From Candidatus Eremiobacteria bacterium (GTDB taxonomy: Bacteria > Vulcanimicrobiota > Vulcanimicrobiia > Vulcanimicrobiales > Vulcanimicrobiaceae): a stretch of 64,000 nt of DNA. The notes under the pieces were generated by a model that was not told the DNA's origin, searched no databases, and worked only from the letters and a program-made list of their open reading frames with translations. Made by a program: the position numbers and the translations under genes. The stretch is from assembly GCA_963737065.1 (NCBI GenBank), contig CAVTRC010000001.1, positions 1,728,001 through 1,792,000 on the forward strand, read 5' to 3'. Below, piece after piece: positions 1-64,000 of this stretch (the first letter of the stretch is position 1; the number at the start of each line of letters is the position of its first letter).

Positions 1-1610
<1,610 letters not shown>

Positions 1611-1623
1611 TTGCGCCGCGCCG

Positions 1624-3709
1624 TTAGCGCAACTTGAATATCGCGACCACATCTCCGTACGCGTACCCCAGCTGAAAATTGCCTCCCGCCGCGACCGCAA
1701 TGTACTGGGTGCCGTTGACTTCGTACGTAACCGGCGGCGCGTTCACGCCAGCGCCCAATTCGTATCTCCATACACGCCGGCCCGTGGTCGCGTTAAAGGC
1801 ATCGAACCATCCGTTGCCTTCGCCCATAAACACGAGGTTGCCGGCCGTTGCAAGTGCGCCGCCGATGAGCGGCTGCGGCGCAGTATATTGCCACGCGATT
1901 TTGCCGGTATCCATGTTGACCGCAACAAACGGCCCGTTCTGAATCCCCTGCTTCGCAACGTTCGTGAACGCGCTGCCCAAGCGGATTTGTCCCGCTGCGG
2001 CGTTCGGTTCTTGCGTCGTAAAGGTCATGAGCTGGTTCATCGCAAGCACGTACATGTTATGCGTCTGCGGCGAGTATGCCGGCGGCGACCACTCCGCGCC
2101 GCCGTTGGCGCCGGGAAGCATGTCCACGCCGGCCTTCGTTGGTTGCGAAAACATGTTCCTCGACATCATGACGTATGGTGCCGATTTGCGGATAAGATTC
2201 CCGGTGCGTCGATCGACGATGAAGATCCACCCCACCTTCCCCGCTTCGCCGGCCGCCGGGATCGTTTGTCCGTTTTCATGCGCGTCGAATAAAATGACGT
2301 TGCTGACCGCATCGTAATCCCAGACGTCGTGCTTGACCTCTTGGTAGTACCATTTCAACGCGCCGGAATTAACGTCGAGCGCGACGATCGAGTCGCTGTA
2401 GAGATTGTCGCCTTGACGCGAGGCGCCGAAGAGATCCGGATTTGGATTTCCGGTCGAGAAAATCAGTAGTCCGAGCGTCGGATCGATTGCCGGCGTGGTC
2501 CACACCATCGCGCCGCCGGTTTTCCACGAATCACCGGAGTATGTTTTTGGATCGGTCGACCACCATTGCCATTTCTTCGCTCCGGTGTTCGCGTCATATG
2601 CCGCGACGAATCCGCGAACCGCCCACTCGCCGCCCGCGCTGCCGACGATCACGTTGCCGCGATAGAGTTGCGGCTGCATCGTTTCGCTGTAGCCCGCGCT
2701 TGCATCGGCAAGGTTGCGCTGCCAAAGCAGCTTGCCGGTCGCGGCATCGAGCGCAAGGAGATTGTCGTCGAGCGTAACGGCGTACACTTTTCCGTATCCG
2801 ATCGGCGACGCCGCGGTTTACCGGACCGCAGCAGATTTGAAACTGCCCCAGGTTATACGTCATCGTCCAATATGTTTCGCCCGTCGCCGCATTGAGTGCG
2901 AAGATTTTCATTTGATTGTTGACGACCGGCGTCGTGATGTACATCACGCCCTTGACGACGATGGGGGTCGTCTCGAAGCTCTCGGGCATTCCGGTTTGCA
3001 CGATCGCTGCGGGCGCAAGCGAAGCGACGTTCGAAGTGGTGATTTCGCGCAACGGCGAATACCGTTCGTTGTCATACGTGCGTCCGCCGAGCAGCCAGTC
3101 TTGCGTGTCGCCGGCGGCGCTTGCCATCATGCCGTCCGACACGTTGACGCTCACCGGCGGTGTCGCAAACGTTACGGTCGTTGGTGCCGCGACGCGAATG
3201 ATTTCGTTTGTATTCGGAAGCGGGCTTCCGTTCTTCGCAAGGCGTTTCGTCGCGTTCTCAAATTCCACGCTCGAAAGCGTCGTTGCATCAAGTGCATGGT
3301 TGCCGCTCGGATATCCGTTTTGCGCAAGAATGTATGCCGTAACGGCGAGATACTGATCTTTGCTGAGCGTGCCCGGCGCGTTCGCCGGCATCTGCTTGCT
3401 GATGAAGTCATAGAGCGGTGCGCCGTTACCATAGCCTTCCAGCGACTTGGCAAAGCGCGTGCCCGTCAATGACGGCGCACTCTGCCCCTGTAATCGCGCG
3501 CCGTGACATTGCGCGCACTTGCCGGAATAGATCGTCGCCCCGGTCGAGGCTTGATCCTCGGTGTAGTAGCCTGCGGCGATCGTTTGCTGTTCGGGCTGCG
3601 ACACGCTTTGGTCTGTCTGTTGTTGTGACGCGCACGACGCAAGAACCGCGAGTAGCACGAAGGCGAGAGCGCGGATTCGCGTCAGCTCTATCCCGTCACG
3701 GTTCTTCAA
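1624..3709 (-). pseudogene. Lipoprotein with N-terminal cytochrome c fused to a PQQ-dependent alcohol dehydrogenase, split by a 1-nt frameshift near 2803-2805 (real lesion or sequencing error)
   Basis: GGAGG then TTG start at 3709; lipobox-like LASC; CAQCH haem motif with downstream Met (QMP); PQQ-ADH motifs RYSPL, ETTPIV and CCGPVNRGVA. The protein continues in another frame as IGYGKVYAVTLD, GGEWAVRG, TGNPNP, WDYD and tryptophan-docking repeats. Confidence 0.85.
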
Positions 3710-3815
3710 CACGTCCTCCAATCTCGCCACGAGAAACATTACGCAACCGAAATCCATCGTCGGAAACGCTCGTCGCCGGCTAGCCCGAGAAGCGTCTCTT
3801 CGTCGATCCGCGCAA

Positions 3816-3844
3816 TTGCCTTTGGGTTTGTCAGGGGGTATAGT
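3816..3844 (+). promoter_or_regulatory. Housekeeping sigma promoter of the dcw operon
   Basis: TTGCCT (3816-3821), 17-nt spacer, TATAGT (3839-3844). Confidence 0.7.
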
Positions 3845-3868
3845 GGTGAGAAGTGGTGTTTGGTGGTG
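3843..3868 (+). promoter_or_regulatory. MraZ operator (direct repeats)
   Basis: GTGGTG at 3843, 3853 and 3863 with exact 10-bp period, just upstream of mraZ. Confidence 0.8.
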
Positions 3869-3883
3869 CCGTGGGGAGGATCT

Positions 3884-4327
3884 TTGCAGACGGACCTGCC
3901 GCGCTTTACGGGATCGGTGGAGCACGCCCTAGACGAGAAGGGGCGGCTAATCGTCCCCGCGCGCTTTCGCGAACGGCTAGGAACCGGCTTCGTCATTTCG
4001 ATTGCCGAGCCGGAGCCGTGCCTCGTCCTCTACCCGGCGCCGGCGTGGGCGCAGGTGTGCGCGCGTTTAGAGGAAGCTCCGCGCAAGGACGAGCGATACC
4101 GCCGTCTCGTCCGGCACATCTTCGCCCACACCGAGGAAGTCGCGTGCGACGCGCAAGGCCGCCTGCTGATCCCCGCGGCACTGCGCTCGTACGCCGGCAT
4201 CACTCGTGACGTCGTCTCGGTTGGCTCCCTCACCCGGGTCGAGATCTGGGCGAAGGAACGCTACGCCGAGTATGCCGCCCCTGGAGGCGAGGTTGCGGAC
4301 CTTATGGCCGACCTCGGACTGTACTGA
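3884..4327 (+). CDS. mraZ: Division/cell wall cluster repressor MraZ
   Basis: LDEKGRLIVPARFR and DAQGRLLIP repeats; TTG start after GGAGG. Confidence 0.95.
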   Translation: MQTDLPRFTGSVEHALDEKGRLIVPARFRERLGTGFVISIAEPEPCLVLYPAPAWAQVCARLEEAPRKDERYRRLVRHIFAHTEEVACDAQGRLLIPAALRSYAGITRDVVSVGSLTRVEIWAKERYAEYAAPGGEVADLMADLGLY

Positions 4328-4342
4328 TGTGGTGCGTGCGTA

Positions 4343-5212
4343 GTGCACCAATCGGTTCTGCTCGCCCAATCACTGGAGTCTCTGGCGATCCGGCCGGATG
4401 GGACTTACGTCGATGCAACGTTCGGCGCGGGTGGCCACTCGCGCGCGATTTTGCAACGGTTGCGTGGTGGCCGTCTGATCGCGATCGACGCGGATCCCGA
4501 AGCCGCGGATCGGGCCCGCGCGATCGACGATCGCGCATTTATCTTCGTTCCTGCCAATTTCTCGGAGCTGCGTCGCGTGCTCGACGAGTGTGGAATCGAG
4601 TTAGTCGACGGAGTCCTCTTCGATTTGGGGGTATCGTCGATGCAGCTGGATGACGGGCAACGCGGGTTTTCGTTTCGCGAAAGCGCGCCGCTCGATATGC
4701 GCATGAACCCGTACGTGGGTCGAAACGCCTATGAGATTCTTGCAACGGTTTCCGAACGCGAGCTCGCGGATATTTTCTTCACCTATGGCGAAGAGCGGGC
4801 TGCGCGGCGCATCGCGCACGCGATCGTCGAACGCCGTAACGAAGGGCGGCTTCCGAAAACGACGCTCGAGCTTGCTGCAATCATCTCCGGGGTCGTGCAT
4901 CGCCCAGGCAAACGCGAACGCATTCACCCAGCGACGCGCGTGTTCCAGGCGCTGCGCATTGCGGTCAACGACGAGCTCAACGTGCTGCGCGAAGGGCTCA
5001 GTGCGGCGATCGATCGTTTGTGCACCGCGGGCCGCGTCGTTGCGATCAGCTTCCATTCGCTCGAAGATCGGATCGTCAAACAGACGTTTCGCGACGACGA
5101 GCGCCTCGAGGTTTTAACAAAGAAGCCGGTCGTCGCCGACGATGCGGAAACGGCTGAAAACCCACGAGCGCGCAGCGCAAAGCTGCGCGCCGCCCAACGG
5201 AAGGCAAGCTGA
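4343..5212 (+). CDS. rsmH: 16S rRNA m4C1402 methyltransferase
   Basis: DATFGAGGHS, DLGVSSMQLD, FHSLEDRIVK, NPRARSAKLR. Confidence 0.97.
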   Translation: MHQSVLLAQSLESLAIRPDGTYVDATFGAGGHSRAILQRLRGGRLIAIDADPEAADRARAIDDRAFIFVPANFSELRRVLDECGIELVDGVLFDLGVSSMQLDDGQRGFSFRESAPLDMRMNPYVGRNAYEILATVSERELADIFFTYGEERAARRIAHAIVERRNEGRLPKTTLELAAIISGVVHRPGKRERIHPATRVFQALRIAVNDELNVLREGLSAAIDRLCTAGRVVAISFHSLEDRIVKQTFRDDERLEVLTKKPVVADDAETAENPRARSAKLRAAQRKAS

Positions 5213-5218
5213 GCGACG

Positions 5219-5674
5219 ATGGCACTCGCGCAAACGGCATACGCGCCGCAACAGAAACCACGCATTCCTAATCCGCGTACCGCGCGCAACGCAACTGAAA
5301 AGCGCATCGTGAAAAGCCACCGGGCGCGCTACGCCTCGCTCGTTCGCGTTGCAACCGTGATTGCACTCGTGCTTACGGGCTTAATGGCATACGTTATGCT
5401 GACCTCGAACGTCACGAGCTTGACGTACGCCGTAGCAAAGGCGCATCACGAGCGCGACGCTTTGCAACGGCAAACGGCGCGTTTGGACGATCGCATCGCC
5501 ACCGCGCGTTCAGACGAACGTCTGGCCGTGATGGCGCGCAAGTTGCACATGGGCGATCCGCAGCTCTTTGCGGCCGTTCACTTGCCCGCGCAACAAATCT
5601 CGACGTCCCATCTTGCGGTGATCGACTCAATCGCAAGTTGGTTCACACCCACCTCACGGGTCGAGCCTCATTAA
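5219..5674 (+). CDS. ftsL: Probable cell division protein FtsL
   Basis: Single TM followed by coiled coil; lies between rsmH and ftsI. Confidence 0.65.
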   Translation: MALAQTAYAPQQKPRIPNPRTARNATEKRIVKSHRARYASLVRVATVIALVLTGLMAYVMLTSNVTSLTYAVAKAHHERDALQRQTARLDDRIATARSDERLAVMARKLHMGDPQLFAAVHLPAQQISTSHLAVIDSIASWFTPTSRVEPH

Positions 5675-5679
5675 GGAAC

Positions 5680-7449
5680 GTGGCTGCTAAAAGCCTCGGT
5701 CATCAGCGACAGTTCGCGCGCGTCGGGCCGATGCGCGCGAAAGTGTTTTTTTATATCTGCGCGCTGATTGCGCTGTTTCTGGCGTGGCGTCTGTGCAAGG
5801 TACAGGTTTTGGACGGGCCGCAGCTTGCGCGTTTGGCTCTCGCGCAGCGCTCGGACACCGTGGAGGTCTTCGCGCGCCGCGGTACCATCACGGATCGCGA
5901 CGGCAACGTGCTCGTGCGGTCGCTCCCCTCTGAGAGCGTCTATGCCGTGCCGCACGATATCGTCGATACGGACTCGACGATCGTCAAGCTGCAGCGCCTC
6001 TTCGGCAAATTATCGCCCGCGACGGTCGATGCGTTACGCGACAAGAAGTTGTGGTTCGTCTGGATCGCGCGCAAAATTCCAAGTGACGTCGCGGATCGCG
6101 TGCGCGCGCTCGAACTCCCCGGCGTGCAGTTGCAGGAAGAAGACACCGGCAAACGCGTCGACATGGCGGGCAAGACGGCGTCGACGCTGCTCGGATTCGT
6201 CGGAACCGATGAAAACGGGCTCGACGGGCTGGAGTACTCGTTCGATTCAGTTCTCAAAGGCCAATCGGGCCGTGTCACGCTTGAAGCCGATGAATTCGGA
6301 CGGCCGATTCCCTTTGGGCACCAGCACGTCGTCAAAGCGGCGCAACCAGGCCTCAACGTCGAGTTGACGCTCGATCCGTACCTGCAATTCGTCGCAGAAG
6401 AAGCCCTGAGCGAACAGGTAACGAAATATCATGCGCTCGACGGTACGGCGATCGTGATGAATCCGTGGACCGGCGAAATCGTTGCCATGGCGAATGTCCC
6501 CAACTTCGATCCCAACCATTTTTGGAAATACAAACAGAACGATCTGCGCGACCGCGCGGTCACCGATGCCTACGAACCGGGCTCGACGTACAAACTCGTG
6601 ACGGCAGCTGCCGCACTCGAATCCGGAAAGGTAACACTCCAATCGCGCTTCCCGGCGCGCGACGCGATCGAAGTGGGCGGGCACGTCATTCACAACGCCG
6701 ACGACGACATGCCTGCGATCGGCGGGACGGAGACGCTCGAACAAATCATTCAATATTCGCACAATGTCGGTGCCGCGGAAGTCGGCATGGCGATCGGCGC
6801 GCGCACGTTCTATGACATGGAACGCAAGGCGGGATTCGGCGGTCCGACCGATGTCGAGCTTCCGGGAGAGAATCCGGGGATCGTTCCGGATCCGAAGGAT
6901 TGGAGCGATTCATCTCTTGCGACGATGTCCTTCGGCCAAGGCGTGTCGGTCACGCCGATTGCGATGGCGCGCTATTATTGTGCGATCGCAAACGGAGGAG
7001 TGCTGATGCGCCCGCGCGTCGTACGCGCGATCACCGATGCGCAAGGGAAAACGGTCTACACGTATCCGCCGGAAATCGAACATCGCGTCTTTTCGGCGAA
7101 GACGGCCGCCGAATTGCGCGGCTTCCTGCGTGCGGTCGTCTTACACGGTACGGGTGATCCAGCAGCGCAAATTCCCGGTTATTCGACCGCTGGGAAGACG
7201 GGCACGGCCGAGATGGTCGTCAACGGTTTTTACGAGCCCGGTTGGTATGCGGCGTCGTTCATCGGGTTCGTTCCCGCACAACGTCCGCGTTACGTCGTAT
7301 ACGTAAAAGTCGAACATCCGATCGGATCGTATTACGGCGGCGTGGTTGCTGCGCCGGCGTTCACGAAGATTGCGCGTGCGGCAATGCTGCATGACGGTGT
7401 GCTGCCGGCAGCGTCCCCGACGCCAAACGCCGGGCCGCACAAGCCGTGA
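5680..7449 (+). CDS. ftsI: Class B penicillin-binding protein (FtsI/SpoVD-like)
   Basis: RGTITDRDG, EPGSTYK (SxxK), SHN, KTG. Confidence 0.93.
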   Translation: MAAKSLGHQRQFARVGPMRAKVFFYICALIALFLAWRLCKVQVLDGPQLARLALAQRSDTVEVFARRGTITDRDGNVLVRSLPSESVYAVPHDIVDTDSTIVKLQRLFGKLSPATVDALRDKKLWFVWIARKIPSDVADRVRALELPGVQLQEEDTGKRVDMAGKTASTLLGFVGTDENGLDGLEYSFDSVLKGQSGRVTLEADEFGRPIPFGHQHVVKAAQPGLNVELTLDPYLQFVAEEALSEQVTKYHALDGTAIVMNPWTGEIVAMANVPNFDPNHFWKYKQNDLRDRAVTDAYEPGSTYKLVTAAAALESGKVTLQSRFPARDAIEVGGHVIHNADDDMPAIGGTETLEQIIQYSHNVGAAEVGMAIGARTFYDMERKAGFGGPTDVELPGENPGIVPDPKDWSDSSLATMSFGQGVSVTPIAMARYYCAIANGGVLMRPRVVRAITDAQGKTVYTYPPEIEHRVFSAKTAAELRGFLRAVVLHGTGDPAAQIPGYSTAGKTGTAEMVVNGFYEPGWYAASFIGFVPAQRPRYVVYVKVEHPIGSYYGGVVAAPAFTKIARAAMLHDGVLPAASPTPNAGPHKP

Positions 7450-8894
7450 GCGTTGCCTTGAAGATGCTGCTCGATCGTCTTCCGGCCAGCACGCAGGTCG
7501 TCGGCGATCCCGACGTCGCCGTGACGAATCTCGAAATCGATTCTCGCAACGTCCGGCCGGGATCGCTTTTTATCGCCGTACGCGGTGAGCACGTCGACGG
7601 GCATGTTTTTATCCCGGATGCGATTGCAAAGGGCGCCGTTGCAGTCGTTGCGCAGAATCGTGGTATCGCGCGATCCGCCGCGACGCTCGTGTACGTTCCC
7701 GACTCGCGCCGCGCGCTCTCCTCGATCGCGGCGGCATTTTACGGGAATCCGTCGCGCGCGCTCGACGTGATCGGTGTGACCGGGACGAACGGAAAGACGA
7801 CGACGACGCACATGGTAGCTTCCATGTTGAACGCCGCCGATCGGAGTTGCGGGATCATCGGGACGGTCGGTGCGGACTTCGGACGCATGCACTGGCAACT
7901 GTCGAACACGACGCCGCTTCCGCCCGAGTTGCACGAACTGCTCGCGCAGATGCGCGACCGCGGCGCGCGAGCGGTCGCGATGGAGGTGAGCTCGCACGCG
8001 CTCGCACTCGATCGCGTCGAGGACATTCACTTTCGGGTCGGCGTGCTGACGAACGTTACGCGCGACCACCTCGATTTTCATGGGACGCTGGAAGCGTATG
8101 CCGCGGCGAAACGCCGCCTTTTTAGTATGTGCGACGCTGCGGTGATCAACGTCGATGACGAACACGGCGCGCGCTGGGCCGATGAACTGCGGCGCAAGAT
8201 CCCGACGCTGACGTATTCCCTCAAGCGCGGTGCGGATCTCGTTGCAACCGATATTGAAGTGAGCTCGAAGGAGAGCCGCTTCAACGTCGGCGGCAAACCG
8301 ATCACTTTGTTGATTCCCGGGCGCTTCAATGTCGCAAATGCGCTCGCCGCGATCGGCGTTGCGTCTCACCTGGGTATACCCTATGAAACGGTCGAGCGCG
8401 CATTGTGGACGATTGCGAGCGTTCCCGGGCGCATGGAGTATGTCGGCGACAACGTCATCCACGCGATTGTCGATTACGCGCACACGCCGGACGCGCTGTA
8501 TCAAGCGTTGTGGGCGCTGCGCGAAGCGACGAGCGCGGTGTCGGTCGTGTTCGGATGCGGGGGCGATCGCGACAAAGGCAAGCGCGTCGAGATGGGACGG
8601 ATTGCTGCCGAACACGCGCGGCGCGTCTATGTGACGAGCGATAATCCACGCAGCGAAGATCCGATCGCAATCATCGCCGAAATAGAACGTGGTATTGGCG
8701 ATCGCCCGCACGTCATCGAACCCGATAGAAGGCGCGCGATCGAGCGCGCAATCGAGGAGGCCGCGCCGGGCGAAATCGTGTTGATCGCCGGTAAGGGTCA
8801 CGAGAAGTATCAGATCGTCGGCGATCAGACGCTGCCCTTCGATGATGCGGATGTTGCGCGAAGCGCGATTCGTTCGCGGAGATTGCGAAAATGA
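7446..8894 (+). CDS. murE: UDP-MurNAc-dipeptide--meso-DAP ligase
   Basis: GTNGKTT, MEVSSH, DYAHTPD and the DAP-type DNPR motif. Confidence 0.97.
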   Translation: MSVALKMLLDRLPASTQVVGDPDVAVTNLEIDSRNVRPGSLFIAVRGEHVDGHVFIPDAIAKGAVAVVAQNRGIARSAATLVYVPDSRRALSSIAAAFYGNPSRALDVIGVTGTNGKTTTTHMVASMLNAADRSCGIIGTVGADFGRMHWQLSNTTPLPPELHELLAQMRDRGARAVAMEVSSHALALDRVEDIHFRVGVLTNVTRDHLDFHGTLEAYAAAKRRLFSMCDAAVINVDDEHGARWADELRRKIPTLTYSLKRGADLVATDIEVSSKESRFNVGGKPITLLIPGRFNVANALAAIGVASHLGIPYETVERALWTIASVPGRMEYVGDNVIHAIVDYAHTPDALYQALWALREATSAVSVVFGCGGDRDKGKRVEMGRIAAEHARRVYVTSDNPRSEDPIAIIAEIERGIGDRPHVIEPDRRRAIERAIEEAAPGEIVLIAGKGHEKYQIVGDQTLPFDDADVARSAIRSRRLRK

Positions 8895-10273
8895 CGCTGA
8901 CGTTCGGCGCTGCGGTTGACGCGACGCACGCAACGGTGTCCGGCACAGAGCACGCGCCGAACGAGGTTCGCGTCGTCACCGATACGCGGGCAATCGCACC
9001 CGGCGATACGTTTCTTGCGCTTCGCGGCGAACGGTTCGACGGACATCGCTACGTCGGTGAAGCGGTTGCGAACGGCGCGGTTGCGGTCATTATCGACGAC
9101 CCGAGCGTGCGTCCCACGTCGACAACGGCGCTCGTGGTTGCCGATACGTTGAAGGCGTACATGGCGCTCGCACGCGCCGCGCGCAATCGTTTCCGCGGCC
9201 GCGTCCTGGCGATCACCGGCAGCACCGGAAAGACGACGACGAAGTCGTTCGTCGCGCAGCTGCTCGCGCTGCACTATGGCACGCGCGTGCTCGCCGCGCC
9301 GGGAAACGAAAACAATCAGATCGGCGTCAGCAAGTTGCTCCTCAATGCCGATAACCATCGCCACGATGTACTCGTCGTCGAAATGGGCGCGCGTCACTTC
9401 GGAGAGATCGCCCAACTCGTCGAGATCGCGCGTCCGCACCTCGGCATTTTGACGAACGTCGGTGACGCGCATCTCGAGATCATGGGCTCGCGAGAGCGAC
9501 TCGAGGAGACGAAGTGGGCGCTGTTTTCCGCCGGCGCGCAAGCGGTGATCAATGCCCGTGATATCGCGTCGATCACGCGCGCGCCGCGACTCGCGCATCG
9601 GCCGCATTGGTTTTACGCCGGCAGCGACCGTTCCGAGATCCCTACGAGCGGGCGCGTTACGGCGATTTGCGATAACCGCTTGATCGATTTTGATATCGAA
9701 ACGGGGCACGATCGCGACGTTCGTGTCGATATCCGCGTGCCCGGCGCTCACAATCGTGAGAACCTTGCTGCGGCGGTTGCCGCAGCGGTTCACTTCGACG
9801 TCGATCTTGATGCGATAGCGGCTGCCATACCAAAACTCGCAATGCCGGAAGGCCGCTACGAACGGATGCAACTACCGTCCGGAATCACGCTCATTTTTGA
9901 TGCGTACAATGCGAACACCGCCGGGATGATCGCCGCGCTCGACGCATTCGCGCAAGAAGAAGCACGGCGCCGTATTGCTTTGCTTAGCAGCATGGCGGAG
10001 CTTGGTGAATCAGCAAGCGAGCTGCATCTGCGCGTCGGCGCGCACGCTGCCGAAACGCAAGTAGACGTCATGCTGGTAGGCGGCGAGTTCGCAGACGAAC
10101 TGTCGGCTGGAGCCGTGCGCGCGGGTCTTTCATCCGAGCGCATCGTTCCGTTTGCCTCGAACGCACAGGCTGCGCAGTGGGTTCGAACGAATGCGCGCGC
10201 GGGCGATGCGGTTTTACTCAAGGGCTCGCGTAAATATCGTCTTGAAGAGATCGTCGAGGACTTGCGCAAGTGA
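8891..10273 (+). CDS. murF: UDP-MurNAc-tripeptide--D-Ala-D-Ala ligase
   Basis: GSTGKTTTK, DAYNAN, LKGSR. Confidence 0.96.
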   Translation: MTLTFGAAVDATHATVSGTEHAPNEVRVVTDTRAIAPGDTFLALRGERFDGHRYVGEAVANGAVAVIIDDPSVRPTSTTALVVADTLKAYMALARAARNRFRGRVLAITGSTGKTTTKSFVAQLLALHYGTRVLAAPGNENNQIGVSKLLLNADNHRHDVLVVEMGARHFGEIAQLVEIARPHLGILTNVGDAHLEIMGSRERLEETKWALFSAGAQAVINARDIASITRAPRLAHRPHWFYAGSDRSEIPTSGRVTAICDNRLIDFDIETGHDRDVRVDIRVPGAHNRENLAAAVAAAVHFDVDLDAIAAAIPKLAMPEGRYERMQLPSGITLIFDAYNANTAGMIAALDAFAQEEARRRIALLSSMAELGESASELHLRVGAHAAETQVDVMLVGGEFADELSAGAVRAGLSSERIVPFASNAQAAQWVRTNARAGDAVLLKGSRKYRLEEIVEDLRK

Positions 10274-10959
10274 CACTAGCCGTAACGCGTAGCGAAGTGC
10301 CGCCCGGCCTGGTTGCGATCCCCGTGCGAACGCGTCTCGTGCGTCCGAACGATGATTTCGTGTCGCTCGTTGCCGAGTGCGTGCGCGGCATTGCGCGTGA
10401 AGGCGACGTGCTTGCCGTTTCGGAGACCGCGGTCGCGATCGCGCAAGGTGAATTCGTCCCGGCCGAATACATTCGTCCCTCGATGCTTGCGCTTGCGCTC
10501 TCACGACGCGCCGGCGCGCTCGCAACGATCAATCAACCGGAGTCGTTGCAACTCGTCATCGACGAAGTTGGCCCGTGGAAGGTCGTGTATGCAGCGCTGA
10601 TGCACGTGCTCGCGCGCGTGCGCGGTAGACGCGGTGCGTTTTACGAAATCATGGGCGATGCAATCACGGCGCTCGACGGATACACCGGTACGCTGCCGCC
10701 GTACGAACGTGCGATCGTCTTTGCGCCGCGCGAGCCCGACGCGTTCAGCGAAGCGGTGTTCGAGCGGGCGGGCGTCGGATGCGCGGTCGTCGATGCAAAC
10801 GACTTGGAGAAAGCCAAGGTTCTCGGTGCGTCGCGCGGCGTGAACCGCCAGACCGTCGAACGGGCGCTGCTCGACAATCCACACGGCAACGGCGACGAGC
10901 AAACGCCGATCGTCGTGCTGAAGTGGCGGGCGGAGGGAGCGAATCCGCTGTGGATCTGA
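10270..10959 (+). CDS. CofE-like (F420-0:gamma-glutamyl ligase family) protein
   Basis: GDVLAVSETAVAIAQG, LDGYTGTLPPY, VVDANDL and DNPHGNGDEQTP resemble the bacterial CofE-like family (recognised by eye). Overlaps the murF stop and the mraY start. Confidence 0.75.
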   Translation: MTLAVTRSEVPPGLVAIPVRTRLVRPNDDFVSLVAECVRGIAREGDVLAVSETAVAIAQGEFVPAEYIRPSMLALALSRRAGALATINQPESLQLVIDEVGPWKVVYAALMHVLARVRGRRGAFYEIMGDAITALDGYTGTLPPYERAIVFAPREPDAFSEAVFERAGVGCAVVDANDLEKAKVLGASRGVNRQTVERALLDNPHGNGDEQTPIVVLKWRAEGANPLWI

Positions 10960-11912
10960 CGTTCGTCGTGACGCGCGTGCCGGCGGGGTTTGCAATCGTC
11001 GCGCTCGGCGGCCTCGTCGTGTTGCCGCTGCTGCGCGGCTTGCAATTCAAGCAGCACGCGTACGAAGACGCACCGGAAACACATCAGAAGAAAAGCGGTA
11101 CGCCGACGATGGGCGGTGTGCTTTTCGCGCTTGCGATGCTGCCGATGCTCGCGAGTCACGAGGTGCCGTTCGAAGCGGCGCTTTTTACGCTCGTCGTGCT
11201 GTGCGCGCTCATCGGATTCATCGACGACTTTCTGGGCGTCACGCGCGGACGAAACCGCGGCCTCACGGCGCGTACGAAGTTTCTTGCCACGGCGCTCGTC
11301 GCAATCATCTTCTTACGCGCAATTACCGATTCGTACGGGTTCTTTCCGCGCGACGTCATTTTCCATGCCGGGGCGCTCGTGTTGAGCGTTCCCCATTGGC
11401 TGTGGATCGTGCTCGGCATTATCGCGATCACCGGAACGATTCACGCCGTCAACCTGACCGACGGTCTCGATGGGTTAGCGACGGGAACGATCCTGCCGCC
11501 GTTGATCGTGCTTGCGGCAATCGGCATCGCGCTCCCCATGGCGGCGCCTGCGGAAGCCGCGCTCCTCGGTATCGGCGCGTGCCTCGGATTTCTTTTATAC
11601 AATCGGCATCCCGCAAAAATGTTCATGGGCGATACGGGATCGCTCGCGCTCGGAGGGTTGCTCTCCGGGATCGCGATCGTCGAAGGCGAGATGCTGCTGT
11701 TGATTCTTATCGGCGGCGTTTTCGTTGCCGAAGCGCTTTCCGTAATTCTCCAGGTGTGGTACTTCAAGGCGACGGGCGGCAAACGGATCTTCCGCATGTC
11801 GCCGCTGCACCATCACTTCGAACTCGGCGGTTTACCGGAAACCGCCGTCACGTTTCGATTTTGGGCGGCCTCGCTCGTTCTCTCGCTGCTTGGATGGGTT
11901 CTCGTTCGATGA
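10950..11912 (+). CDS. mraY: Phospho-MurNAc-pentapeptide translocase
   Basis: KSGTPTMGG, GFIDD, NLTDGLDGL, FMGDTGSL, PLHHHFE. Start inferred at GTG 10950. Confidence 0.96.
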   Translation: MDLTFVVTRVPAGFAIVALGGLVVLPLLRGLQFKQHAYEDAPETHQKKSGTPTMGGVLFALAMLPMLASHEVPFEAALFTLVVLCALIGFIDDFLGVTRGRNRGLTARTKFLATALVAIIFLRAITDSYGFFPRDVIFHAGALVLSVPHWLWIVLGIIAITGTIHAVNLTDGLDGLATGTILPPLIVLAAIGIALPMAAPAEAALLGIGACLGFLLYNRHPAKMFMGDTGSLALGGLLSGIAIVEGEMLLLILIGGVFVAEALSVILQVWYFKATGGKRIFRMSPLHHHFELGGLPETAVTFRFWAASLVLSLLGWVLVR

Positions 11913-13303
11913 TGAGCTTTGATGCGCGTGAAACGGCATTGGTAATCGGGCTCGGAAAGAGTGGCCTTGCATGCGTCGACGTGCTACGCGCGCGCGGCGC
12001 AACGGTCTTTGGCACCGATGAAAAGCCATTAACGGAACTGCAACCCGCCATTGCAGCCATCGAATCGGCAGGTGCAACATTCGTTGCGCCCGCCGCGCTA
12101 CCGTCGGCCGTCACGCGCATCACGTCGGCCGTGCTTTCGCCCGGCGTGCCCTTGACATCGCCGCTCGTGCGCGCCGTTCAGCGCAAAAACGTTCCGGTCG
12201 TCGGTGAAATCGAGCTAGCGTACCGGTTGTGCAAAGCGCCGATCATCGCGGTTACGGGAACCAAAGGCAAATCCACGACCACCGCGCTCATCGGGCACCT
12301 GCTGCGCGAGTGCGGCAAAAGCGTGCGCGTGGGTGGAAATATCGGCAACCCGCTCATCAACGAAGTGCTCGACGTTACACCGGACGACTGGGTCGTGGCG
12401 GAAGTGTCGTCGTTCCAGCTCGAGACGATTCGCTCGTTCAAACCGCGCGTGGCGGTGCTGCTCAACATCGCGCCCGACCACCTCGATCGCTACTACTCGA
12501 TGGACGAGTACGCCGAAGCAAAGTTTCGCATCTTCGCAAATCAATCGTCTGACGATTTCTTCGTCGGCAATCTCGATGACGAACGCATCGCGACGCTCGA
12601 AACGGATGCGGGCGAGCCGCGCATGTCGTCGCGGCAGCTTTGGTTCACGCTGCACGACCGTCACGACCGCGCAACGATTTACGTGCACAACGAGTACGTG
12701 ACATACGCGCCGATCGCCGGCGATCCCCGCCCCGTCTCGGTGATCGCGACGAGCGATATTCCGCTCGCAGGTTCGCACAACGTCCAGAACGTGATGGCGG
12801 CGCTGCTTGCTGCATTCGCGGTGGGCTGCGACGCCGCGCAGTTACGTGAAGCGATCAAGACGTTTCGTCCGATGCCGCATCGGCTGCAAGCCGTCGCGGA
12901 AATCGACGGCGTGCTCTACGTCGACGATTCGAAATCGACGAACCCGGGTTCGGTCGTGGCGGCCTTGCGGGCGTACGAGCGGCCCGCGATTTTGATTGCG
13001 GGCGGCAGATCGAAGGGAACGGATTTTGTCGAACTCGGCGTCGCCGTTCGTCAGCGCGCAAAAACCCTCATCGTCATCGGCGAAGCGGCCGACGAGATCG
13101 CGCAGCATGCGCGCGGCGTTCCGACGCTCCACGCCGCGTCGATGGAAGAGGCCGTCGCAAAGGCGCGCGAAACGGCGGCATCGGGTGACGTCGTGTTGTT
13201 GTCGCCCGGCTGCGCGTCGTTCGACATGTTCCGCTCCGCCGAGCATCGCGGCGAAACGTTCGTCGCCGCGGTCGAAGCACTGAGAGAGACGGCCGGTGCT
13301 TAG
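11909..13303 (+). CDS. murD: UDP-MurNAc-L-Ala--D-Glu ligase
   Basis: GLGKSG, SPGVP, GTKGKSTT, EVSSFQL, DDSKSTN, SPGCASFD; ATGA overlap with mraY. Confidence 0.96.
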   Translation: MMSFDARETALVIGLGKSGLACVDVLRARGATVFGTDEKPLTELQPAIAAIESAGATFVAPAALPSAVTRITSAVLSPGVPLTSPLVRAVQRKNVPVVGEIELAYRLCKAPIIAVTGTKGKSTTTALIGHLLRECGKSVRVGGNIGNPLINEVLDVTPDDWVVAEVSSFQLETIRSFKPRVAVLLNIAPDHLDRYYSMDEYAEAKFRIFANQSSDDFFVGNLDDERIATLETDAGEPRMSSRQLWFTLHDRHDRATIYVHNEYVTYAPIAGDPRPVSVIATSDIPLAGSHNVQNVMAALLAAFAVGCDAAQLREAIKTFRPMPHRLQAVAEIDGVLYVDDSKSTNPGSVVAALRAYERPAILIAGGRSKGTDFVELGVAVRQRAKTLIVIGEAADEIAQHARGVPTLHAASMEEAVAKARETAASGDVVLLSPGCASFDMFRSAEHRGETFVAAVEALRETAGA

Positions 13304-14480
13304 ACAGGCGTCCGGCGCAGCGCGTCTCGCCGAACGGCCGCGATACGACACGCGCGAACACGCGAGTTTGCGTTCGTATGTTGCGATGCCGCCCGATACG
13401 TTACTCTTTGCCGCGGTTGCGGCCCTCGTGGGCATTGGGCTCGTGATGATATTCTCGGCGTCGAGTGCGACAGCGTATGCGGAGCACCATGATGTCGCGT
13501 TTTATTTGAAACGGCAGTTGCTGTGGCTCGTTGCGGGATTAGTCTGCGCGTATTTTGCCTACCGGATCGACTACCATCGGTTGAAACGGGCTGCGCCGTA
13601 CCTTTTGCTCGGCGCAATCTTGGCGCTCGTTGCCGTGTTGGTGCCGCACGTCGGTATGGTCGTCAACGGCGCGCGCCGGTGGATCGGTATATCCGCGGTC
13701 AGCTTTCAGCCGTCGGAGTTCGCGAAGCTCGCAATGATCGTCTATCTCTCGGCAATGCTTGCGAACCGCGGTGACCGGATCACGTCGCTCGCGAAGGGTC
13801 TCTTTCCGCTGTGCATTCCGGTGTTCTTGATGGCGGTACTCGTGCTGAAAGAGCCGGACATGGGGACGGCGAGTTTGCTGATCCTCATTTCGTTCGCAAT
13901 GTTTTTTGCCGCCGGCGCGCGCGTGCCGCATATGGCGGCGATTGCGCTCGCAACCGTACCGCCCGCGCTGATAACGATCGTCACGAACCAGTATCAGCGT
14001 GCGCGCGTTTTCGCGTTCATCAATCCCTGGCGCGATCCGCAAAACACCGGCTTCCACATCGTGCAGTCGCTGCTCGCGCTCGGAAGCGGCGGCTTGATCG
14101 GCGTCGGCTTGGGCGCATCGCGCGCGAAATTTTTCTACCTCCCCGAACAGTACACGGACTTCATCTTCTCGGTCATCGGCGAGGAACTCGGATTGATGGG
14201 CACGATCGCGGTCGTCGTCCTCTTTCTCGTCTTCGCGTATCGCGCGGTGAAGATTGCGATTGCGGCGCCCGACCGCATGGGGTTCTTTCTTGCGATCGGT
14301 TCGATGGCGTGCATCACGATCCAGGCGTTTATCAATATCGGCGTCGTCACGTCATCGTGGCCGGTGACCGGCGTACCGTTACCGTTCATCTCGTTCGGCG
14401 GAAGCTCGTTGATCGTCAATCTCGTTGCCGTCGCATTCATCATGAACGTCGGGCGCCATCGCCGGCTCTCGCGCCCGTGA
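13296..14480 (+). CDS. ftsW: SEDS peptidoglycan glycosyltransferase FtsW
   Basis: GARRWI, QPSEFAK, PEQYTDFIF, GVPLPFISFGGSS. Confidence 0.96.
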   Translation: MLRQASGAARLAERPRYDTREHASLRSYVAMPPDTLLFAAVAALVGIGLVMIFSASSATAYAEHHDVAFYLKRQLLWLVAGLVCAYFAYRIDYHRLKRAAPYLLLGAILALVAVLVPHVGMVVNGARRWIGISAVSFQPSEFAKLAMIVYLSAMLANRGDRITSLAKGLFPLCIPVFLMAVLVLKEPDMGTASLLILISFAMFFAAGARVPHMAAIALATVPPALITIVTNQYQRARVFAFINPWRDPQNTGFHIVQSLLALGSGGLIGVGLGASRAKFFYLPEQYTDFIFSVIGEELGLMGTIAVVVLFLVFAYRAVKIAIAAPDRMGFFLAIGSMACITIQAFINIGVVTSSWPVTGVPLPFISFGGSSLIVNLVAVAFIMNVGRHRRLSRP

Positions 14481-15574
14481 ACGTCGTCTTCACCGGAGGT
14501 GGAACCGGCGGACACCTCTACCCGGCGATTGCCGTGGCCGACGCGCTTCGCGCGCGCGATGCAAACATTACGTTCATCGGTGCGAAGGACCGGTTGGAAG
14601 CAAAAATCGTGCCGCAAGCCGGATACCGGCTGATCACGGTCGCAAGCGGTCCGCTCGTGCGAAGTTCCGCAGAGCGTATGGTGCGTTCCGGATTCTCGAA
14701 CCTGATCGGCATCTTTCAGTCCGCGCGCGCGCTCGCGCGCATCGAGCCGGATATTATCATCGCGACCGGCGGGTACGTCTGCTTTCCGGTCGTTCTCGCG
14801 GCCGCGCTCTTGCGCAGGCATCCCATTGCGTTGCTCGAGCCGAACGCGCATCCCGGATTGACGAATCGCGTCTTGTCGCCGATCGTCGACGAAGTGTGGG
14901 GCTCGTTCTCGCAAGCCGATAAGCATTTCAACGGGAAGTACGTGCACACGGGAATTCCGGTTCGCGCCGGGTTGCGTGTATTGCCGCTGCGTGAAGACGC
15001 CGTTGCGCGTCTGGGCTTGTCGGCATCGCGCCGCACGATTCTCGCGCTGGGCGGAAGTCAAGGCGCGCGATCGATCAACGATGCTTTGTCATCGCTCGTC
15101 AAAGCGAACGGATTGCCCGAGGGCTGGCAACTCATTCACGTGACCGGCGAAAAAGAATACGACCGGGTTCGCCGCGCCGTCAACGGGACGCACGCGGCGA
15201 CGGCCGTGCGTCCCTATCTGGACGATATGGCCGACGCATATGCGGCTGCCGATCTTGTGCTTGCGCGAGCGGGTGCATCGACGCTCGGCGAGTTGACGGC
15301 AACCGGAAAACCCGCGGTGCTCGTGCCGTATCCGTACGCAGCAGACGATCATCAGCACGCAAACGCCGAAATGGTCGTGCGCGCGGGAGCCGCCGTTGTC
15401 GTCGACGATCACGAACTGCTCGCCGGAAAATTGCGCGCGATCCTTGCCGACGTTACGCAGCCCAGCCGCCTCGAAGGCCTGACGGCCGCAGCCGAGCGCG
15501 CGCGTGCTCTTGACCCGGTCGCGTCGATTCTCGCCCGGGTCGACGCATTGACGCCGAGAAAGACAAGCCCATGA
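14477..15574 (+). CDS. murG: Lipid I GlcNAc transferase
   Basis: GGGTGGHLYP, GGYV, GGSQGA, RAGAST, HQHAN. Confidence 0.96.
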   Translation: MNVVFTGGGTGGHLYPAIAVADALRARDANITFIGAKDRLEAKIVPQAGYRLITVASGPLVRSSAERMVRSGFSNLIGIFQSARALARIEPDIIIATGGYVCFPVVLAAALLRRHPIALLEPNAHPGLTNRVLSPIVDEVWGSFSQADKHFNGKYVHTGIPVRAGLRVLPLREDAVARLGLSASRRTILALGGSQGARSINDALSSLVKANGLPEGWQLIHVTGEKEYDRVRRAVNGTHAATAVRPYLDDMADAYAAADLVLARAGASTLGELTATGKPAVLVPYPYAADDHQHANAEMVVRAGAAVVVDDHELLAGKLRAILADVTQPSRLEGLTAAAERARALDPVASILARVDALTPRKTSP

Positions 15575-16965
15575 GTACGCGCGAGCGCGAGGGGGAAAAG
15601 GTGCACTTCGTGGGGGTGGGCGGCATCGGAATGAGCGCGATCGCGCGAATTTTGCTTGCGCGCGGCGCGCGGGTCACTGGTTCGGACGTAAAGGAAACCC
15701 CGCTGACCGCGCGCCTTCGCGATGAAGGCGTCAATGTCACGATCGGTCACGATGCTGCAAACCTCGACGGGGCCGAAACGGTCATCGTCAGCTCGGCGAT
15801 CGACCGGCGCAATCCCGAATACGTCGGCGCACAACGTGCCGGCGTGCCGATTCTTCACCGCGGCGAGATGCTGGCGCGATTACTGCGCGAACGGTGCGGC
15901 ATCGCGGTCTGCGGGACGCACGGGAAGACGACGACGACGGCGATGATGCACGCGGCGCTGCGTGCCGGTGGTGTTGACGCGAGTTTGGTCCTTGGCGGCA
16001 TCGACGGTGTGCTCGGAACCAACGCGCACGATGGACGTTCGGAGTGGTTCGTCACCGAAGCGGACGAATCGGACGGTTCGTTCGTATTGCTCGATCCTGC
16101 GATCGCGATCGTGACAAACATCGAAAACGATCATTTGCAAAGCGACGATGAACTGCCCCAGCTCGTGCGCGCGTTTGACGAATTTCTCGGGAAATTGCCG
16201 CGCGACGGTACAGCCGTGATCGGCGTCGACGATCCGCTCGCCGCATCGCTCGAGGAACGCCCACGCGCGGCGAAGACGATTACGTTCGGGTTCGCCCCCC
16301 GCGCGAGCGTTCGCGCGATGAACGTTCGTTGCGAAGGACTCGGCATGAGCTTCGATGTTGTCGCCGGCGGCGTGTGTCTGGGCACGATCGAGCTCACCGT
16401 GCCGGGCGCCATTAACGTCCAGAATGCGCTCGCCGCAATCGCGGCGGCGCGCGAACTCGAGATTCCCTTCGCGCAGATCGCGGAGGGTATGCGCGCGTTT
16501 CGCGGCGTTCGCCGCCGCTTTGAGATTCTGACGCGCAGCGATCGGATGATCGTCGTCGACGATTACGCGCATCATCCAACCGCCGTACGCGCGACGATCG
16601 CCGCTGCGCGCCAGTATCATGGCGGTCCCGTCCTCGTCGCGTTTCAGCCGCACCGCTACTCGCGAACGGCGTACCTTGCGCGCGATTTCGCCGATGCGCT
16701 GCGCGGCGCCGACCACGTGTATCTCGCGCCCGTCTATGCCGCGTCGGAAGCGCCGATTCCGGGCGTCAGCGAACGTTCCATCGGCGAACCGCTTACATCG
16801 GGTGGCGTGCGCGTCAGCTATGCCTCGCATGTCGACGAGCTTGCGGAGCGGATCTTCGATGAAGCGCCGCGCGGCGCGCTCGTGTTGATGCTCGGCGCCG
16901 GGAACATCACGGACGTCGCATTTCGCTTAGCGGCTCGCGTCGAGCAGCATCCCGTACGGGCGTGA
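15571..16965 (+). CDS. murC: UDP-MurNAc--L-Ala ligase
   Basis: GVGGIGMS, GTHGKTTTT, EADESD, DDYAHHP, FQPHRYSR. Confidence 0.97.
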   Translation: MSTREREGEKVHFVGVGGIGMSAIARILLARGARVTGSDVKETPLTARLRDEGVNVTIGHDAANLDGAETVIVSSAIDRRNPEYVGAQRAGVPILHRGEMLARLLRERCGIAVCGTHGKTTTTAMMHAALRAGGVDASLVLGGIDGVLGTNAHDGRSEWFVTEADESDGSFVLLDPAIAIVTNIENDHLQSDDELPQLVRAFDEFLGKLPRDGTAVIGVDDPLAASLEERPRAAKTITFGFAPRASVRAMNVRCEGLGMSFDVVAGGVCLGTIELTVPGAINVQNALAAIAAARELEIPFAQIAEGMRAFRGVRRRFEILTRSDRMIVVDDYAHHPTAVRATIAAARQYHGGPVLVAFQPHRYSRTAYLARDFADALRGADHVYLAPVYAASEAPIPGVSERSIGEPLTSGGVRVSYASHVDELAERIFDEAPRGALVLMLGAGNITDVAFRLAARVEQHPVRA

Positions 16966-17918
16966 GTTTGACGACCGGTAAAGCCGTTGCATCGTTGCTG
17001 CGCGACGACGATCGCGCCGTGCTTCGCGATATCTTCGGTGAACGCGTGCGTTTCGACGAGCCGCTCGGAACGTTCACGTCGTGGAGAATCGGCGGACCGG
17101 CCGATGCCTTTGCGGTCGTGGAGCGCGAGGAAGAACTGGCGGCCGCGATGCGCCTCTGTTTCAAACGGCGCCTTCCGTGGTTCGTCATCGGTAGCGGCAG
17201 CAACGTGCTCGTCGGCGATGGCGGCATGCGCGGAATCGTCGTGCGTTTGGGTGGTGCGTTCGCGGAAATCAACGCGCGCGTCGATGCAGATGAGATCATC
17301 GTGGACGCCGGCGCGTCCGCCGGCATGGCGGCCGTTACCGCGAAAGCGGCGACCCTCGGCGGGGTCGGGATCGGTTCCCTCGCCGGAATCCCGGGGACGG
17401 TTGGCGGATCGTTGCGCATGAATGCGGGCACCGATCGCGAGATGGGCGATTTCGTGCGTAACGTGTGGGTCCAATCACCGGTAAAGCCTGATCCGCATGC
17501 GATCAGCGTGCAGTATTTCTATCGTCACACGACGCTCGCGCGCGATGCGGTCGTTTCGCGGGTGACGCTGGCGTTCGAACGCGGCGATCCGAAGACCGTG
17601 CGGGAGGAGATGCAGGCGCGCTTGGTGCGCCGCAAGAGCTCGCAGCCGATCGCGCTGCCGAATGCCGGTTCGTGTTTTCGCAATCCTGAAGGCGACAAGG
17701 CGGCGCGGTTGATCGAAGCCGCCGGCGCTAAGGGATGGCGGGTCGGCGGCGCGGAAGTCTCGCCCCTGCACGCGAACTTCATCAACAATCTCGGCGGTGC
17801 AACCGCGCGCGACGTCGCTACGCTCTTGGCACGCGTACGACGCGCGGTGCACGAGCAATTCGGCGTCGAACTACAGCTGGAAGTGCATCTAGTCGGCGTG
17901 TTTATCGATGAGACGTAG
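16962..17918 (+). CDS. murB: UDP-N-acetylenolpyruvylglucosamine reductase
   Basis: IGGPAD, GSGSNVL, GIPGTVGG, MNAG, GSCFRNP, HANF. Confidence 0.95.
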   Translation: MSLTTGKAVASLLRDDDRAVLRDIFGERVRFDEPLGTFTSWRIGGPADAFAVVEREEELAAAMRLCFKRRLPWFVIGSGSNVLVGDGGMRGIVVRLGGAFAEINARVDADEIIVDAGASAGMAAVTAKAATLGGVGIGSLAGIPGTVGGSLRMNAGTDREMGDFVRNVWVQSPVKPDPHAISVQYFYRHTTLARDAVVSRVTLAFERGDPKTVREEMQARLVRRKSSQPIALPNAGSCFRNPEGDKAARLIEAAGAKGWRVGGAEVSPLHANFINNLGGATARDVATLLARVRRAVHEQFGVELQLEVHLVGVFIDET

Positions 17919-17934
17919 TTAGGGTCACCCTAAA

Positions 17935-18876
17935 ATGACAAAAAGAAACGCGAAAGTCGCCGTCGTCATGGGCGGAAGCAGCACGGAACGCGAGGTTTCG
18001 ATCCAAACGGGGTCGGGCGTGATGCGTGCATTGCAGTCGCTCGGCTACGAAGCGCAGTCTTTCGACTATGATCGCCGGTTCTTAGATGCCGTTCGCGATA
18101 TCGCGCCCGACGTCGTGTTCATAGCGTTGCACGGGCCGGGCGGCGAAGACGGTCATATCCAAGCGCTGCTCGATTTTCTCGGCATCCCGTATCAGGGCAG
18201 CGGCGTCGAAGCATCCGCGCTCGCGATGGACAAGCACATGACGAAGAAGCTGCTTGCCGCCGAAGGGTTACCGACCGCTGCATGGGATCTCTTCGATCTC
18301 TCCGGCGGAACGCTGCCGCTGCTTCCGGGTTCGCTCGATCTCCCGCTCGTCATCAAGCCGCGCTTCGAAGGCAGTGCGCTCGGCGTCAATATCGTGAAGA
18401 CACACGAGCAATGGACGAGCGCAATGCTGACCGCGGCAAAGACGTTCTCGCAAATCATGGCCGAGGAGTATATCGAAGGCCGCGAGTTTACGGTCGGCAT
18501 TCTGGGTGAAGAAGCGCTTCCGGTGATTGAAATCGTGCCGAACGGCGACGAATTCTATACCTACGATGCAAAATACGCGCAAGGCGGAAGCACGCACATC
18601 ATTCCCGCAAAGATCGACGAAGATCTCGCAGCCCGTCTGCAAATGCTTGCGCTCTCGACGCATCGACTGCTCGGCTTACGCGACTGTTCGCGAACCGATT
18701 TCATCGTGAGCAAAGAAGGCCGTCCGCAGATTCTCGAAGTGAACACGCTGCCCGGCCTGACCGCGACGAGTCTTTTACCCGACGCATGCGCGTCGATCGG
18801 CATTTCGTACGAAGCATTGATCGAACGCCTCATCGGCTACGCGCTCGCACGCGCCGAAGTCCGCGACGTCGCCTAA
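17935..18876 (+). CDS. ddl: D-alanine--D-alanine ligase
   Basis: GGSSTEREVS, LHGPGGEDG, YDAKY, LEVNTLPG. Confidence 0.96.
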   Translation: MTKRNAKVAVVMGGSSTEREVSIQTGSGVMRALQSLGYEAQSFDYDRRFLDAVRDIAPDVVFIALHGPGGEDGHIQALLDFLGIPYQGSGVEASALAMDKHMTKKLLAAEGLPTAAWDLFDLSGGTLPLLPGSLDLPLVIKPRFEGSALGVNIVKTHEQWTSAMLTAAKTFSQIMAEEYIEGREFTVGILGEEALPVIEIVPNGDEFYTYDAKYAQGGSTHIIPAKIDEDLAARLQMLALSTHRLLGLRDCSRTDFIVSKEGRPQILEVNTLPGLTATSLLPDACASIGISYEALIERLIGYALARAEVRDVA

Positions 18877-18936
18877 CGCGCGACACCGGAAACGCAATCC
18901 GCCGTAGCGAACCGGCGGACGTGGAGGGTTTCCGTC

Positions 18937-20325
18937 ATGCATCTTCCGGATCCATTCGATTGCCGCTGTCCGCACGGCGGGTTTTCCGACCGCCTGTTTT
19001 ACCAAGCGAAGATCGCACTAAGTCGGCGTTCGTTCATCCTCGGCGCCGCTGCCGCAGGAATTGCGTCAATGCTGCCGTGGCGCGCGCGTGCGTCGGACGC
19101 CGTAACGGTGCTCAAAGCGGCGCGGCTTTTCGACGGCAAGAAGCTGCAGGCGCCTGGCGTGCTCGTTATTCAAGGCGGACGCATCGTATCGATGAACGCG
19201 GGCGATGCGAGCGTCGACGCGCACGTCGTCGATCTCGGCGATGCAACGCTCATGCCGGGGCTCGTCGATTGTCACACGCACGTAGCGGGCTGGGTCGTGC
19301 CGTCGCATTACCTCGCGGCGCCCGGCCGCACGAGCGACAATCCTGAAGAACTTGCGATCTACGGGCTGAAGAACGCGCATGCAATGCTCGCTAACGGATT
19401 CACGACGTTACGCGACGTGGGCGGCGGCTGGGGAATCGATCTTGCGGTTCGCGACGCCATCAATGAAGGTACGGTGATCGGTCCTTCGATCTTTGCGGCG
19501 GGCCCGGCGCTGTCGATTACCGGCGGACACGGCGATTCCAACGATCTACCGGATTTCGTGCACGAAGACGCACCGATCGAATCGGGGGTCTCGTACGGGC
19601 CGTACGGGTTCCGCGAAAAAGTTCGCGAACACGTGAAGCGCCACGTTGATCTCGTGAAGATTCTTGCGACGGGCGGCGTACTGAGTTACGGCGACGTGTG
19701 GGACGTTCCGCAATTGAATCTCGATGAGATTCAAGCGGTCGTGGACGAATCGACCAAATTCGGGCGCAAAGTCGCGGCGCATTGTCACGGTGATAAAGGC
19801 ATTTCAATCGCCGTCGAGGGCGGCGTGCACTCTGTCGAGCATTGCACCGGCGTCAGCGACGCGACGCTGAAGAAAATGGAGCAGCGAAAAACGAGTCTCG
19901 TGCCGACGATCTGGGCGCTCGATTCAATTCTCGTGCCCGGCAATCCGAATCACATTCCGCCCGGTTCCGTGGAGAAAGCAGAATACGCCGCAAAGGTGCG
20001 CAACGAAGGCATGCAACGCGCGCTCGCATCGAGCGTCACGATCGCGTACGGGACCGACGCGGGCGTCTTCGCGCACAAAGAGAACAACAAAGACTTCGCG
20101 TTATTGCAACGCATGGGCATGCATCCGATCGACGTGCTGCGCTCGGCGACGTCAACGGCTGCGGAGTTGATCGGCCTGAACGATCGCGGCGTACTCGCGA
20201 GCGGCAAACGCGCGGACGTCGTCGCGTTCAACGGCGACCCATCGAGGAACATCGCCATTCTGGAGTCGCAGCCTCGATTCGTTATGGTGGGCGGCAAGCG
20301 CATCGACCCTAACCTGTTGGTCTAG
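18937..20325 (+). CDS. Tat-exported metal-dependent amidohydrolase (Xaa-Pro dipeptidase-like)
   Basis: SRRSFI twin-arginine signal; PGLVDCHTH, AAHCHG, VEHC, GTDAG. Confidence 0.88.
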   Translation: MHLPDPFDCRCPHGGFSDRLFYQAKIALSRRSFILGAAAAGIASMLPWRARASDAVTVLKAARLFDGKKLQAPGVLVIQGGRIVSMNAGDASVDAHVVDLGDATLMPGLVDCHTHVAGWVVPSHYLAAPGRTSDNPEELAIYGLKNAHAMLANGFTTLRDVGGGWGIDLAVRDAINEGTVIGPSIFAAGPALSITGGHGDSNDLPDFVHEDAPIESGVSYGPYGFREKVREHVKRHVDLVKILATGGVLSYGDVWDVPQLNLDEIQAVVDESTKFGRKVAAHCHGDKGISIAVEGGVHSVEHCTGVSDATLKKMEQRKTSLVPTIWALDSILVPGNPNHIPPGSVEKAEYAAKVRNEGMQRALASSVTIAYGTDAGVFAHKENNKDFALLQRMGMHPIDVLRSATSTAAELIGLNDRGVLASGKRADVVAFNGDPSRNIAILESQPRFVMVGGKRIDPNLLV

Positions 20326-20534
20326 CGCCTGCTGGTGGGAGCGAGGATACGCGGGAATGCTCGTGCGTTCGCTAGCCGAGGGTACCTTTGCAACGCCGAG
20401 CAGACGATGCGGCATATGAATCTCAATAATGCGTGCCTCGTGTTGGTGTGAAGCGCTCGGTTTTGCGCATCGCGCGGATGTAGCAATGTGTCGCGTTTCG
20501 CGTGCCGGGGAAAGACCGCGTACGGAGGTGCATC

Positions 20535-20942
20535 GTGAAAGCCAGAGACATCATGACTCCGAATGCTGAGTCGGTCGACGAGAACGAGACCATTGAAAAC
20601 ATTGCACGGCGGCTTGCAAGCGAAAATATCGGTGCGATGCCGATCTGTGACGGCGATCATCTGCGCGGCATAGTAACCGATCGCGATATCGTCACCAAAG
20701 TCGTCGCGCAAGGGCGCGATCCCGCGCAAGTGCGCGCAAAGGAATTAGAAACCGGTGATCCGGTCACGATCGGCGCGGACGATTCGATCGAAGAAGCAGC
20801 GCAGACGATGGCGCAGCACAAAGTGCGCCGCCTGCCGGTGATCGATGGTGACAAACTGATCGGGATGGTCAGCCAGGCGGATTTGGTCAAGTCGTTGCCG
20901 CCTGACCGCGCGACGGAAATGTTGCAGGCGATATCGACCTAA
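20535..20942 (+). CDS. CBS-pair protein (Hrp1/Rv2626c-like)
   Basis: ARDIMT, GIVTDRDIV, VRRLPV, GMVSQAD; GTG start after GGAGG. Confidence 0.9.
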   Translation: MKARDIMTPNAESVDENETIENIARRLASENIGAMPICDGDHLRGIVTDRDIVTKVVAQGRDPAQVRAKELETGDPVTIGADDSIEEAAQTMAQHKVRRLPVIDGDKLIGMVSQADLVKSLPPDRATEMLQAIST

Positions 20943-21367
20943 GGACGTTCGGCAAACATCGCGAGGTCGTCGTACTCGAGCATCTTGAGCATCGGCGTCT
21001 CGAGCGGAAGCTCTTTCGCGACCGGATAGCGTTCGAAAAATTTCGGACTGTCGATCCGGTCGCGAATCGTTATCGCGGACAGCGTCGCATTGACGTTATC
21101 GCGCTGTTGTTGCGTTGTTCGTGCAAGGATCCATGTCGCGACGTCGTCATCGCTGTGCGCAAGCGCAACGATGGAAGTGACGTCGTCGAGGTCGATGCCG
21201 AGTCCTGAGAGCACGCGCGTGCTGAATCCCTCGAGTTTATACTCGCCCGGCTCTCCGCCGGGAAGCGTAGCGCGAATTTTATCGACGGTGCGCGCCATAA
21301 AGATTACACCTCCGAGCACATCGGTCGGCTTTCGCGGCGGTGCAAGCGTCAGATTTAACGGTTCCAC
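20939..21367 (-). CDS. DUF5069-like protein
   Basis: PPR...LGG...ARTVDKIRA...GEY pattern. Confidence 0.7.
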   Translation of the reverse strand: MEPLNLTLAPPRKPTDVLGGVIFMARTVDKIRATLPGGEPGEYKLEGFSTRVLSGLGIDLDDVTSIVALAHSDDDVATWILARTTQQQRDNVNATLSAITIRDRIDSPKFFERYPVAKELPLETPMLKMLEYDDLAMFAERP

Positions 21368-21462
21368 GAGGCTCCCTCAAATGTCGCAGGAAGGCGCGTT
21401 TAGCCGCCTCCTCAAACTGTGTATACCCGCCTCGACGAGGCCGGTTTGCGCTGGAGGAATAC

Positions 21463-22641
21463 TTGTCTACCACTGGTTTGGTTGTCGACCGCGGACTCGA
21501 AGGCGTCATCGTCGGGTCCACGGATCTTAGTAATGTCGAAGGGCAGATCGGACGCCTGACGTATCGCGGTTACGATATCGACGACCTCGCGCCGAATGCG
21601 TGTTTCGAAGAAGTCGTAAGTCTGTTGCTCTACGGTCATCTGCCGACAACCGATGAACTGGAATCGCTCAAGCGCGAACTCGCATCGCGCGCATCGTTGC
21701 CTGGACCGCTCGTCACGTCCATGCAAAACGTTCCGAAAACTGCGTGGCCGATGGACGTGCTGCGCACGATCGTGAGCGGACTTGCGCTGTTTTCGCCGGT
21801 GAACAACAAAGGCGAACACGTATCCGACGTGCATACTGCGATCGAATTGATCGCCAAGATGACGACGATCGTCGCCGCGTGGGACCGTATTCGGCGGGGA
21901 CTCGATCCGATCGAACCGCGTTCCGACCTTTCGCATGCTGCAAATTTTTTGTATATGCGCAGCGGGAAGGTGCCGACGGAGGTGGAGCAAGACGCGATGG
22001 ACACGTACATGGTGTTGCTCGCCGATCACTCGTACAACGCATCGACCTTTTCCGCACGCGTTACGGCTTCGACTCGCGCCGATTTGTATGCCGCCGTCAC
22101 GGCTGCCATCGCCACGCTAACCGGCGATCTTCACGGCGGTGCTGCGAGCGCATCATACAACAACCTCGTCGCCATCGGTTCACCGGAAAAAGCGGAGAAG
22201 TTCGTGCGTGACGAGCTTGCGAAAGGTCACCGCATCATGGGCATGGGGCATCGCGAGTATCGCGTACGCGACCCGCGCGCCAAGCATCTGGAAGCAATCG
22301 CGAAGAAGCTCTCGCAGCAACGCGGCGATACGAAATGGTATTTGATTGCGCGCGAGCTCGAGGATCAAAGCCAGCGGATTCTCGCGGAAGAGAAACCCGA
22401 TCGGAGAATCTACGCGAACGTCGATTTCTACAGCGCGCCGTTGATGGCCGATCTCGGCATTCCGGGCGACGAATACACGTGCATTTTTGCGTGCGGACGC
22501 ATCGCCGGCTGGGCCGCGCACGTTCTCGAACAGTTGCACGACAACCGGTTGATTCGCCCTCAGGCGACGTACGTCGGTCCGCCACCAGGGCCGTTCGTCC
22601 CAATCGAAGCGCGTGGCGGCGCCGCGGTGGGCACGGCATGA
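21463..22641 (+). CDS. Citrate synthase / 2-methylcitrate synthase family
   Basis: GLEGV, LTYRGY, DHSYNASTF, LHGGA, GMGHREY, NVDFYS; TTG start after GGAGG. Confidence 0.93.
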   Translation: MSTTGLVVDRGLEGVIVGSTDLSNVEGQIGRLTYRGYDIDDLAPNACFEEVVSLLLYGHLPTTDELESLKRELASRASLPGPLVTSMQNVPKTAWPMDVLRTIVSGLALFSPVNNKGEHVSDVHTAIELIAKMTTIVAAWDRIRRGLDPIEPRSDLSHAANFLYMRSGKVPTEVEQDAMDTYMVLLADHSYNASTFSARVTASTRADLYAAVTAAIATLTGDLHGGAASASYNNLVAIGSPEKAEKFVRDELAKGHRIMGMGHREYRVRDPRAKHLEAIAKKLSQQRGDTKWYLIARELEDQSQRILAEEKPDRRIYANVDFYSAPLMADLGIPGDEYTCIFACGRIAGWAAHVLEQLHDNRLIRPQATYVGPPPGPFVPIEARGGAAVGTA

Positions 22642-23360
22642 TCGTCATTCCCGCGCTCGATATTCGCGGTGGGAAGTGTGTTCGCATGGAACGCGGCGAC
22701 TTGAAGACATCAACGGTCTATTCCGACGATCCCGTCGCGCAAGCGCGCGCTTTCGTCAACGCAGGGGCAGAGAACTTGCACGTCATCGATATCGACGCCG
22801 CATTTGGGCACGGCGATAACATGGTCGTCATTCGCGAGATCTGCAGCGCGGTCTCCGTTGCCGTTCAAGTGGGCGGCGGAATCCGCAACGCCGATCAGGC
22901 ACGCGCGCGTATCGAAGCGGGCGCGGCGGAGATCATTCTCGGCACGGTTCTCGTCGAAGACGAGCGCGTTGCTCGCAATATCATCGGCAAGTACGGCGCG
23001 AAGGTCATCGCTGCGATCGATGCGCGCGGAACGCACGTCGCGACTCGCGGCTGGCTCGAGTCTACGCCCGTCGATCGCGACTCGCTCGTGAAGCGCGTCG
23101 CGCAATGGGGCGTGACGCGCGTCATTTTCACGGAAATTCGTCGCGACGGCATGGGCGAGGGCTACGACATCGATGCGCTGCGCGCAGTCGCCGCCGCAGC
23201 CGACGTGAAGGTGACCGCGAACGGCGGCGCGAGAACGATCCACGACATCAAAATCCTTGTGAATGAGGCGCCGCCGTCGGTCGATTCGTGTATCGTCGGC
23301 AGCGCGATCTACAAGGGAACGATCGGCCTGGCGGAGGCCTTCGAAGCGGCTCGCACGTAA
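22638..23360 (+). CDS. hisA: ProFAR isomerase HisA
   Basis: IPALDIRGGKCVR, QVGGGIR, IRRDG, IVGSAIY. Confidence 0.88.
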   Translation: MIVIPALDIRGGKCVRMERGDLKTSTVYSDDPVAQARAFVNAGAENLHVIDIDAAFGHGDNMVVIREICSAVSVAVQVGGGIRNADQARARIEAGAAEIILGTVLVEDERVARNIIGKYGAKVIAAIDARGTHVATRGWLESTPVDRDSLVKRVAQWGVTRVIFTEIRRDGMGEGYDIDALRAVAAAADVKVTANGGARTIHDIKILVNEAPPSVDSCIVGSAIYKGTIGLAEAFEAART

Positions 23361-23370
23361 CCTTAGAACG

Positions 23371-24921
23371 GTGAACAGAATGTTTGCCGTTTTGATGCTT
23401 CTAGCGGTGACGTCGTCACCGGCCGTGGCCGCGCAATCCATCGATCAGATCGCAACGCGGCCCGAACTTCGCGACTCGATTGTCGCGGGCGAAGTCTACG
23501 ATCTCGATTCGCACCGCGTTCTCTATTCGCGCAATCCGTACACGCTGATGGAAGCCGCCTCGACGACGAAACTGGTTACCGAAGGCACGTCGCTCGCGCT
23601 GCTGGGCGCTGATTTCCGCTATACCACACCGGTGTATCGCACGGGCCCGCTCGATGCATCGGGAACGCTCCACGGCGACGTCGTGCTGGTCGCAAGCGGC
23701 GATCCGAATCTCTCGCAGCGCATCAAGCCCGACGGGACGCTCGCCTTCGAGAACGAGGATCATATCTACGGTGGGTCGCTCGACACGCGGGTCGTTCCAG
23801 GTGACCCGCTCGCAGTGTTGCGCGACCTGGCCCAGCAAGTCGTGCACGCGGGCGTCAAGCGAATCGATGGATACGTCCTCGTCGATACGTCGCTCTTCCC
23901 GGATCAGGGTCCGGAAGCGGGAACCGGAACGGTTGTCTCACCGATCGCTGTGAACGACAACGTGGTGGACCTTACGTGGACCGCCGGCGCAAAAGCGGGT
24001 GATCCGGTTCAAATGACCGTTTCGCCGCAAACCTCGTACGTGTCGTTCGTCAACAAAATGACGACGGGCGCGCCGGGTTCGGAATACAAACTGATCCCGA
24101 ACGACGTACCGTCACAGGCTGCGCATACGCACACCGTGACGCTTACGGGCAGCGTTCCCGCCGGGAAGTCCATCGTCGACGCGTATCCCGTGCCCGAACC
24201 CAAATTGTTCGCCCAAGCCGCATTCACGCAGGCGCTGAGCGACGCCGGTGTGTCGGTCGCGTCGCCGACGCCCGACGCATCGCACGCTCCGAATGCCGCG
24301 ATGTACACCGACGCAAACCGGATTGCGCAGCACGTGTCACCGCCGCTTTCCGAGGACGTGTACGTCACGCTGAAGGTTAGCCATAATTTGCACGCCGCGC
24401 TCATGCCCTACATGTGGGCGGTCTACGTTGCGCACGCAAAAACCGATTTTCTCAAAGCCGGCTTCGCGCGGGAACGGCAGTTGCTGACAAACGCGGGGCT
24501 CAACACGTCAAACGCCGTGGAGCAAGATGGACTTGGCGGGTTTGCGTTCTTCACGCCGCAGTTCATGGTTCAGTATCTTGCGTGGGTCGCGAAACAGCCG
24601 TGGTATGCATCGTTTCACCGCGCGTTGCCGATTCTCGGCGTCGATGGGACGCTTTTCAACATTCAAAATGGTTCGCCGGCCGACGGTAAAGTGTTCGCGA
24701 AGACCGGTACGTGGGGCAGCGGCGACGTCTTGAACGATCGCGGCCTCGTCACCAAGGGCCTCGCGGGATTCACAACGACACGAAGCGGCCATCACGTCGC
24801 GTTTGCGTTTTGGATCAATCGTTTGCCCGGCAAACAAAGTATCTACGTGAATCAAGACACCGCGCACCATGCCGGCGAATTGCTCGGTGCGATGGCCGCC
24901 GCAACGTATCTGAATTACTGA
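23371..24921 (+). CDS. dacB: D-Ala-D-Ala carboxypeptidase/endopeptidase (peptidase S13)
   Basis: Signal peptide; ASTTK (SxxK), SGDP, SHN, KTG. Confidence 0.88.
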   Translation: MNRMFAVLMLLAVTSSPAVAAQSIDQIATRPELRDSIVAGEVYDLDSHRVLYSRNPYTLMEAASTTKLVTEGTSLALLGADFRYTTPVYRTGPLDASGTLHGDVVLVASGDPNLSQRIKPDGTLAFENEDHIYGGSLDTRVVPGDPLAVLRDLAQQVVHAGVKRIDGYVLVDTSLFPDQGPEAGTGTVVSPIAVNDNVVDLTWTAGAKAGDPVQMTVSPQTSYVSFVNKMTTGAPGSEYKLIPNDVPSQAAHTHTVTLTGSVPAGKSIVDAYPVPEPKLFAQAAFTQALSDAGVSVASPTPDASHAPNAAMYTDANRIAQHVSPPLSEDVYVTLKVSHNLHAALMPYMWAVYVAHAKTDFLKAGFARERQLLTNAGLNTSNAVEQDGLGGFAFFTPQFMVQYLAWVAKQPWYASFHRALPILGVDGTLFNIQNGSPADGKVFAKTGTWGSGDVLNDRGLVTKGLAGFTTTRSGHHVAFAFWINRLPGKQSIYVNQDTAHHAGELLGAMAAATYLNY

Positions 24922-25805
24922 GGTCGCGGCGTCGGCCGCACCTTGGGGACGATGACGCGCGGACGCGGTTGAGGAGTGTATTTCGCCGGCGGCACCGGCG
25001 CGATGGTCGGCGCGATCGTCGGCGCCATCACCGGTGACGGCGTGCGATGCACGGGGCCCGGTAACGGCACGCGAGTCGGTTGCGGTGCAGCTGTCGGCCG
25101 TACCGCGGAGCGCGGCAGCAACTGAACGAATACGGGGAACGGCGCGTATGTGACCGTACCGTCGGGCCCAACGTACATCGCCGTAACGGGACAATTGATT
25201 GCCGTACCGACGGCCGCCGTCGGAATCAATCCCGTGTAAAACTGCGAGAGCGGCGCCGCGTTGAGCGGAAACTGCCATGCCGACGTGCAGACGAAGGCAA
25301 AAGCCTGTCCGCCGGGCGGCGCCGTCATTTGTACGTTGATCGGCGCGCCGCCGACGAATTGATTTCCCGACACATTGAACATCACCGCCGACTGAAACGG
25401 CGCACCGTATGAGTTGAATGTAGGCGCGCCAGCAGTGTCGGGTTCGGGCGGGGTCGTCGTCTCAAACGACCACGACGTCTGAAACTTCTTGCCGTCGCTA
25501 TCGGTGCCGCTGATCGATACCATGTGCGTTCCCTGCGCCAATCCGTCGCGCGGAATATACGTCACGTATTGACCGGCGTAGCTTGCGTTGGTCGTCACGT
25601 CGACGCTATCGAGTATCAGGTGCAGCGTCGCGATCGACGCGCCGCGCGAAATCGGCAGCCGTGCCGAGATCGTCGGATATGCAGAAGCGATGCGCGCCTC
25701 GGGTGCGGGCTGCTCGTCCTTCAACGGCGCGGCGCTCGGCGCAACGGATGGCGCGGCCGCAACGGCGACCGCCTGCACGGTAATGGCCGGCTGCCCGGTA
25801 ATCAT
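24915..25805 (-). CDS. Hypothetical protein with Ig-like beta domains and Pro-rich tail
   Basis: 296-aa ORF with Thr/Gly-rich beta-type core and PTPRP-like C-terminus. Confidence 0.65.
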   Translation of the reverse strand: MITGQPAITVQAVAVAAAPSVAPSAAPLKDEQPAPEARIASAYPTISARLPISRGASIATLHLILDSVDVTTNASYAGQYVTYIPRDGLAQGTHMVSISGTDSDGKKFQTSWSFETTTPPEPDTAGAPTFNSYGAPFQSAVMFNVSGNQFVGGAPINVQMTAPPGGQAFAFVCTSAWQFPLNAAPLSQFYTGLIPTAAVGTAINCPVTAMYVGPDGTVTYAPFPVFVQLLPRSAVRPTAAPQPTRVPLPGPVHRTPSPVMAPTIAPTIAPVPPAKYTPQPRPRVIVPKVRPTPRPQ

Positions 25806-25890
25806 GTGCCCCTATAACGCATCATGCGAAAGTGTTCGTTGCGATGACGCTGATTTCTTCACCGAACCGGCGAGCCGCGTGGTGCGTATC

Positions 25891-27024
25891 TTAGTTGTCG
25901 GTGTAGACGCGCGGCAACGACTCCGGAATCCGCGTGACGACTTCGTAGTTGATTGAGCCGCTCCACGTGCCCCAGTTTTCTGCCGTGATTTCGTCGTTGC
26001 CGTCGCGACCGATGAGCGTCACGCGCGATCCGCTTCGGGCATTGGAAGCATGCGTCAGATCGATCGCGCACATGTTCATCGCGATGCGGCCCAAAATCGC
26101 ACAACGCGCGCCGTCAACGAGCATCGAACCGACGTTGCCGAGCGCGCGCGGAATGCCGTCGGCATACCCCAGCGGCACGATGCCGATGCGCATCGGGCGT
26201 GGCGCGTGATACGTCGTGCCGTAGCCGATCGCTTCACCGGCCGCGATTTGCCGCGTCGTGACCACTTCAGTAACGTACGTCAAGGCGGGCTCTAACGGCA
26301 ATGTTCCGCCGTTCATTGCTTCGCGCGTCTGCGGCGAAGGCCACAAGCCGTACAACGCGATGCCGATGCGACACATGTCCAGCCGCGTTTGCGGCCACAG
26401 CATCGCCGCGGCCGACGCGGCGATATGACGGATTGGAATCGCGTCGTGTGACGCGAGAACCGGCTCGGACTGCGCGTATGCTTTGGTGAAGCGTTCGAGC
26501 TGATGCAGCGTGTACGGCGAATCGATCTCTTCCGCTGACGCAAGATGCGAAAAAATGCCCGCAATCTCGATGTCCGGCACGCGGCAATAGTCTTCGATGG
26601 CATCCGCGAGTTCTTCCGGTTCGAGCCCCAAGCGGTTCAGGCCAGTGTTCACTTTGACGTGGACCTTGACGCGCTTGTGCGCCTTCTTGGACGCGTTCGC
26701 GAGGGTGCGAACGTATTCGTGCATATCCCACAACGCCATCTCGACGTTGAGCTCGAGCATGTCGTCGAAGACGTCGTGCGGCATCGGGCCCATGACGAGA
26801 ATCGGTACGGTGACGCCGCCCTCGCGCAGCGCTACCGCTTCTTCTATCGAGTATACGCAGAGCTTTTTTGCGAACGGCTCCACGGCAAGGGCTGTTTCGA
26901 TGATGCCATGCCCGTACGCGTTGCCTTTGACGACAAACGCCGCGGCGCTCGGAGCGATGAGATTGCGAAGCGCCTCGGCGTTATGGCGTAACGCCGAGAG
27001 CGAAACGTGGATCGCACCGATCAC
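25891..27024 (-). CDS. alr: Alanine racemase
   Basis: VVKGNAYGHG, HVKVNTGLNRLG, IGYG, GYADG, INYE. Confidence 0.96.
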   Translation of the reverse strand: MIGAIHVSLSALRHNAEALRNLIAPSAAAFVVKGNAYGHGIIETALAVEPFAKKLCVYSIEEAVALREGGVTVPILVMGPMPHDVFDDMLELNVEMALWDMHEYVRTLANASKKAHKRVKVHVKVNTGLNRLGLEPEELADAIEDYCRVPDIEIAGIFSHLASAEEIDSPYTLHQLERFTKAYAQSEPVLASHDAIPIRHIAASAAAMLWPQTRLDMCRIGIALYGLWPSPQTREAMNGGTLPLEPALTYVTEVVTTRQIAAGEAIGYGTTYHAPRPMRIGIVPLGYADGIPRALGNVGSMLVDGARCAILGRIAMNMCAIDLTHASNARSGSRVTLIGRDGNDEITAENWGTWSGSINYEVVTRIPESLPRVYTDN

Positions 27025-27491
27025 GCGTGCTCATCCATACGCGCGACGACGTAAGCGACCGGCAGACCGAAGAAAACGCAGTGCGCGATCAGCGCGTTGA
27101 GCAGCATCGGTGCCGACGATGGCGGCCCCAACTTGCGTGCGCCGAGCAGAAAAATGTCCATGAAGATGTAGACGACGATTCCGTATGCCGGCCCTGAGAT
27201 GTACCAGCGCGCATTCATGAAGCGTTGCCCCTGCGCTAGATATGCGTAGCCGCCCGCCCACGAGATGCTGATGAAAAAGTGGATCAGCAGTCCGAGCCAG
27301 GCATACGCCGGACTCGTGAATGCCACGTCGCCGATAGCGGCGGATGCAATCCATTGCCAGCTTCCGAGTATGCTTGCGTGAACGGGTACGATGGTGGTCG
27401 CAATGAGATACACCTCGAGAAGCACGCCCGCGATAATGCCGGCCGCGAACGCCTGGCGAACGATCGCATTCCAATTCCGTTTTTCCGTCAT
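27021..27491 (-). CDS. 4-TM membrane protein
   Basis: Hydrophobic helices containing His (LIHFF, AHCVFFG); coupled to the alr start. Confidence 0.75.
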   Translation of the reverse strand: MTEKRNWNAIVRQAFAAGIIAGVLLEVYLIATTIVPVHASILGSWQWIASAAIGDVAFTSPAYAWLGLLIHFFISISWAGGYAYLAQGQRFMNARWYISGPAYGIVVYIFMDIFLLGARKLGPPSSAPMLLNALIAHCVFFGLPVAYVVARMDEHA

Positions 27492-28587
27492 GAGCCGGTG
27501 CTTTCGCATCGCATCGCTCGCTCTACTCTTTGCCGTTTCTGCGATTGCCGCCGCCGTTTCAGCCGACTATCCGCCGCCCACGAGCGGCACGTATACGATT
27601 CCGTCGTTCAGCTTTGCCGACGGCGAAACGTTAACGAACCTTCGTTTGCATTACGAAACGTTTGGAACGCCGCAGACCGATGCATCCGGGCGAACGACGA
27701 ACGCCGTACTCGTCATTCACGGAACCGGTGGATCGGCACAGCAGTTCATCAGCGATCGCTTTGCGGGCGTGCTCTTCAAGCCGGGCGGCATTCTGGATGC
27801 GAGCAAGTATTTCATCATTCTTCCCGACGAAATCGGCCACGGTCAGTCGAGCAAACCGAGCGACGGAATGCGCGCGAAGTTTCCGCATTACGGTTATCAC
27901 GACATGGTGCGCGCAACGCACGATATGATCGTCAATGGATTGCACGTCAATCGCCTGCGCTTGGTCATGGGTACGTCGATGGGCGGAATGCAAACGTGGA
28001 TGTGGGGCGAGATGTATCCGACGATGATGGATGCGTTGATGCCGCTTGCGAGTCTGCCCGTCCAAATATCCGGGCGCAATCGCATTTGGCGCGACATGGT
28101 GGCCGATCTGATCACGAGTTCGCCGGGTTACGACGGCGGGAATTACACGAAGGAACCGTACGGTATGAGAGGCGCGGCCGATTTACTGTGGATGGTGGGC
28201 AGCGCACCGCTCTACGATCAGAGCATTATGCCGACGCGCGTCGCAGCAGACGCATATTACAAGGACCACGTCGCGACGCTTGCAACGCACTATGATGCTA
28301 ACGATTTGCTGTATCAAATTACGGCCTCGAGCGATTACGATCCCGAACCGCAGCTCGGTTCAATCGTTGCGCCATTGCTGGCAATCAACTCCGCCGACGA
28401 CCAAATCAACCCGCCGGAATTGGGAATTCTTGAGCGAGAAATTACGCGCGTACCGCACGGACGATTCATTATTTTGCCGATAACTAGCCAAACACGCGGA
28501 CACGGCACGCATACGCTGCCCGCGGTGTGGGGCCGGTACCTGGAAGAGTTCTTGCAACAAACCGCTCCGAACCGACCAAGCAAGTAG
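27490..28587 (+). CDS. Secreted alpha/beta hydrolase, homoserine acetyltransferase-like
   Basis: Signal peptide; HGTGG, GTSMGG nucleophile elbow, ADD, GHGTH. Confidence 0.88.
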   Translation: MSRCFRIASLALLFAVSAIAAAVSADYPPPTSGTYTIPSFSFADGETLTNLRLHYETFGTPQTDASGRTTNAVLVIHGTGGSAQQFISDRFAGVLFKPGGILDASKYFIILPDEIGHGQSSKPSDGMRAKFPHYGYHDMVRATHDMIVNGLHVNRLRLVMGTSMGGMQTWMWGEMYPTMMDALMPLASLPVQISGRNRIWRDMVADLITSSPGYDGGNYTKEPYGMRGAADLLWMVGSAPLYDQSIMPTRVAADAYYKDHVATLATHYDANDLLYQITASSDYDPEPQLGSIVAPLLAINSADDQINPPELGILEREITRVPHGRFIILPITSQTRGHGTHTLPAVWGRYLEEFLQQTAPNRPSK

Positions 28588-28716
28588 CAGCCAGAATGCC
28601 AGCCGAGCGGTCGCTCTGTGGCGCAACTGCACGGGTATCCGCGAAGTTGTACGCGGAGCGACAAACCTTTATAGCGCTCTAAGCGATTTGTCAGTTGCTC
28701 GGAGTACGTTGCTACC

Positions 28717-29010
28717 ATGATGGGAAGTCGCCCGGTTCGCGAGCCCAACGAATTCGTGATCTGGAGCGCCAGCACGCTCTTGGGTCTCGTGCTTGGGATC
28801 GGAACCGCATTCATGCTCTGGGTGCAGCTGCATCGGAGCGCCGATCGGGCGGTCCTTGACGGCGCGGTCGTAGCGCTTGCACTCGGCCTTTCACTCGTCG
28901 CCGTCGCGGTTGAGAACCGCACGACCCGGCTCTTCATGTGGTCGTCGGCTGCCGGCCTCGTTGGCGCCTTTTTCGCCGGCGCCGGCGCGTTCGCAAGTCT
29001 CGCTGGCTAG
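28717..29010 (+). CDS. Small 3-TM hypothetical membrane protein
   Basis: 97-aa hydrophobic ORF filling the gap before the groES promoter. Confidence 0.6.
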   Translation: MMGSRPVREPNEFVIWSASTLLGLVLGIGTAFMLWVQLHRSADRAVLDGAVVALALGLSLVAVAVENRTTRLFMWSSAAGLVGAFFAGAGAFASLAG

Positions 29011-29045
29011 GCGGTTCGCGCGCGATTCGGCGCCATTGCTTGGTT

Positions 29046-29075
29046 CTTGCACTCTCCATCCCGGTCTGCTAAGAT
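29046..29075 (+). promoter_or_regulatory. groESL promoter with overlapping degenerate CIRCE
   Basis: TTGCAC (29047-29052), 17 nt, TAAGAT (29070-29075); CTTGCACTC-N9-GTCTGCTAA at 29046-29072. Confidence 0.75.
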
Positions 29076-29082
29076 TCCATGG

Positions 29083-29109
29083 CTGGCACTCTTCTGCTGT
29101 GAGTGCCAA
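29083..29109 (+). promoter_or_regulatory. CIRCE (HrcA operator)
   Basis: CTGGCACTC-N9-GAGTGCCAA versus consensus TTAGCACTC-N9-GAGTGCTAA. Confidence 0.9.
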
Positions 29110-29151
29110 TCCCCATAAGACATTCGTTCATATAGCGTTTTGGAGGTTTAC

Positions 29152-29457
29152 GTGAATCTCAAGCCTTTGGCTGATCGCGTGGTCATTGAGCACGTCGAGC
29201 AGAGCGAGAAGACCAATACCGGTATCTTCTTGCCCGACACTGCAAAGGAAAAACCGCAAGAGGGCGTTGTCCGTGCGGTCGGCACCGGCCGCGTGACGGA
29301 CGACGGCAAAACCCTCGCGATGACCGTCAAGGTCGGCGACCGAGTCATCTATTCGAAGTACTCGGGCTCCGAAGTGAAGATCGACGGTCAAGAGTACCTC
29401 ATTGTTTCCGAAAAAGACGTCCTTGCGATCGTCGACAAAGTTCCGGCTAGCGTTTAA
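29152..29457 (+). CDS. groES: Co-chaperonin GroES
   Basis: [26 protein letters not shown]. Confidence 0.98.
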
Positions 29458-29467
29458 GGAGCACTAG

Positions 29468-31141
<1,674 letters not shown>

Positions 31142-31147
31142 TTTCAA

Positions 31148-31169
31148 GTCACCCTGAGCTTGTCGAAGG
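31148..31169 (+). repeat. Possible REP-like element (single copy here)
   Basis: GTCACCCTGAGCTTGTCGAAGG resembles a widespread extragenic repeat family. Recognition is from memory only. Confidence 0.4.
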
Positions 31170-31174
31170 ACGCG

Positions 31175-31206
31175 AAGGGCGCTGCGATGATCGCAGCGCC
31201 CTTTTT
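31175..31206 (+). terminator. Intrinsic terminator of groESL
   Basis: AAGGGCGCTGCGA-TGA-TCGCAGCGCCCTT followed by a T-run. Confidence 0.9.
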
Positions 31207-31264
31207 GTTGTACGGCAGCGTATGTTGAAAGATTTATCAGTCGCGCACGAGATTGCGCTCGAAT

Positions 31265-32365
31265 TTACCCACTGAGGCCCTTCAACATGTCGCGCAGCGC
31301 GTGAAGAGCTTCCCGACGCAGCCTGTACAGCACGAAATAGCTTTCGCGCCGCCGTTGAAGCACGCCCGCTTCATAGAGCACGCGCAAATGCCGCGAAACG
31401 ACCGGCTCGGATGTCTGCAAGAAGCCGGCCAGTTCTCGCGTCGACAGGTCGCGCTGCGCGAGCAACTCAATGATGCGCAGGCGCGAGCGCTCGCCAAGCG
31501 CGTTAAGCAAACGCGCAGCTGCCGTGCGATTTGGAATGTTTCGCGCAGTTGCCGGCAGTGCAGGGAGCGGATATACAAGGGTACAGTCTACCCCGCCGTT
31601 CTTGCGGCGCAGGAAAAACGATTGGACTTGCGGCCAGGTGAAATACGAGGGGACTAACGTGAACGATGAGCGCTCCGTCAAAATCCGGACCGAATCGGAA
31701 GCTCCGAATCGTATCGTGCAGTGACGCCGATTCTCTCGTCGGACCGTGACGTCCGGTGTGAGCGTTCGCAAGAGCGCAGCGAGACCATGGAGCCGCAGAA
31801 TCCCCGTGCGCATCTCTACATCGCGCCGCAATTGCGCGTCGATCGAGCCCATGAGCGGTTCCATCACGCCGTTGTAGAACGCTTCGAGCGACGCGCACAG
31901 TCGATCCAAGCTCGATCGCGGAGAGGCGACGAATTCTTCGAGCATCGCCCGCGCTTGCGGATGATCTTCGGCGTAGCGGCGCGCTGCGTTTCGATACCAC
32001 GATTTTTTCCGGAGTTGCGCAATGCGCGCATCATCGACCAGCCGTTCACCACTCAATCGAATAAGCAGCGCATCGGTATACGGGCGGAGCGCGCGGCGTA
32101 GTACGGCAAGTTCGCGCGCAAAGTCACGCTGTTCCGCCGCCGGCCAGACGCCTGGGAAAACTTCCGGCGTGCGCGCAAAAATAAAGCCAAAGTGGCGAAT
32201 CTCTCGCTTGAGCTCGCGCGAGATAGACGGACGCGCGCGGCGCACCCACGTCAGTTGCTCCGCATGCTGCGCGGGTGCGAAAAGGACGGCCATGGCGCGC
32301 AGCGTTTCACGGCCCGCGGAGTATCCGAACTGCAGATGAGATTGACGGATGCCCTGGATTTCCAA
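31265..32365 (-). CDS. Regulator with C-terminal ArsR/SmtB HTH (DUF5937-like N-terminus)
   Basis: ALGERSRLRIIELL...VSRHLRVLYEAGVL...VLYRL; LVPSYF and LVYP motifs. Confidence 0.85.
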   Translation of the reverse strand: MEIQGIRQSHLQFGYSAGRETLRAMAVLFAPAQHAEQLTWVRRARPSISRELKREIRHFGFIFARTPEVFPGVWPAAEQRDFARELAVLRRALRPYTDALLIRLSGERLVDDARIAQLRKKSWYRNAARRYAEDHPQARAMLEEFVASPRSSLDRLCASLEAFYNGVMEPLMGSIDAQLRRDVEMRTGILRLHGLAALLRTLTPDVTVRRENRRHCTIRFGASDSVRILTERSSFTLVPSYFTWPQVQSFFLRRKNGGVDCTLVYPLPALPATARNIPNRTAAARLLNALGERSRLRIIELLAQRDLSTRELAGFLQTSEPVVSRHLRVLYEAGVLQRRRESYFVLYRLRREALHALRDMLKGLSG

Positions 32366-32427
32366 AACTGATTACTGCTTTGGCTAATGAGTTGACCGAG
32401 CCTGTTTTGCGGCCGCATGATGCGTTC

Positions 32428-33540
32428 ATGCACGTAACGCCATTTCTGCTAAGTATCGCATTGGCCCTCATCGGAACTTCGGCCACAACTCCGGACGCGA
32501 GTTTCAAAGCCGGAGATTTTTCAGCTGCGCGCACCGGCTACGTAGAGCTGATTCGGAACAATCCACGCGACGTGAACGCGCTGCTCGGCTTAGCGACGAT
32601 CGAGCTGTACGACAACGATCTATCCTTGGCCCAGAACGACGTGAACCGCGTACTCGAACTGCAGCCGAACGACGAACGCGCGCAGCGGCTGCAGCGCACC
32701 CTCGCAATGCGCGTAGGAAGCCCCGGTGAGTTTCAAATTTCACAACCGCACGATCTGCTGTTGCCGTTCGTTGCGGAGCACCCGTTGCCGGTCGTCCGCA
32801 TGCGGATCGATGGCACCGTTGCAAACGTGATGATCGACACGGGCGCGCCGACGCTCGTAGTCACACAAGCGTTCGCGACCGCGCACCATCTTTCGGTGGA
32901 GAACGCGGGAATGGGAGTCTTCGCCGGCGGGCGCCGGGCGCCGGTTCAAGCGACGACGGTAGATAGTATTTCGGCGGACACGCTCAGCGTGCGGAACGTT
33001 CGCGCAAACGTCATGCCGGCGCCGGGACCCGACGTTGATGCGACCGTCGGCACGGGATTCTTCACGCACTTTTTGACGACGCTCGACTACAAGGAGCACC
33101 GGCTGATATTTCGGCCGCGCGATGCGCGGCCGCCGGCGAGGTCGGCCGCTATTGTGCCGATGTGGCTCGTCGGCGATCACTTCATCTTCACGCGTGCCTC
33201 GGTGAACGACGGAACGCCGGCGCTATACAATGTCGATAGCGGTGGCGATGTCGGCGTGCAGATGACGAAAGACGCGCTGCGAGTGGCGCAGATCGTCCCG
33301 CAAACTGACAAGCCGCAAATGTTCGTTGGCGGAGGCGGCGCAACGAGGACCTTTCCGTTCGTCGCAAATGTCGTTGCAATCGGTGGAGCGCGGCAGCGGA
33401 ACATCGGCGGCGTGTATTTTCCGGACGGTGACCAGTACCAGCCATTTCCCTTTACCGTAGCGGGTACGGTATCAAGCGGCTTTCTTCGGCATTACGCCGT
33501 GACGTTTGATTTCAAAGCGATGCGCCTGATTTTGCAGTAA
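32428..33540 (+). CDS. Secreted TPR plus tandem retropepsin-like aspartyl protease
   Basis: Signal peptide, TPR-like helices, IDTGA and VDSGG motifs. Confidence 0.82.
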   Translation: MHVTPFLLSIALALIGTSATTPDASFKAGDFSAARTGYVELIRNNPRDVNALLGLATIELYDNDLSLAQNDVNRVLELQPNDERAQRLQRTLAMRVGSPGEFQISQPHDLLLPFVAEHPLPVVRMRIDGTVANVMIDTGAPTLVVTQAFATAHHLSVENAGMGVFAGGRRAPVQATTVDSISADTLSVRNVRANVMPAPGPDVDATVGTGFFTHFLTTLDYKEHRLIFRPRDARPPARSAAIVPMWLVGDHFIFTRASVNDGTPALYNVDSGGDVGVQMTKDALRVAQIVPQTDKPQMFVGGGGATRTFPFVANVVAIGGARQRNIGGVYFPDGDQYQPFPFTVAGTVSSGFLRHYAVTFDFKAMRLILQ

Positions 33541-33581
33541 CCGAGATATCGGCTCGTACGGCAGACGCACGCACTGCAGCG

Positions 33582-34109
33582 CTACGGCCAGCAGAGCGCG
33601 TTGATCATTGCGAGTATTGCGGGGTCGCGTTTGTAGCCCGGAAGGATCTCGTAATTGATCAGTCCCGTGGAAATCGTCCCCGGGATGATCAGCATAAAGC
33701 CTCGCGAACCGAGTCCCATCGGGTCGTCCACGCGATACGCCTTCTCCGTCCCGTTGCAGACCGAAACCGTTGCAACTCGTACGTGCGGATTCGTGGGAAC
33801 TCGCGCCCCCGCTCTCACGAACTCGCTCAGCACCGCGTCGGCACCATTCGGGCCTCGGAACTCTTTCGATGCTCGCATCGGGGTAACGCGAAAATTCGAC
33901 ATACCGTCAGGGCTGCGCCACTCGTTGTAGTGGCCCGATTGCGTGCGGTGCCATCCCGGCGGAAAGTTGATCGTTATCATACGGGGAATGGGCGACGGCG
34001 TTGCGCTCGTCGTCGGTGATGCAGTCGCCGTCGTCGCAGACGCGGACGCGCGCGGCGCCGGAGTTGCATTCGAGGCGGCTAATATTACTGCTGCGACGAG
34101 GCTCAGCAT
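33582..34109 (-). CDS. Secreted hypothetical protein
   Basis: Signal peptide, Ala/Thr/Pro linker, two Cys. Confidence 0.65.
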   Translation of the reverse strand: MLSLVAAVILAASNATPAPRASASATTATASPTTSATPSPIPRMITINFPPGWHRTQSGHYNEWRSPDGMSNFRVTPMRASKEFRGPNGADAVLSEFVRAGARVPTNPHVRVATVSVCNGTEKAYRVDDPMGLGSRGFMLIIPGTISTGLINYEILPGYKRDPAILAMINALCWP

Positions 34110-34161
34110 ACGTCAGTCATAGGGTCGGTGAGCAATGCTTTATCGGAGGATCAAACTGCTA

Positions 34162-34656
34162 ATGAGGAAGACGGCGATCGCACTCGCATTTGTCGCCACA
34201 ACGACAGCGCCCCTCCTCGCGATGACGACGAGCGCGTCGGAGATTTGGCAGCTCATTCGTCAAACGCCGCAACTCAGCGTGAGCAGTGGGGACGTCGGAA
34301 TGAAGGGCGAGGATTTTGCCGGCGGCAAGCCGCTTGCGGACTTTGCATCGATTGGACGCATGAACGACGGGACGCAAGTCATGGCCGTCCCGCTGGAGAG
34401 CGGCGGCTCCGGAGGCGTCTTCAGTCAACTGATTTTCGCGCAAGGCATCGACGACGCGCGCCCGTACTTTGCCGGGTCGATAAGTTCGGGCGGCCACCTG
34501 GCCGTGAACGTCACATACCACGGGATCGTTGCAGTCTTTCCGCAGTACGGTCCAAACGATCCGAACTGTTGCCCGAAGAAATACGCGACGCAAACATATA
34601 CCATCGTGCACGACAAATTGCGGCTGCTTTCCACGCGCGTCTCGGCGAAGCCGTAA
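34162..34656 (+). CDS. Secreted hypothetical protein with DPNCCP motif (LppP/LprE-like C-terminus)
   Basis: Signal peptide; SGGSGG and YGPNDPNCCP. Confidence 0.7.
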   Translation: MRKTAIALAFVATTTAPLLAMTTSASEIWQLIRQTPQLSVSSGDVGMKGEDFAGGKPLADFASIGRMNDGTQVMAVPLESGGSGGVFSQLIFAQGIDDARPYFAGSISSGGHLAVNVTYHGIVAVFPQYGPNDPNCCPKKYATQTYTIVHDKLRLLSTRVSAKP

Positions 34657-34854
34657 TGCCGGCCAAATACCGTTCACGACACGAACGAGCAACGAAGTCG
34701 ATCGAATAGACGACCGCCTTCGGTTTCGTGCCGCGCCGGCACCGGACGGGAAAGCGTGCGTTCTCTACGTGTAGGATCGTGATACCGTGGTAAATACTAG
34801 ACCTGTCCAACGAAACAACGGGGTGTAGGCCCTTGAATCAGATAGGCTAAACGA

Positions 34855-34890
34855 AAACGATCTCCGTCCAACCGGAGATCGTTTCATTTT
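34855..34890. terminator. Probable bidirectional intrinsic terminator
   Basis: Perfect 12-bp stem AAACGATCTCCG / CGGAGATCGTTT with A- and T-rich flanks, between convergent genes. Confidence 0.8.
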
Positions 34891-34896
34891 GCTCCG

Positions 34897-35502
34897 TCAT
34901 CCGTTGTTGGCAGACGAGTTCGCGTACGCGTTTCTATTGAATTTCAGCACGACCGTCGTACCGGGCCGCACGTCGACGTCGGTCTTCATTTGTTGCGAGA
35001 GCATGTACCCGCTCGCGGCGCCGGCGACGCCGCCGTGCTTCCCATGCGCCGCATTTGCCGCCATGTGTCCGGCAATTGCGCCGCCGACGACCATACCGAA
35101 CGTGCGTAACCGGTGCGATTTCGCACCGAACGCACCCATATTGACGATCTTCACGTCGATCGGCGTCGCCGTCGTTCCATCAGGCGATTTGAACTCGTCG
35201 AAGACGATGACCATCGACGGTTTCTTTCCGAAGCTCGCGGCCTGCACGTTTTCCAGGTGGCCGTCGACCGTCCCGTCTTTGCCGCTGATCGTGAAGCGAT
35301 CGCCGTCGTGATTCTTCTTCGTGCTGATTTCTTGCTGTAGCTTTCCGCGGAACGTGCTTCCGGCTTGTGCGACAACGGAGCCGCCGTTCGCGGCGGGCGC
35401 GGCGGTCGAGTTCCCGGTCGTGACGTTGGAACTTTTGCCGCAGGCGGTGAGGCTCGTCGCGCAGAGCGCGATGAGTGTGAAGGCAATTGCAGATCGTCTC
35501 AT
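34897..35502 (-). CDS. Lipoprotein with glycine-zipper segment
   Basis: LTAC lipobox; GGAIAGH...GGVAGAASG. Confidence 0.75.
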   Translation of the reverse strand: MRRSAIAFTLIALCATSLTACGKSSNVTTGNSTAAPAANGGSVVAQAGSTFRGKLQQEISTKKNHDGDRFTISGKDGTVDGHLENVQAASFGKKPSMVIVFDEFKSPDGTTATPIDVKIVNMGAFGAKSHRLRTFGMVVGGAIAGHMAANAAHGKHGGVAGAASGYMLSQQMKTDVDVRPGTTVVLKFNRNAYANSSANNG

Positions 35503-35665
35503 GCCCTCATCTTACTCCGTACCGCGTGAGGGGTTTCAAGCCCACGTCGTTTGATGTCGCTCTCCAGCGAAAGCCTGTTCGGTGCCAGCATGGAAGCCGG
35601 CTGCGCAAGCCCGAATCACCGCGCGATGACCTGGGCACAACGCAGCAGTACTCGAGCGGCCACGA

Positions 35666-38041
35666 ATGAACCGAACGCGCACTGAGTCGCTCGCGCATTA
35701 CGCGATCCTCAACGCGCTCTGGGTTTCGCTGACCGTTCAAGACACTGCGCTCATGACGATCGCGGTGCCCTCGGCCATCAACCGGCTCACGCCGGCAACG
35801 CACGTGGAGTCGCTCGCATTCCTCGTCGCGATCTCGAATCTGGCTGCGATGCTCGTACCTCCGGTTGCGGGATGGTTTTCCGACCGTCATCGGCGCAAGA
35901 CCGGCGGATTGCGGCGTCGTTGGGTGGTTGCCGGCGTAGCGGTCGATGTTTGCGCGCTTGTCGCAATCGTCTTCACGCATACGCTCGTCGCATTCGACGC
36001 GCTGTTCATCATCGCGGTCGCCGCTGAGAACGTTGCGATCGCGGCGTATCAGGCGATGATTCCGGAGATCGTTCCGCGCGAGGCGTGGGGCGCCGCATCG
36101 GGTTTGCGCGGAGCCGCAACGTTGATCGGCACCGTCGCAGGGCTCGGCATCGCGGGAAGCATTCCAAACCCGCACGCGGTTTTTCTCGGCGCGGCGCTGT
36201 TGCTCGCGCTCGGCTTGTTCAGCCTTCTCGCGTTGAGCGAGCGCGATTATATCGTTCCAGAACCGGCGGCCGTCGTACGCTGGCATGATTTCACGATCGT
36301 ATTCATCGCGCGCGCGTTCGTCTTCTTCGGACTCTCGCTGCTCATGACATTCGTCTTGTATTTCTTTCAAGACGTGCTGCACTACAGCAATCCGAGCGCG
36401 GGCACGGCCTTCGTCGGTATCTGCTCGCTGCTCGGCGCGATTATATCGTCCGTCTTTCTCGGCGCGCTCTCCGACCGGTTCTCGCGCAAGACGATCACCG
36501 CGCTGTGCGGGATTCCGATGGCCATCGCCGCTGCAGGCTTCGCCGCGGCGCCGAATGCAAACGTAACGTTGATCTCGGCCGTGTTTTTTGGTGCGGGCCT
36601 CGGCGGCATTCTTTCGGTGGGGTGGGCGCTCGCGTTCGATAGCTTACCGCAGCTAACGAACATCGCGCGTGATCTCGGGATTTGGGGAATCGCGACCAAT
36701 CTGCCGGCCGTGGTCGCGCCGCTGCTCGGCGGGTGGATTCTTCACCGGCTCGGCGGCGCGCGCGTAGGCTATCAAGTGATCTTTAGTCTCGCGGGCGCCA
36801 GTTTTGCGCTCGGTTCGCTCACCGTGCTCCGTGTGGGTGCGCGGCCGATTTCGTCGCTGCTCACAATGCCGCTATGGATTGCAGCGATGAGTGCCGTCTA
36901 CATCGGAATGCACGTCCGTCATCGCGTACGCTCGTTCGGGCGGCTCAAACGCAACCGCGGCGGAACGCTCGTCGTAGCGAACCATCAAACCGAATTAGAA
37001 GCGATGTTCGTCGTGAGTGGGGTCGGCATGCATTCCTCGTGGCGTCATCCGGTCTTTGCGGCGACCGGCGGCCGCATGTGGGAACCGGGCTTCTTCGCGG
37101 TGCGCTTTCCGTGGCTTTATACGTTGATGCGGCGCGTCAGCATGGCGCCGCTGTTCCGCGCGCTCGGTTTCATGCGCGTCGAGAACGAACTCGGAACGCG
37201 CGCTCTTTCGGCTATTGCCCTCGTCGTGAAGGACCGGCACGGCGATGACCTGCTCTTGCGCGATATGGTCTCCGATGATGTCGCCGATCGCTTCCCCCGG
37301 GAGCTGCGCATTTCGCAGCTCTGGAGCCGAAGATACTTTGCCGCGGCGCAAGATGTGGTGAAACTCTCGAAGATTCGCGAGCCGTTCCGTTCGGAAGTCA
37401 TCGAGGAGACGCGCACGCAGCTGGAACGCGATATTGCCGCCATGGAAGACGTCGTCGCGCGCGGCGCAACGTTTTATCTCACGCCCGAGGGCCGCTATTC
37501 CAAGAACGGTGAGTTGCTCCCCGTGCGCGGGTTGCTTCCCCGGCTTTCGAAATACGCGCAATCGATCTATCTTTGCGGTATCAGTTACGATGTGTTCCGT
37601 AGCGAGAAAACGTCGGTACTCTATCATCTTGCGGAGTTGCGAGACCGCGACAGGATCGAAGAAGAACTGCTCGTCGCGCGCCCGGTCACGATCACACAAT
37701 TGCTTGCGGCATGGCTCTGGGAGCATCCCGATCCGTTTACCGAATCCGATGCAATTGCCGAAGTACGACGTTCGCTCGAGCGTCTGCCGTCCGTCGCCTT
37801 CGTCGATCCGGAATTGAAGCGCGATCCGCGAGGCGTCACCCGTGAAGCGCTCGCGGCGATGATGCGCAGCGGCGTATTGACGCTCGGTGATCGCGGCGCT
37901 TATCACATTGCGCGGCGCACCGTTCCGCTGTTTCCGGATACGGAGGATATCTTCGCGTATCACGCGCGCTTCTTCGCACAGACCGTTGCGGCAGCTACGA
38001 AATCACCCGGCGCGGGAGGGGGCGATTTGCATCGCGAGTAA
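35666..38041 (+). CDS. MFS transporter fused to a PlsC-like acyltransferase domain
   Basis: MFS part with GWFSDR and GALSDR motifs, then VVANHQTELE and TPEG. Confidence 0.82.
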   Translation: MNRTRTESLAHYAILNALWVSLTVQDTALMTIAVPSAINRLTPATHVESLAFLVAISNLAAMLVPPVAGWFSDRHRRKTGGLRRRWVVAGVAVDVCALVAIVFTHTLVAFDALFIIAVAAENVAIAAYQAMIPEIVPREAWGAASGLRGAATLIGTVAGLGIAGSIPNPHAVFLGAALLLALGLFSLLALSERDYIVPEPAAVVRWHDFTIVFIARAFVFFGLSLLMTFVLYFFQDVLHYSNPSAGTAFVGICSLLGAIISSVFLGALSDRFSRKTITALCGIPMAIAAAGFAAAPNANVTLISAVFFGAGLGGILSVGWALAFDSLPQLTNIARDLGIWGIATNLPAVVAPLLGGWILHRLGGARVGYQVIFSLAGASFALGSLTVLRVGARPISSLLTMPLWIAAMSAVYIGMHVRHRVRSFGRLKRNRGGTLVVANHQTELEAMFVVSGVGMHSSWRHPVFAATGGRMWEPGFFAVRFPWLYTLMRRVSMAPLFRALGFMRVENELGTRALSAIALVVKDRHGDDLLLRDMVSDDVADRFPRELRISQLWSRRYFAAAQDVVKLSKIREPFRSEVIEETRTQLERDIAAMEDVVARGATFYLTPEGRYSKNGELLPVRGLLPRLSKYAQSIYLCGISYDVFRSEKTSVLYHLAELRDRDRIEEELLVARPVTITQLLAAWLWEHPDPFTESDAIAEVRRSLERLPSVAFVDPELKRDPRGVTREALAAMMRSGVLTLGDRGAYHIARRTVPLFPDTEDIFAYHARFFAQTVAAATKSPGAGGGDLHRE

Positions 38042-38051
38042 CGGACGCGAT

Positions 38052-39467
38052 GTGAAGAAATGGCGTTCTTTTTGGTTTTTGAGCACGACGTTTTTCATGC
38101 TGTTGCTCGACTTTTCCATCGTTAACGTCGCGCTTCCGGCGATTCAGACGGCGTTTGCAATCCCGATGTCCAGCGTGCAGTGGGTGGTCAGTACGTACGC
38201 GATTGCGCTCGCCGGCTGCTTGATGCTCGCGGGACGCTGTTCCGATCTCTACAATCGCCGCACGATCTTTATGGCCGGGCTTGCCGTTTTTACCTTCGCA
38301 TCGTTCTTGGGCGGAATCGCACCAAACGAGATCCTGTTGATCGCGATGCGCGCGGTTCAAGGACTCGGTGCCGCAATCGTGACGCCGTCCGCAATGGCGA
38401 TCTTGATGGATACGTTCGCGCAAGGCGATGAGCGCAACAAAGCGCTCGGGATGTGGAACACGATCGGAAGTGCCGGCATCGCCGCGGGTATGCTGATCGG
38501 CGGCATTCTCGTGCAGTTCTTCGGCTGGCGTTCCGTCTTTTTTGTCAACGTTCCGGTGGGCCTCGCGATCCTAGCGCTGACGCCGGCCGTGATTGCGCAG
38601 GATACGCGCGTACGCTCGCGCGAGCCGCTCGACGTTCGTGGAGCGCTTCTCATCACGGCCGGACTCGTTGCGCTGATCCTGGCGATCGAGTCTCTCGCGG
38701 ACCGTATCATCAATTCCGACACGTATATCGAATCGGTTCTTGCTATCGTGTTGCTCGGAGCGTTCGTGCTCGTGGAACGGCGAACGAAATCGCCGTTGAT
38801 TCCCGCGCACGTGTTCTCGTATCCGAACATGATTCCCGGAACGCTGAACACGTTCGCTGAGGTTGCCGCGTATGCGGCGGCCTTCATCTTTACCTCTGTA
38901 TTCGCGCAGCAAGTCGATCGCTATTCGCCGCTCGCGACCGGCTTGGCATTTCTACCGTCGTCGATCGTGATCACCGTAATCGCGGGTCCGCTCTCCGCAC
39001 CGCTTGCGAAAAAGATCGGCATACGCCGTGTCGGGTTTATCGGCGGGATCGCGCTCGTTCTGGGCTGCCTGATTCTCATGACGACGCGCGCCGGCGCACC
39101 GTACTGGGTCGGCCTGCTGCCCGGGACCGCGCTGATCGGCTTCGGCGGAATGTGGACGTACCAAGCCGGCGTCATCGGTGCATTATCGAAAGTCGATTCG
39201 ACCGAACAAGGTCTTGCATCGGGTGTGATCAACACGAGCATGCAGATCGGCTCGAGCATCGGCGTCGCGATTGCTGCCGCGCTCTATGTCGCGGGCGGCG
39301 TGAGCGCGGCGCTTACGGTCGGCCTCGCCTTCGCCGTGGCGACATGGATTACGGCGTCGTTCGTCCTGCGCGACATCGAGCCGCACGAGGTGCCGAAGCG
39401 GCACCTCATTCCAATGGGCAAAGGCATTCTTCATTTCGCCAGGGCAGGCAGCCAAACGCTGGAATAA
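38052..39467 (+). CDS. DHA2 (14-TM) MFS efflux transporter
   Basis: LDFSIVNVALP, RAVQGLG, WRSVFFVNVPVG. Confidence 0.92.
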   Translation: MKKWRSFWFLSTTFFMLLLDFSIVNVALPAIQTAFAIPMSSVQWVVSTYAIALAGCLMLAGRCSDLYNRRTIFMAGLAVFTFASFLGGIAPNEILLIAMRAVQGLGAAIVTPSAMAILMDTFAQGDERNKALGMWNTIGSAGIAAGMLIGGILVQFFGWRSVFFVNVPVGLAILALTPAVIAQDTRVRSREPLDVRGALLITAGLVALILAIESLADRIINSDTYIESVLAIVLLGAFVLVERRTKSPLIPAHVFSYPNMIPGTLNTFAEVAAYAAAFIFTSVFAQQVDRYSPLATGLAFLPSSIVITVIAGPLSAPLAKKIGIRRVGFIGGIALVLGCLILMTTRAGAPYWVGLLPGTALIGFGGMWTYQAGVIGALSKVDSTEQGLASGVINTSMQIGSSIGVAIAAALYVAGGVSAALTVGLAFAVATWITASFVLRDIEPHEVPKRHLIPMGKGILHFARAGSQTLE

Positions 39468-39476
39468 CACCGCCGT

Positions 39477-39953
39477 ATGAAGCGCTTGCTGGTGTTGCCG
39501 TTTGTGTTCTCGAGTGCGCTCGCGCCGATCGCCGCGACGCCGGCAACTGCCCCGTTCGACCGGTTTACCGGCTCGTGGAATTGTGCGCGGGTCGATGGTG
39601 CGACCGGACACATGCTCTTTTCGAGCGTGGCGGATGATCTGCGTCTTCGCGTCGACTGGAAAAACGGCGGGAACACGTTCGCGTTCGATCACGTCTTTAC
39701 GCTCGGCGCCGATGGCAACTGGACGACGACCCAAATGAACGCCGCGAAAACCTCGACCTTCACCGGCAATTCGAGCGGTTTCGACGGCGATTCGGTGACG
39801 TTCACCGGCACGCGACGCGTCGGCGACCGCAGGTACGCGGAGCGCGAGAGCTTTCGCTTCACCTCTGACAGCACGTTCCAGCATATCTGGTACGGGCAAA
39901 ACGACAACGGTCAATGGCAGCCGACTGGCTATCAGGAGTGCACGAAGGTCTAG
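39477..39953 (+). CDS. Secreted hypothetical beta-rich protein
   Basis: Signal peptide; FTGSWNC and a C-terminal Cys. Confidence 0.65.
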   Translation: MKRLLVLPFVFSSALAPIAATPATAPFDRFTGSWNCARVDGATGHMLFSSVADDLRLRVDWKNGGNTFAFDHVFTLGADGNWTTTQMNAAKTSTFTGNSSGFDGDSVTFTGTRRVGDRRYAERESFRFTSDSTFQHIWYGQNDNGQWQPTGYQECTKV

Positions 39954-39995
39954 ACTTCGCGCGAGCGTAAGCCTGTTGCAGAGGAAGTTCAGTCG

Positions 39996-41813
39996 ATGCA
40001 ACAGCGCTCCGTCAACGATTTCACGATACGGGTCGCAACGGTCAACGGATCGGGTAGTCAGTCCTCCAATCTCGTTCTGACCAGCGCCATCTTTCGCATG
40101 GGTATCCCCGTCGCCCCGAAAAACGTCTTTCCGTCGAACATCGAGGGTCTGCCGACCTGGTTCGACGTTCGCATCAGTTCGAAAGGCTATCAATGCCGGA
40201 CGCGCGACATCGACGTTCTCGTGGCCCTCAATGCGTCGACGTGGCGAACGGATGCCGCCTCCGTCCGTCCCGGCGGCGTCATCATACATGAGGCGACCTA
40301 TCCCGTTACCGGCGAAGCGCAGCGCGACGACGTCATCTACTACGCCGTGCCGTTCAATGAGCTCGCGAAAGCGAACGTCAAGGACGGCGCGTTACGCAAG
40401 TACTTGTTGAACATGATGTACGTCGGCGTGCTTGCGGAACTGCTTGGCATCGATGAATCGACGGTTGAAGCGGCGATTGGCTCGCAGTTCAAACGCAAAC
40501 CGGCGGCCGTGACGACGAACATGGACGCGGCGCGGCTCGGATTCGTGCACGCGCGCGAACATCTGACGAAACAGGATCCCTTTACGCTGGAGCGCATGTC
40601 GGGTGCGACCGACGGGCTCGTCTTTATCGACGGCAATCGCGCTGCCGCGCTCGGATGCATCATGGGCGGATGCACCGTTGCGGCCTGGTATCCCATCACG
40701 CCGTCCTCGTCGCTGTGCGAGTCGTTCATTGCGCTTTCGGAAAAATATCGCGTCGATCGCACAACGGGCGAGAGAAACGTTGCAATCGTGCAAGCGGAAG
40801 ACGAACTTGCCGCGATCGGCATGGTTTTCGGCGCAGGCTGGGCCGGTGCACGCGCGATGACCTCGACGTCTGGGCCGGGTGTATCGCTCATGGCGGAGTG
40901 GGCCGGCTACGGATACTACGCGGAAGTGCCGGGGGTAATTTTTGACGTGCAGCGCGCAGGCCCGTCGACCGGGTTGCCCACGCGGACGATGCAGGGCGAT
41001 GTTGCGTTTGCATATCAGCTCTCGCACGGTGACACGAAGCACATCGTGCTCTTGCCGGCGACGGTTCAAGAGGCGTACGAGATGGCGATGGACGCATTCG
41101 ATCTCGCCGATCGCTTTCAAACGCCCGTGTTCGTTCTTTCCGATCTTGATCTCGGTATGAATTCGTGGATGTCGAACCCGTTGCCGTATCCCGAGCGCCC
41201 GTTCGACCGCGGCAAAGTCCTCGACGAAAAAGATTTGAACCGCCTGGAGTCATGGGGACGGTATCGCGACGTCGATCACGACGGCGTGCCGTATCGCACG
41301 CTTCCCGGTACGAATCATTCTTCAGCCGGGTTCTTTACGCGGGGAACGGGACACGACGAAGAGGCGCGCTATTCGGAGCAGCCCGACGTGTGGCGCCGCA
41401 ACCTCGACCGCCTCGTCCGCAAGCATGATACGGCGCGCACGGCGGTGCCGCAGCCGATTGCTGAAGAACGGCAAAATACGATCGGCATTCTCGCGTACGG
41501 GACGACGCATCACGCTGTCGTTGAAGCGCGAGACACGTTGCGCAAGGACGGCATCGACGTCGATTACCTGCGCGTGCGCGCGTTACCGTTCTCGCCCGAC
41601 ATCGCCGCGTTCGTGCGGCGGCACGATCGCGTCTACATCGTCGAGCAGAACCGTGACGGGCAAGTCTATGGACTACTTCGCGCGGAACTCCCGCAACATC
41701 TCATCGGACGGCTCCATTCGATCCGTCATTATAACGGCGTGCCGATCGACGCACATGCGATTATATATCCTCTCTTGGTTGCCGAGCGTCAGCCGGCGGT
41801 GGTAGCAGAATGA
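39996..41813 (+). CDS. korA: 2-oxoacid:ferredoxin oxidoreductase alpha subunit
   Basis: YPITPSS, QAEDELAA, TSGPG, QRAGPSTGLPT, VEQN. Substrate specificity not determined. Confidence 0.92.
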   Translation: MQQRSVNDFTIRVATVNGSGSQSSNLVLTSAIFRMGIPVAPKNVFPSNIEGLPTWFDVRISSKGYQCRTRDIDVLVALNASTWRTDAASVRPGGVIIHEATYPVTGEAQRDDVIYYAVPFNELAKANVKDGALRKYLLNMMYVGVLAELLGIDESTVEAAIGSQFKRKPAAVTTNMDAARLGFVHAREHLTKQDPFTLERMSGATDGLVFIDGNRAAALGCIMGGCTVAAWYPITPSSSLCESFIALSEKYRVDRTTGERNVAIVQAEDELAAIGMVFGAGWAGARAMTSTSGPGVSLMAEWAGYGYYAEVPGVIFDVQRAGPSTGLPTRTMQGDVAFAYQLSHGDTKHIVLLPATVQEAYEMAMDAFDLADRFQTPVFVLSDLDLGMNSWMSNPLPYPERPFDRGKVLDEKDLNRLESWGRYRDVDHDGVPYRTLPGTNHSSAGFFTRGTGHDEEARYSEQPDVWRRNLDRLVRKHDTARTAVPQPIAEERQNTIGILAYGTTHHAVVEARDTLRKDGIDVDYLRVRALPFSPDIAAFVRRHDRVYIVEQNRDGQVYGLLRAELPQHLIGRLHSIRHYNGVPIDAHAIIYPLLVAERQPAVVAE

Positions 41814-42817
41814 CCGTGAATTTAATCGGCCTGGGCCGCGATGTCTACAAAGGTCTTCCCACGACACTATGCGCGGGGTGTGGCCATAATTCGATCACCA
41901 ATCACCTCATCAAGGCGCTCTTCGACTACGGCGTTCCGCCGCACAAGCTCGCCAAGATGAGCGGCATCGGCTGCTCGTCGAAGACGCCCGCGTATTTCGT
42001 CGAGCAGGCGCACGGATTCAACGGCGTGCACGGCCGCATGCCGTCTGCCGCGACGGGTGCAAAGCTTGCAAATCGCGAGCTGGTGGTGCTCGGTATCAGC
42101 GGCGACGGCGACACAGCGAGCATCGGCCTCGGTCAATTCGTGCACATGGTGCGCCGCAATCTCGACATCGTCTACCTCGTGGAGAATAATGGTGTCTACG
42201 GCTTGACGAAGGGCCAGTTTTCGGCAACCGCGGACGTCGGTTCGACGTTGAAAAACGGGACGCCGAACGAATACGCGACAATCGATATTTGCGGACTTGC
42301 AATCGAGCTCGGCGCAACGTTCGTCGCTCGTTCGTTCTCCGGCGACGGAAAGCAGTTGGTGCCGATGTTGCAAGCGGCGTTTTCCCATCGTGGTGCGTCG
42401 ATCATCGACATCATCAGTCCGTGCGTTACATTCAACGATCACACCGGTTCAACGAAGAGCTACGCATACGTGAAGGAACATGAGTTCGTCGCCAACACGC
42501 CCGACTTCATCCGCCCGCGCGAAGAAGTCGCGGTCGACTACGAACCCGGTACCGTTCAACACGTCACGCTTGAAGACGGCGCCCAAGTCGTCTTACGCAA
42601 AGTGGATCGAAACTACGACGCAACCGATCGCATCCGCGCGCTGAGCATCATTCACGAAACGCGCGCGCAAGGTGAGTTCGTCACCGGCCTCCTCTTCGTG
42701 GATCCCGATGTAGCGGATCTCTGCGAACGCGAGAAACTGACGAGCAAACCGCTCAAAGATCTGAACGAAGACGAGCTTCGTATCCCCCGCGAGGCGTGGA
42801 CGTCGCTATTTAATTAG
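41810..42817 (+). CDS. korB: 2-oxoacid:ferredoxin oxidoreductase beta subunit
   Basis: CAGCGH, GIGCSS, HGR, GDGD, NNGVYGLTKGQFS, SPCVTF. Confidence 0.92.
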   Translation: MTVNLIGLGRDVYKGLPTTLCAGCGHNSITNHLIKALFDYGVPPHKLAKMSGIGCSSKTPAYFVEQAHGFNGVHGRMPSAATGAKLANRELVVLGISGDGDTASIGLGQFVHMVRRNLDIVYLVENNGVYGLTKGQFSATADVGSTLKNGTPNEYATIDICGLAIELGATFVARSFSGDGKQLVPMLQAAFSHRGASIIDIISPCVTFNDHTGSTKSYAYVKEHEFVANTPDFIRPREEVAVDYEPGTVQHVTLEDGAQVVLRKVDRNYDATDRIRALSIIHETRAQGEFVTGLLFVDPDVADLCEREKLTSKPLKDLNEDELRIPREAWTSLFN

Positions 42818-43141
42818 GCGAACCGCGAGCGGGTAACGGAATGCGGCGCCCTGCGAAACCCGTACGGCGGCGATGATGCTCAGAACGATGCTCGCTGCCC
42901 AGACGATGAAAAACAGCACGAACCCGATCAGAATGACGGTCAGCGCCGACGCAATGATGTAGCCGATCAGCACGGTGATCTGAAAATTGAGCGCCTCTTT
43001 CGACTGATCGGAGAGCCACGGTTTGGTGTCTTTCGACGTGAGCCATACGATGAGCGGCACAACGATCGAGAAAAAGATGCCGCTGAGATGCGTCAAAATC
43101 GCGAGGGTTTTTTCGTCTTGCGTCGGCTGAGTGTCGAGCAC
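42806..43141 (-). CDS. DUF4870 (Tic20-like) membrane protein
   Basis: LTHLS, PLIVW, KEALNFQIT, FRYP. Confidence 0.85.
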   Translation of the reverse strand: MLDTQPTQDEKTLAILTHLSGIFFSIVVPLIVWLTSKDTKPWLSDQSKEALNFQITVLIGYIIASALTVILIGFVLFFIVWAASIVLSIIAAVRVSQGAAFRYPLAVRLIK

Positions 43142-43246
43142 GTTGCCTCCAAGCTTGCTTAGCAGGACTGTTCGCTAGGGTACACTTCGCGATGGACGCT
43201 GTCTTGTTCCCGTTACGTCCAATATCCCGAAAGGAGCACGCATTTA

Positions 43247-43681
43247 ATGAAATTCATGCATTTTGCCGTGGTGGCCGTCGCCGCCGCAGTTCTCACCCAA
43301 CCCGCATTCGCGACGTCGAATTCGAAGCTCAACGCGCAAAACCAGAAGTCAAATATGGCACTGAACCTCAACATGGGCGCGCAAAACGGTTCGAAGCAAG
43401 ATGGTATGGCGAGCGTCAAAGACGTTTCCGGAGGCGTTTTGGTAAAAATCGCACTCAAGGATACACCGAAAGGCTCGAGCGAGCCGGCTCACATTCACCA
43501 AGGAACGTGCGCGAAACTCAATCCCGCCCCGTGGAAGCCGTTGAGCAACGTGGTTGGCGGCAAGTCAACGACGACGCTCCAAGGCGTCACCGTTGCCCAG
43601 CTGAAGAAAGCGCACTACGCGATCAACGTGCACAAGAGCGCGTCGGACCTCAAAACCTACGTGTCCTGCGGCGACCTCTAG
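43247..43681 (+). CDS. Secreted CHRD-like protein
   Basis: Signal peptide; PAHIHQGTC, AINVH, CGDL. Confidence 0.7.
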   Translation: MKFMHFAVVAVAAAVLTQPAFATSNSKLNAQNQKSNMALNLNMGAQNGSKQDGMASVKDVSGGVLVKIALKDTPKGSSEPAHIHQGTCAKLNPAPWKPLSNVVGGKSTTTLQGVTVAQLKKAHYAINVHKSASDLKTYVSCGDL

Positions 43682-43684
43682 CGC

Positions 43685-44674
43685 TTAGGCGCTTTGGCGG
43701 AAGTTGTTCGGCTTGTCTTTGAGCCGTTCGAACGCCGCGACGACGTTCGGATCGAACGCCGATCCGCTCAGTCCGACGATCTGAGCGACGGCGTTCGCCG
43801 ACGTAAATTCCGCCCGGTGCGGCCGTTCGGAGATGAGCGCGACATACGTATCGGCAACCGCGACGATCCGCGCGGCAAGCGGGATCATCGACCCCGCTAG
43901 ACCTTCGGGGTACCCTGTGCCGTCAAAGCGTTCGTGATGATACCGTGCGATCGTTTCGGCGCCGCGAAGCAGCGGACGGCGGCCGCCGCCGAGAATCGCC
44001 GCACCCGCATCGACGTGTCCGTTGACGACGCTGCGCCAGCGCAGCGGTAACGTCGAAGGCATCTCGCGCACTTTTTCAGGCACGGTCAGCATGCCGACGT
44101 CGTAGACGAGCGTCGCGACGTGCAGCGCTTCGATCTCTTCACTGGGCAGCTGCATCTCGTTCGCAATCGAGACCGCTAAATCGCGTACGTGCGTCGCGTG
44201 TGCGCCAAGATCTTTGCTGTAGGCCTGGAGCGCGCGATAGAGCCGGAGGATCGTGTCGCGCTCGTCGGTCGGCATAATTACTTCGCCGTACGTCACCCGG
44301 CTTGCCGGCGCGCCTGCGAAATGCCGAAGGTGCAAGGCGAAATCGGCGAGCGCCAACGGTTTTTCCAAGAACAGCGTCGCGCCGGCGTCGAGCGCGCGGG
44401 CGGACAACCCCTTCTCGCCGCTAGCGGTGAGCATGATGACCGGTGTAAAGCCATGGGCAGGCTTCGCCCGAAGCGCACGAATGAACGAGAGCCCATCCAT
44501 TTCAGGCATTTGGTAATCGACAACGATCAGTGACGGACGCAGGTCGTCCAACCGTTCGAGCGCTTGGAGAGGGTTCTGGAACACCACGGCATCCTCACCG
44601 AGGACGCGTTTAACGACCGCTCCATAGAGCTTCAAGTTGGGTTCGTCGTCATCGACCACAACGACGCGATTCAT
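43685..44674 (-). CDS. Response regulator with HD-GYP domain (HD replaced by YD)
   Basis: REC motifs VDD, VDYQMPEMDG and KP; LVYDVGM, HHERFDGTGYP, ARIVAVAD. Confidence 0.9.
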   Translation of the reverse strand: MNRVVVVDDDEPNLKLYGAVVKRVLGEDAVVFQNPLQALERLDDLRPSLIVVDYQMPEMDGLSFIRALRAKPAHGFTPVIMLTASGEKGLSARALDAGATLFLEKPLALADFALHLRHFAGAPASRVTYGEVIMPTDERDTILRLYRALQAYSKDLGAHATHVRDLAVSIANEMQLPSEEIEALHVATLVYDVGMLTVPEKVREMPSTLPLRWRSVVNGHVDAGAAILGGGRRPLLRGAETIARYHHERFDGTGYPEGLAGSMIPLAARIVAVADTYVALISERPHRAEFTSANAVAQIVGLSGSAFDPNVVAAFERLKDKPNNFRQSA

Positions 44675-44867
44675 ATGCTCCTAGTGTCTCCTGGCAAGCG
44701 TCCCGGCCGCCTTATCCGTCGGCCAACTCTTCGCTTCTGCCCTGTAAAACGACTGTCAAGCTAGCAAGCCGTTTTTCTCTTTTGTGCGTCGGTGTTGTAA
44801 TCCCGGGTTTCTAAAATTTTCGTAAACCGGACGTATGGGTATCTTAGCCCTCCGAAGGGAGAATTAC

Positions 44868-45311
44868 GTGACGAACGTTGATCAAATCAAGGACAAAGCA
44901 AAAGGCGTCATCACCGATCAAGTCGACCGCCGGACCACCGACCTCGGAAACGTCGTCGGCCAGCACGTCAACAATCTGCGAGAAATGGGAAGCTCGCTGC
45001 GCGATCAAGGCCAGGACGGAACCGCCGGCATCGTCGACATGGCTGCCGATCGACTGAACCGTCTTTCAACGTATCTCACGCAGACCGACGGCAATCGCAT
45101 CATTCACGACATTGAAACCGTTGCGCGAACGCAACCCGTGATCACTGCCGCCGCCGGTTTCGTGGTGGGTTTGGCTGGGGCACGGTTACTGAAAGCGGGC
45201 GCGATGAAGCGGTATCGGATGTACGGCAGCAATGCGACGCCGAGTGACGTGGACGGCACGTCGTACGGTGACACGACGTCGGACGCGGAGATCGATTATG
45301 GCATCCGGTGA
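44868..45311 (+). CDS. Hypothetical protein with C-terminal TM anchor (ElaB/YqjD-like architecture)
   Basis: Amphipathic helices then ARTQP and a TM segment. Confidence 0.7.
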   Translation: MTNVDQIKDKAKGVITDQVDRRTTDLGNVVGQHVNNLREMGSSLRDQGQDGTAGIVDMAADRLNRLSTYLTQTDGNRIIHDIETVARTQPVITAAAGFVVGLAGARLLKAGAMKRYRMYGSNATPSDVDGTSYGDTTSDAEIDYGIR

Positions 45312-45726
45312 GCCGGAGCTACATGACGAGTCAATAGGAGAGCTCTTTAAGCGGTTCACGAGCGACATGGCGCTGCTGGTGCGTCAGGAGTTCGAACTTT
45401 TCCGCGTTGAGATGACCGAAAAAGGCAAACGCGTCGGCGCGCAGGTCGGTCAAAGCGCGGGAATGCTGAGCGCGGCGGCGATCTGTGGGCTTTTTGCGCT
45501 CGCGACGCTGACTACGACGGTGATCTTGCTGCTCGCGCTGGTGATGCCGGCCTGGGTAGCGGCGCTGATCGTTACCGTCGTGTACGGCATCGCGGCGGCC
45601 GTGATGGCAATCGCCGGGAAACGAAAAATCGATGAAGTGCAAGCGCCGGTGCCAACCCAAACAATTGAAACGGTGAAGGAGGATGTGGAATGGGCAAAGA
45701 CCCAGACGAGCTCCGTACGGAAATAG
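45298..45726 (+). CDS. Phage-holin-family (DUF1469-like) membrane protein
   Basis: SIGEL...LVRQE, two TM segments, PTQTIETVKED. Confidence 0.85.
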   Translation: MASGEPELHDESIGELFKRFTSDMALLVRQEFELFRVEMTEKGKRVGAQVGQSAGMLSAAAICGLFALATLTTTVILLLALVMPAWVAALIVTVVYGIAAAVMAIAGKRKIDEVQAPVPTQTIETVKEDVEWAKTQTSSVRK

Positions 45727-46175
45727 CGGAGACGCGCGAACGAATGGGCGACACGGCCGATGCGATCGCATACAAAGCGGACGTCCCAAATCGGATGCAG
45801 GACGCTGTCGGAGATAAAGTCGATCAAATGCGCTCGGCAATTACCGGAACGGTCGGACAGGCGGCCCGCGCGGTGTCGCGTGCAGGCGACGTGATGCCGG
45901 ATCCCGGCGACATTCAAGCGGGTGCGATGAATGCTGTCAGCGCCGTGCGGGAAAACCCGTTGGGTATGTTCTTCGGCATGGCGGCCGTTGGATTTCTCGT
46001 CGGATCGCTCGTGCCGATGACTCAGCTTGAGAACGAACAACTCGTTCCAATGGTCGACGACTTGAAAGAACGTGCGAAGAGCCAGGTTCAAGACACGATC
46101 GAGAGCGCGCGAGACGCGGCGGTATCCGCAATTTCGAACTCGATGAGTCAAACGAACAGCAATGCGTCATCCTGA
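45690..46175 (+). CDS. DUF3618 domain protein
   Basis: DPDELRTEIAETRERMGDTADAI; ENPLG followed by TM. Confidence 0.82.
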   Translation: MGKDPDELRTEIAETRERMGDTADAIAYKADVPNRMQDAVGDKVDQMRSAITGTVGQAARAVSRAGDVMPDPGDIQAGAMNAVSAVRENPLGMFFGMAAVGFLVGSLVPMTQLENEQLVPMVDDLKERAKSQVQDTIESARDAAVSAISNSMSQTNSNASS

Positions 46176-46187
46176 GACACGGAAACG

Positions 46188-47378
46188 CTAACTTGCGATC
46201 GCGGCCTCGGCGTGCTGTGTGACGTCGAGGCCGATTCGTTCTTCCAGCTCGCTGACGCGGATCGGCATCAACGCATTGACGGCTTTGACGATGACGAAGG
46301 TGGCGATCGCCGTATAGAGCCAGACGGCGCCGACGGCGATGGTCTGCGCGATGAGCTGTCTTCCGATGTCGGCGTGCAGCGCGAACACACCGGTAAGTAG
46401 CGCACCTGCCGTTCCGCCGATGCCGTGCACCGGAAAGACGTCCAGTGCATCGTCAATCCGCATGCGTTCGCGGAAGTGGACGGCGGTGTAGCACACCGCC
46501 GCTGCTATTCCGCCGATAAGAATCGACGATGCCGGTGTGACGTATCCGGCCGCCGGCGTGATCGCGACGAGCCCGGCAATCGCACCGGCCGCTGCACCGA
46601 CAACCGTCGGATTTCCCACGCGCCACCACGCGAGCGTCATCCACACGAGCGCGCCCGTTGCGGCGGCAACGTTCGTGTTCATGAACGCGATGGCGGCGGT
46701 CCCGTTTGCCGCAAGCGCGCTCCCCGCATTGAATCCGAACCAGCCGAACCAGCAGAGCGCCGCGCCGAGCAGCATCATACGCCGGTCGTGCGGTTCGTGC
46801 GGCTCGTGTGTGAGGCGCGGTCCGAGCATCCACGCGCAGACGAGCGCGGCAACGCCCGATGAAATATGCACGACGGTGCCACCCGCAAAATCGAGCGTGC
46901 CGAGGTTTGCGAGCCAGCCGCCGTGCCCCCATACCCAATGCGCGATCGGATCGTACACGAACGTCGCCCACAGCAGCGTGAAGAGCATAAACGATGCGAA
47001 CCGTTTGCGTTCGGCGAATCCGCCGGTGATCAGCGCAGGCGTAATGACGGCGAACATCATTTGAAACAGAGCAAATGCTGCGTGCGGGACGGTCGGCGCA
47101 TACTCTGCATTCGGCGCCGCGCCGACGCCGTTCATACCAATCCACTCAAGCCCGCCGATGATATGATACCGGTCGGGACCGAACGCGAGGGTGTATCCCC
47201 ACAGCACCCACTGCACGCTGATGGCACACAGCGCAAAGATGCTGAACATCAGCGTCGAGAGCGCGTTTTTGCGCCGAACGAGCCCCGCATAAAAAAATCC
47301 GAGCGCGGGCGTCATCAGCATGACGAGCGCAGAACTCGCGAGTACCCACGCGGTATCGCCGCTATTGACGTGTCCCAT
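46188..47378 (-). CDS. amtB: Ammonium transporter
   Basis: FQMMFAVIT, DFAGGTVVH, WFGWFGFNAGS, GLVAITP, DDALDVFPVHG; both pore His present. Confidence 0.96.
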   Translation of the reverse strand: MGHVNSGDTAWVLASSALVMLMTPALGFFYAGLVRRKNALSTLMFSIFALCAISVQWVLWGYTLAFGPDRYHIIGGLEWIGMNGVGAAPNAEYAPTVPHAAFALFQMMFAVITPALITGGFAERKRFASFMLFTLLWATFVYDPIAHWVWGHGGWLANLGTLDFAGGTVVHISSGVAALVCAWMLGPRLTHEPHEPHDRRMMLLGAALCWFGWFGFNAGSALAANGTAAIAFMNTNVAAATGALVWMTLAWWRVGNPTVVGAAAGAIAGLVAITPAAGYVTPASSILIGGIAAAVCYTAVHFRERMRIDDALDVFPVHGIGGTAGALLTGVFALHADIGRQLIAQTIAVGAVWLYTAIATFVIVKAVNALMPIRVSELEERIGLDVTQHAEAAIAS

Positions 47379-47424
47379 GATGAAACGTTACACGATGCGC
47401 ACGACGCCGGCACTCGACTTCCGG

Positions 47425-48777
47425 TTAAGCCTCGGCCTTTCGCTCGTCACGTGTGTAGCGTCGCCGGCGCCACGCGAAGATCCAATAGACCGGGATGCCG
47501 GTAAGCAGTACCGCGATGCCGAGAAACGTGTTGGTCGGATTGTTCACGAGAACGTCGATGACGACGGACCACGCAACGACGAGGAACGCAATCGTCGACC
47601 ACGGATGAAGCGGCATACGGAAATACGGCTCCGGCGCACCCGCGCCGCGGTCGCGCGTTCGAAAGATGATCAGCGCGAGTGCGGCAAGCCCGAAGAAGAC
47701 GTAGTCGACGCTCGTCACCCAATTCAGAATCATGTCGTACTTTCCCCAAAGGGCGAGAAGAATCGCCGCGATCCCTTGCAGCCCGATTGCCAGCGTAGGG
47801 ACGTGCGTGCGCGCATTGATATTCGCGAGCGCTTTGAAGAACGTTCCGTCAGCCGCCATCTGGTAGTATACGCGCGGCGACGTTAGGATCTGATTCGTCA
47901 CGAATCCAAGCGTGGAAAGCGCCACGATGCCGGCCATGATCTGCGCGCCGACCGGCCCGAGTACGACGCGCACCACGTCTGACGCCGGCGTGTTGGTTGC
48001 GGCAAGCCGATTCTCGCCGAGCGCGACGATGCAGACGACGTTCATGGCGAGATAGAGCACGATCACGCCGATCACGCCGACCACCATCCCGCGCGGCAGC
48101 GTGCGATGCGGTTCGCGCATCTCGCCGCTCATAAAGCTCGACGTTTGCCAACCGCTGTACGCAAAAAGAACTGGAACGAGTGCAAGCCCCATCGCAACGA
48201 GCGGGTTGAAATCAGGCGGCACCGTAGCTGCGTGGACCGCGCCGGCACGGCCGGCCGCGAAGACGCCTACCGCGATAACGGCCAAAATCGTGACGATCTT
48301 CGCGACCATGAACGTATTTTGCGTCGAGGCGCCTTGCCGCACGCCCAGACAGTTCACGACGGTGAAGAGGCCTACGACGCAAACCGCGATTGTCGTCTGC
48401 ATCGTTGCCGTGAGGTGTAGCCCCGTCATCGCCGGCAGATAGAACGCAAACGTTACGGCGGATGCCGCCGCGCCGCCACTTTGTGAAACGAGCAACAGCG
48501 TCCATCCGTAGCAGAATGCAACGACCGGGTGATACGCGTCGCGCATGTACGCGTACACTCCCCCGTCTTCGGGACGCCGCGCGGCGAGTTCGGCGAAGAT
48601 CCCTGCGCCCACGATCGCAATGAGTCCGCCGGCGAGCCAGGCCGCCATGATCCACGGCGTGGTGTGCACGAACCGCGCAACGCGCGACGGATTGACGAAG
48701 ATGCCCGAACCTACGATGCCGCCCATGACGATGAGCGCCGCGTCTCGCGTACCGAGTTTACGCAGTAACTGCGGCAC
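47425..48777 (-). CDS. APC-family amino acid permease
   Basis: GIVGSGIF, AELAAR, GGVYAY, FAYSGW; GTG start overlaps the upstream paralogue. Confidence 0.92.
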   Translation of the reverse strand: MPQLLRKLGTRDAALIVMGGIVGSGIFVNPSRVARFVHTTPWIMAAWLAGGLIAIVGAGIFAELAARRPEDGGVYAYMRDAYHPVVAFCYGWTLLLVSQSGGAAASAVTFAFYLPAMTGLHLTATMQTTIAVCVVGLFTVVNCLGVRQGASTQNTFMVAKIVTILAVIAVGVFAAGRAGAVHAATVPPDFNPLVAMGLALVPVLFAYSGWQTSSFMSGEMREPHRTLPRGMVVGVIGVIVLYLAMNVVCIVALGENRLAATNTPASDVVRVVLGPVGAQIMAGIVALSTLGFVTNQILTSPRVYYQMAADGTFFKALANINARTHVPTLAIGLQGIAAILLALWGKYDMILNWVTSVDYVFFGLAALALIIFRTRDRGAGAPEPYFRMPLHPWSTIAFLVVAWSVVIDVLVNNPTNTFLGIAVLLTGIPVYWIFAWRRRRYTRDERKAEA

Positions 48778-50098
48778 GGCGGCGATTCCAAACGATGTAG
48801 AACACGACTCCGGTGATAGTAACGAGTGCACCGAGCGACGTGTCGAGCGGATACTGAATGAAACTCGAAATAAAGATGAAGAGGATGACTACAATAAACA
48901 GCGCCGTCGTCCACGGATGGAGCGGCACGGTGAACGCGGGGCGCGGCTGGCCGGCATCGCGCTTGCGATAAATAAAGATTGCGAACGCGCACAGCAACGA
49001 GAAGAGCCAGATCCACGCGGCGATCCAGTTAAGGATCAGTTCGTACGATCCGGTCGCGGCATAGATTGCGGCGATCGTTCCGTGAAGTGCGATCGCAACG
49101 GCCGGAACGTTTGTCTTTGGACTGATCCAAGCGATCTGTTTGAAAAAGAGCCCGTCGTAAGCCATTTGGAAATACACGCGCGGCGCAAGCAGCACGGCGC
49201 TGCTCATAAAGCCGAGCGTCGACGTGGCAATCGCAACCGCGACGATGACCGAGCCGGGCGTACCGAAAACCGCGCGCATGACGTCGGCCGCCGGTGTTTT
49301 CGATATCGCGAGTGCCTCGGGCCCGAGGATCCTCAAGTATGCGAAGCTCGCGAAAAAATAGATGACGACGATCGCAACGATTCCGAGGATCAACCCGCGA
49401 GGAATCGTGACGGCCGGATCTTTCGTTTCAGCCGTCATGAACGCGGTCGACTGAAAGTTGTTATATGAGAAAAGAACCGGCAACATGGCGACGCCGATCG
49501 CCGCCGCGACGGCGGCCGGCGAACCGAACGCCGAAAGCTGCGGCCCGCGTGAGGCAAGCGGATGCGCGAGAACGATGCCCGTTACGATCACCGCTCCAAT
49601 TCCAAGCACCTTGAGCGAAACCAGGATATTTTGCCACGTACTTCCCTGCCGCACACCGAGCAAATTGATCAGCGTAACGGCCGCGATGGCGAGGACGGCG
49701 ACGATGCGCGGTTCAATGTGCGACCCGGTGAGCGGCAGAACGTAGTCGGCAAACAACACCGCTGAGAGCGCGGTGCTGCCGACGTACGAAAGCAGCAACA
49801 ACTGCCACGGCAAAAGAAATGCAACGAGCGGATTGAACGCATCTCGCAAATATGCGTACGCGCCGCCGTCCAGCGGCCGGCGCGCGGCGAGTTCGGCGTA
49901 GATGCAGCCGCCGATCAAGGCAATCACGCCACCGATTAGCCAGCACGACATGATCAATACGCTCGAATGCGCGCGCGCGGCGACGACGGCCGGCGTTCGG
50001 AAGATGCCTGAGCCGATGACCGCGCCGATCGTGATGAGGGTGAGATCGGCGACACCTAATCGCCGTTGCAGCCGCGCGGGCGGGCTTGCGCTCAACAT
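48758..50098 (-). CDS. APC-family amino acid permease
   Basis: AVIGSGIF, AELAAR, GGAYAY, ETKDP. Confidence 0.92.
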   Translation of the reverse strand: MLSASPPARLQRRLGVADLTLITIGAVIGSGIFRTPAVVAARAHSSVLIMSCWLIGGVIALIGGCIYAELAARRPLDGGAYAYLRDAFNPLVAFLLPWQLLLLSYVGSTALSAVLFADYVLPLTGSHIEPRIVAVLAIAAVTLINLLGVRQGSTWQNILVSLKVLGIGAVIVTGIVLAHPLASRGPQLSAFGSPAAVAAAIGVAMLPVLFSYNNFQSTAFMTAETKDPAVTIPRGLILGIVAIVVIYFFASFAYLRILGPEALAISKTPAADVMRAVFGTPGSVIVAVAIATSTLGFMSSAVLLAPRVYFQMAYDGLFFKQIAWISPKTNVPAVAIALHGTIAAIYAATGSYELILNWIAAWIWLFSLLCAFAIFIYRKRDAGQPRPAFTVPLHPWTTALFIVVILFIFISSFIQYPLDTSLGALVTITGVVFYIVWNRRRAAVTA

Positions 50099-50107
50099 GC
50101 CGCTCCT

Positions 50108-50857
50108 TTAGGAGAAGATCCGTTCCGCAAAGTCAGCGATGATATCCGAAAACTCCTTGACCTTACGCAACGGTGCGGTGTGATCGCTGTGGCGAATGAT
50201 GCGCAGGCGCGCCTGCGGCAGCAGCGACAGGAAGCGCTTTTCGTCGGAACGGAAGAGCACGTCGTACTCGCCTTGAACGAAAAGCACCGGCTTTCGATAC
50301 GCCGCAAGTCTCTCGCTGAACCGCTTATTGCCGCGCGCGATCGCTGCGGTCCGGCGGAAGACGTCGTGGTTGAACGGAATCTGCTCGGCGACCTGCGCGA
50401 CCGATTTCGGCAGCGTGATGCGCAGCGATATGCGAAAAAATGCCTCCAGCCACCGGCGCGGAACCACTTCGCTGAGCCGCACGCTCATCTCGTACGGAAA
50501 ACGGCGCCAGCCTTCGTAATCCATCGCGCAGCCGGCGAGGACTAGGCCCGCGGTATCATCGGGGTTGTGCGCGCCGTATTCCATTGCGACGTATCCGCCG
50601 AGGGAATAACCGACGATGAGAGGCGGCGATACGCAGATGTTCTCGACGGCGTTTGAAATGGCGTCGCGAAGAGTGCGTTCGGAAAAATCGACGTGTGCCT
50701 GCGCGCCGTGTCCCGGAAGATCGATCGTCACGACGTGATATCGCCGAGCCAGAATGCGCGCGTGCGGTGCCCAAATTTCACGGCCCAAGCGAATGCCGTG
50801 AAGAAAAAGGATCGCCGGGTTACGGCGGTCGCCGTACTCAGTGATCGCCCGCGACAA
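50108..50857 (-). CDS. Alpha/beta hydrolase
   Basis: FLHG, DLPGHG, GYSLGG, GEYD, DH. Confidence 0.88.
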   Translation of the reverse strand: MSRAITEYGDRRNPAILFLHGIRLGREIWAPHARILARRYHVVTIDLPGHGAQAHVDFSERTLRDAISNAVENICVSPPLIVGYSLGGYVAMEYGAHNPDDTAGLVLAGCAMDYEGWRRFPYEMSVRLSEVVPRRWLEAFFRISLRITLPKSVAQVAEQIPFNHDVFRRTAAIARGNKRFSERLAAYRKPVLFVQGEYDVLFRSDEKRFLSLLPQARLRIIRHSDHTAPLRKVKEFSDIIADFAERIFS

Positions 50858-50921
50858 GCAGCACGTTGCGCGCGCCGTGGACGCCGTGATAAACAGTCGC
50901 CTTCATGGGAACCTTTCTATC

Positions 50922-51338
50922 ATGAACACGTACGTACAATCCGCGCTTCTTGGCGCCACGACCGGCATTCGCTCCACTTCGGGTCCATTCGCAGCGCGTT
51001 GGGGAGAATCCAAGCGTCTTCCCATCGGTTCTGCGGTAGCACTCGGCGGCGAAATGGTTGCCGATAAACTCCCGTTCGTGCCGAGCCGTGCAACGCCGGC
51101 CGGGCTCGTGCCGCGCGTCGGAAGTGCGATTTACGCGGTACGCGCGGGCGTCCGTGAGCCGAATCCGTTAGCATACGCGATTGCGACCGCTGCAGCGATC
51201 GGAACGGCATTTGGCGCGGCGAAACTTCGAAGATTCTTTAAAGCGCATACGAATGTTCCCGACTTTGCCGTCGGCCTCGCGGAGGACGCGCTTGTCGCCG
51301 GGCTGTTGTTTGCATCGCTGCGCGGCGCGGCCCGTTAG
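50922..51338 (+). CDS. DUF4126-like membrane protein
   Basis: GIRS, GEMVADKLP, PSR, LAED. Confidence 0.7.
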   Translation: MNTYVQSALLGATTGIRSTSGPFAARWGESKRLPIGSAVALGGEMVADKLPFVPSRATPAGLVPRVGSAIYAVRAGVREPNPLAYAIATAAAIGTAFGAAKLRRFFKAHTNVPDFAVGLAEDALVAGLLFASLRGAAR

Positions 51339-52387
51339 CTCGCCCGCGCCGATGGTTGCGTTTCGTGAACGAGGCGCGAGATATCGTTGAGCCCGCTGCG
51401 AATCGCGTTGACGACGGCCGGATCGTATGCGCTGCCGGCGCCTTTGTCGATCGCCTCGATGGCCTGCGCGAGCGAGAACGCAGGACGGTCGGCGCGCGCG
51501 CGAAGCAGTCCGGCCAGCGAATCAGCAACCGCGACCACACGACCCATGATTGGAATCGACGAGCCGCGGAGTTTTCGCGGATAGCCGCCGCCGTCGTAGC
51601 GCTCGTGATGCGTTTGCGCGATGACGGTCGCCGCGCGCATCACCGGCGTCTCGTGACCCGCGAGCAATCGGGCTCCGGCCTCGCAATGGCGCTCGATCGA
51701 CACGCGATCCGCTGCTGACGTTTGCGCGCGCGTCTCGAGAATGCGTTGCGGAATCGTCACTTTGCCGACGTCGTAGATCCGCGCGGCTTGCGCGAGGACC
51801 TGCAACTCTTCGTTCGTGAGTCTCATTTCACGTCCAAGCACGACCGCGAGCTTGGATGCGAGTTCGTGATGGATCACGATGGTCGGGTCGTGCATGACCG
51901 CTACGCTCAGCATCGCATCGATTGTGTCGCGCACATCGATGCTCGGCTTTGCAATTGCGTTCATTTCCGAACGCTTCGTAGAATCCGACAAGCGACTGTG
52001 AAGATCGGCTTTCTCATGCGCAGCTTCTACGATGTGCGCGGCGTGTACGAGAAATTCCGACGGATTGATCGGCTTTTCCAGGTACGCGCGAACGTTCAAT
52101 TCAAACGCGGCACGGCGAAGATCGCGATCGCCCGCTTTACCGCTCGTGAAGATGACCGGCGTGGATTCGCGGCCGTGCAGTAAACGCAAACGCCGGATGA
52201 AATCGAGACCGCTGATGTCGGCGAGCGCGTTGTTGGCAACGATGAACCCGGGGTCGACGCCGGCGAGCCAGTGCAGTGCGTCCGACGCTTTTTTGAAACA
52301 GATGGGTTCTATCTCGGATATCCGCTTCAGTATCTGCGAAAAGCCCGCCAGCGACGCTTCTTGGTCGTCGACGACGGCTACGTACAT
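51335..52387 (-). CDS. Pseudo-receiver plus HD-GYP protein (HD replaced by YD)
   Basis: REC with IVANNAL at the usual phospho-Asp position; IYDVGK, HHERYDGGGYP. Confidence 0.88.
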   Translation of the reverse strand: MYVAVVDDQEASLAGFSQILKRISEIEPICFKKASDALHWLAGVDPGFIVANNALADISGLDFIRRLRLLHGRESTPVIFTSGKAGDRDLRRAAFELNVRAYLEKPINPSEFLVHAAHIVEAAHEKADLHSRLSDSTKRSEMNAIAKPSIDVRDTIDAMLSVAVMHDPTIVIHHELASKLAVVLGREMRLTNEELQVLAQAARIYDVGKVTIPQRILETRAQTSAADRVSIERHCEAGARLLAGHETPVMRAATVIAQTHHERYDGGGYPRKLRGSSIPIMGRVVAVADSLAGLLRARADRPAFSLAQAIEAIDKGAGSAYDPAVVNAIRSGLNDISRLVHETQPSARAS

Positions 52388-52509
52388 CAGCCCTCCGTAC
52401 GAACTCGACGATTGCTCGTCGCCCGTTCAATGAGTCATCGGCGTATCCGCGCGCACTCTGCACGGGTAGGATGGAGGAAGGCGCTGCCGGGAGGCGCCCG
52501 GAATTGACA

Positions 52510-52536
52510 TTAGCAGACGGCGCATCCGACTGCTAG
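52510..52536 (+). promoter_or_regulatory. CIRCE-like operator upstream of hsp20-lon
   Basis: TTAGCAGAC-N9-GACTGCTAG, directly after TTGACA (52504-52509). Confidence 0.65.
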
Positions 52537-52557
52537 GAGTGCGGGTTTAACACAGCA

Positions 52558-52947
52558 ATGGACTTTGTCGTTCGCTCTCGGTTGGCGTTCGAGCCTAACG
52601 CGGATGTCTTTGTTGACGAAGAACGGGGCCAGATCGTTGTTGCAGTCGAGGTGGCGGGCGCCGACCCAGACTCCCTCCGGGTGGCAATCGACGACCGGTA
52701 CCTGCTGATCACGGGGCGCCGGACTGAGGCGGTACGGTTCCACCGCGGCTCGTTTATCCAGAAAGAAATCGCGTACGGCTCTTTTGCCAAGCGGCTTCAT
52801 TTGCCGTTACCAGTCGACTTTCTCGGTGAGGCCGCGGCCAGCTATGCGGACGGCGTGCTGGTAATCGCGCTTCCCGTTTCAGCCGATGCGTATTTGCCGG
52901 CGACTCGCACCGAAATTCGCATGATTCTGAAGAGGTCAATTTCCTAA
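52558..52947 (+). CDS. Hsp20/alpha-crystallin family protein
   Basis: PNADVF, EVAG, LLITG, EIAYGSF, ASYADGVLVIALP. Confidence 0.9.
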   Translation: MDFVVRSRLAFEPNADVFVDEERGQIVVAVEVAGADPDSLRVAIDDRYLLITGRRTEAVRFHRGSFIQKEIAYGSFAKRLHLPLPVDFLGEAAASYADGVLVIALPVSADAYLPATRTEIRMILKRSIS

Positions 52948-52951
52948 CGAT

Positions 52952-55420
<2,469 letters not shown>

Positions 55421-55485
55421 TAGAACAGCGCCTCAAGACGCGTTGCACCGCCTGCTCGCAGCGAAGCGCGCAGCGACTGCCGTTC

Positions 55486-56286
55486 TCAGAATGAGCGGTG
55501 TATGCGGCGGCTCTTGCGCAGAAACGCGCGAATCCGATCGGGACGAACCGTGGAGAATGCGGTTACGGTAACGATGCGATCCCCGCGTGTCGACGGGGCC
55601 GCGATCACGTACTTGCGCACGATCACGCCGTGTAGCCGTCCGCGCGCGTCGAATGCGCCTGCGCCGGAGTCGCCCTCGTTGCAGCTCGGGCAGTAGATGA
55701 ACGTTTCGTGCACATGCGGATCGGCAACACCGGACGAAGCGACCCACGGAACGCCGTCGGGGTGCCCCACAACCGTCGTATGTTGTCCGCGCGCAAAGTC
55801 GGCGGACGCAAGCGGTGCAGCCGTGTACGTCGTGTTTGCAGCGGCTCGCACGTAAACGAGGGCGAGGTCGTCGTTCCGGTCGCGCACGTCGTATCGCGCG
55901 TAGCGCGCCCGATGCGACGGGAAGACGACGATCGTGCGCCCCGGGTGCGCGACGACGTGACGCGCGGTGATTATCTCGAGATCGCCGCCGCGCATGCCGA
56001 CGATCACGCCGGCGCCTTCGAAGGCGTGCCCGCGCGCGTCGCGGCGCGCGACGAGCACCGTCTCTTTGCGAAGCACGCTCACGAGCTCCTCGTCAGCATG
56101 AAGACGTGCAGCGAGCGCGACGAGTCCCGTATCGATGTATTCATCGCGCCGTGCACGTTCGAAGAGAATGATGCCACGCGCCGCGTCGCTCCAACTGGCG
56201 TTCAGCTCGTAGAGCGAGTAGCCGAAGAACGCCAGGATGATGGCCAGCAGAACGTACGAGACGTCCACGCGGCGCAAGAGCTGCAT
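55486..56286 (-). CDS. Membrane-anchored trypsin-like serine protease
   Basis: N-terminal TM; TARHVV, DLAL and GDSG triad motifs. Confidence 0.82.
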   Translation of the reverse strand: MQLLRRVDVSYVLLAIILAFFGYSLYELNASWSDAARGIILFERARRDEYIDTGLVALAARLHADEELVSVLRKETVLVARRDARGHAFEGAGVIVGMRGGDLEIITARHVVAHPGRTIVVFPSHRARYARYDVRDRNDDLALVYVRAAANTTYTAAPLASADFARGQHTTVVGHPDGVPWVASSGVADPHVHETFIYCPSCNEGDSGAGAFDARGRLHGVIVRKYVIAAPSTRGDRIVTVTAFSTVRPDRIRAFLRKSRRIHRSF

Positions 56287-56338
56287 GTCACCGCCATAAC
56301 AGTGCGGCCCGCACCGCCGGATGCGGGCCATGCCGATA

Positions 56339-56821
56339 CTATTTGGCGGCTGCTTTAGCTGCCTCGAGATCTTTTTGAAGCCTCGGAATCGCGGTGTCGG
56401 CAAAGTTGCGCAGGTTCGGAGCGTTTCCGTTCGCTTTCTCCGCTTGCAGCACCGAGATCAGCTGCGTAAGCGTGGCGATCTGATCCTGTGCGAACGATGC
56501 GTTGCTTCCGGTCGCCTTTGGTAAATCGGTCGGGACGTTGATGCCGTCGTAGTCTGCGATCTGAGCGAGTTCGGATCCGACCGCGAGGCAGTCGCTTTGG
56601 ATCGATTTCGCGAGGGCAGTAACGGCAGGGCTTGGGTCGGCCGAACCGTCTTGCACCGCTTCTGCGTTCGCAGCGCTCTGAAGAATCAGCTTCATTGCGG
56701 ACGGAGCGAAGCTTGCGTCGGAGCTGCTTACCGCGTCGTTGGTCGCGCCCATGAGGCAGATGCCGAGTCCAGTTGCAAGCGCCGCTGCCGGAAGTGCACG
56801 AAACACGTTGTGGGTTTTCAT
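56339..56821 (-). CDS. Secreted DUF4142-like helical protein
   Basis: Signal peptide; SSSDASF and NLRNFADTAIPRLQKDL pattern. Confidence 0.6.
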   Translation of the reverse strand: MKTHNVFRALPAAALATGLGICLMGATNDAVSSSDASFAPSAMKLILQSAANAEAVQDGSADPSPAVTALAKSIQSDCLAVGSELAQIADYDGINVPTDLPKATGSNASFAQDQIATLTQLISVLQAEKANGNAPNLRNFADTAIPRLQKDLEAAKAAAK

Positions 56822-56916
56822 GCATGTAACGATGCGCGTTTGTTCGTCGCGTCACTGCGACTTTTCACGCCGTAAGAATCAAAATTCGTTCATCAATTGA
56901 CCAGAGCCGCTTTTGA

Positions 56917-58299
56917 TTATTCGCGAACCCAAGAAATCGCTGAGACGACGATCAAAAGTGCCGCCAAAAATGCAAAGTATGTCGTCGCGGGAGCAAACGT
57001 TTGTCCGAGCGGTCCGAGCTGTGTAACGCGTGCGAAGTAGACCGCGCTTGCGACCGCAACTCCGAGCAATTGCCCCGTCGTGCGCGCGGTCGCGAGCGTT
57101 CCTGCGGCGATTCCGCGGCGGTGCTGCGGCGCGGACCCCATGATCGCGCTGTTATTCGGCTGGCTGAACACCGCCGTTCCCGCGCCCGTGACGATGAGAG
57201 CGGCAACGATCTGCCAGCCGAGCGGATGCGCTGGCAAACGTGAGAGTAGAAAGAGGCCAATCGCGACGGTAAGCGCGCCCGCAGTCGAAACGTACCGCAC
57301 CGGTACGCGGTCTGACAGTCCGCCCGCGAGCGGTGCAAGCACGACGTTCATCGCCGTGATCGGTACGAGCAGCAGACCGGCCCCGAACGCCGACGCGCCG
57401 AGCGTCGTTTGTGCTGAGAGCGGTACGATAAAAATGACACCCGCAATTCCGACGAAATACACGAGCGCCGCAAGCACGGACAACGCAAACACGCGGTTTT
57501 TGAAGAGCGATAAATCGAGCGTCGGCGCTGCCACGCGTCGCTCAACGGCAATAAAAATGCCAAGCAGCACGACCGCGGTGACGATGAGGCCCCAAGTCCA
57601 GCGCGAGGTCCAACCCCAGAGGTGCGAGCGCGACAGCGCAAGCGAGAGACAGAAGAGCCCGGAAATCGAGAGGAGCGCACCGAGCGAGTCAAATCCCTCG
57701 CCGGTGCGCGGCACCGGTCGCTTCAGAACCAACGCGGCGGCGCTCAATGCAAGGATTGAAATCGGAACGTTGATGAGGAATATCCAACGCCAATCGCCGT
57801 ACGTGATAATCGCTCCCCCGAGCAGCGGTCCGAGCGATAAACCGACGGCAACCGCGGCGCCGTTTAATCCGATCGCGCGCCCGCGCTGTGCAACGGGGAA
57901 GCTATCAACGATCAGTGCCTGATTCGACGAGACGAGCATTGCCGCGCCGACGGCTTGAACGGCGCGCGCGACGATGAGAGAGGGCAGGCTCGGCGAGAAC
58001 GCGCACGCGAGCGAGCTTAGCCCGAAGATCGCGAACCCGCCGAGGTAGATGCGCTTCTGGCCGAACATATCGCCGAGCCGGCCGAACAGGACGAGCGTCG
58101 ACGCCGTGACCAGCATGAACGACAGAATCACCCATTCGGCATCATCGACGGAGGTCGAGTACACGCGCGCGAGCGTCGGCATTGCAACGTTCGCAATCGA
58201 TGCGTCGAGTGTGCCCATCATCGAACCGGTCATGATGACGGCGAGCGCGTACCACCGATAGTGTTCGCTTTCGCGGAGCGCGTGACGCGAACGCGTCAC
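56917..58299 (-). CDS. DHA2 MFS efflux transporter
   Basis: LDASIANVAMP, GRLGDMFG, WRWIFLINVP; GTGA overlap with the upstream stop. Confidence 0.92.
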   Translation of the reverse strand: MTRSRHALRESEHYRWYALAVIMTGSMMGTLDASIANVAMPTLARVYSTSVDDAEWVILSFMLVTASTLVLFGRLGDMFGQKRIYLGGFAIFGLSSLACAFSPSLPSLIVARAVQAVGAAMLVSSNQALIVDSFPVAQRGRAIGLNGAAVAVGLSLGPLLGGAIITYGDWRWIFLINVPISILALSAAALVLKRPVPRTGEGFDSLGALLSISGLFCLSLALSRSHLWGWTSRWTWGLIVTAVVLLGIFIAVERRVAAPTLDLSLFKNRVFALSVLAALVYFVGIAGVIFIVPLSAQTTLGASAFGAGLLLVPITAMNVVLAPLAGGLSDRVPVRYVSTAGALTVAIGLFLLSRLPAHPLGWQIVAALIVTGAGTAVFSQPNNSAIMGSAPQHRRGIAAGTLATARTTGQLLGVAVASAVYFARVTQLGPLGQTFAPATTYFAFLAALLIVVSAISWVRE

Positions 58300-59249
58300 G
58301 ATTCGCAGCAGTCGGAAATCAGTTCGTTCGCGAGTGCGACGCCCGTGAGCGGCGTCGCGGCATAGCCGTCCGCGCCGATGTGTCGCCACAAATCGGCATG
58401 GCGGTCGAAGATGCTGCCGCCGACGAGGACGATAGGCGCGATCGGCTTCGTTTCGAACACGGCGATCAGATCGCGGATCGCGAGCACGTCGTGCGGACGC
58501 GTCGCCGAGCAGCCGATCACGTCGACGGATACACCGTCCAGATAACGCGCTGCGTCGTTCACCGGGATGCGGCAACCGAGAAACGATGCATGCCATCCGC
58601 AGATCGCGAAGGCATCGGCCGCCATCCGCGCACCGATTCCGTGTTCGGCTTCACCGAGCGCAACGGTGACTGCGGCGAGTTCTCGGTGAGGCCGCGCGGG
58701 CGTGAGATCGCACAGTTGCGCCATGACCCGCTCGGTTGCGTTCGTAATGATGTGTTCGTGCGCGATCGTGATTTCGTTTCGTTGCCACAAGCGGCCGGCT
58801 TCGTGCATGACCGGAGTCAAGACTCTTTCATACACGTCAAGCGATTTTTGCCCGTACGCGACGGCCAGCAATACTTCGCGGAACGCACGATCGTCGTCGC
58901 CGGATAGCAATGCATCGAGATAGCGACGCGCGATTGCTCCATGCGCGGTGTGCTCGTCGATGAGCGGTGTTTCAATGAGACGAGCCGCGGAGAGCTCTGC
59001 GCGCGCACGCGAAAGTGTCTCTCTCGCGGTGGCTTCATCGTCGCCGGAACCGTATTCGGCGCGTTGAAACGTGAGCGATTCGAGCGTGCGCGCGAGTTGC
59101 CCGGGCGAAGCGTAGCGGAACACCAGCAGACTCTGCGCCCATCGGATCGTTTCCACGAAGAGTTCGGGTGTTTGGAGTTCGACGCTGCTTTGAAACGACG
59201 AGAGGATCTCATCGTGGATCCCATCAGGAAGCTCGACGGCTTGTTTCAT
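58296..59249 (-). CDS. Cobalamin-binding protein with CarH-type W-x9-EH and ExHxxG motifs and no DNA-binding domain
   Basis: GRLWQRNEITIAHEH, GEAEHGIG, GCSAT, VLVGG, GADGYA; about 100-aa helical N-terminal domain. Confidence 0.88.
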   Translation of the reverse strand: MKQAVELPDGIHDEILSSFQSSVELQTPELFVETIRWAQSLLVFRYASPGQLARTLESLTFQRAEYGSGDDEATARETLSRARAELSAARLIETPLIDEHTAHGAIARRYLDALLSGDDDRAFREVLLAVAYGQKSLDVYERVLTPVMHEAGRLWQRNEITIAHEHIITNATERVMAQLCDLTPARPHRELAAVTVALGEAEHGIGARMAADAFAICGWHASFLGCRIPVNDAARYLDGVSVDVIGCSATRPHDVLAIRDLIAVFETKPIAPIVLVGGSIFDRHADLWRHIGADGYAATPLTGVALANELISDCCES

Positions 59250-60283
59250 CCGACGAGCAGGCCTGCACCGTCTTCTACGCGTCCGATTATGGCGTCAAGC
59301 GCGTCGCTTGCACGAAGTCGTTCTCGCAGATCCTCGACGCCGGCCATTGCGATGCTGATCAACAGACCTCCCGACGTTTGAGCATCGGCAAGAACGAGCT
59401 GCGTCGATTCATCAACGCGCGAGTCGAACGCCGTCCACGCCCGGCACGTCGTGAGGTTCTCGCGCGTTCCACCCGGAACGGCCCCATCGCGCGCAAGCTC
59501 GAGAACGCGCGGCATGACTGGGACGGCCGCGGAGTCGATGATGAATCGCACGTTCGAAGCGCTCGCCATTTCGCGTGCGTGTCCGAGCAATCCGTAGCCC
59601 GTAATATCTGTCGCGGCATGCGCGCCGGCCGCCAGCATCGCTCGCGAAGCGGATTCGTTAAGCGTCGTCATCCAATCGACGGCGGGTTGCATCGTATGTT
59701 CGTCAATCACGTCCTGCTTGAGTGCGGTTGCAAGAATGCCGGTGCCGAGCGGCTTGGTCAGTACGAGCACGTCACCCGGACGCGCGCCCGCGTTTGTCAC
59801 GATGCGCTGTGGGTCGATCGTGCCCGTTACCGCCATGCCGTATTTCGGCTCGTCGTCTTTGATCGTGTGCCCGCCCAGGATCGCAACGCCGGCCGCTCGC
59901 GCAACGGTTGCGCCGCCGTCCAAAATCTTCTGAAGAACATCGAGGCTTAGATCTTCCGGAAACGCAGCGATGTTGAGCGCGCAAACCGGCGTGCCGCCCA
60001 TTGCATAAACGTCCGAGAGCGCGTTGGCGGCCGCAATGCGGCCGAAGTCGAACGGATCGTCGACGATCGGCGTAAAGAAATCGACGGTTTGCACGAGCGC
60101 AAGGTCGTCGCGCAAGCGAAACACGCCGGCATCGTCGCACGTGCCGTACCCAACCAGAACTCGTTCGTTCGCAGTAAGCGGCAAGCGGCGCAAGACTTGC
60201 GCCAGCTCGGCGGAGCCGAGTTTACTTGCTCAACCTGCGCACGAAGAACGCGCCGTAAGCCGGACGCGGCCGGTCGATTCCAT
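59246..60283 (-). CDS. selD: Selenophosphate synthetase with selenocysteine at codon 18
   Basis: ATG 60283 gives MESTGRVRLTARSSCAG(TGA)ASKLG, in frame with DDAGV, QTVDFFTP, NALSDVYAMGG, GGHT, TDITGYGL and QTSGGLL. Confidence 0.95.
60187..60220 (-). other. Candidate SECIS hairpin(s) downstream of the selD UGA
   Basis: CTCGGC-TCC-GCCGAG (60220-60206) and GGCGCAA-GTC-TTGCGCC (60203-60187). Confidence 0.55.
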
Positions 60284-60338
60284 AGGAGGACGCTATACCA
60301 CGCCAGGCACCCGCTTCATGCCGCAGAAGTTGGCCGCA

Positions 60339-61502
60339 ATGAAGAAGACGCTGCTGTTCCTTCCCGGTCCGGTGCCGGTTGCGCAATCCGTTCTCGAAGC
60401 GATGGCGTGGCCGATGATCAACCATCGCGGTCCCGAGTTCGCGGACCTAATGGCGCGCATCGAACGCGGAATGCAGCCGATTTTCGGCACCGAGCAAGAC
60501 GTGCTTTTCCTCGGTTCGTCCGGCACGGGCGCCTTAGAAACGGCCGTCGTCAATTGTTTTTCACCGGGCGATATATTGCTTTCGGCGCCCGTCGGCGTGT
60601 TCGGAAAACGCCTTGGCGATATCGCACGCACGTACGGCTGCCACGTTGAAGTGCTTGACACTCCGCTCGGTGCGGCGGTCGATCCAAACGCGCTGCGCGA
60701 GCGTCTTGCGCGCGATACGGGTCGCACGATCAAAGGCGTTTTGCTGACGCAAAACGAGACGTCGACCGGCGTGCAAAACAACATGCGCGACATTGCGGAG
60801 GCGATCGGCGATCATGGCACGCTGACGATCGTCGATGCGGTCAGCGGTCTAGGTGCTTCACCCTTCGAGATGGATGCATGGGGATATGAGGTCGTCGTCA
60901 CCGCGTCCCAGAAAGCGATTGCAGTGCCGCCCGGCATTGCGATGGTTGCGGCGAGCACCCGCGCGTGGCAGGCGATCGAGCGCGCGACGATTCCTCGCTA
61001 TTATTTCGACTTGCGCAAAGCGCGAGAGTTTGCGCGCAAAGGGCAAACGTCGTGGACGCCGCCGATTTCGATCTTCTACGCGCTCGCGGTCGCGCTCGAA
61101 CGTTTCCACGCGGAGGGATTGCAAGCAAACTACGCGCGTCACGCGCGGTATGCTTCGGCGATTCGCGCGGCATTCGAAATGCTCGGCTTCACGATGTTCT
61201 CACGCAGCGACGCGCACTCGGTTACCGTCGTTGCGGCGATACCTCCGCCGGGCGTCGACTGCGGCGAATTGCTGAAGACACTGCGCGAACGCTACGGCGT
61301 GGTTCTCTCCGGCGGTCAGGGAGAATTGACCGGCAAAATCGTGCGTATGGGCACCATGGGCGACGTGAGCGAAGCCGATCTACTCGGTGCGATCGGTGCG
61401 ATCGAACTCGCGCTCGCCGATTGTGGCGTGTCCGTTTCGTTCGGGAACGGCGTAGGCGCTGCGGCGGGCGTGCTGAACGGCCGCGTCACGGCCGCGGTAT
61501 AA
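60339..61502 (+). CDS. Class V PLP aminotransferase (serine-pyruvate/alanine-glyoxylate family)
   Basis: LPGPVPV, HRGPEF, SGTGALE, NETSTG, DAVS, SQKA, GGQG. Confidence 0.92.
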   Translation: MKKTLLFLPGPVPVAQSVLEAMAWPMINHRGPEFADLMARIERGMQPIFGTEQDVLFLGSSGTGALETAVVNCFSPGDILLSAPVGVFGKRLGDIARTYGCHVEVLDTPLGAAVDPNALRERLARDTGRTIKGVLLTQNETSTGVQNNMRDIAEAIGDHGTLTIVDAVSGLGASPFEMDAWGYEVVVTASQKAIAVPPGIAMVAASTRAWQAIERATIPRYYFDLRKAREFARKGQTSWTPPISIFYALAVALERFHAEGLQANYARHARYASAIRAAFEMLGFTMFSRSDAHSVTVVAAIPPPGVDCGELLKTLRERYGVVLSGGQGELTGKIVRMGTMGDVSEADLLGAIGAIELALADCGVSVSFGNGVGAAAGVLNGRVTAAV

Positions 61503-61886
61503 CGGCGATAACGCAAGCACCATAGCACCGACGGCAATGACGTAGAACCCGACGTCCGGATGGACGTCACGTCCGACCGGTCCCACCATGACGTCTGCGC
61601 CGGATGCGCCGGTCACGTTCCAAAACACCGACGAAATCACGTTAACGCGTGACATCATTGCGTATTGGACGCCGAGCAACACCAGGACCGCTGCGGCGCA
61701 AAACGATGCGCCGCGATACCGCCGCGCGCGCGTGAACAGCGCGGCTGCAATACCGAACACAAGAAACGCGAACCCCGGGCCGCTTTGGAGTGCCGTTACA
61801 TCGCGGTACATGACGTGACGGAACGGCAGAAAACATCCGATCGCGATCGCGGCGCATCCCGCAAAGCCCACGAGCCGCTTGTCCAC
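61380..61886 (-). CDS. Hypothetical membrane protein
   Basis: About four TM helices; starts 2 nt after the cvpA stop; 3' end overlaps the convergent gene. Confidence 0.6.
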   Translation of the reverse strand: MDKRLVGFAGCAAIAIGCFLPFRHVMYRDVTALQSGPGFAFLVFGIAAALFTRARRYRGASFCAAAVLVLLGVQYAMMSRVNVISSVFWNVTGASGADVMVGPVGRDVHPDVGFYVIAVGAMVLALSPLYRGRDAAVQHARRSAYAVPERNGHATIGEREFDRTDRTE

Positions 61887-61888
61887 GA

Positions 61889-62431
61889 TTACACGTGATG
61901 CCTGGTGAAATACGGATTCAAGAAGGGACGCGCGAACCAGGGGATCGTCGCTTCGAGCGCGTGATCGATCGTAGGGTCAGGCTCGGTGAAACTCGCTGCA
62001 AGATGCGAGTCGTGCAAGTCTTTGCGGATGTCCGGCGAGAGCGGAAAATAGAGCGCGACGAAGAGCACGAGCCAAATCAGCACCGCGCCTTTCGCGAAGC
62101 CGATGATTCCTCCACCGAGCGAGTTGCCGATGTTGAGAATAGGCAACTTCGCAAAACGGTTCAACACCCAAGAAATCGCGAGAACGATCGCGTAGGTGAT
62201 GCACCCGGTAAGAAACATTCCGACGACGTGCGCGGATCCCGGCCCGAGATGCACGGTCGATTGAAGCCACGGGTCGAACGCACCGTTGTAATACCACGGC
62301 GTGATGAGCGCGGCGAGCACCGCAACCGCCCCGCCGAGTTCCGAGACGAACCCGCGCTTAAACCCTTTCGCGGCCGCGACGATGAGAATGACGGCGATCA
62401 CGATATCCGGCCAGCCGAACCCGGCGATCAT
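61889..62431 (-). CDS. cvpA: CvpA family membrane protein
   Basis: WPDIVI...GFKRGFVSE, LGGGIIGFAKG. Confidence 0.85.
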   Translation of the reverse strand: MIAGFGWPDIVIAVILIVAAAKGFKRGFVSELGGAVAVLAALITPWYYNGAFDPWLQSTVHLGPGSAHVVGMFLTGCITYAIVLAISWVLNRFAKLPILNIGNSLGGGIIGFAKGAVLIWLVLFVALYFPLSPDIRKDLHDSHLAASFTEPDPTIDHALEATIPWFARPFLNPYFTRHHV

Positions 62432-64000
62432 TCGCGAATTGCCGCTCCAACACCATCGCGCAATGCCGCAAGCGCTCGCTGCATCGCGCCGTCGGCCTCT
62501 TCATCGGTGATCGTTGCATCGTAGCGTTGAATGATCGCGCGAACGGCCAGACTCTTTTTCCCTTCGCCGACCTGCGGTCCGCGGTATTCGTCGAAGACGC
62601 GGACCGCCGTGCACAGTTCACCGATCGCATCGCGCGCGATCGTGCGAATCCGGTCGGCGGCCACATCGAGGTCGACGACGACGGCGAGGTCCCGGTACGT
62701 CGACGGAAACTTCGACGGCGGGGAGTAGCGTGCGATCCGGTATTCGGGGACGTTGTCCAAATAGATGTTACACAGATAGGCCGGGAAGCGAACGTCGAAT
62801 GCCCGCGTCAACCGTGGATCGACTTTGCCGAGCGTCGCAACCTCGCGGCCGTTGTGCAAAAGCACGGCGGTTTTGCCCGGATGGAACGCGTTGCGAACGT
62901 CACGCGCGGCGTCGACGTTAACGCCCGAAACCGCGCGGATCAGTGCCTCGGCATCACCTTTCAAACGCAAAAAGTTGGAGTCACGCCACACCGGTTCGTC
63001 GAGCGGTTCGGCCGTGAACCCAAAGGTCAAGACCGCCGATTCCGCGAGCGGCTTGTCATCGCTCGAGAACACGTGCCCGATTTCGAAGACGCGAATCGGT
63101 GCGTCGACGCGTGCGAAGTACTGCAAAATGCCCGGTCCCAGTGCCCAGCGCAAGTAGCGTTGATCTTCGGAGAGCGGATTGAGCACTTCGACCACACGGT
63201 GACTCGCCGCGATTCCCGCCCGCGTGATAAGCTCGAACACCTTCGCGCCCTGCAGCGAGTAATTGATGATTTCGTGATAACCGAGCGATGCAAGCGTATC
63301 CGAAAGTTGATTCTCGAGATCGTATTCGGCACTCGAAATATCATGTGCGGGCACCGACGGTTCCACCGCCTCGATTCGATCGTATCCTTCCATACGTGCA
63401 ACCTCTTCGACGAGGTCCGCGGGCATCGTCAGATCGCTTCGCCACAATGGCGGCGTAACCGTGAGCGCATCGCCGGCGATCACGACGTTGCAGCCGAGCG
63501 CACGAAGATGCGCGCCGATGCGTTCGGGATCGAGCCGAAGCCCGAGCAGCCGCTCGACATCGCGCGCGCTCACGAGGATCACGTCTACTCCAAAAACGTC
63601 GCAACCAAAGGCATGCGAATGATACGCATGGGCGCCGGACGTTTCAACGAGCAGTTGCGCGGCACGTGCGGCACCCATGTCGCTCAATACGGGTGCGAGC
63701 GCTTTCTCATGACGCGAGGACGCTTCCGTTCGCATTCCCAGCTGCATCGCCATCCGGCGAACGCGAGCACCTTCGAAATTCGCCGACTCGAGGATAATCG
63801 ACGTCGTGTCATCGCGGACTTCACTCGCTGCCCCTCCCATGAGCCCCGCAAGACCGAGCGCGCGGCGTTCGTCCGCAATAACGAGTGCTCGATCGTTCAG
63901 CTCGCGTTCTTCGCCGTCGAGCGTTTCGAGCGTTTCGCCTTCTCGCGCATGGCGCACGATGAAGTGATGGTGTGCGACTTCACGCGCGTCGTAGAAATGC
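62428..64000 (-). CDS. pheT: Phenylalanine--tRNA ligase beta subunit (5' end outside the window)
   Basis: LAGLMGG, ILESANF, DLVEEVAR, NPLSED, SKFPSTYRDLA, FDEYRG, GKKSLA. Confidence 0.97.
   Translation of the reverse strand, partial: HFYDAREVAHHHFIVRHAREGETLETLDGEERELNDRALVIADERRALGLAGLMGGAASEVRDDTTSIILESANFEGARVRRMAMQLGMRTEASSRHEKALAPVLSDMGAARAAQLLVETSGAHAYHSHAFGCDVFGVDVILVSARDVERLLGLRLDPERIGAHLRALGCNVVIAGDALTVTPPLWRSDLTMPADLVEEVARMEGYDRIEAVEPSVPAHDISSAEYDLENQLSDTLASLGYHEIINYSLQGAKVFELITRAGIAASHRVVEVLNPLSEDQRYLRWALGPGILQYFARVDAPIRVFEIGHVFSSDDKPLAESAVLTFGFTAEPLDEPVWRDSNFLRLKGDAEALIRAVSGVNVDAARDVRNAFHPGKTAVLLHNGREVATLGKVDPRLTRAFDVRFPAYLCNIYLDNVPEYRIARYSPPSKFPSTYRDLAVVVDLDVAADRIRTIARDAIGELCTAVRVFDEYRGPQVGEGKKSLAVRAIIQRYDATITDEEADGAMQRALAALRDGVGAAIRE

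Follow-up and report, generated by a model that had tools for sequence, protein, structure and literature searches.

A CofE-fold protein encoded between murF and mraY in a Candidatus Eremiobacteria genome as a candidate peptidoglycan precursor-tailoring ligase

Few pathways have been mapped as well as that of peptidoglycan synthesis, which is also a prime target of antibiotics. Mpl and MurC-F are cytoplasmic NTP-dependent amide ligases acting on UDP-MurNAc substrates, and the amidotransferases of the MurT/GatD and AsnB/LtsA types carry out the ATP-dependent amidation of a stem-peptide carboxylate of the precursor. The addition of a diamine to the alpha-carboxyl of D-Glu has been shown in Selenomonas ruminantium and Veillonella since the early 1980s; the activity was reportedly described by Kamio and co-workers in 1982 as membrane-bound and acting on lipid intermediates, and to our knowledge it has been without an assigned gene for about forty years.

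In the portions of the literature accessible to us, cadaverine or putrescine is placed on the D-Glu of Negativicutes peptidoglycan (PMC10628300, PMC12826042, PMC5020339), and polyamination of peptidoglycan is described as underlying the tethering of the outer membrane in diderm Firmicutes (PMC10628300; bioRxiv 10.1101/2021.05.31.446380). The SLH porins of Cyanobacteria are reported, in the excerpts available, to be bound to pyruvylated polysaccharide and not to polyaminated peptidoglycan. Our literature search found no paper naming a gene for peptidoglycan polyamination or describing the subfamily presented here, and none joining F420_ligase with peptidoglycan; the Vulcanimicrobium paper does not give the composition of the peptidoglycan.

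The protein described here shares its predicted fold, and a detectable homology, with CofE as well as FbiB's N-terminal domain (PDB 2PHN, 2G9I, 7ULD). As far as the accessible part of its report goes, FolC2 (Chlamydia CT611; TIGR04132) is likewise a member of the CofE superfamily with a non-F420 substrate, present in organisms lacking F420, and this COG1478 protein replaces FolC in complementation (PMC1971073). FolC2 therefore provides a precedent for neofunctionalisation within the superfamily.

The window, i.e. the whole stretch of 64,000 nucleotides that was analysed, carries a dcw cluster in which the CofE-fold gene, hereafter X, lies between murF and mraY. The features are the following:

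3860..18876, + strand: dcw cluster around X, read from Pfam scans
8891..10273, + strand: murF, UDP-MurNAc-tripeptide--D-Ala-D-Ala ligase, 460 aa, directly 5' of X
10270..10273, + strand: GTGA overlap of the murF stop and the X start, read in the sequence
10270..10959, + strand: X, gene with predicted CofE fold, 229 aa, GTG start
10950..10959, + strand: 10-nt overlap of the X end and the inferred mraY start, from sequence and translation
10950..11912, + strand: mraY, phospho-MurNAc-pentapeptide transferase, some 320 aa when read from the start given above

The cluster reads mraZ, rsmH, ftsL-like, ftsI, murE, murF, X, mraY, murD, ftsW, murG, murC, murB and ddl. Both neighbours of X exceed the cut-offs of their models: murF reaches 360.5 bits on TIGR01143 (cut-off 288.6) and has three Mur ligase Pfam domains, mraY reaches 255.4 bits on TIGR00445 (cut-off 192.05) and matches the Pfam families Glycos_transf_4 and MraY_sig1. 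The murF stop codon TGA (10271-10273) overlaps the GTG of X (10270-10272), which is preceded by a GAGGA 9-14 nt upstream, and X ends in a TGA at 10957-10959. The mraY frame is open from 10779 and its alignment to TIGR00445 starts at ORF residue 79; its most likely start is GTG 10950, which would give a 320-aa MraY beginning MDLTFVV... and has a GGAGG at about 10931, about 13 nt 5' of it. With this start, the 10 nt common to X and mraY are GTGGATCTGA. Judged from these codons, the translation of X is coupled to that of murF and, it appears, to that of mraY. Coordinates and codons are those claimed by the first-pass annotation, which had described a 229-aa ORF coupled to murF through GTGA and overlapping the mraY start, the latter start being itself inferred.

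The position of X is not peculiar to this genome. The order murE-murF-X-mraY-murD is kept in all seven dcw-type relatives, with X proteins 55-72% identical to that of the window, and in P0126 MurF and X form a single protein of 736 aa (54% identical to X; MurF part 321.6 bits against 288.6). Four further predictions spanning X and MraY are frameshifted or read-through. The dcw-core-like position and the co-orientation of X are thus conserved, and the linkage proposed from the single window is borne out by the seven loci and a true MurF fusion.

Homologues of near-equal length at E <= 1e-3 number 1705, the best 120 of which share 74-100% identity. The Pfam profile PF01996 (F420_ligase) is matched above its gathering score of 25 (48.6 bits, E 9.5e-13), the match being confined to residues 19-111 of X and profile positions 2-89 of 218. 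The AlphaFold2 model has a pLDDT of 90.8 and a pTM of 0.87, and in a Foldseek search of the PDB with this model all five matches at E <= 0.001 were CofE chains (E 1.7e-10 to 1.7e-9, TM 0.55-0.59, 19% identity), followed by a match at E 0.38. Similarly, hhalign of the X family against four true CofE proteins gave 97.8% with E 1e-12 over 149 columns; a single-sequence PDB search with X reached CofE at E 0.016 only. Model, structure search and profile alignment agree with the CofE-like fold that had been proposed, and X is accordingly predicted to have it. The equivalog models, in contrast, were failed by a wide margin: on TIGR01916, for which the cut-off is 180.65, X reaches 30 bits, and on NF009809 (cut-off 274) it reaches 28.2 bits, whereas the control CofE proteins of T. 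roseum and Paraburkholderia score 290 and 272 bits on TIGR01916. By profile score, X is not a CofE equivalog. A complex prediction with two copies of X (score 0.00, mark 0.42) says nothing for or against a CofE-like dimer.

A chance ORF in GC-rich DNA was considered and ruled out by the PF01996 match, the 1705 homologues and the model pLDDT of 90.8. In the window, searches for another member of the family, for decarboxylase and Amidase_3 genes and for the membrane-anchor domain found nothing.

Across 32 sequences of the X family (28-66% identity), 21 residues are invariant or nearly so, many of them acidic. The near-invariant D136, D175/N177/D178 and D209/E210 align at the invariant acidic residues D117, D158 and E205 of CofE (T. 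roseum numbering), which we take, following the CofE structure paper, to be metal-binding. CofE and X also have in common a strand-helix motif, 'GD..v..s/q.k.v.....GR', and a 'P..PD..A' motif. In the CofE-invariant stretches compared (SKAEGR, NAGxDxSN, DTxGRxWRxG, ADExAAA), K52 and E54 of 'SKAEGR' are replaced by I and Q in the X family, 'NAG' and 'GRxWR' are missing, and an acidic cluster stands where CofE has its 'D-T-x-G-R' motif. The register at 'VVDAND' shifts by two residues between two alignments of X with CofE. The C-terminal third of X is unaligned with CofE, and its last 40-70 residues carry a family-specific 'NPxG(N/Q)xxEQTP' motif.

The PF01996 subfamily to which X belongs comprises 715 representatives at 50% identity and is spread over Eremiobacterota, many Clostridia, Limnochordia, Cyanobacteria and Negativicutes; at phylum level, relatives in the ESM Atlas belong to Bacillota, Vulcanimicrobiota, Chloroflexota and Cyanobacteriota. 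A tblastn search with X had no match among plasmids, and among phages it matched two unannotated 'Bacteriophage sp.' contigs with 31-32% identity.

Fusions were counted in 38 scanned representatives. Six join X to Amidase_3, five to a glutamine-dependent asparagine synthase (TIGR01536 being passed by two of the three re-scanned) and five to TPR repeats. Single cases carry a GNAT domain, an M20 dipeptidase of the Sapep/PepV type, a polysaccharide deacetylase, which is closer to PgaB/IcaB than to peptidoglycan deacetylase and has a membrane helix between it and X, and an adenylate kinase, which fits the use of a nucleotide by X.

Related loci were sought with an 11-sequence alignment, and neighbourhoods were read in the 80 loci most similar to P0173 among 558 confirmed ones, a set ranked by similarity and not a random sample. 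In this set, an Amidase_3 gene adjoins X in 19 of the 80 loci and is fused to it in four (23 of 80 together). A SpoVB/MurJ-like flippase was recognised by Pfam 3' of the fusion in L011 and L016, a Pfam-unscanned ORF of the same size occupies that place in L023, and in L042 Amidase_2 and Acyl_transf_3 genes lie upstream. The first-pass annotation had asked whether homologue neighbourhoods are enriched in mur, mraY, asnB or SLH-porin genes; in other phyla, Amidase_3, asparagine synthase and the flippase are fusion partners or neighbours of the X relatives. The partner amidase belongs to the N-acetylmuramoyl-L-alanine amidase family, with CwlD as its closest model, and the partner amidases have no signal peptide. 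Furthermore, forms of about 400 aa have an N-terminal helix followed by positive charges in 37 of 39 cases, with two ties. This charge pattern and the signal-less amidases suggest that X acts on the cytoplasmic side of the membrane. A cytoplasmic partner amidase goes beyond what a simple tailoring model accounts for and counts against such a model.

A basic-amino-acid decarboxylase lies within three genes of X in 24 of the 35 Bacillota-type loci. These enzymes belong to two unrelated families, OKR_DC_1 (13) and pyruvoyl-dependent arginine decarboxylase (11; the two re-scanned pass TIGR00286 with 143-146 bits against 107), they occur in at least five different gene orders relative to X, and all 24 decarboxylase matches among 1097 ORFs fall within three genes of it. 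The adjacency of arginine/lysine/ornithine decarboxylases suggests a polyamine substrate, independently of the cell-wall partners. No decarboxylase or other polyamine gene was found near X in the ten Eremiobacterota-type loci (seven dcw, three membrane-anchored), nor in the window, the two Negativicutes or the 30 cyanobacterial loci, which weighs against the polyamine reading. Among Negativicutes, members of the family occur in Acidaminococcales, Phascolarctobacterium, Sporomusa, Propionispora, Thermosinus and one Selenomonadales MAG, where X is accompanied by a separate membrane-anchored partner gene; Veillonella and Selenomonas ruminantium are not among the named matches in the best 120 per search, which decides nothing either way. 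Cyanobacteria carry the family despite having SLH porins reported to be tied to pyruvylated polysaccharide, an observation which counts against a polyamine as the added group.

From its gene associations, X may be a cytoplasmic CofE-fold amide-bond ligase that tailors a peptidoglycan precursor, a proposal to which we give an even chance of being right. The earlier suggestion of an amine or amino-acid ligase acting on the precursor is supported by the fold, the dcw linkage, the cell-wall and decarboxylase partners and the presence of the family in Negativicutes, and its argument is one of guilt by association. The chemistry would probably follow that of CofE: with ATP or GTP and two divalent metal ions, a stem-peptide carboxylate, most likely the alpha-carboxyl of D-iso-Glu, would be converted into an acyl phosphate, which a primary amine would then attack to form an amide. 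As substrate, the UDP-MurNAc-pentapeptide made by MurF, or else lipid I/II where MraY acts, would be the most likely. For the amine, a di- or polyamine, namely agmatine, putrescine or cadaverine, is the likeliest choice, with ammonia or an amino acid as further candidates. Catalysis by X, both substrates and the stage of action are all inferred by this analogy. More specifically, the subfamily could be the missing peptidoglycan polyamine ligase, adding cadaverine, putrescine or agmatine to the D-Glu alpha-carboxyl; this narrower assignment we hold as tentative and rather doubtful.

The reaction predicted for X is identical to the diamine addition known from Selenomonas ruminantium and Veillonella, and it is a step of the same kind as those of MurT/GatD and AsnB/LtsA; five representatives of the family carry a fused asparagine-synthase domain. 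However, the folds of MurT/GatD (Mur ligase and CobB-type glutaminase) and of AsnB/LtsA (Ntn-amidotransferase and adenylating synthetase) are unrelated to that of X. The Mur ligases share with the proposed activity its cytoplasmic setting, its use of an NTP and its UDP-MurNAc substrates, and they are neighbours and a fusion partner of X, but their fold is different and X contains no Mur_ligase domain.

The decarboxylases near X in 24 of 35 Bacillota-type loci would also be explained if X made or recycled a soluble polyamine conjugate, peptidoglycan not being involved, the Zn-amidase undoing the bond and the dcw position being secondary. Such a pairing of ligase and amidase has an analogy in the bifunctional glutathionylspermidine synthetase/amidase, and it would suit an amidase without signal peptide, the GNAT-like gene 3' of X in 25 of the 30 loci from Cyanobacteria, the X-GNAT fusion, the Hist_deacetyl-family gene two genes downstream of X in both Acidaminococcales loci, and the amino-acid permease flanking X in L013. 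We nevertheless regard it as unlikely, given that X is partnered by an N-acetylmuramoyl-L-alanine amidase family member nearest to CwlD, that it is fused to MurF in one relative, keeps the murF-X-mraY order in seven of seven loci and in the window overlaps murF and apparently mraY, and that flippase, Amidase_2 and acyltransferase neighbours and a membrane anchor on many members have to be accounted for. X could instead belong to the cell-wall pathway and be no amine ligase at all: it could serve between MurF and MraY as a precursor-binding scaffold or regulator, ligate something at the MurNAc D-lactyl carboxylate freed by the partner amidase, a bond chemically nearest to the phospholactyl-glutamate bond of CofE, or hydrolyse a bond instead of making one. 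The loss of the CofE-invariant K52, E54 and GRxWR, the distance of the solved relatives (19% identity, TM 0.55-0.59) and the presence of an amidase freeing the lactyl carboxylate in 23 of the 80 loci speak in its favour. Yet the 21 invariant or near-invariant residues are as expected for an enzyme, an adenylate kinase fusion exists, the Eremiobacterota X has no accompanying amidase and MraY requires the pentapeptide, so that we consider this set of functions improbable.

Two further alternatives derive from the superfamily itself. That X is of the FolC2 type, adding glutamate to dihydropteroate or folates as does Chlamydia CT611, would draw on the precedent of a COG1478 protein substituting for FolC, on the relatedness of MurF and FolC, and on the FolD gene adjoining a paralogous membrane-anchored form in L018 and L028. 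We judge it very unlikely: X has no match to TIGR04132 at E <= 0.01, whereas two true CofE controls score 64-80 bits, the gene context differs from that of FolC2, the Mur ligase fused to X is MurF by model cut-off, no folP or folK occurs among 192 scanned neighbour proteins, and membrane anchors, amidase and decarboxylase partners are ill-suited to folate metabolism. Many relatives of X are named 'coenzyme F420-0:L-glutamate ligase' in public databases, and the PF01996 score and the fold would agree with that name. That X is CofE is nonetheless hardly credible in view of its equivalog scores, at 30 and 28 bits far below those of true CofE proteins, and of a PF01996 match limited to less than half of the profile. 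Pfam found no CofC, CofD, CofG/H, FbiC or F420-dependent family among the 57 scanned ORFs of the window, in agreement with the first-pass remark that no other F420 gene is present there, and none of these families among the 192 neighbour proteins of 28 related loci; the four true cofE controls, in contrast, all adjoin cofC, cofD, cofH, npdG or F420-dependent oxidoreductases, while the partners of X are cell-wall and polyamine genes. Moreover, the CofE residues which hold the deazaflavin, F92, G153-C155 and R234 according to the available part of PMC10861534, lie within regions that are unaligned in X.

If the proposed tailoring of the peptidoglycan precursor by X is correct, X would represent a new conserved step between MurF and MraY and would link the CofE fold to the cell wall for the first time. 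A misannotation as F420 ligase would be corrected on at least 1705 homologue clusters, and with it the surveys of F420 distribution that it now distorts. Should the added group be a polyamine, a gene would be assigned to an activity which has lacked one for some forty years, and polyaminated peptidoglycan, with the anchoring of outer membrane or S-layer through SLH/OmpM proteins, would have a wide distribution and might be an ancestral trait of Terrabacteria. For Eremiobacterota, X would offer the first handle on the chemistry of their cell wall.

X, the CofE-like gene of the window (CofE being the coenzyme F420-0:L-glutamate ligase), is the only copy of its family in this 61% G+C stretch and lies inside the division and cell wall (dcw) cluster. 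Its flanking genes encode a MurF and a MraY which both pass their NCBIfam cut-offs.

X and the dcw cluster of the window
10270-10959, + strand: X (protein P0001), GTG start, 229 aa
+ strand, in gene order: mraZ, rsmH, ftsL-like, ftsI, murE, murF, X, mraY, murD, ftsW, murG, murC, murB, ddl

The coupling to murF described by the first-pass annotation was confirmed in the sequence, as the GTG start of X overlaps the TGA stop of murF in the GTGA at 10270-10273, with GAGGA upstream. The stop of X (TGA, 10957-10959) falls within the likeliest start region of mraY; judging from where the TIGR00445 alignment begins, mraY most likely starts at GTG 10950, preceded by GGAGG, which would yield a 320-aa MraY with a normal N-terminus and preserve the predicted overlap with X. 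The best matches of X bear the names Candidatus Aquilonibacter, Baltobacteraceae, Vulcanimicrobiaceae and Eremiobacteraeota, which assigns the window to an Eremiobacterota (Vulcanimicrobiota) bacterium. The cluster ends at ddl (17935-18876) and is followed by an amidohydrolase with a TAT signal (18937-20325); no ftsQ, ftsA or ftsZ was found after ddl or anywhere in the window.

The place between murF and mraY is conserved. Of 558 relatives confirmed in a scan of one-genome-per-species contigs, 80 loci were kept as the most similar to P0173, a relative from the amidase-linked clade, so that this part of the family is over-represented in the sample. ORFs were called with a simple greedy script and labelled by BLAST to the window proteins and to Pfam-identified neighbours (192 proteins, 28 loci).

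Classes of the 80 loci
dcw type: 7
adjacent Amidase_3 gene: 19
fused Amidase_3-X: 4
fused membrane-anchor domain: 30
membrane-anchor domain encoded by its own gene upstream of X: 9
other (L001, L013, L063, L064 and 7 picocyanobacterial forms whose N-domain has diverged): 11

The order murE-murF-X-mraY-murD recurs in all seven dcw-type loci, whose X proteins are 55-72% identical to that of the window, so the dcw linkage is kept in relatives. Five of the seven are titled as Eremiobacterota-type; the other two (L069 and L080), titled as proteobacterial MAGs, have the same gene order and similar identities. In a FastTree phylogeny of 50%-identity representatives, the window protein and four others form one clade with a support of 100. 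This clade includes P0126, a single 736-aa MurF-X protein: residues 1-475 score 321.6 bits on the MurF model (cut-off 288.6), and the final 220 share 54% identity with X. In four more representatives, a frameshifted or read-through prediction spans X and MraY, which counts solely as evidence of adjacency.

X is a real gene with the CofE fold, yet it is not CofE. Its PF01996 match (E 9.5e-13) is limited to residues 19-111, corresponding to profile positions 2-89 of 218, and on the CofE equivalog models it scores 30 and 28 bits, where the cut-offs are 180.65 and 274. As positive controls, two true CofE genes from plasmids, adjoining cofD, cofC, cofH, npdG or F420-dependent oxidoreductases, reached 290 and 272 bits. 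The proposed fold was upheld by structure and profile searches. With the AlphaFold2 model (pLDDT 90.8, pTM 0.87, from a 32-sequence alignment), Foldseek gave five PDB matches at E <= 0.001, each to A. fulgidus CofE (E ~1e-10, TM 0.55-0.59, identity 19%), the next match being at E 0.38. When the family profile was compared with one of four true CofE sequences, its columns 24-190 paired with CofE 17-174 (97.8% probability, E 1e-12, 149 columns). Common to both are a 'GD-hydrophobic strand-...-GR' motif, a 'P..PD..A' motif and, by the alignment, an acidic cluster where CofE has 'D-T-x-G-R'. The X family does not keep the CofE-invariant K52, E54, 'NAG' and 'GRxWR', and shares nothing of the C-terminal third, where it carries its own nearly invariant 'NPxG(N/Q)xxEQTP'. 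The deazaflavin is held in CofE by F92, G153-C155 and R234 (PMC10861534, section 8), all in regions without alignment to the X family. The claim that the window holds no other F420 genes stood after 57 of its ORFs were scanned.

Only one CofE homologue has been described with another job: CT611 of Chlamydia, shown to complement an E. coli strain mutated in folC (PMC1971073). X does not match the NCBIfam model for the CT611 group. Plasmids of Lactobacillus amylovorus (L083:5986-6711) and Bacillus paranthracis (L084:5899-6669) each carry a gene annotated as 'coenzyme F420-0:L-glutamate ligase'. One of the two genes neighbours a NUDIX hydrolase and a MazG-like gene; the other neighbours genes for shikimate dehydrogenase, a TIM-barrel protein and methionine adenosyltransferase. 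Neither species is expected to make F420, and these genes look like further mis-named branches of the superfamily.

A HMMER scan of 1.84 billion representatives returned 715 relatives at E <= 1e-3, of which 88 reached E <= 1e-30. Among the 150 representatives listed, 38 were scanned with Pfam and nine of those with NCBIfam.

Domains fused to X among the 38 scanned representatives
Amidase_3: 6
glutamine-dependent asparagine synthase: 5 (three re-scanned with NCBIfam; P0233 and P0264 pass TIGR01536)
TPR repeats: 5
GNAT acetyltransferase: 1
adenylate kinase: 1
Sapep/PepV-type M20 dipeptidase: 1
polysaccharide deacetylase: 1 (nearest PgaB/IcaB, below cut-off; across a membrane helix from X)

Of the two halves of the tree, 'GN' unites the window clade with the amidase-fused clade and with the membrane-anchored and TPR forms; 'GQ' holds the asparagine-synthase, GNAT, kinase and M20 fusions. 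Two unannotated 'Bacteriophage sp.' records of a phage collection (MT838774.1 and MT835656.1) hold relatives 31-32% identical over 87-88% of the window protein, and may be mis-binned bacterial DNA. In P0150 and P0185, long Ser/Ala/Arg/Pro-rich N-termini reminiscent of algal plastid transit peptides replace the membrane helix; their nearest Atlas clusters are cyanobacterial (71-90% Bacteria), and such relatives may, as a lead only, be eukaryotic plastid members.

At the N-terminus of many ~400-aa representatives stands a hydrophobic helix and, after it, a domain of about 150 residues, together a module without a match in Pfam or NCBIfam. As it occurs either fused or as a separate gene, it is regarded as a conserved partner module of X.

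Separate membrane-anchor genes directly upstream of X (Syntrophomonadaceae, Acidaminococcales)
L025:7393-8016
L036:7463-7972
L043:5363-5899
L046:4610-5149

Of 39 such ~400-aa sequences, 37 have their positive charges after the helix and two are ties, with L047, a mis-picked row, left out. These charges place X in the cytoplasm, as does the helix that separates X from the deacetylase domain in P0223. Eremiobacterota also have a second kind of family member, 400-430 aa long, outside the dcw cluster (L018:7344-8636; L021; L054:6265-7467); it has a membrane helix at its N-terminus as well as an extra domain. The gene folD adjoins the membrane-anchored form in L018 (Xenobia) and in L028, a MAG with the same architecture. 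In 25 of the 30 cyanobacterial loci, from Prochlorococcus to Oscillatoria (L040, L044, L049, L052 and 21 others), a GNAT-like gene comes after the membrane-anchored X, then ruvX and DUF3727, and also mltG/yceG in non-picocyanobacterial loci; the 357-aa picocyanobacterial version and the 430-aa one are distantly homologous (E 6.6e-10).

Genes for SLH-domain proteins are found near X in L014 and L022. In L011 (by Pfam and NCBIfam) and L016 (by Pfam), the gene directly after the amidase-X fusion encodes a SpoVB/MurJ-like flippase; L023 has an unscanned ORF of equal size at this position, and upstream of X in L042 are Amidase_2 and Acyl_transf_3 genes. Partner amidases have a full Amidase_3 domain, nearest CwlD, and no signal peptide; L002 and L006 carry a second, unrelated Amidase_3 with a hydrophobic N-terminal signal/anchor segment. 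In the Acidaminococcales loci, X precedes a hydantoinase-family and then a Hist_deacetyl-family gene.

The strongest neighbourhood result is the link with decarboxylases. Of 35 loci whose architecture is of the Bacillota type, 33 of them titled Bacillota, 24 have a basic-amino-acid decarboxylase within three genes of X, and all 24 decarboxylase matches among the 1097 ORFs of the 80 loci lie within that distance; none was found in the 10 Eremiobacterota-type, 30 cyanobacterial or 2 Acidaminococcales loci. Thirteen belong to OKR_DC_1, of the ~480-aa 'ancestral' SpeA/YaaO type, which covers decarboxylases of arginine, ornithine and lysine (PMC8503589). The other eleven are pyruvoyl-dependent arginine decarboxylases (PvlArgDC), the two re-scanned passing equivalog TIGR00286. 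Gene orders include amidase-X-decarboxylase (Pelotomaculum, Desulfotomaculaceae), decarboxylase-amidase-X (Fermentithermobacillaceae, Limnochordales), X-(amidase)-PvlArgDC, and PvlArgDC divergent from anchor-X (Syntrophomonadaceae, Syntrophaceticus).

Elsewhere in the window (43685-44674, 51335-52387 and 46188-50098, - strand) are two response-regulator/HD_5 (HD-GYP-like) genes and an ammonium transporter followed by two tandem AA_permease_2 genes. The AA_permease_2 family includes polyamine/amino-acid antiporters; no tie of this transporter run to X was found. At 1624-3925 (-), a PQQ-dependent dehydrogenase with a cytochrome c domain is seemingly in two overlapping ORFs (3925..2594, cytochrome c and PQQ profile positions 3-105; 2787..1624, positions 119 onwards), which suggests a frameshift, pseudogene or sequencing error.

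Searches with the Acidaminococcales X and with P0355, from the most populous cluster, returned 422 and 1651 relatives. Those named among the best 120 of each include Acidaminococcales, Acidaminococcaceae, Phascolarctobacterium, Sporomusa, Propionispora, Thermosinus, Methylomusa, Dendrosporobacter, a Selenomonadales MAG and a Negativicutes MAG; neither Veillonella nor Selenomonas ruminantium is named among the best 120 of 422 or of 1651. For Negativicutes, PMC10628300, PMC12826042, PMC5020339 and bioRxiv 10.1101/2021.05.31.446380 describe cadaverine or putrescine on the D-Glu alpha-carboxyl of the stem peptide, and a requirement of the OmpM/Mep45 SLH domain for this polyamine-bearing D-Glu to tether the outer membrane. 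The enzyme attaching the polyamine to peptidoglycan is named neither there nor in other literature found, and no literature linking F420_ligase with peptidoglycan was found. In the sole cultured member of Eremiobacterota (Vulcanimicrobiota), the envelope is of the Gram-negative kind, its peptidoglycan being thin and an outer membrane present; PMC9758169, which describes this, does not report the peptidoglycan composition.

Our favoured reading is that X would be a cytoplasmic NTP-dependent amide ligase acting on a peptidoglycan precursor, either after MurF and before MraY or together with MraY at the membrane. X would activate a free carboxylate of the stem peptide, likeliest the alpha-carboxyl of D-iso-Glu, and then couple an amine. 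In Eremiobacterota, the MurF fusion and the codon overlaps point to UDP-MurNAc-pentapeptide as the putative substrate; action on lipid I/II would fit the membrane-anchored relatives. As two unrelated decarboxylase families were recruited beside X several times, the amine is most likely a di- or polyamine, judged from gene neighbourhoods. Ammonia may be used instead, given the asparagine-synthase/glutaminase fusions of X, and so may an amino acid. The proposed ligase reaction gives no explanation for the cytoplasmic amidase partner, which may edit or recycle precursors; alternatively, the X-amidase pair may form and break one same bond.

The fold and the superfamily were known already. No description of the subfamily, of its place in the dcw operon or of its predicted substrate was found in the literature searched.
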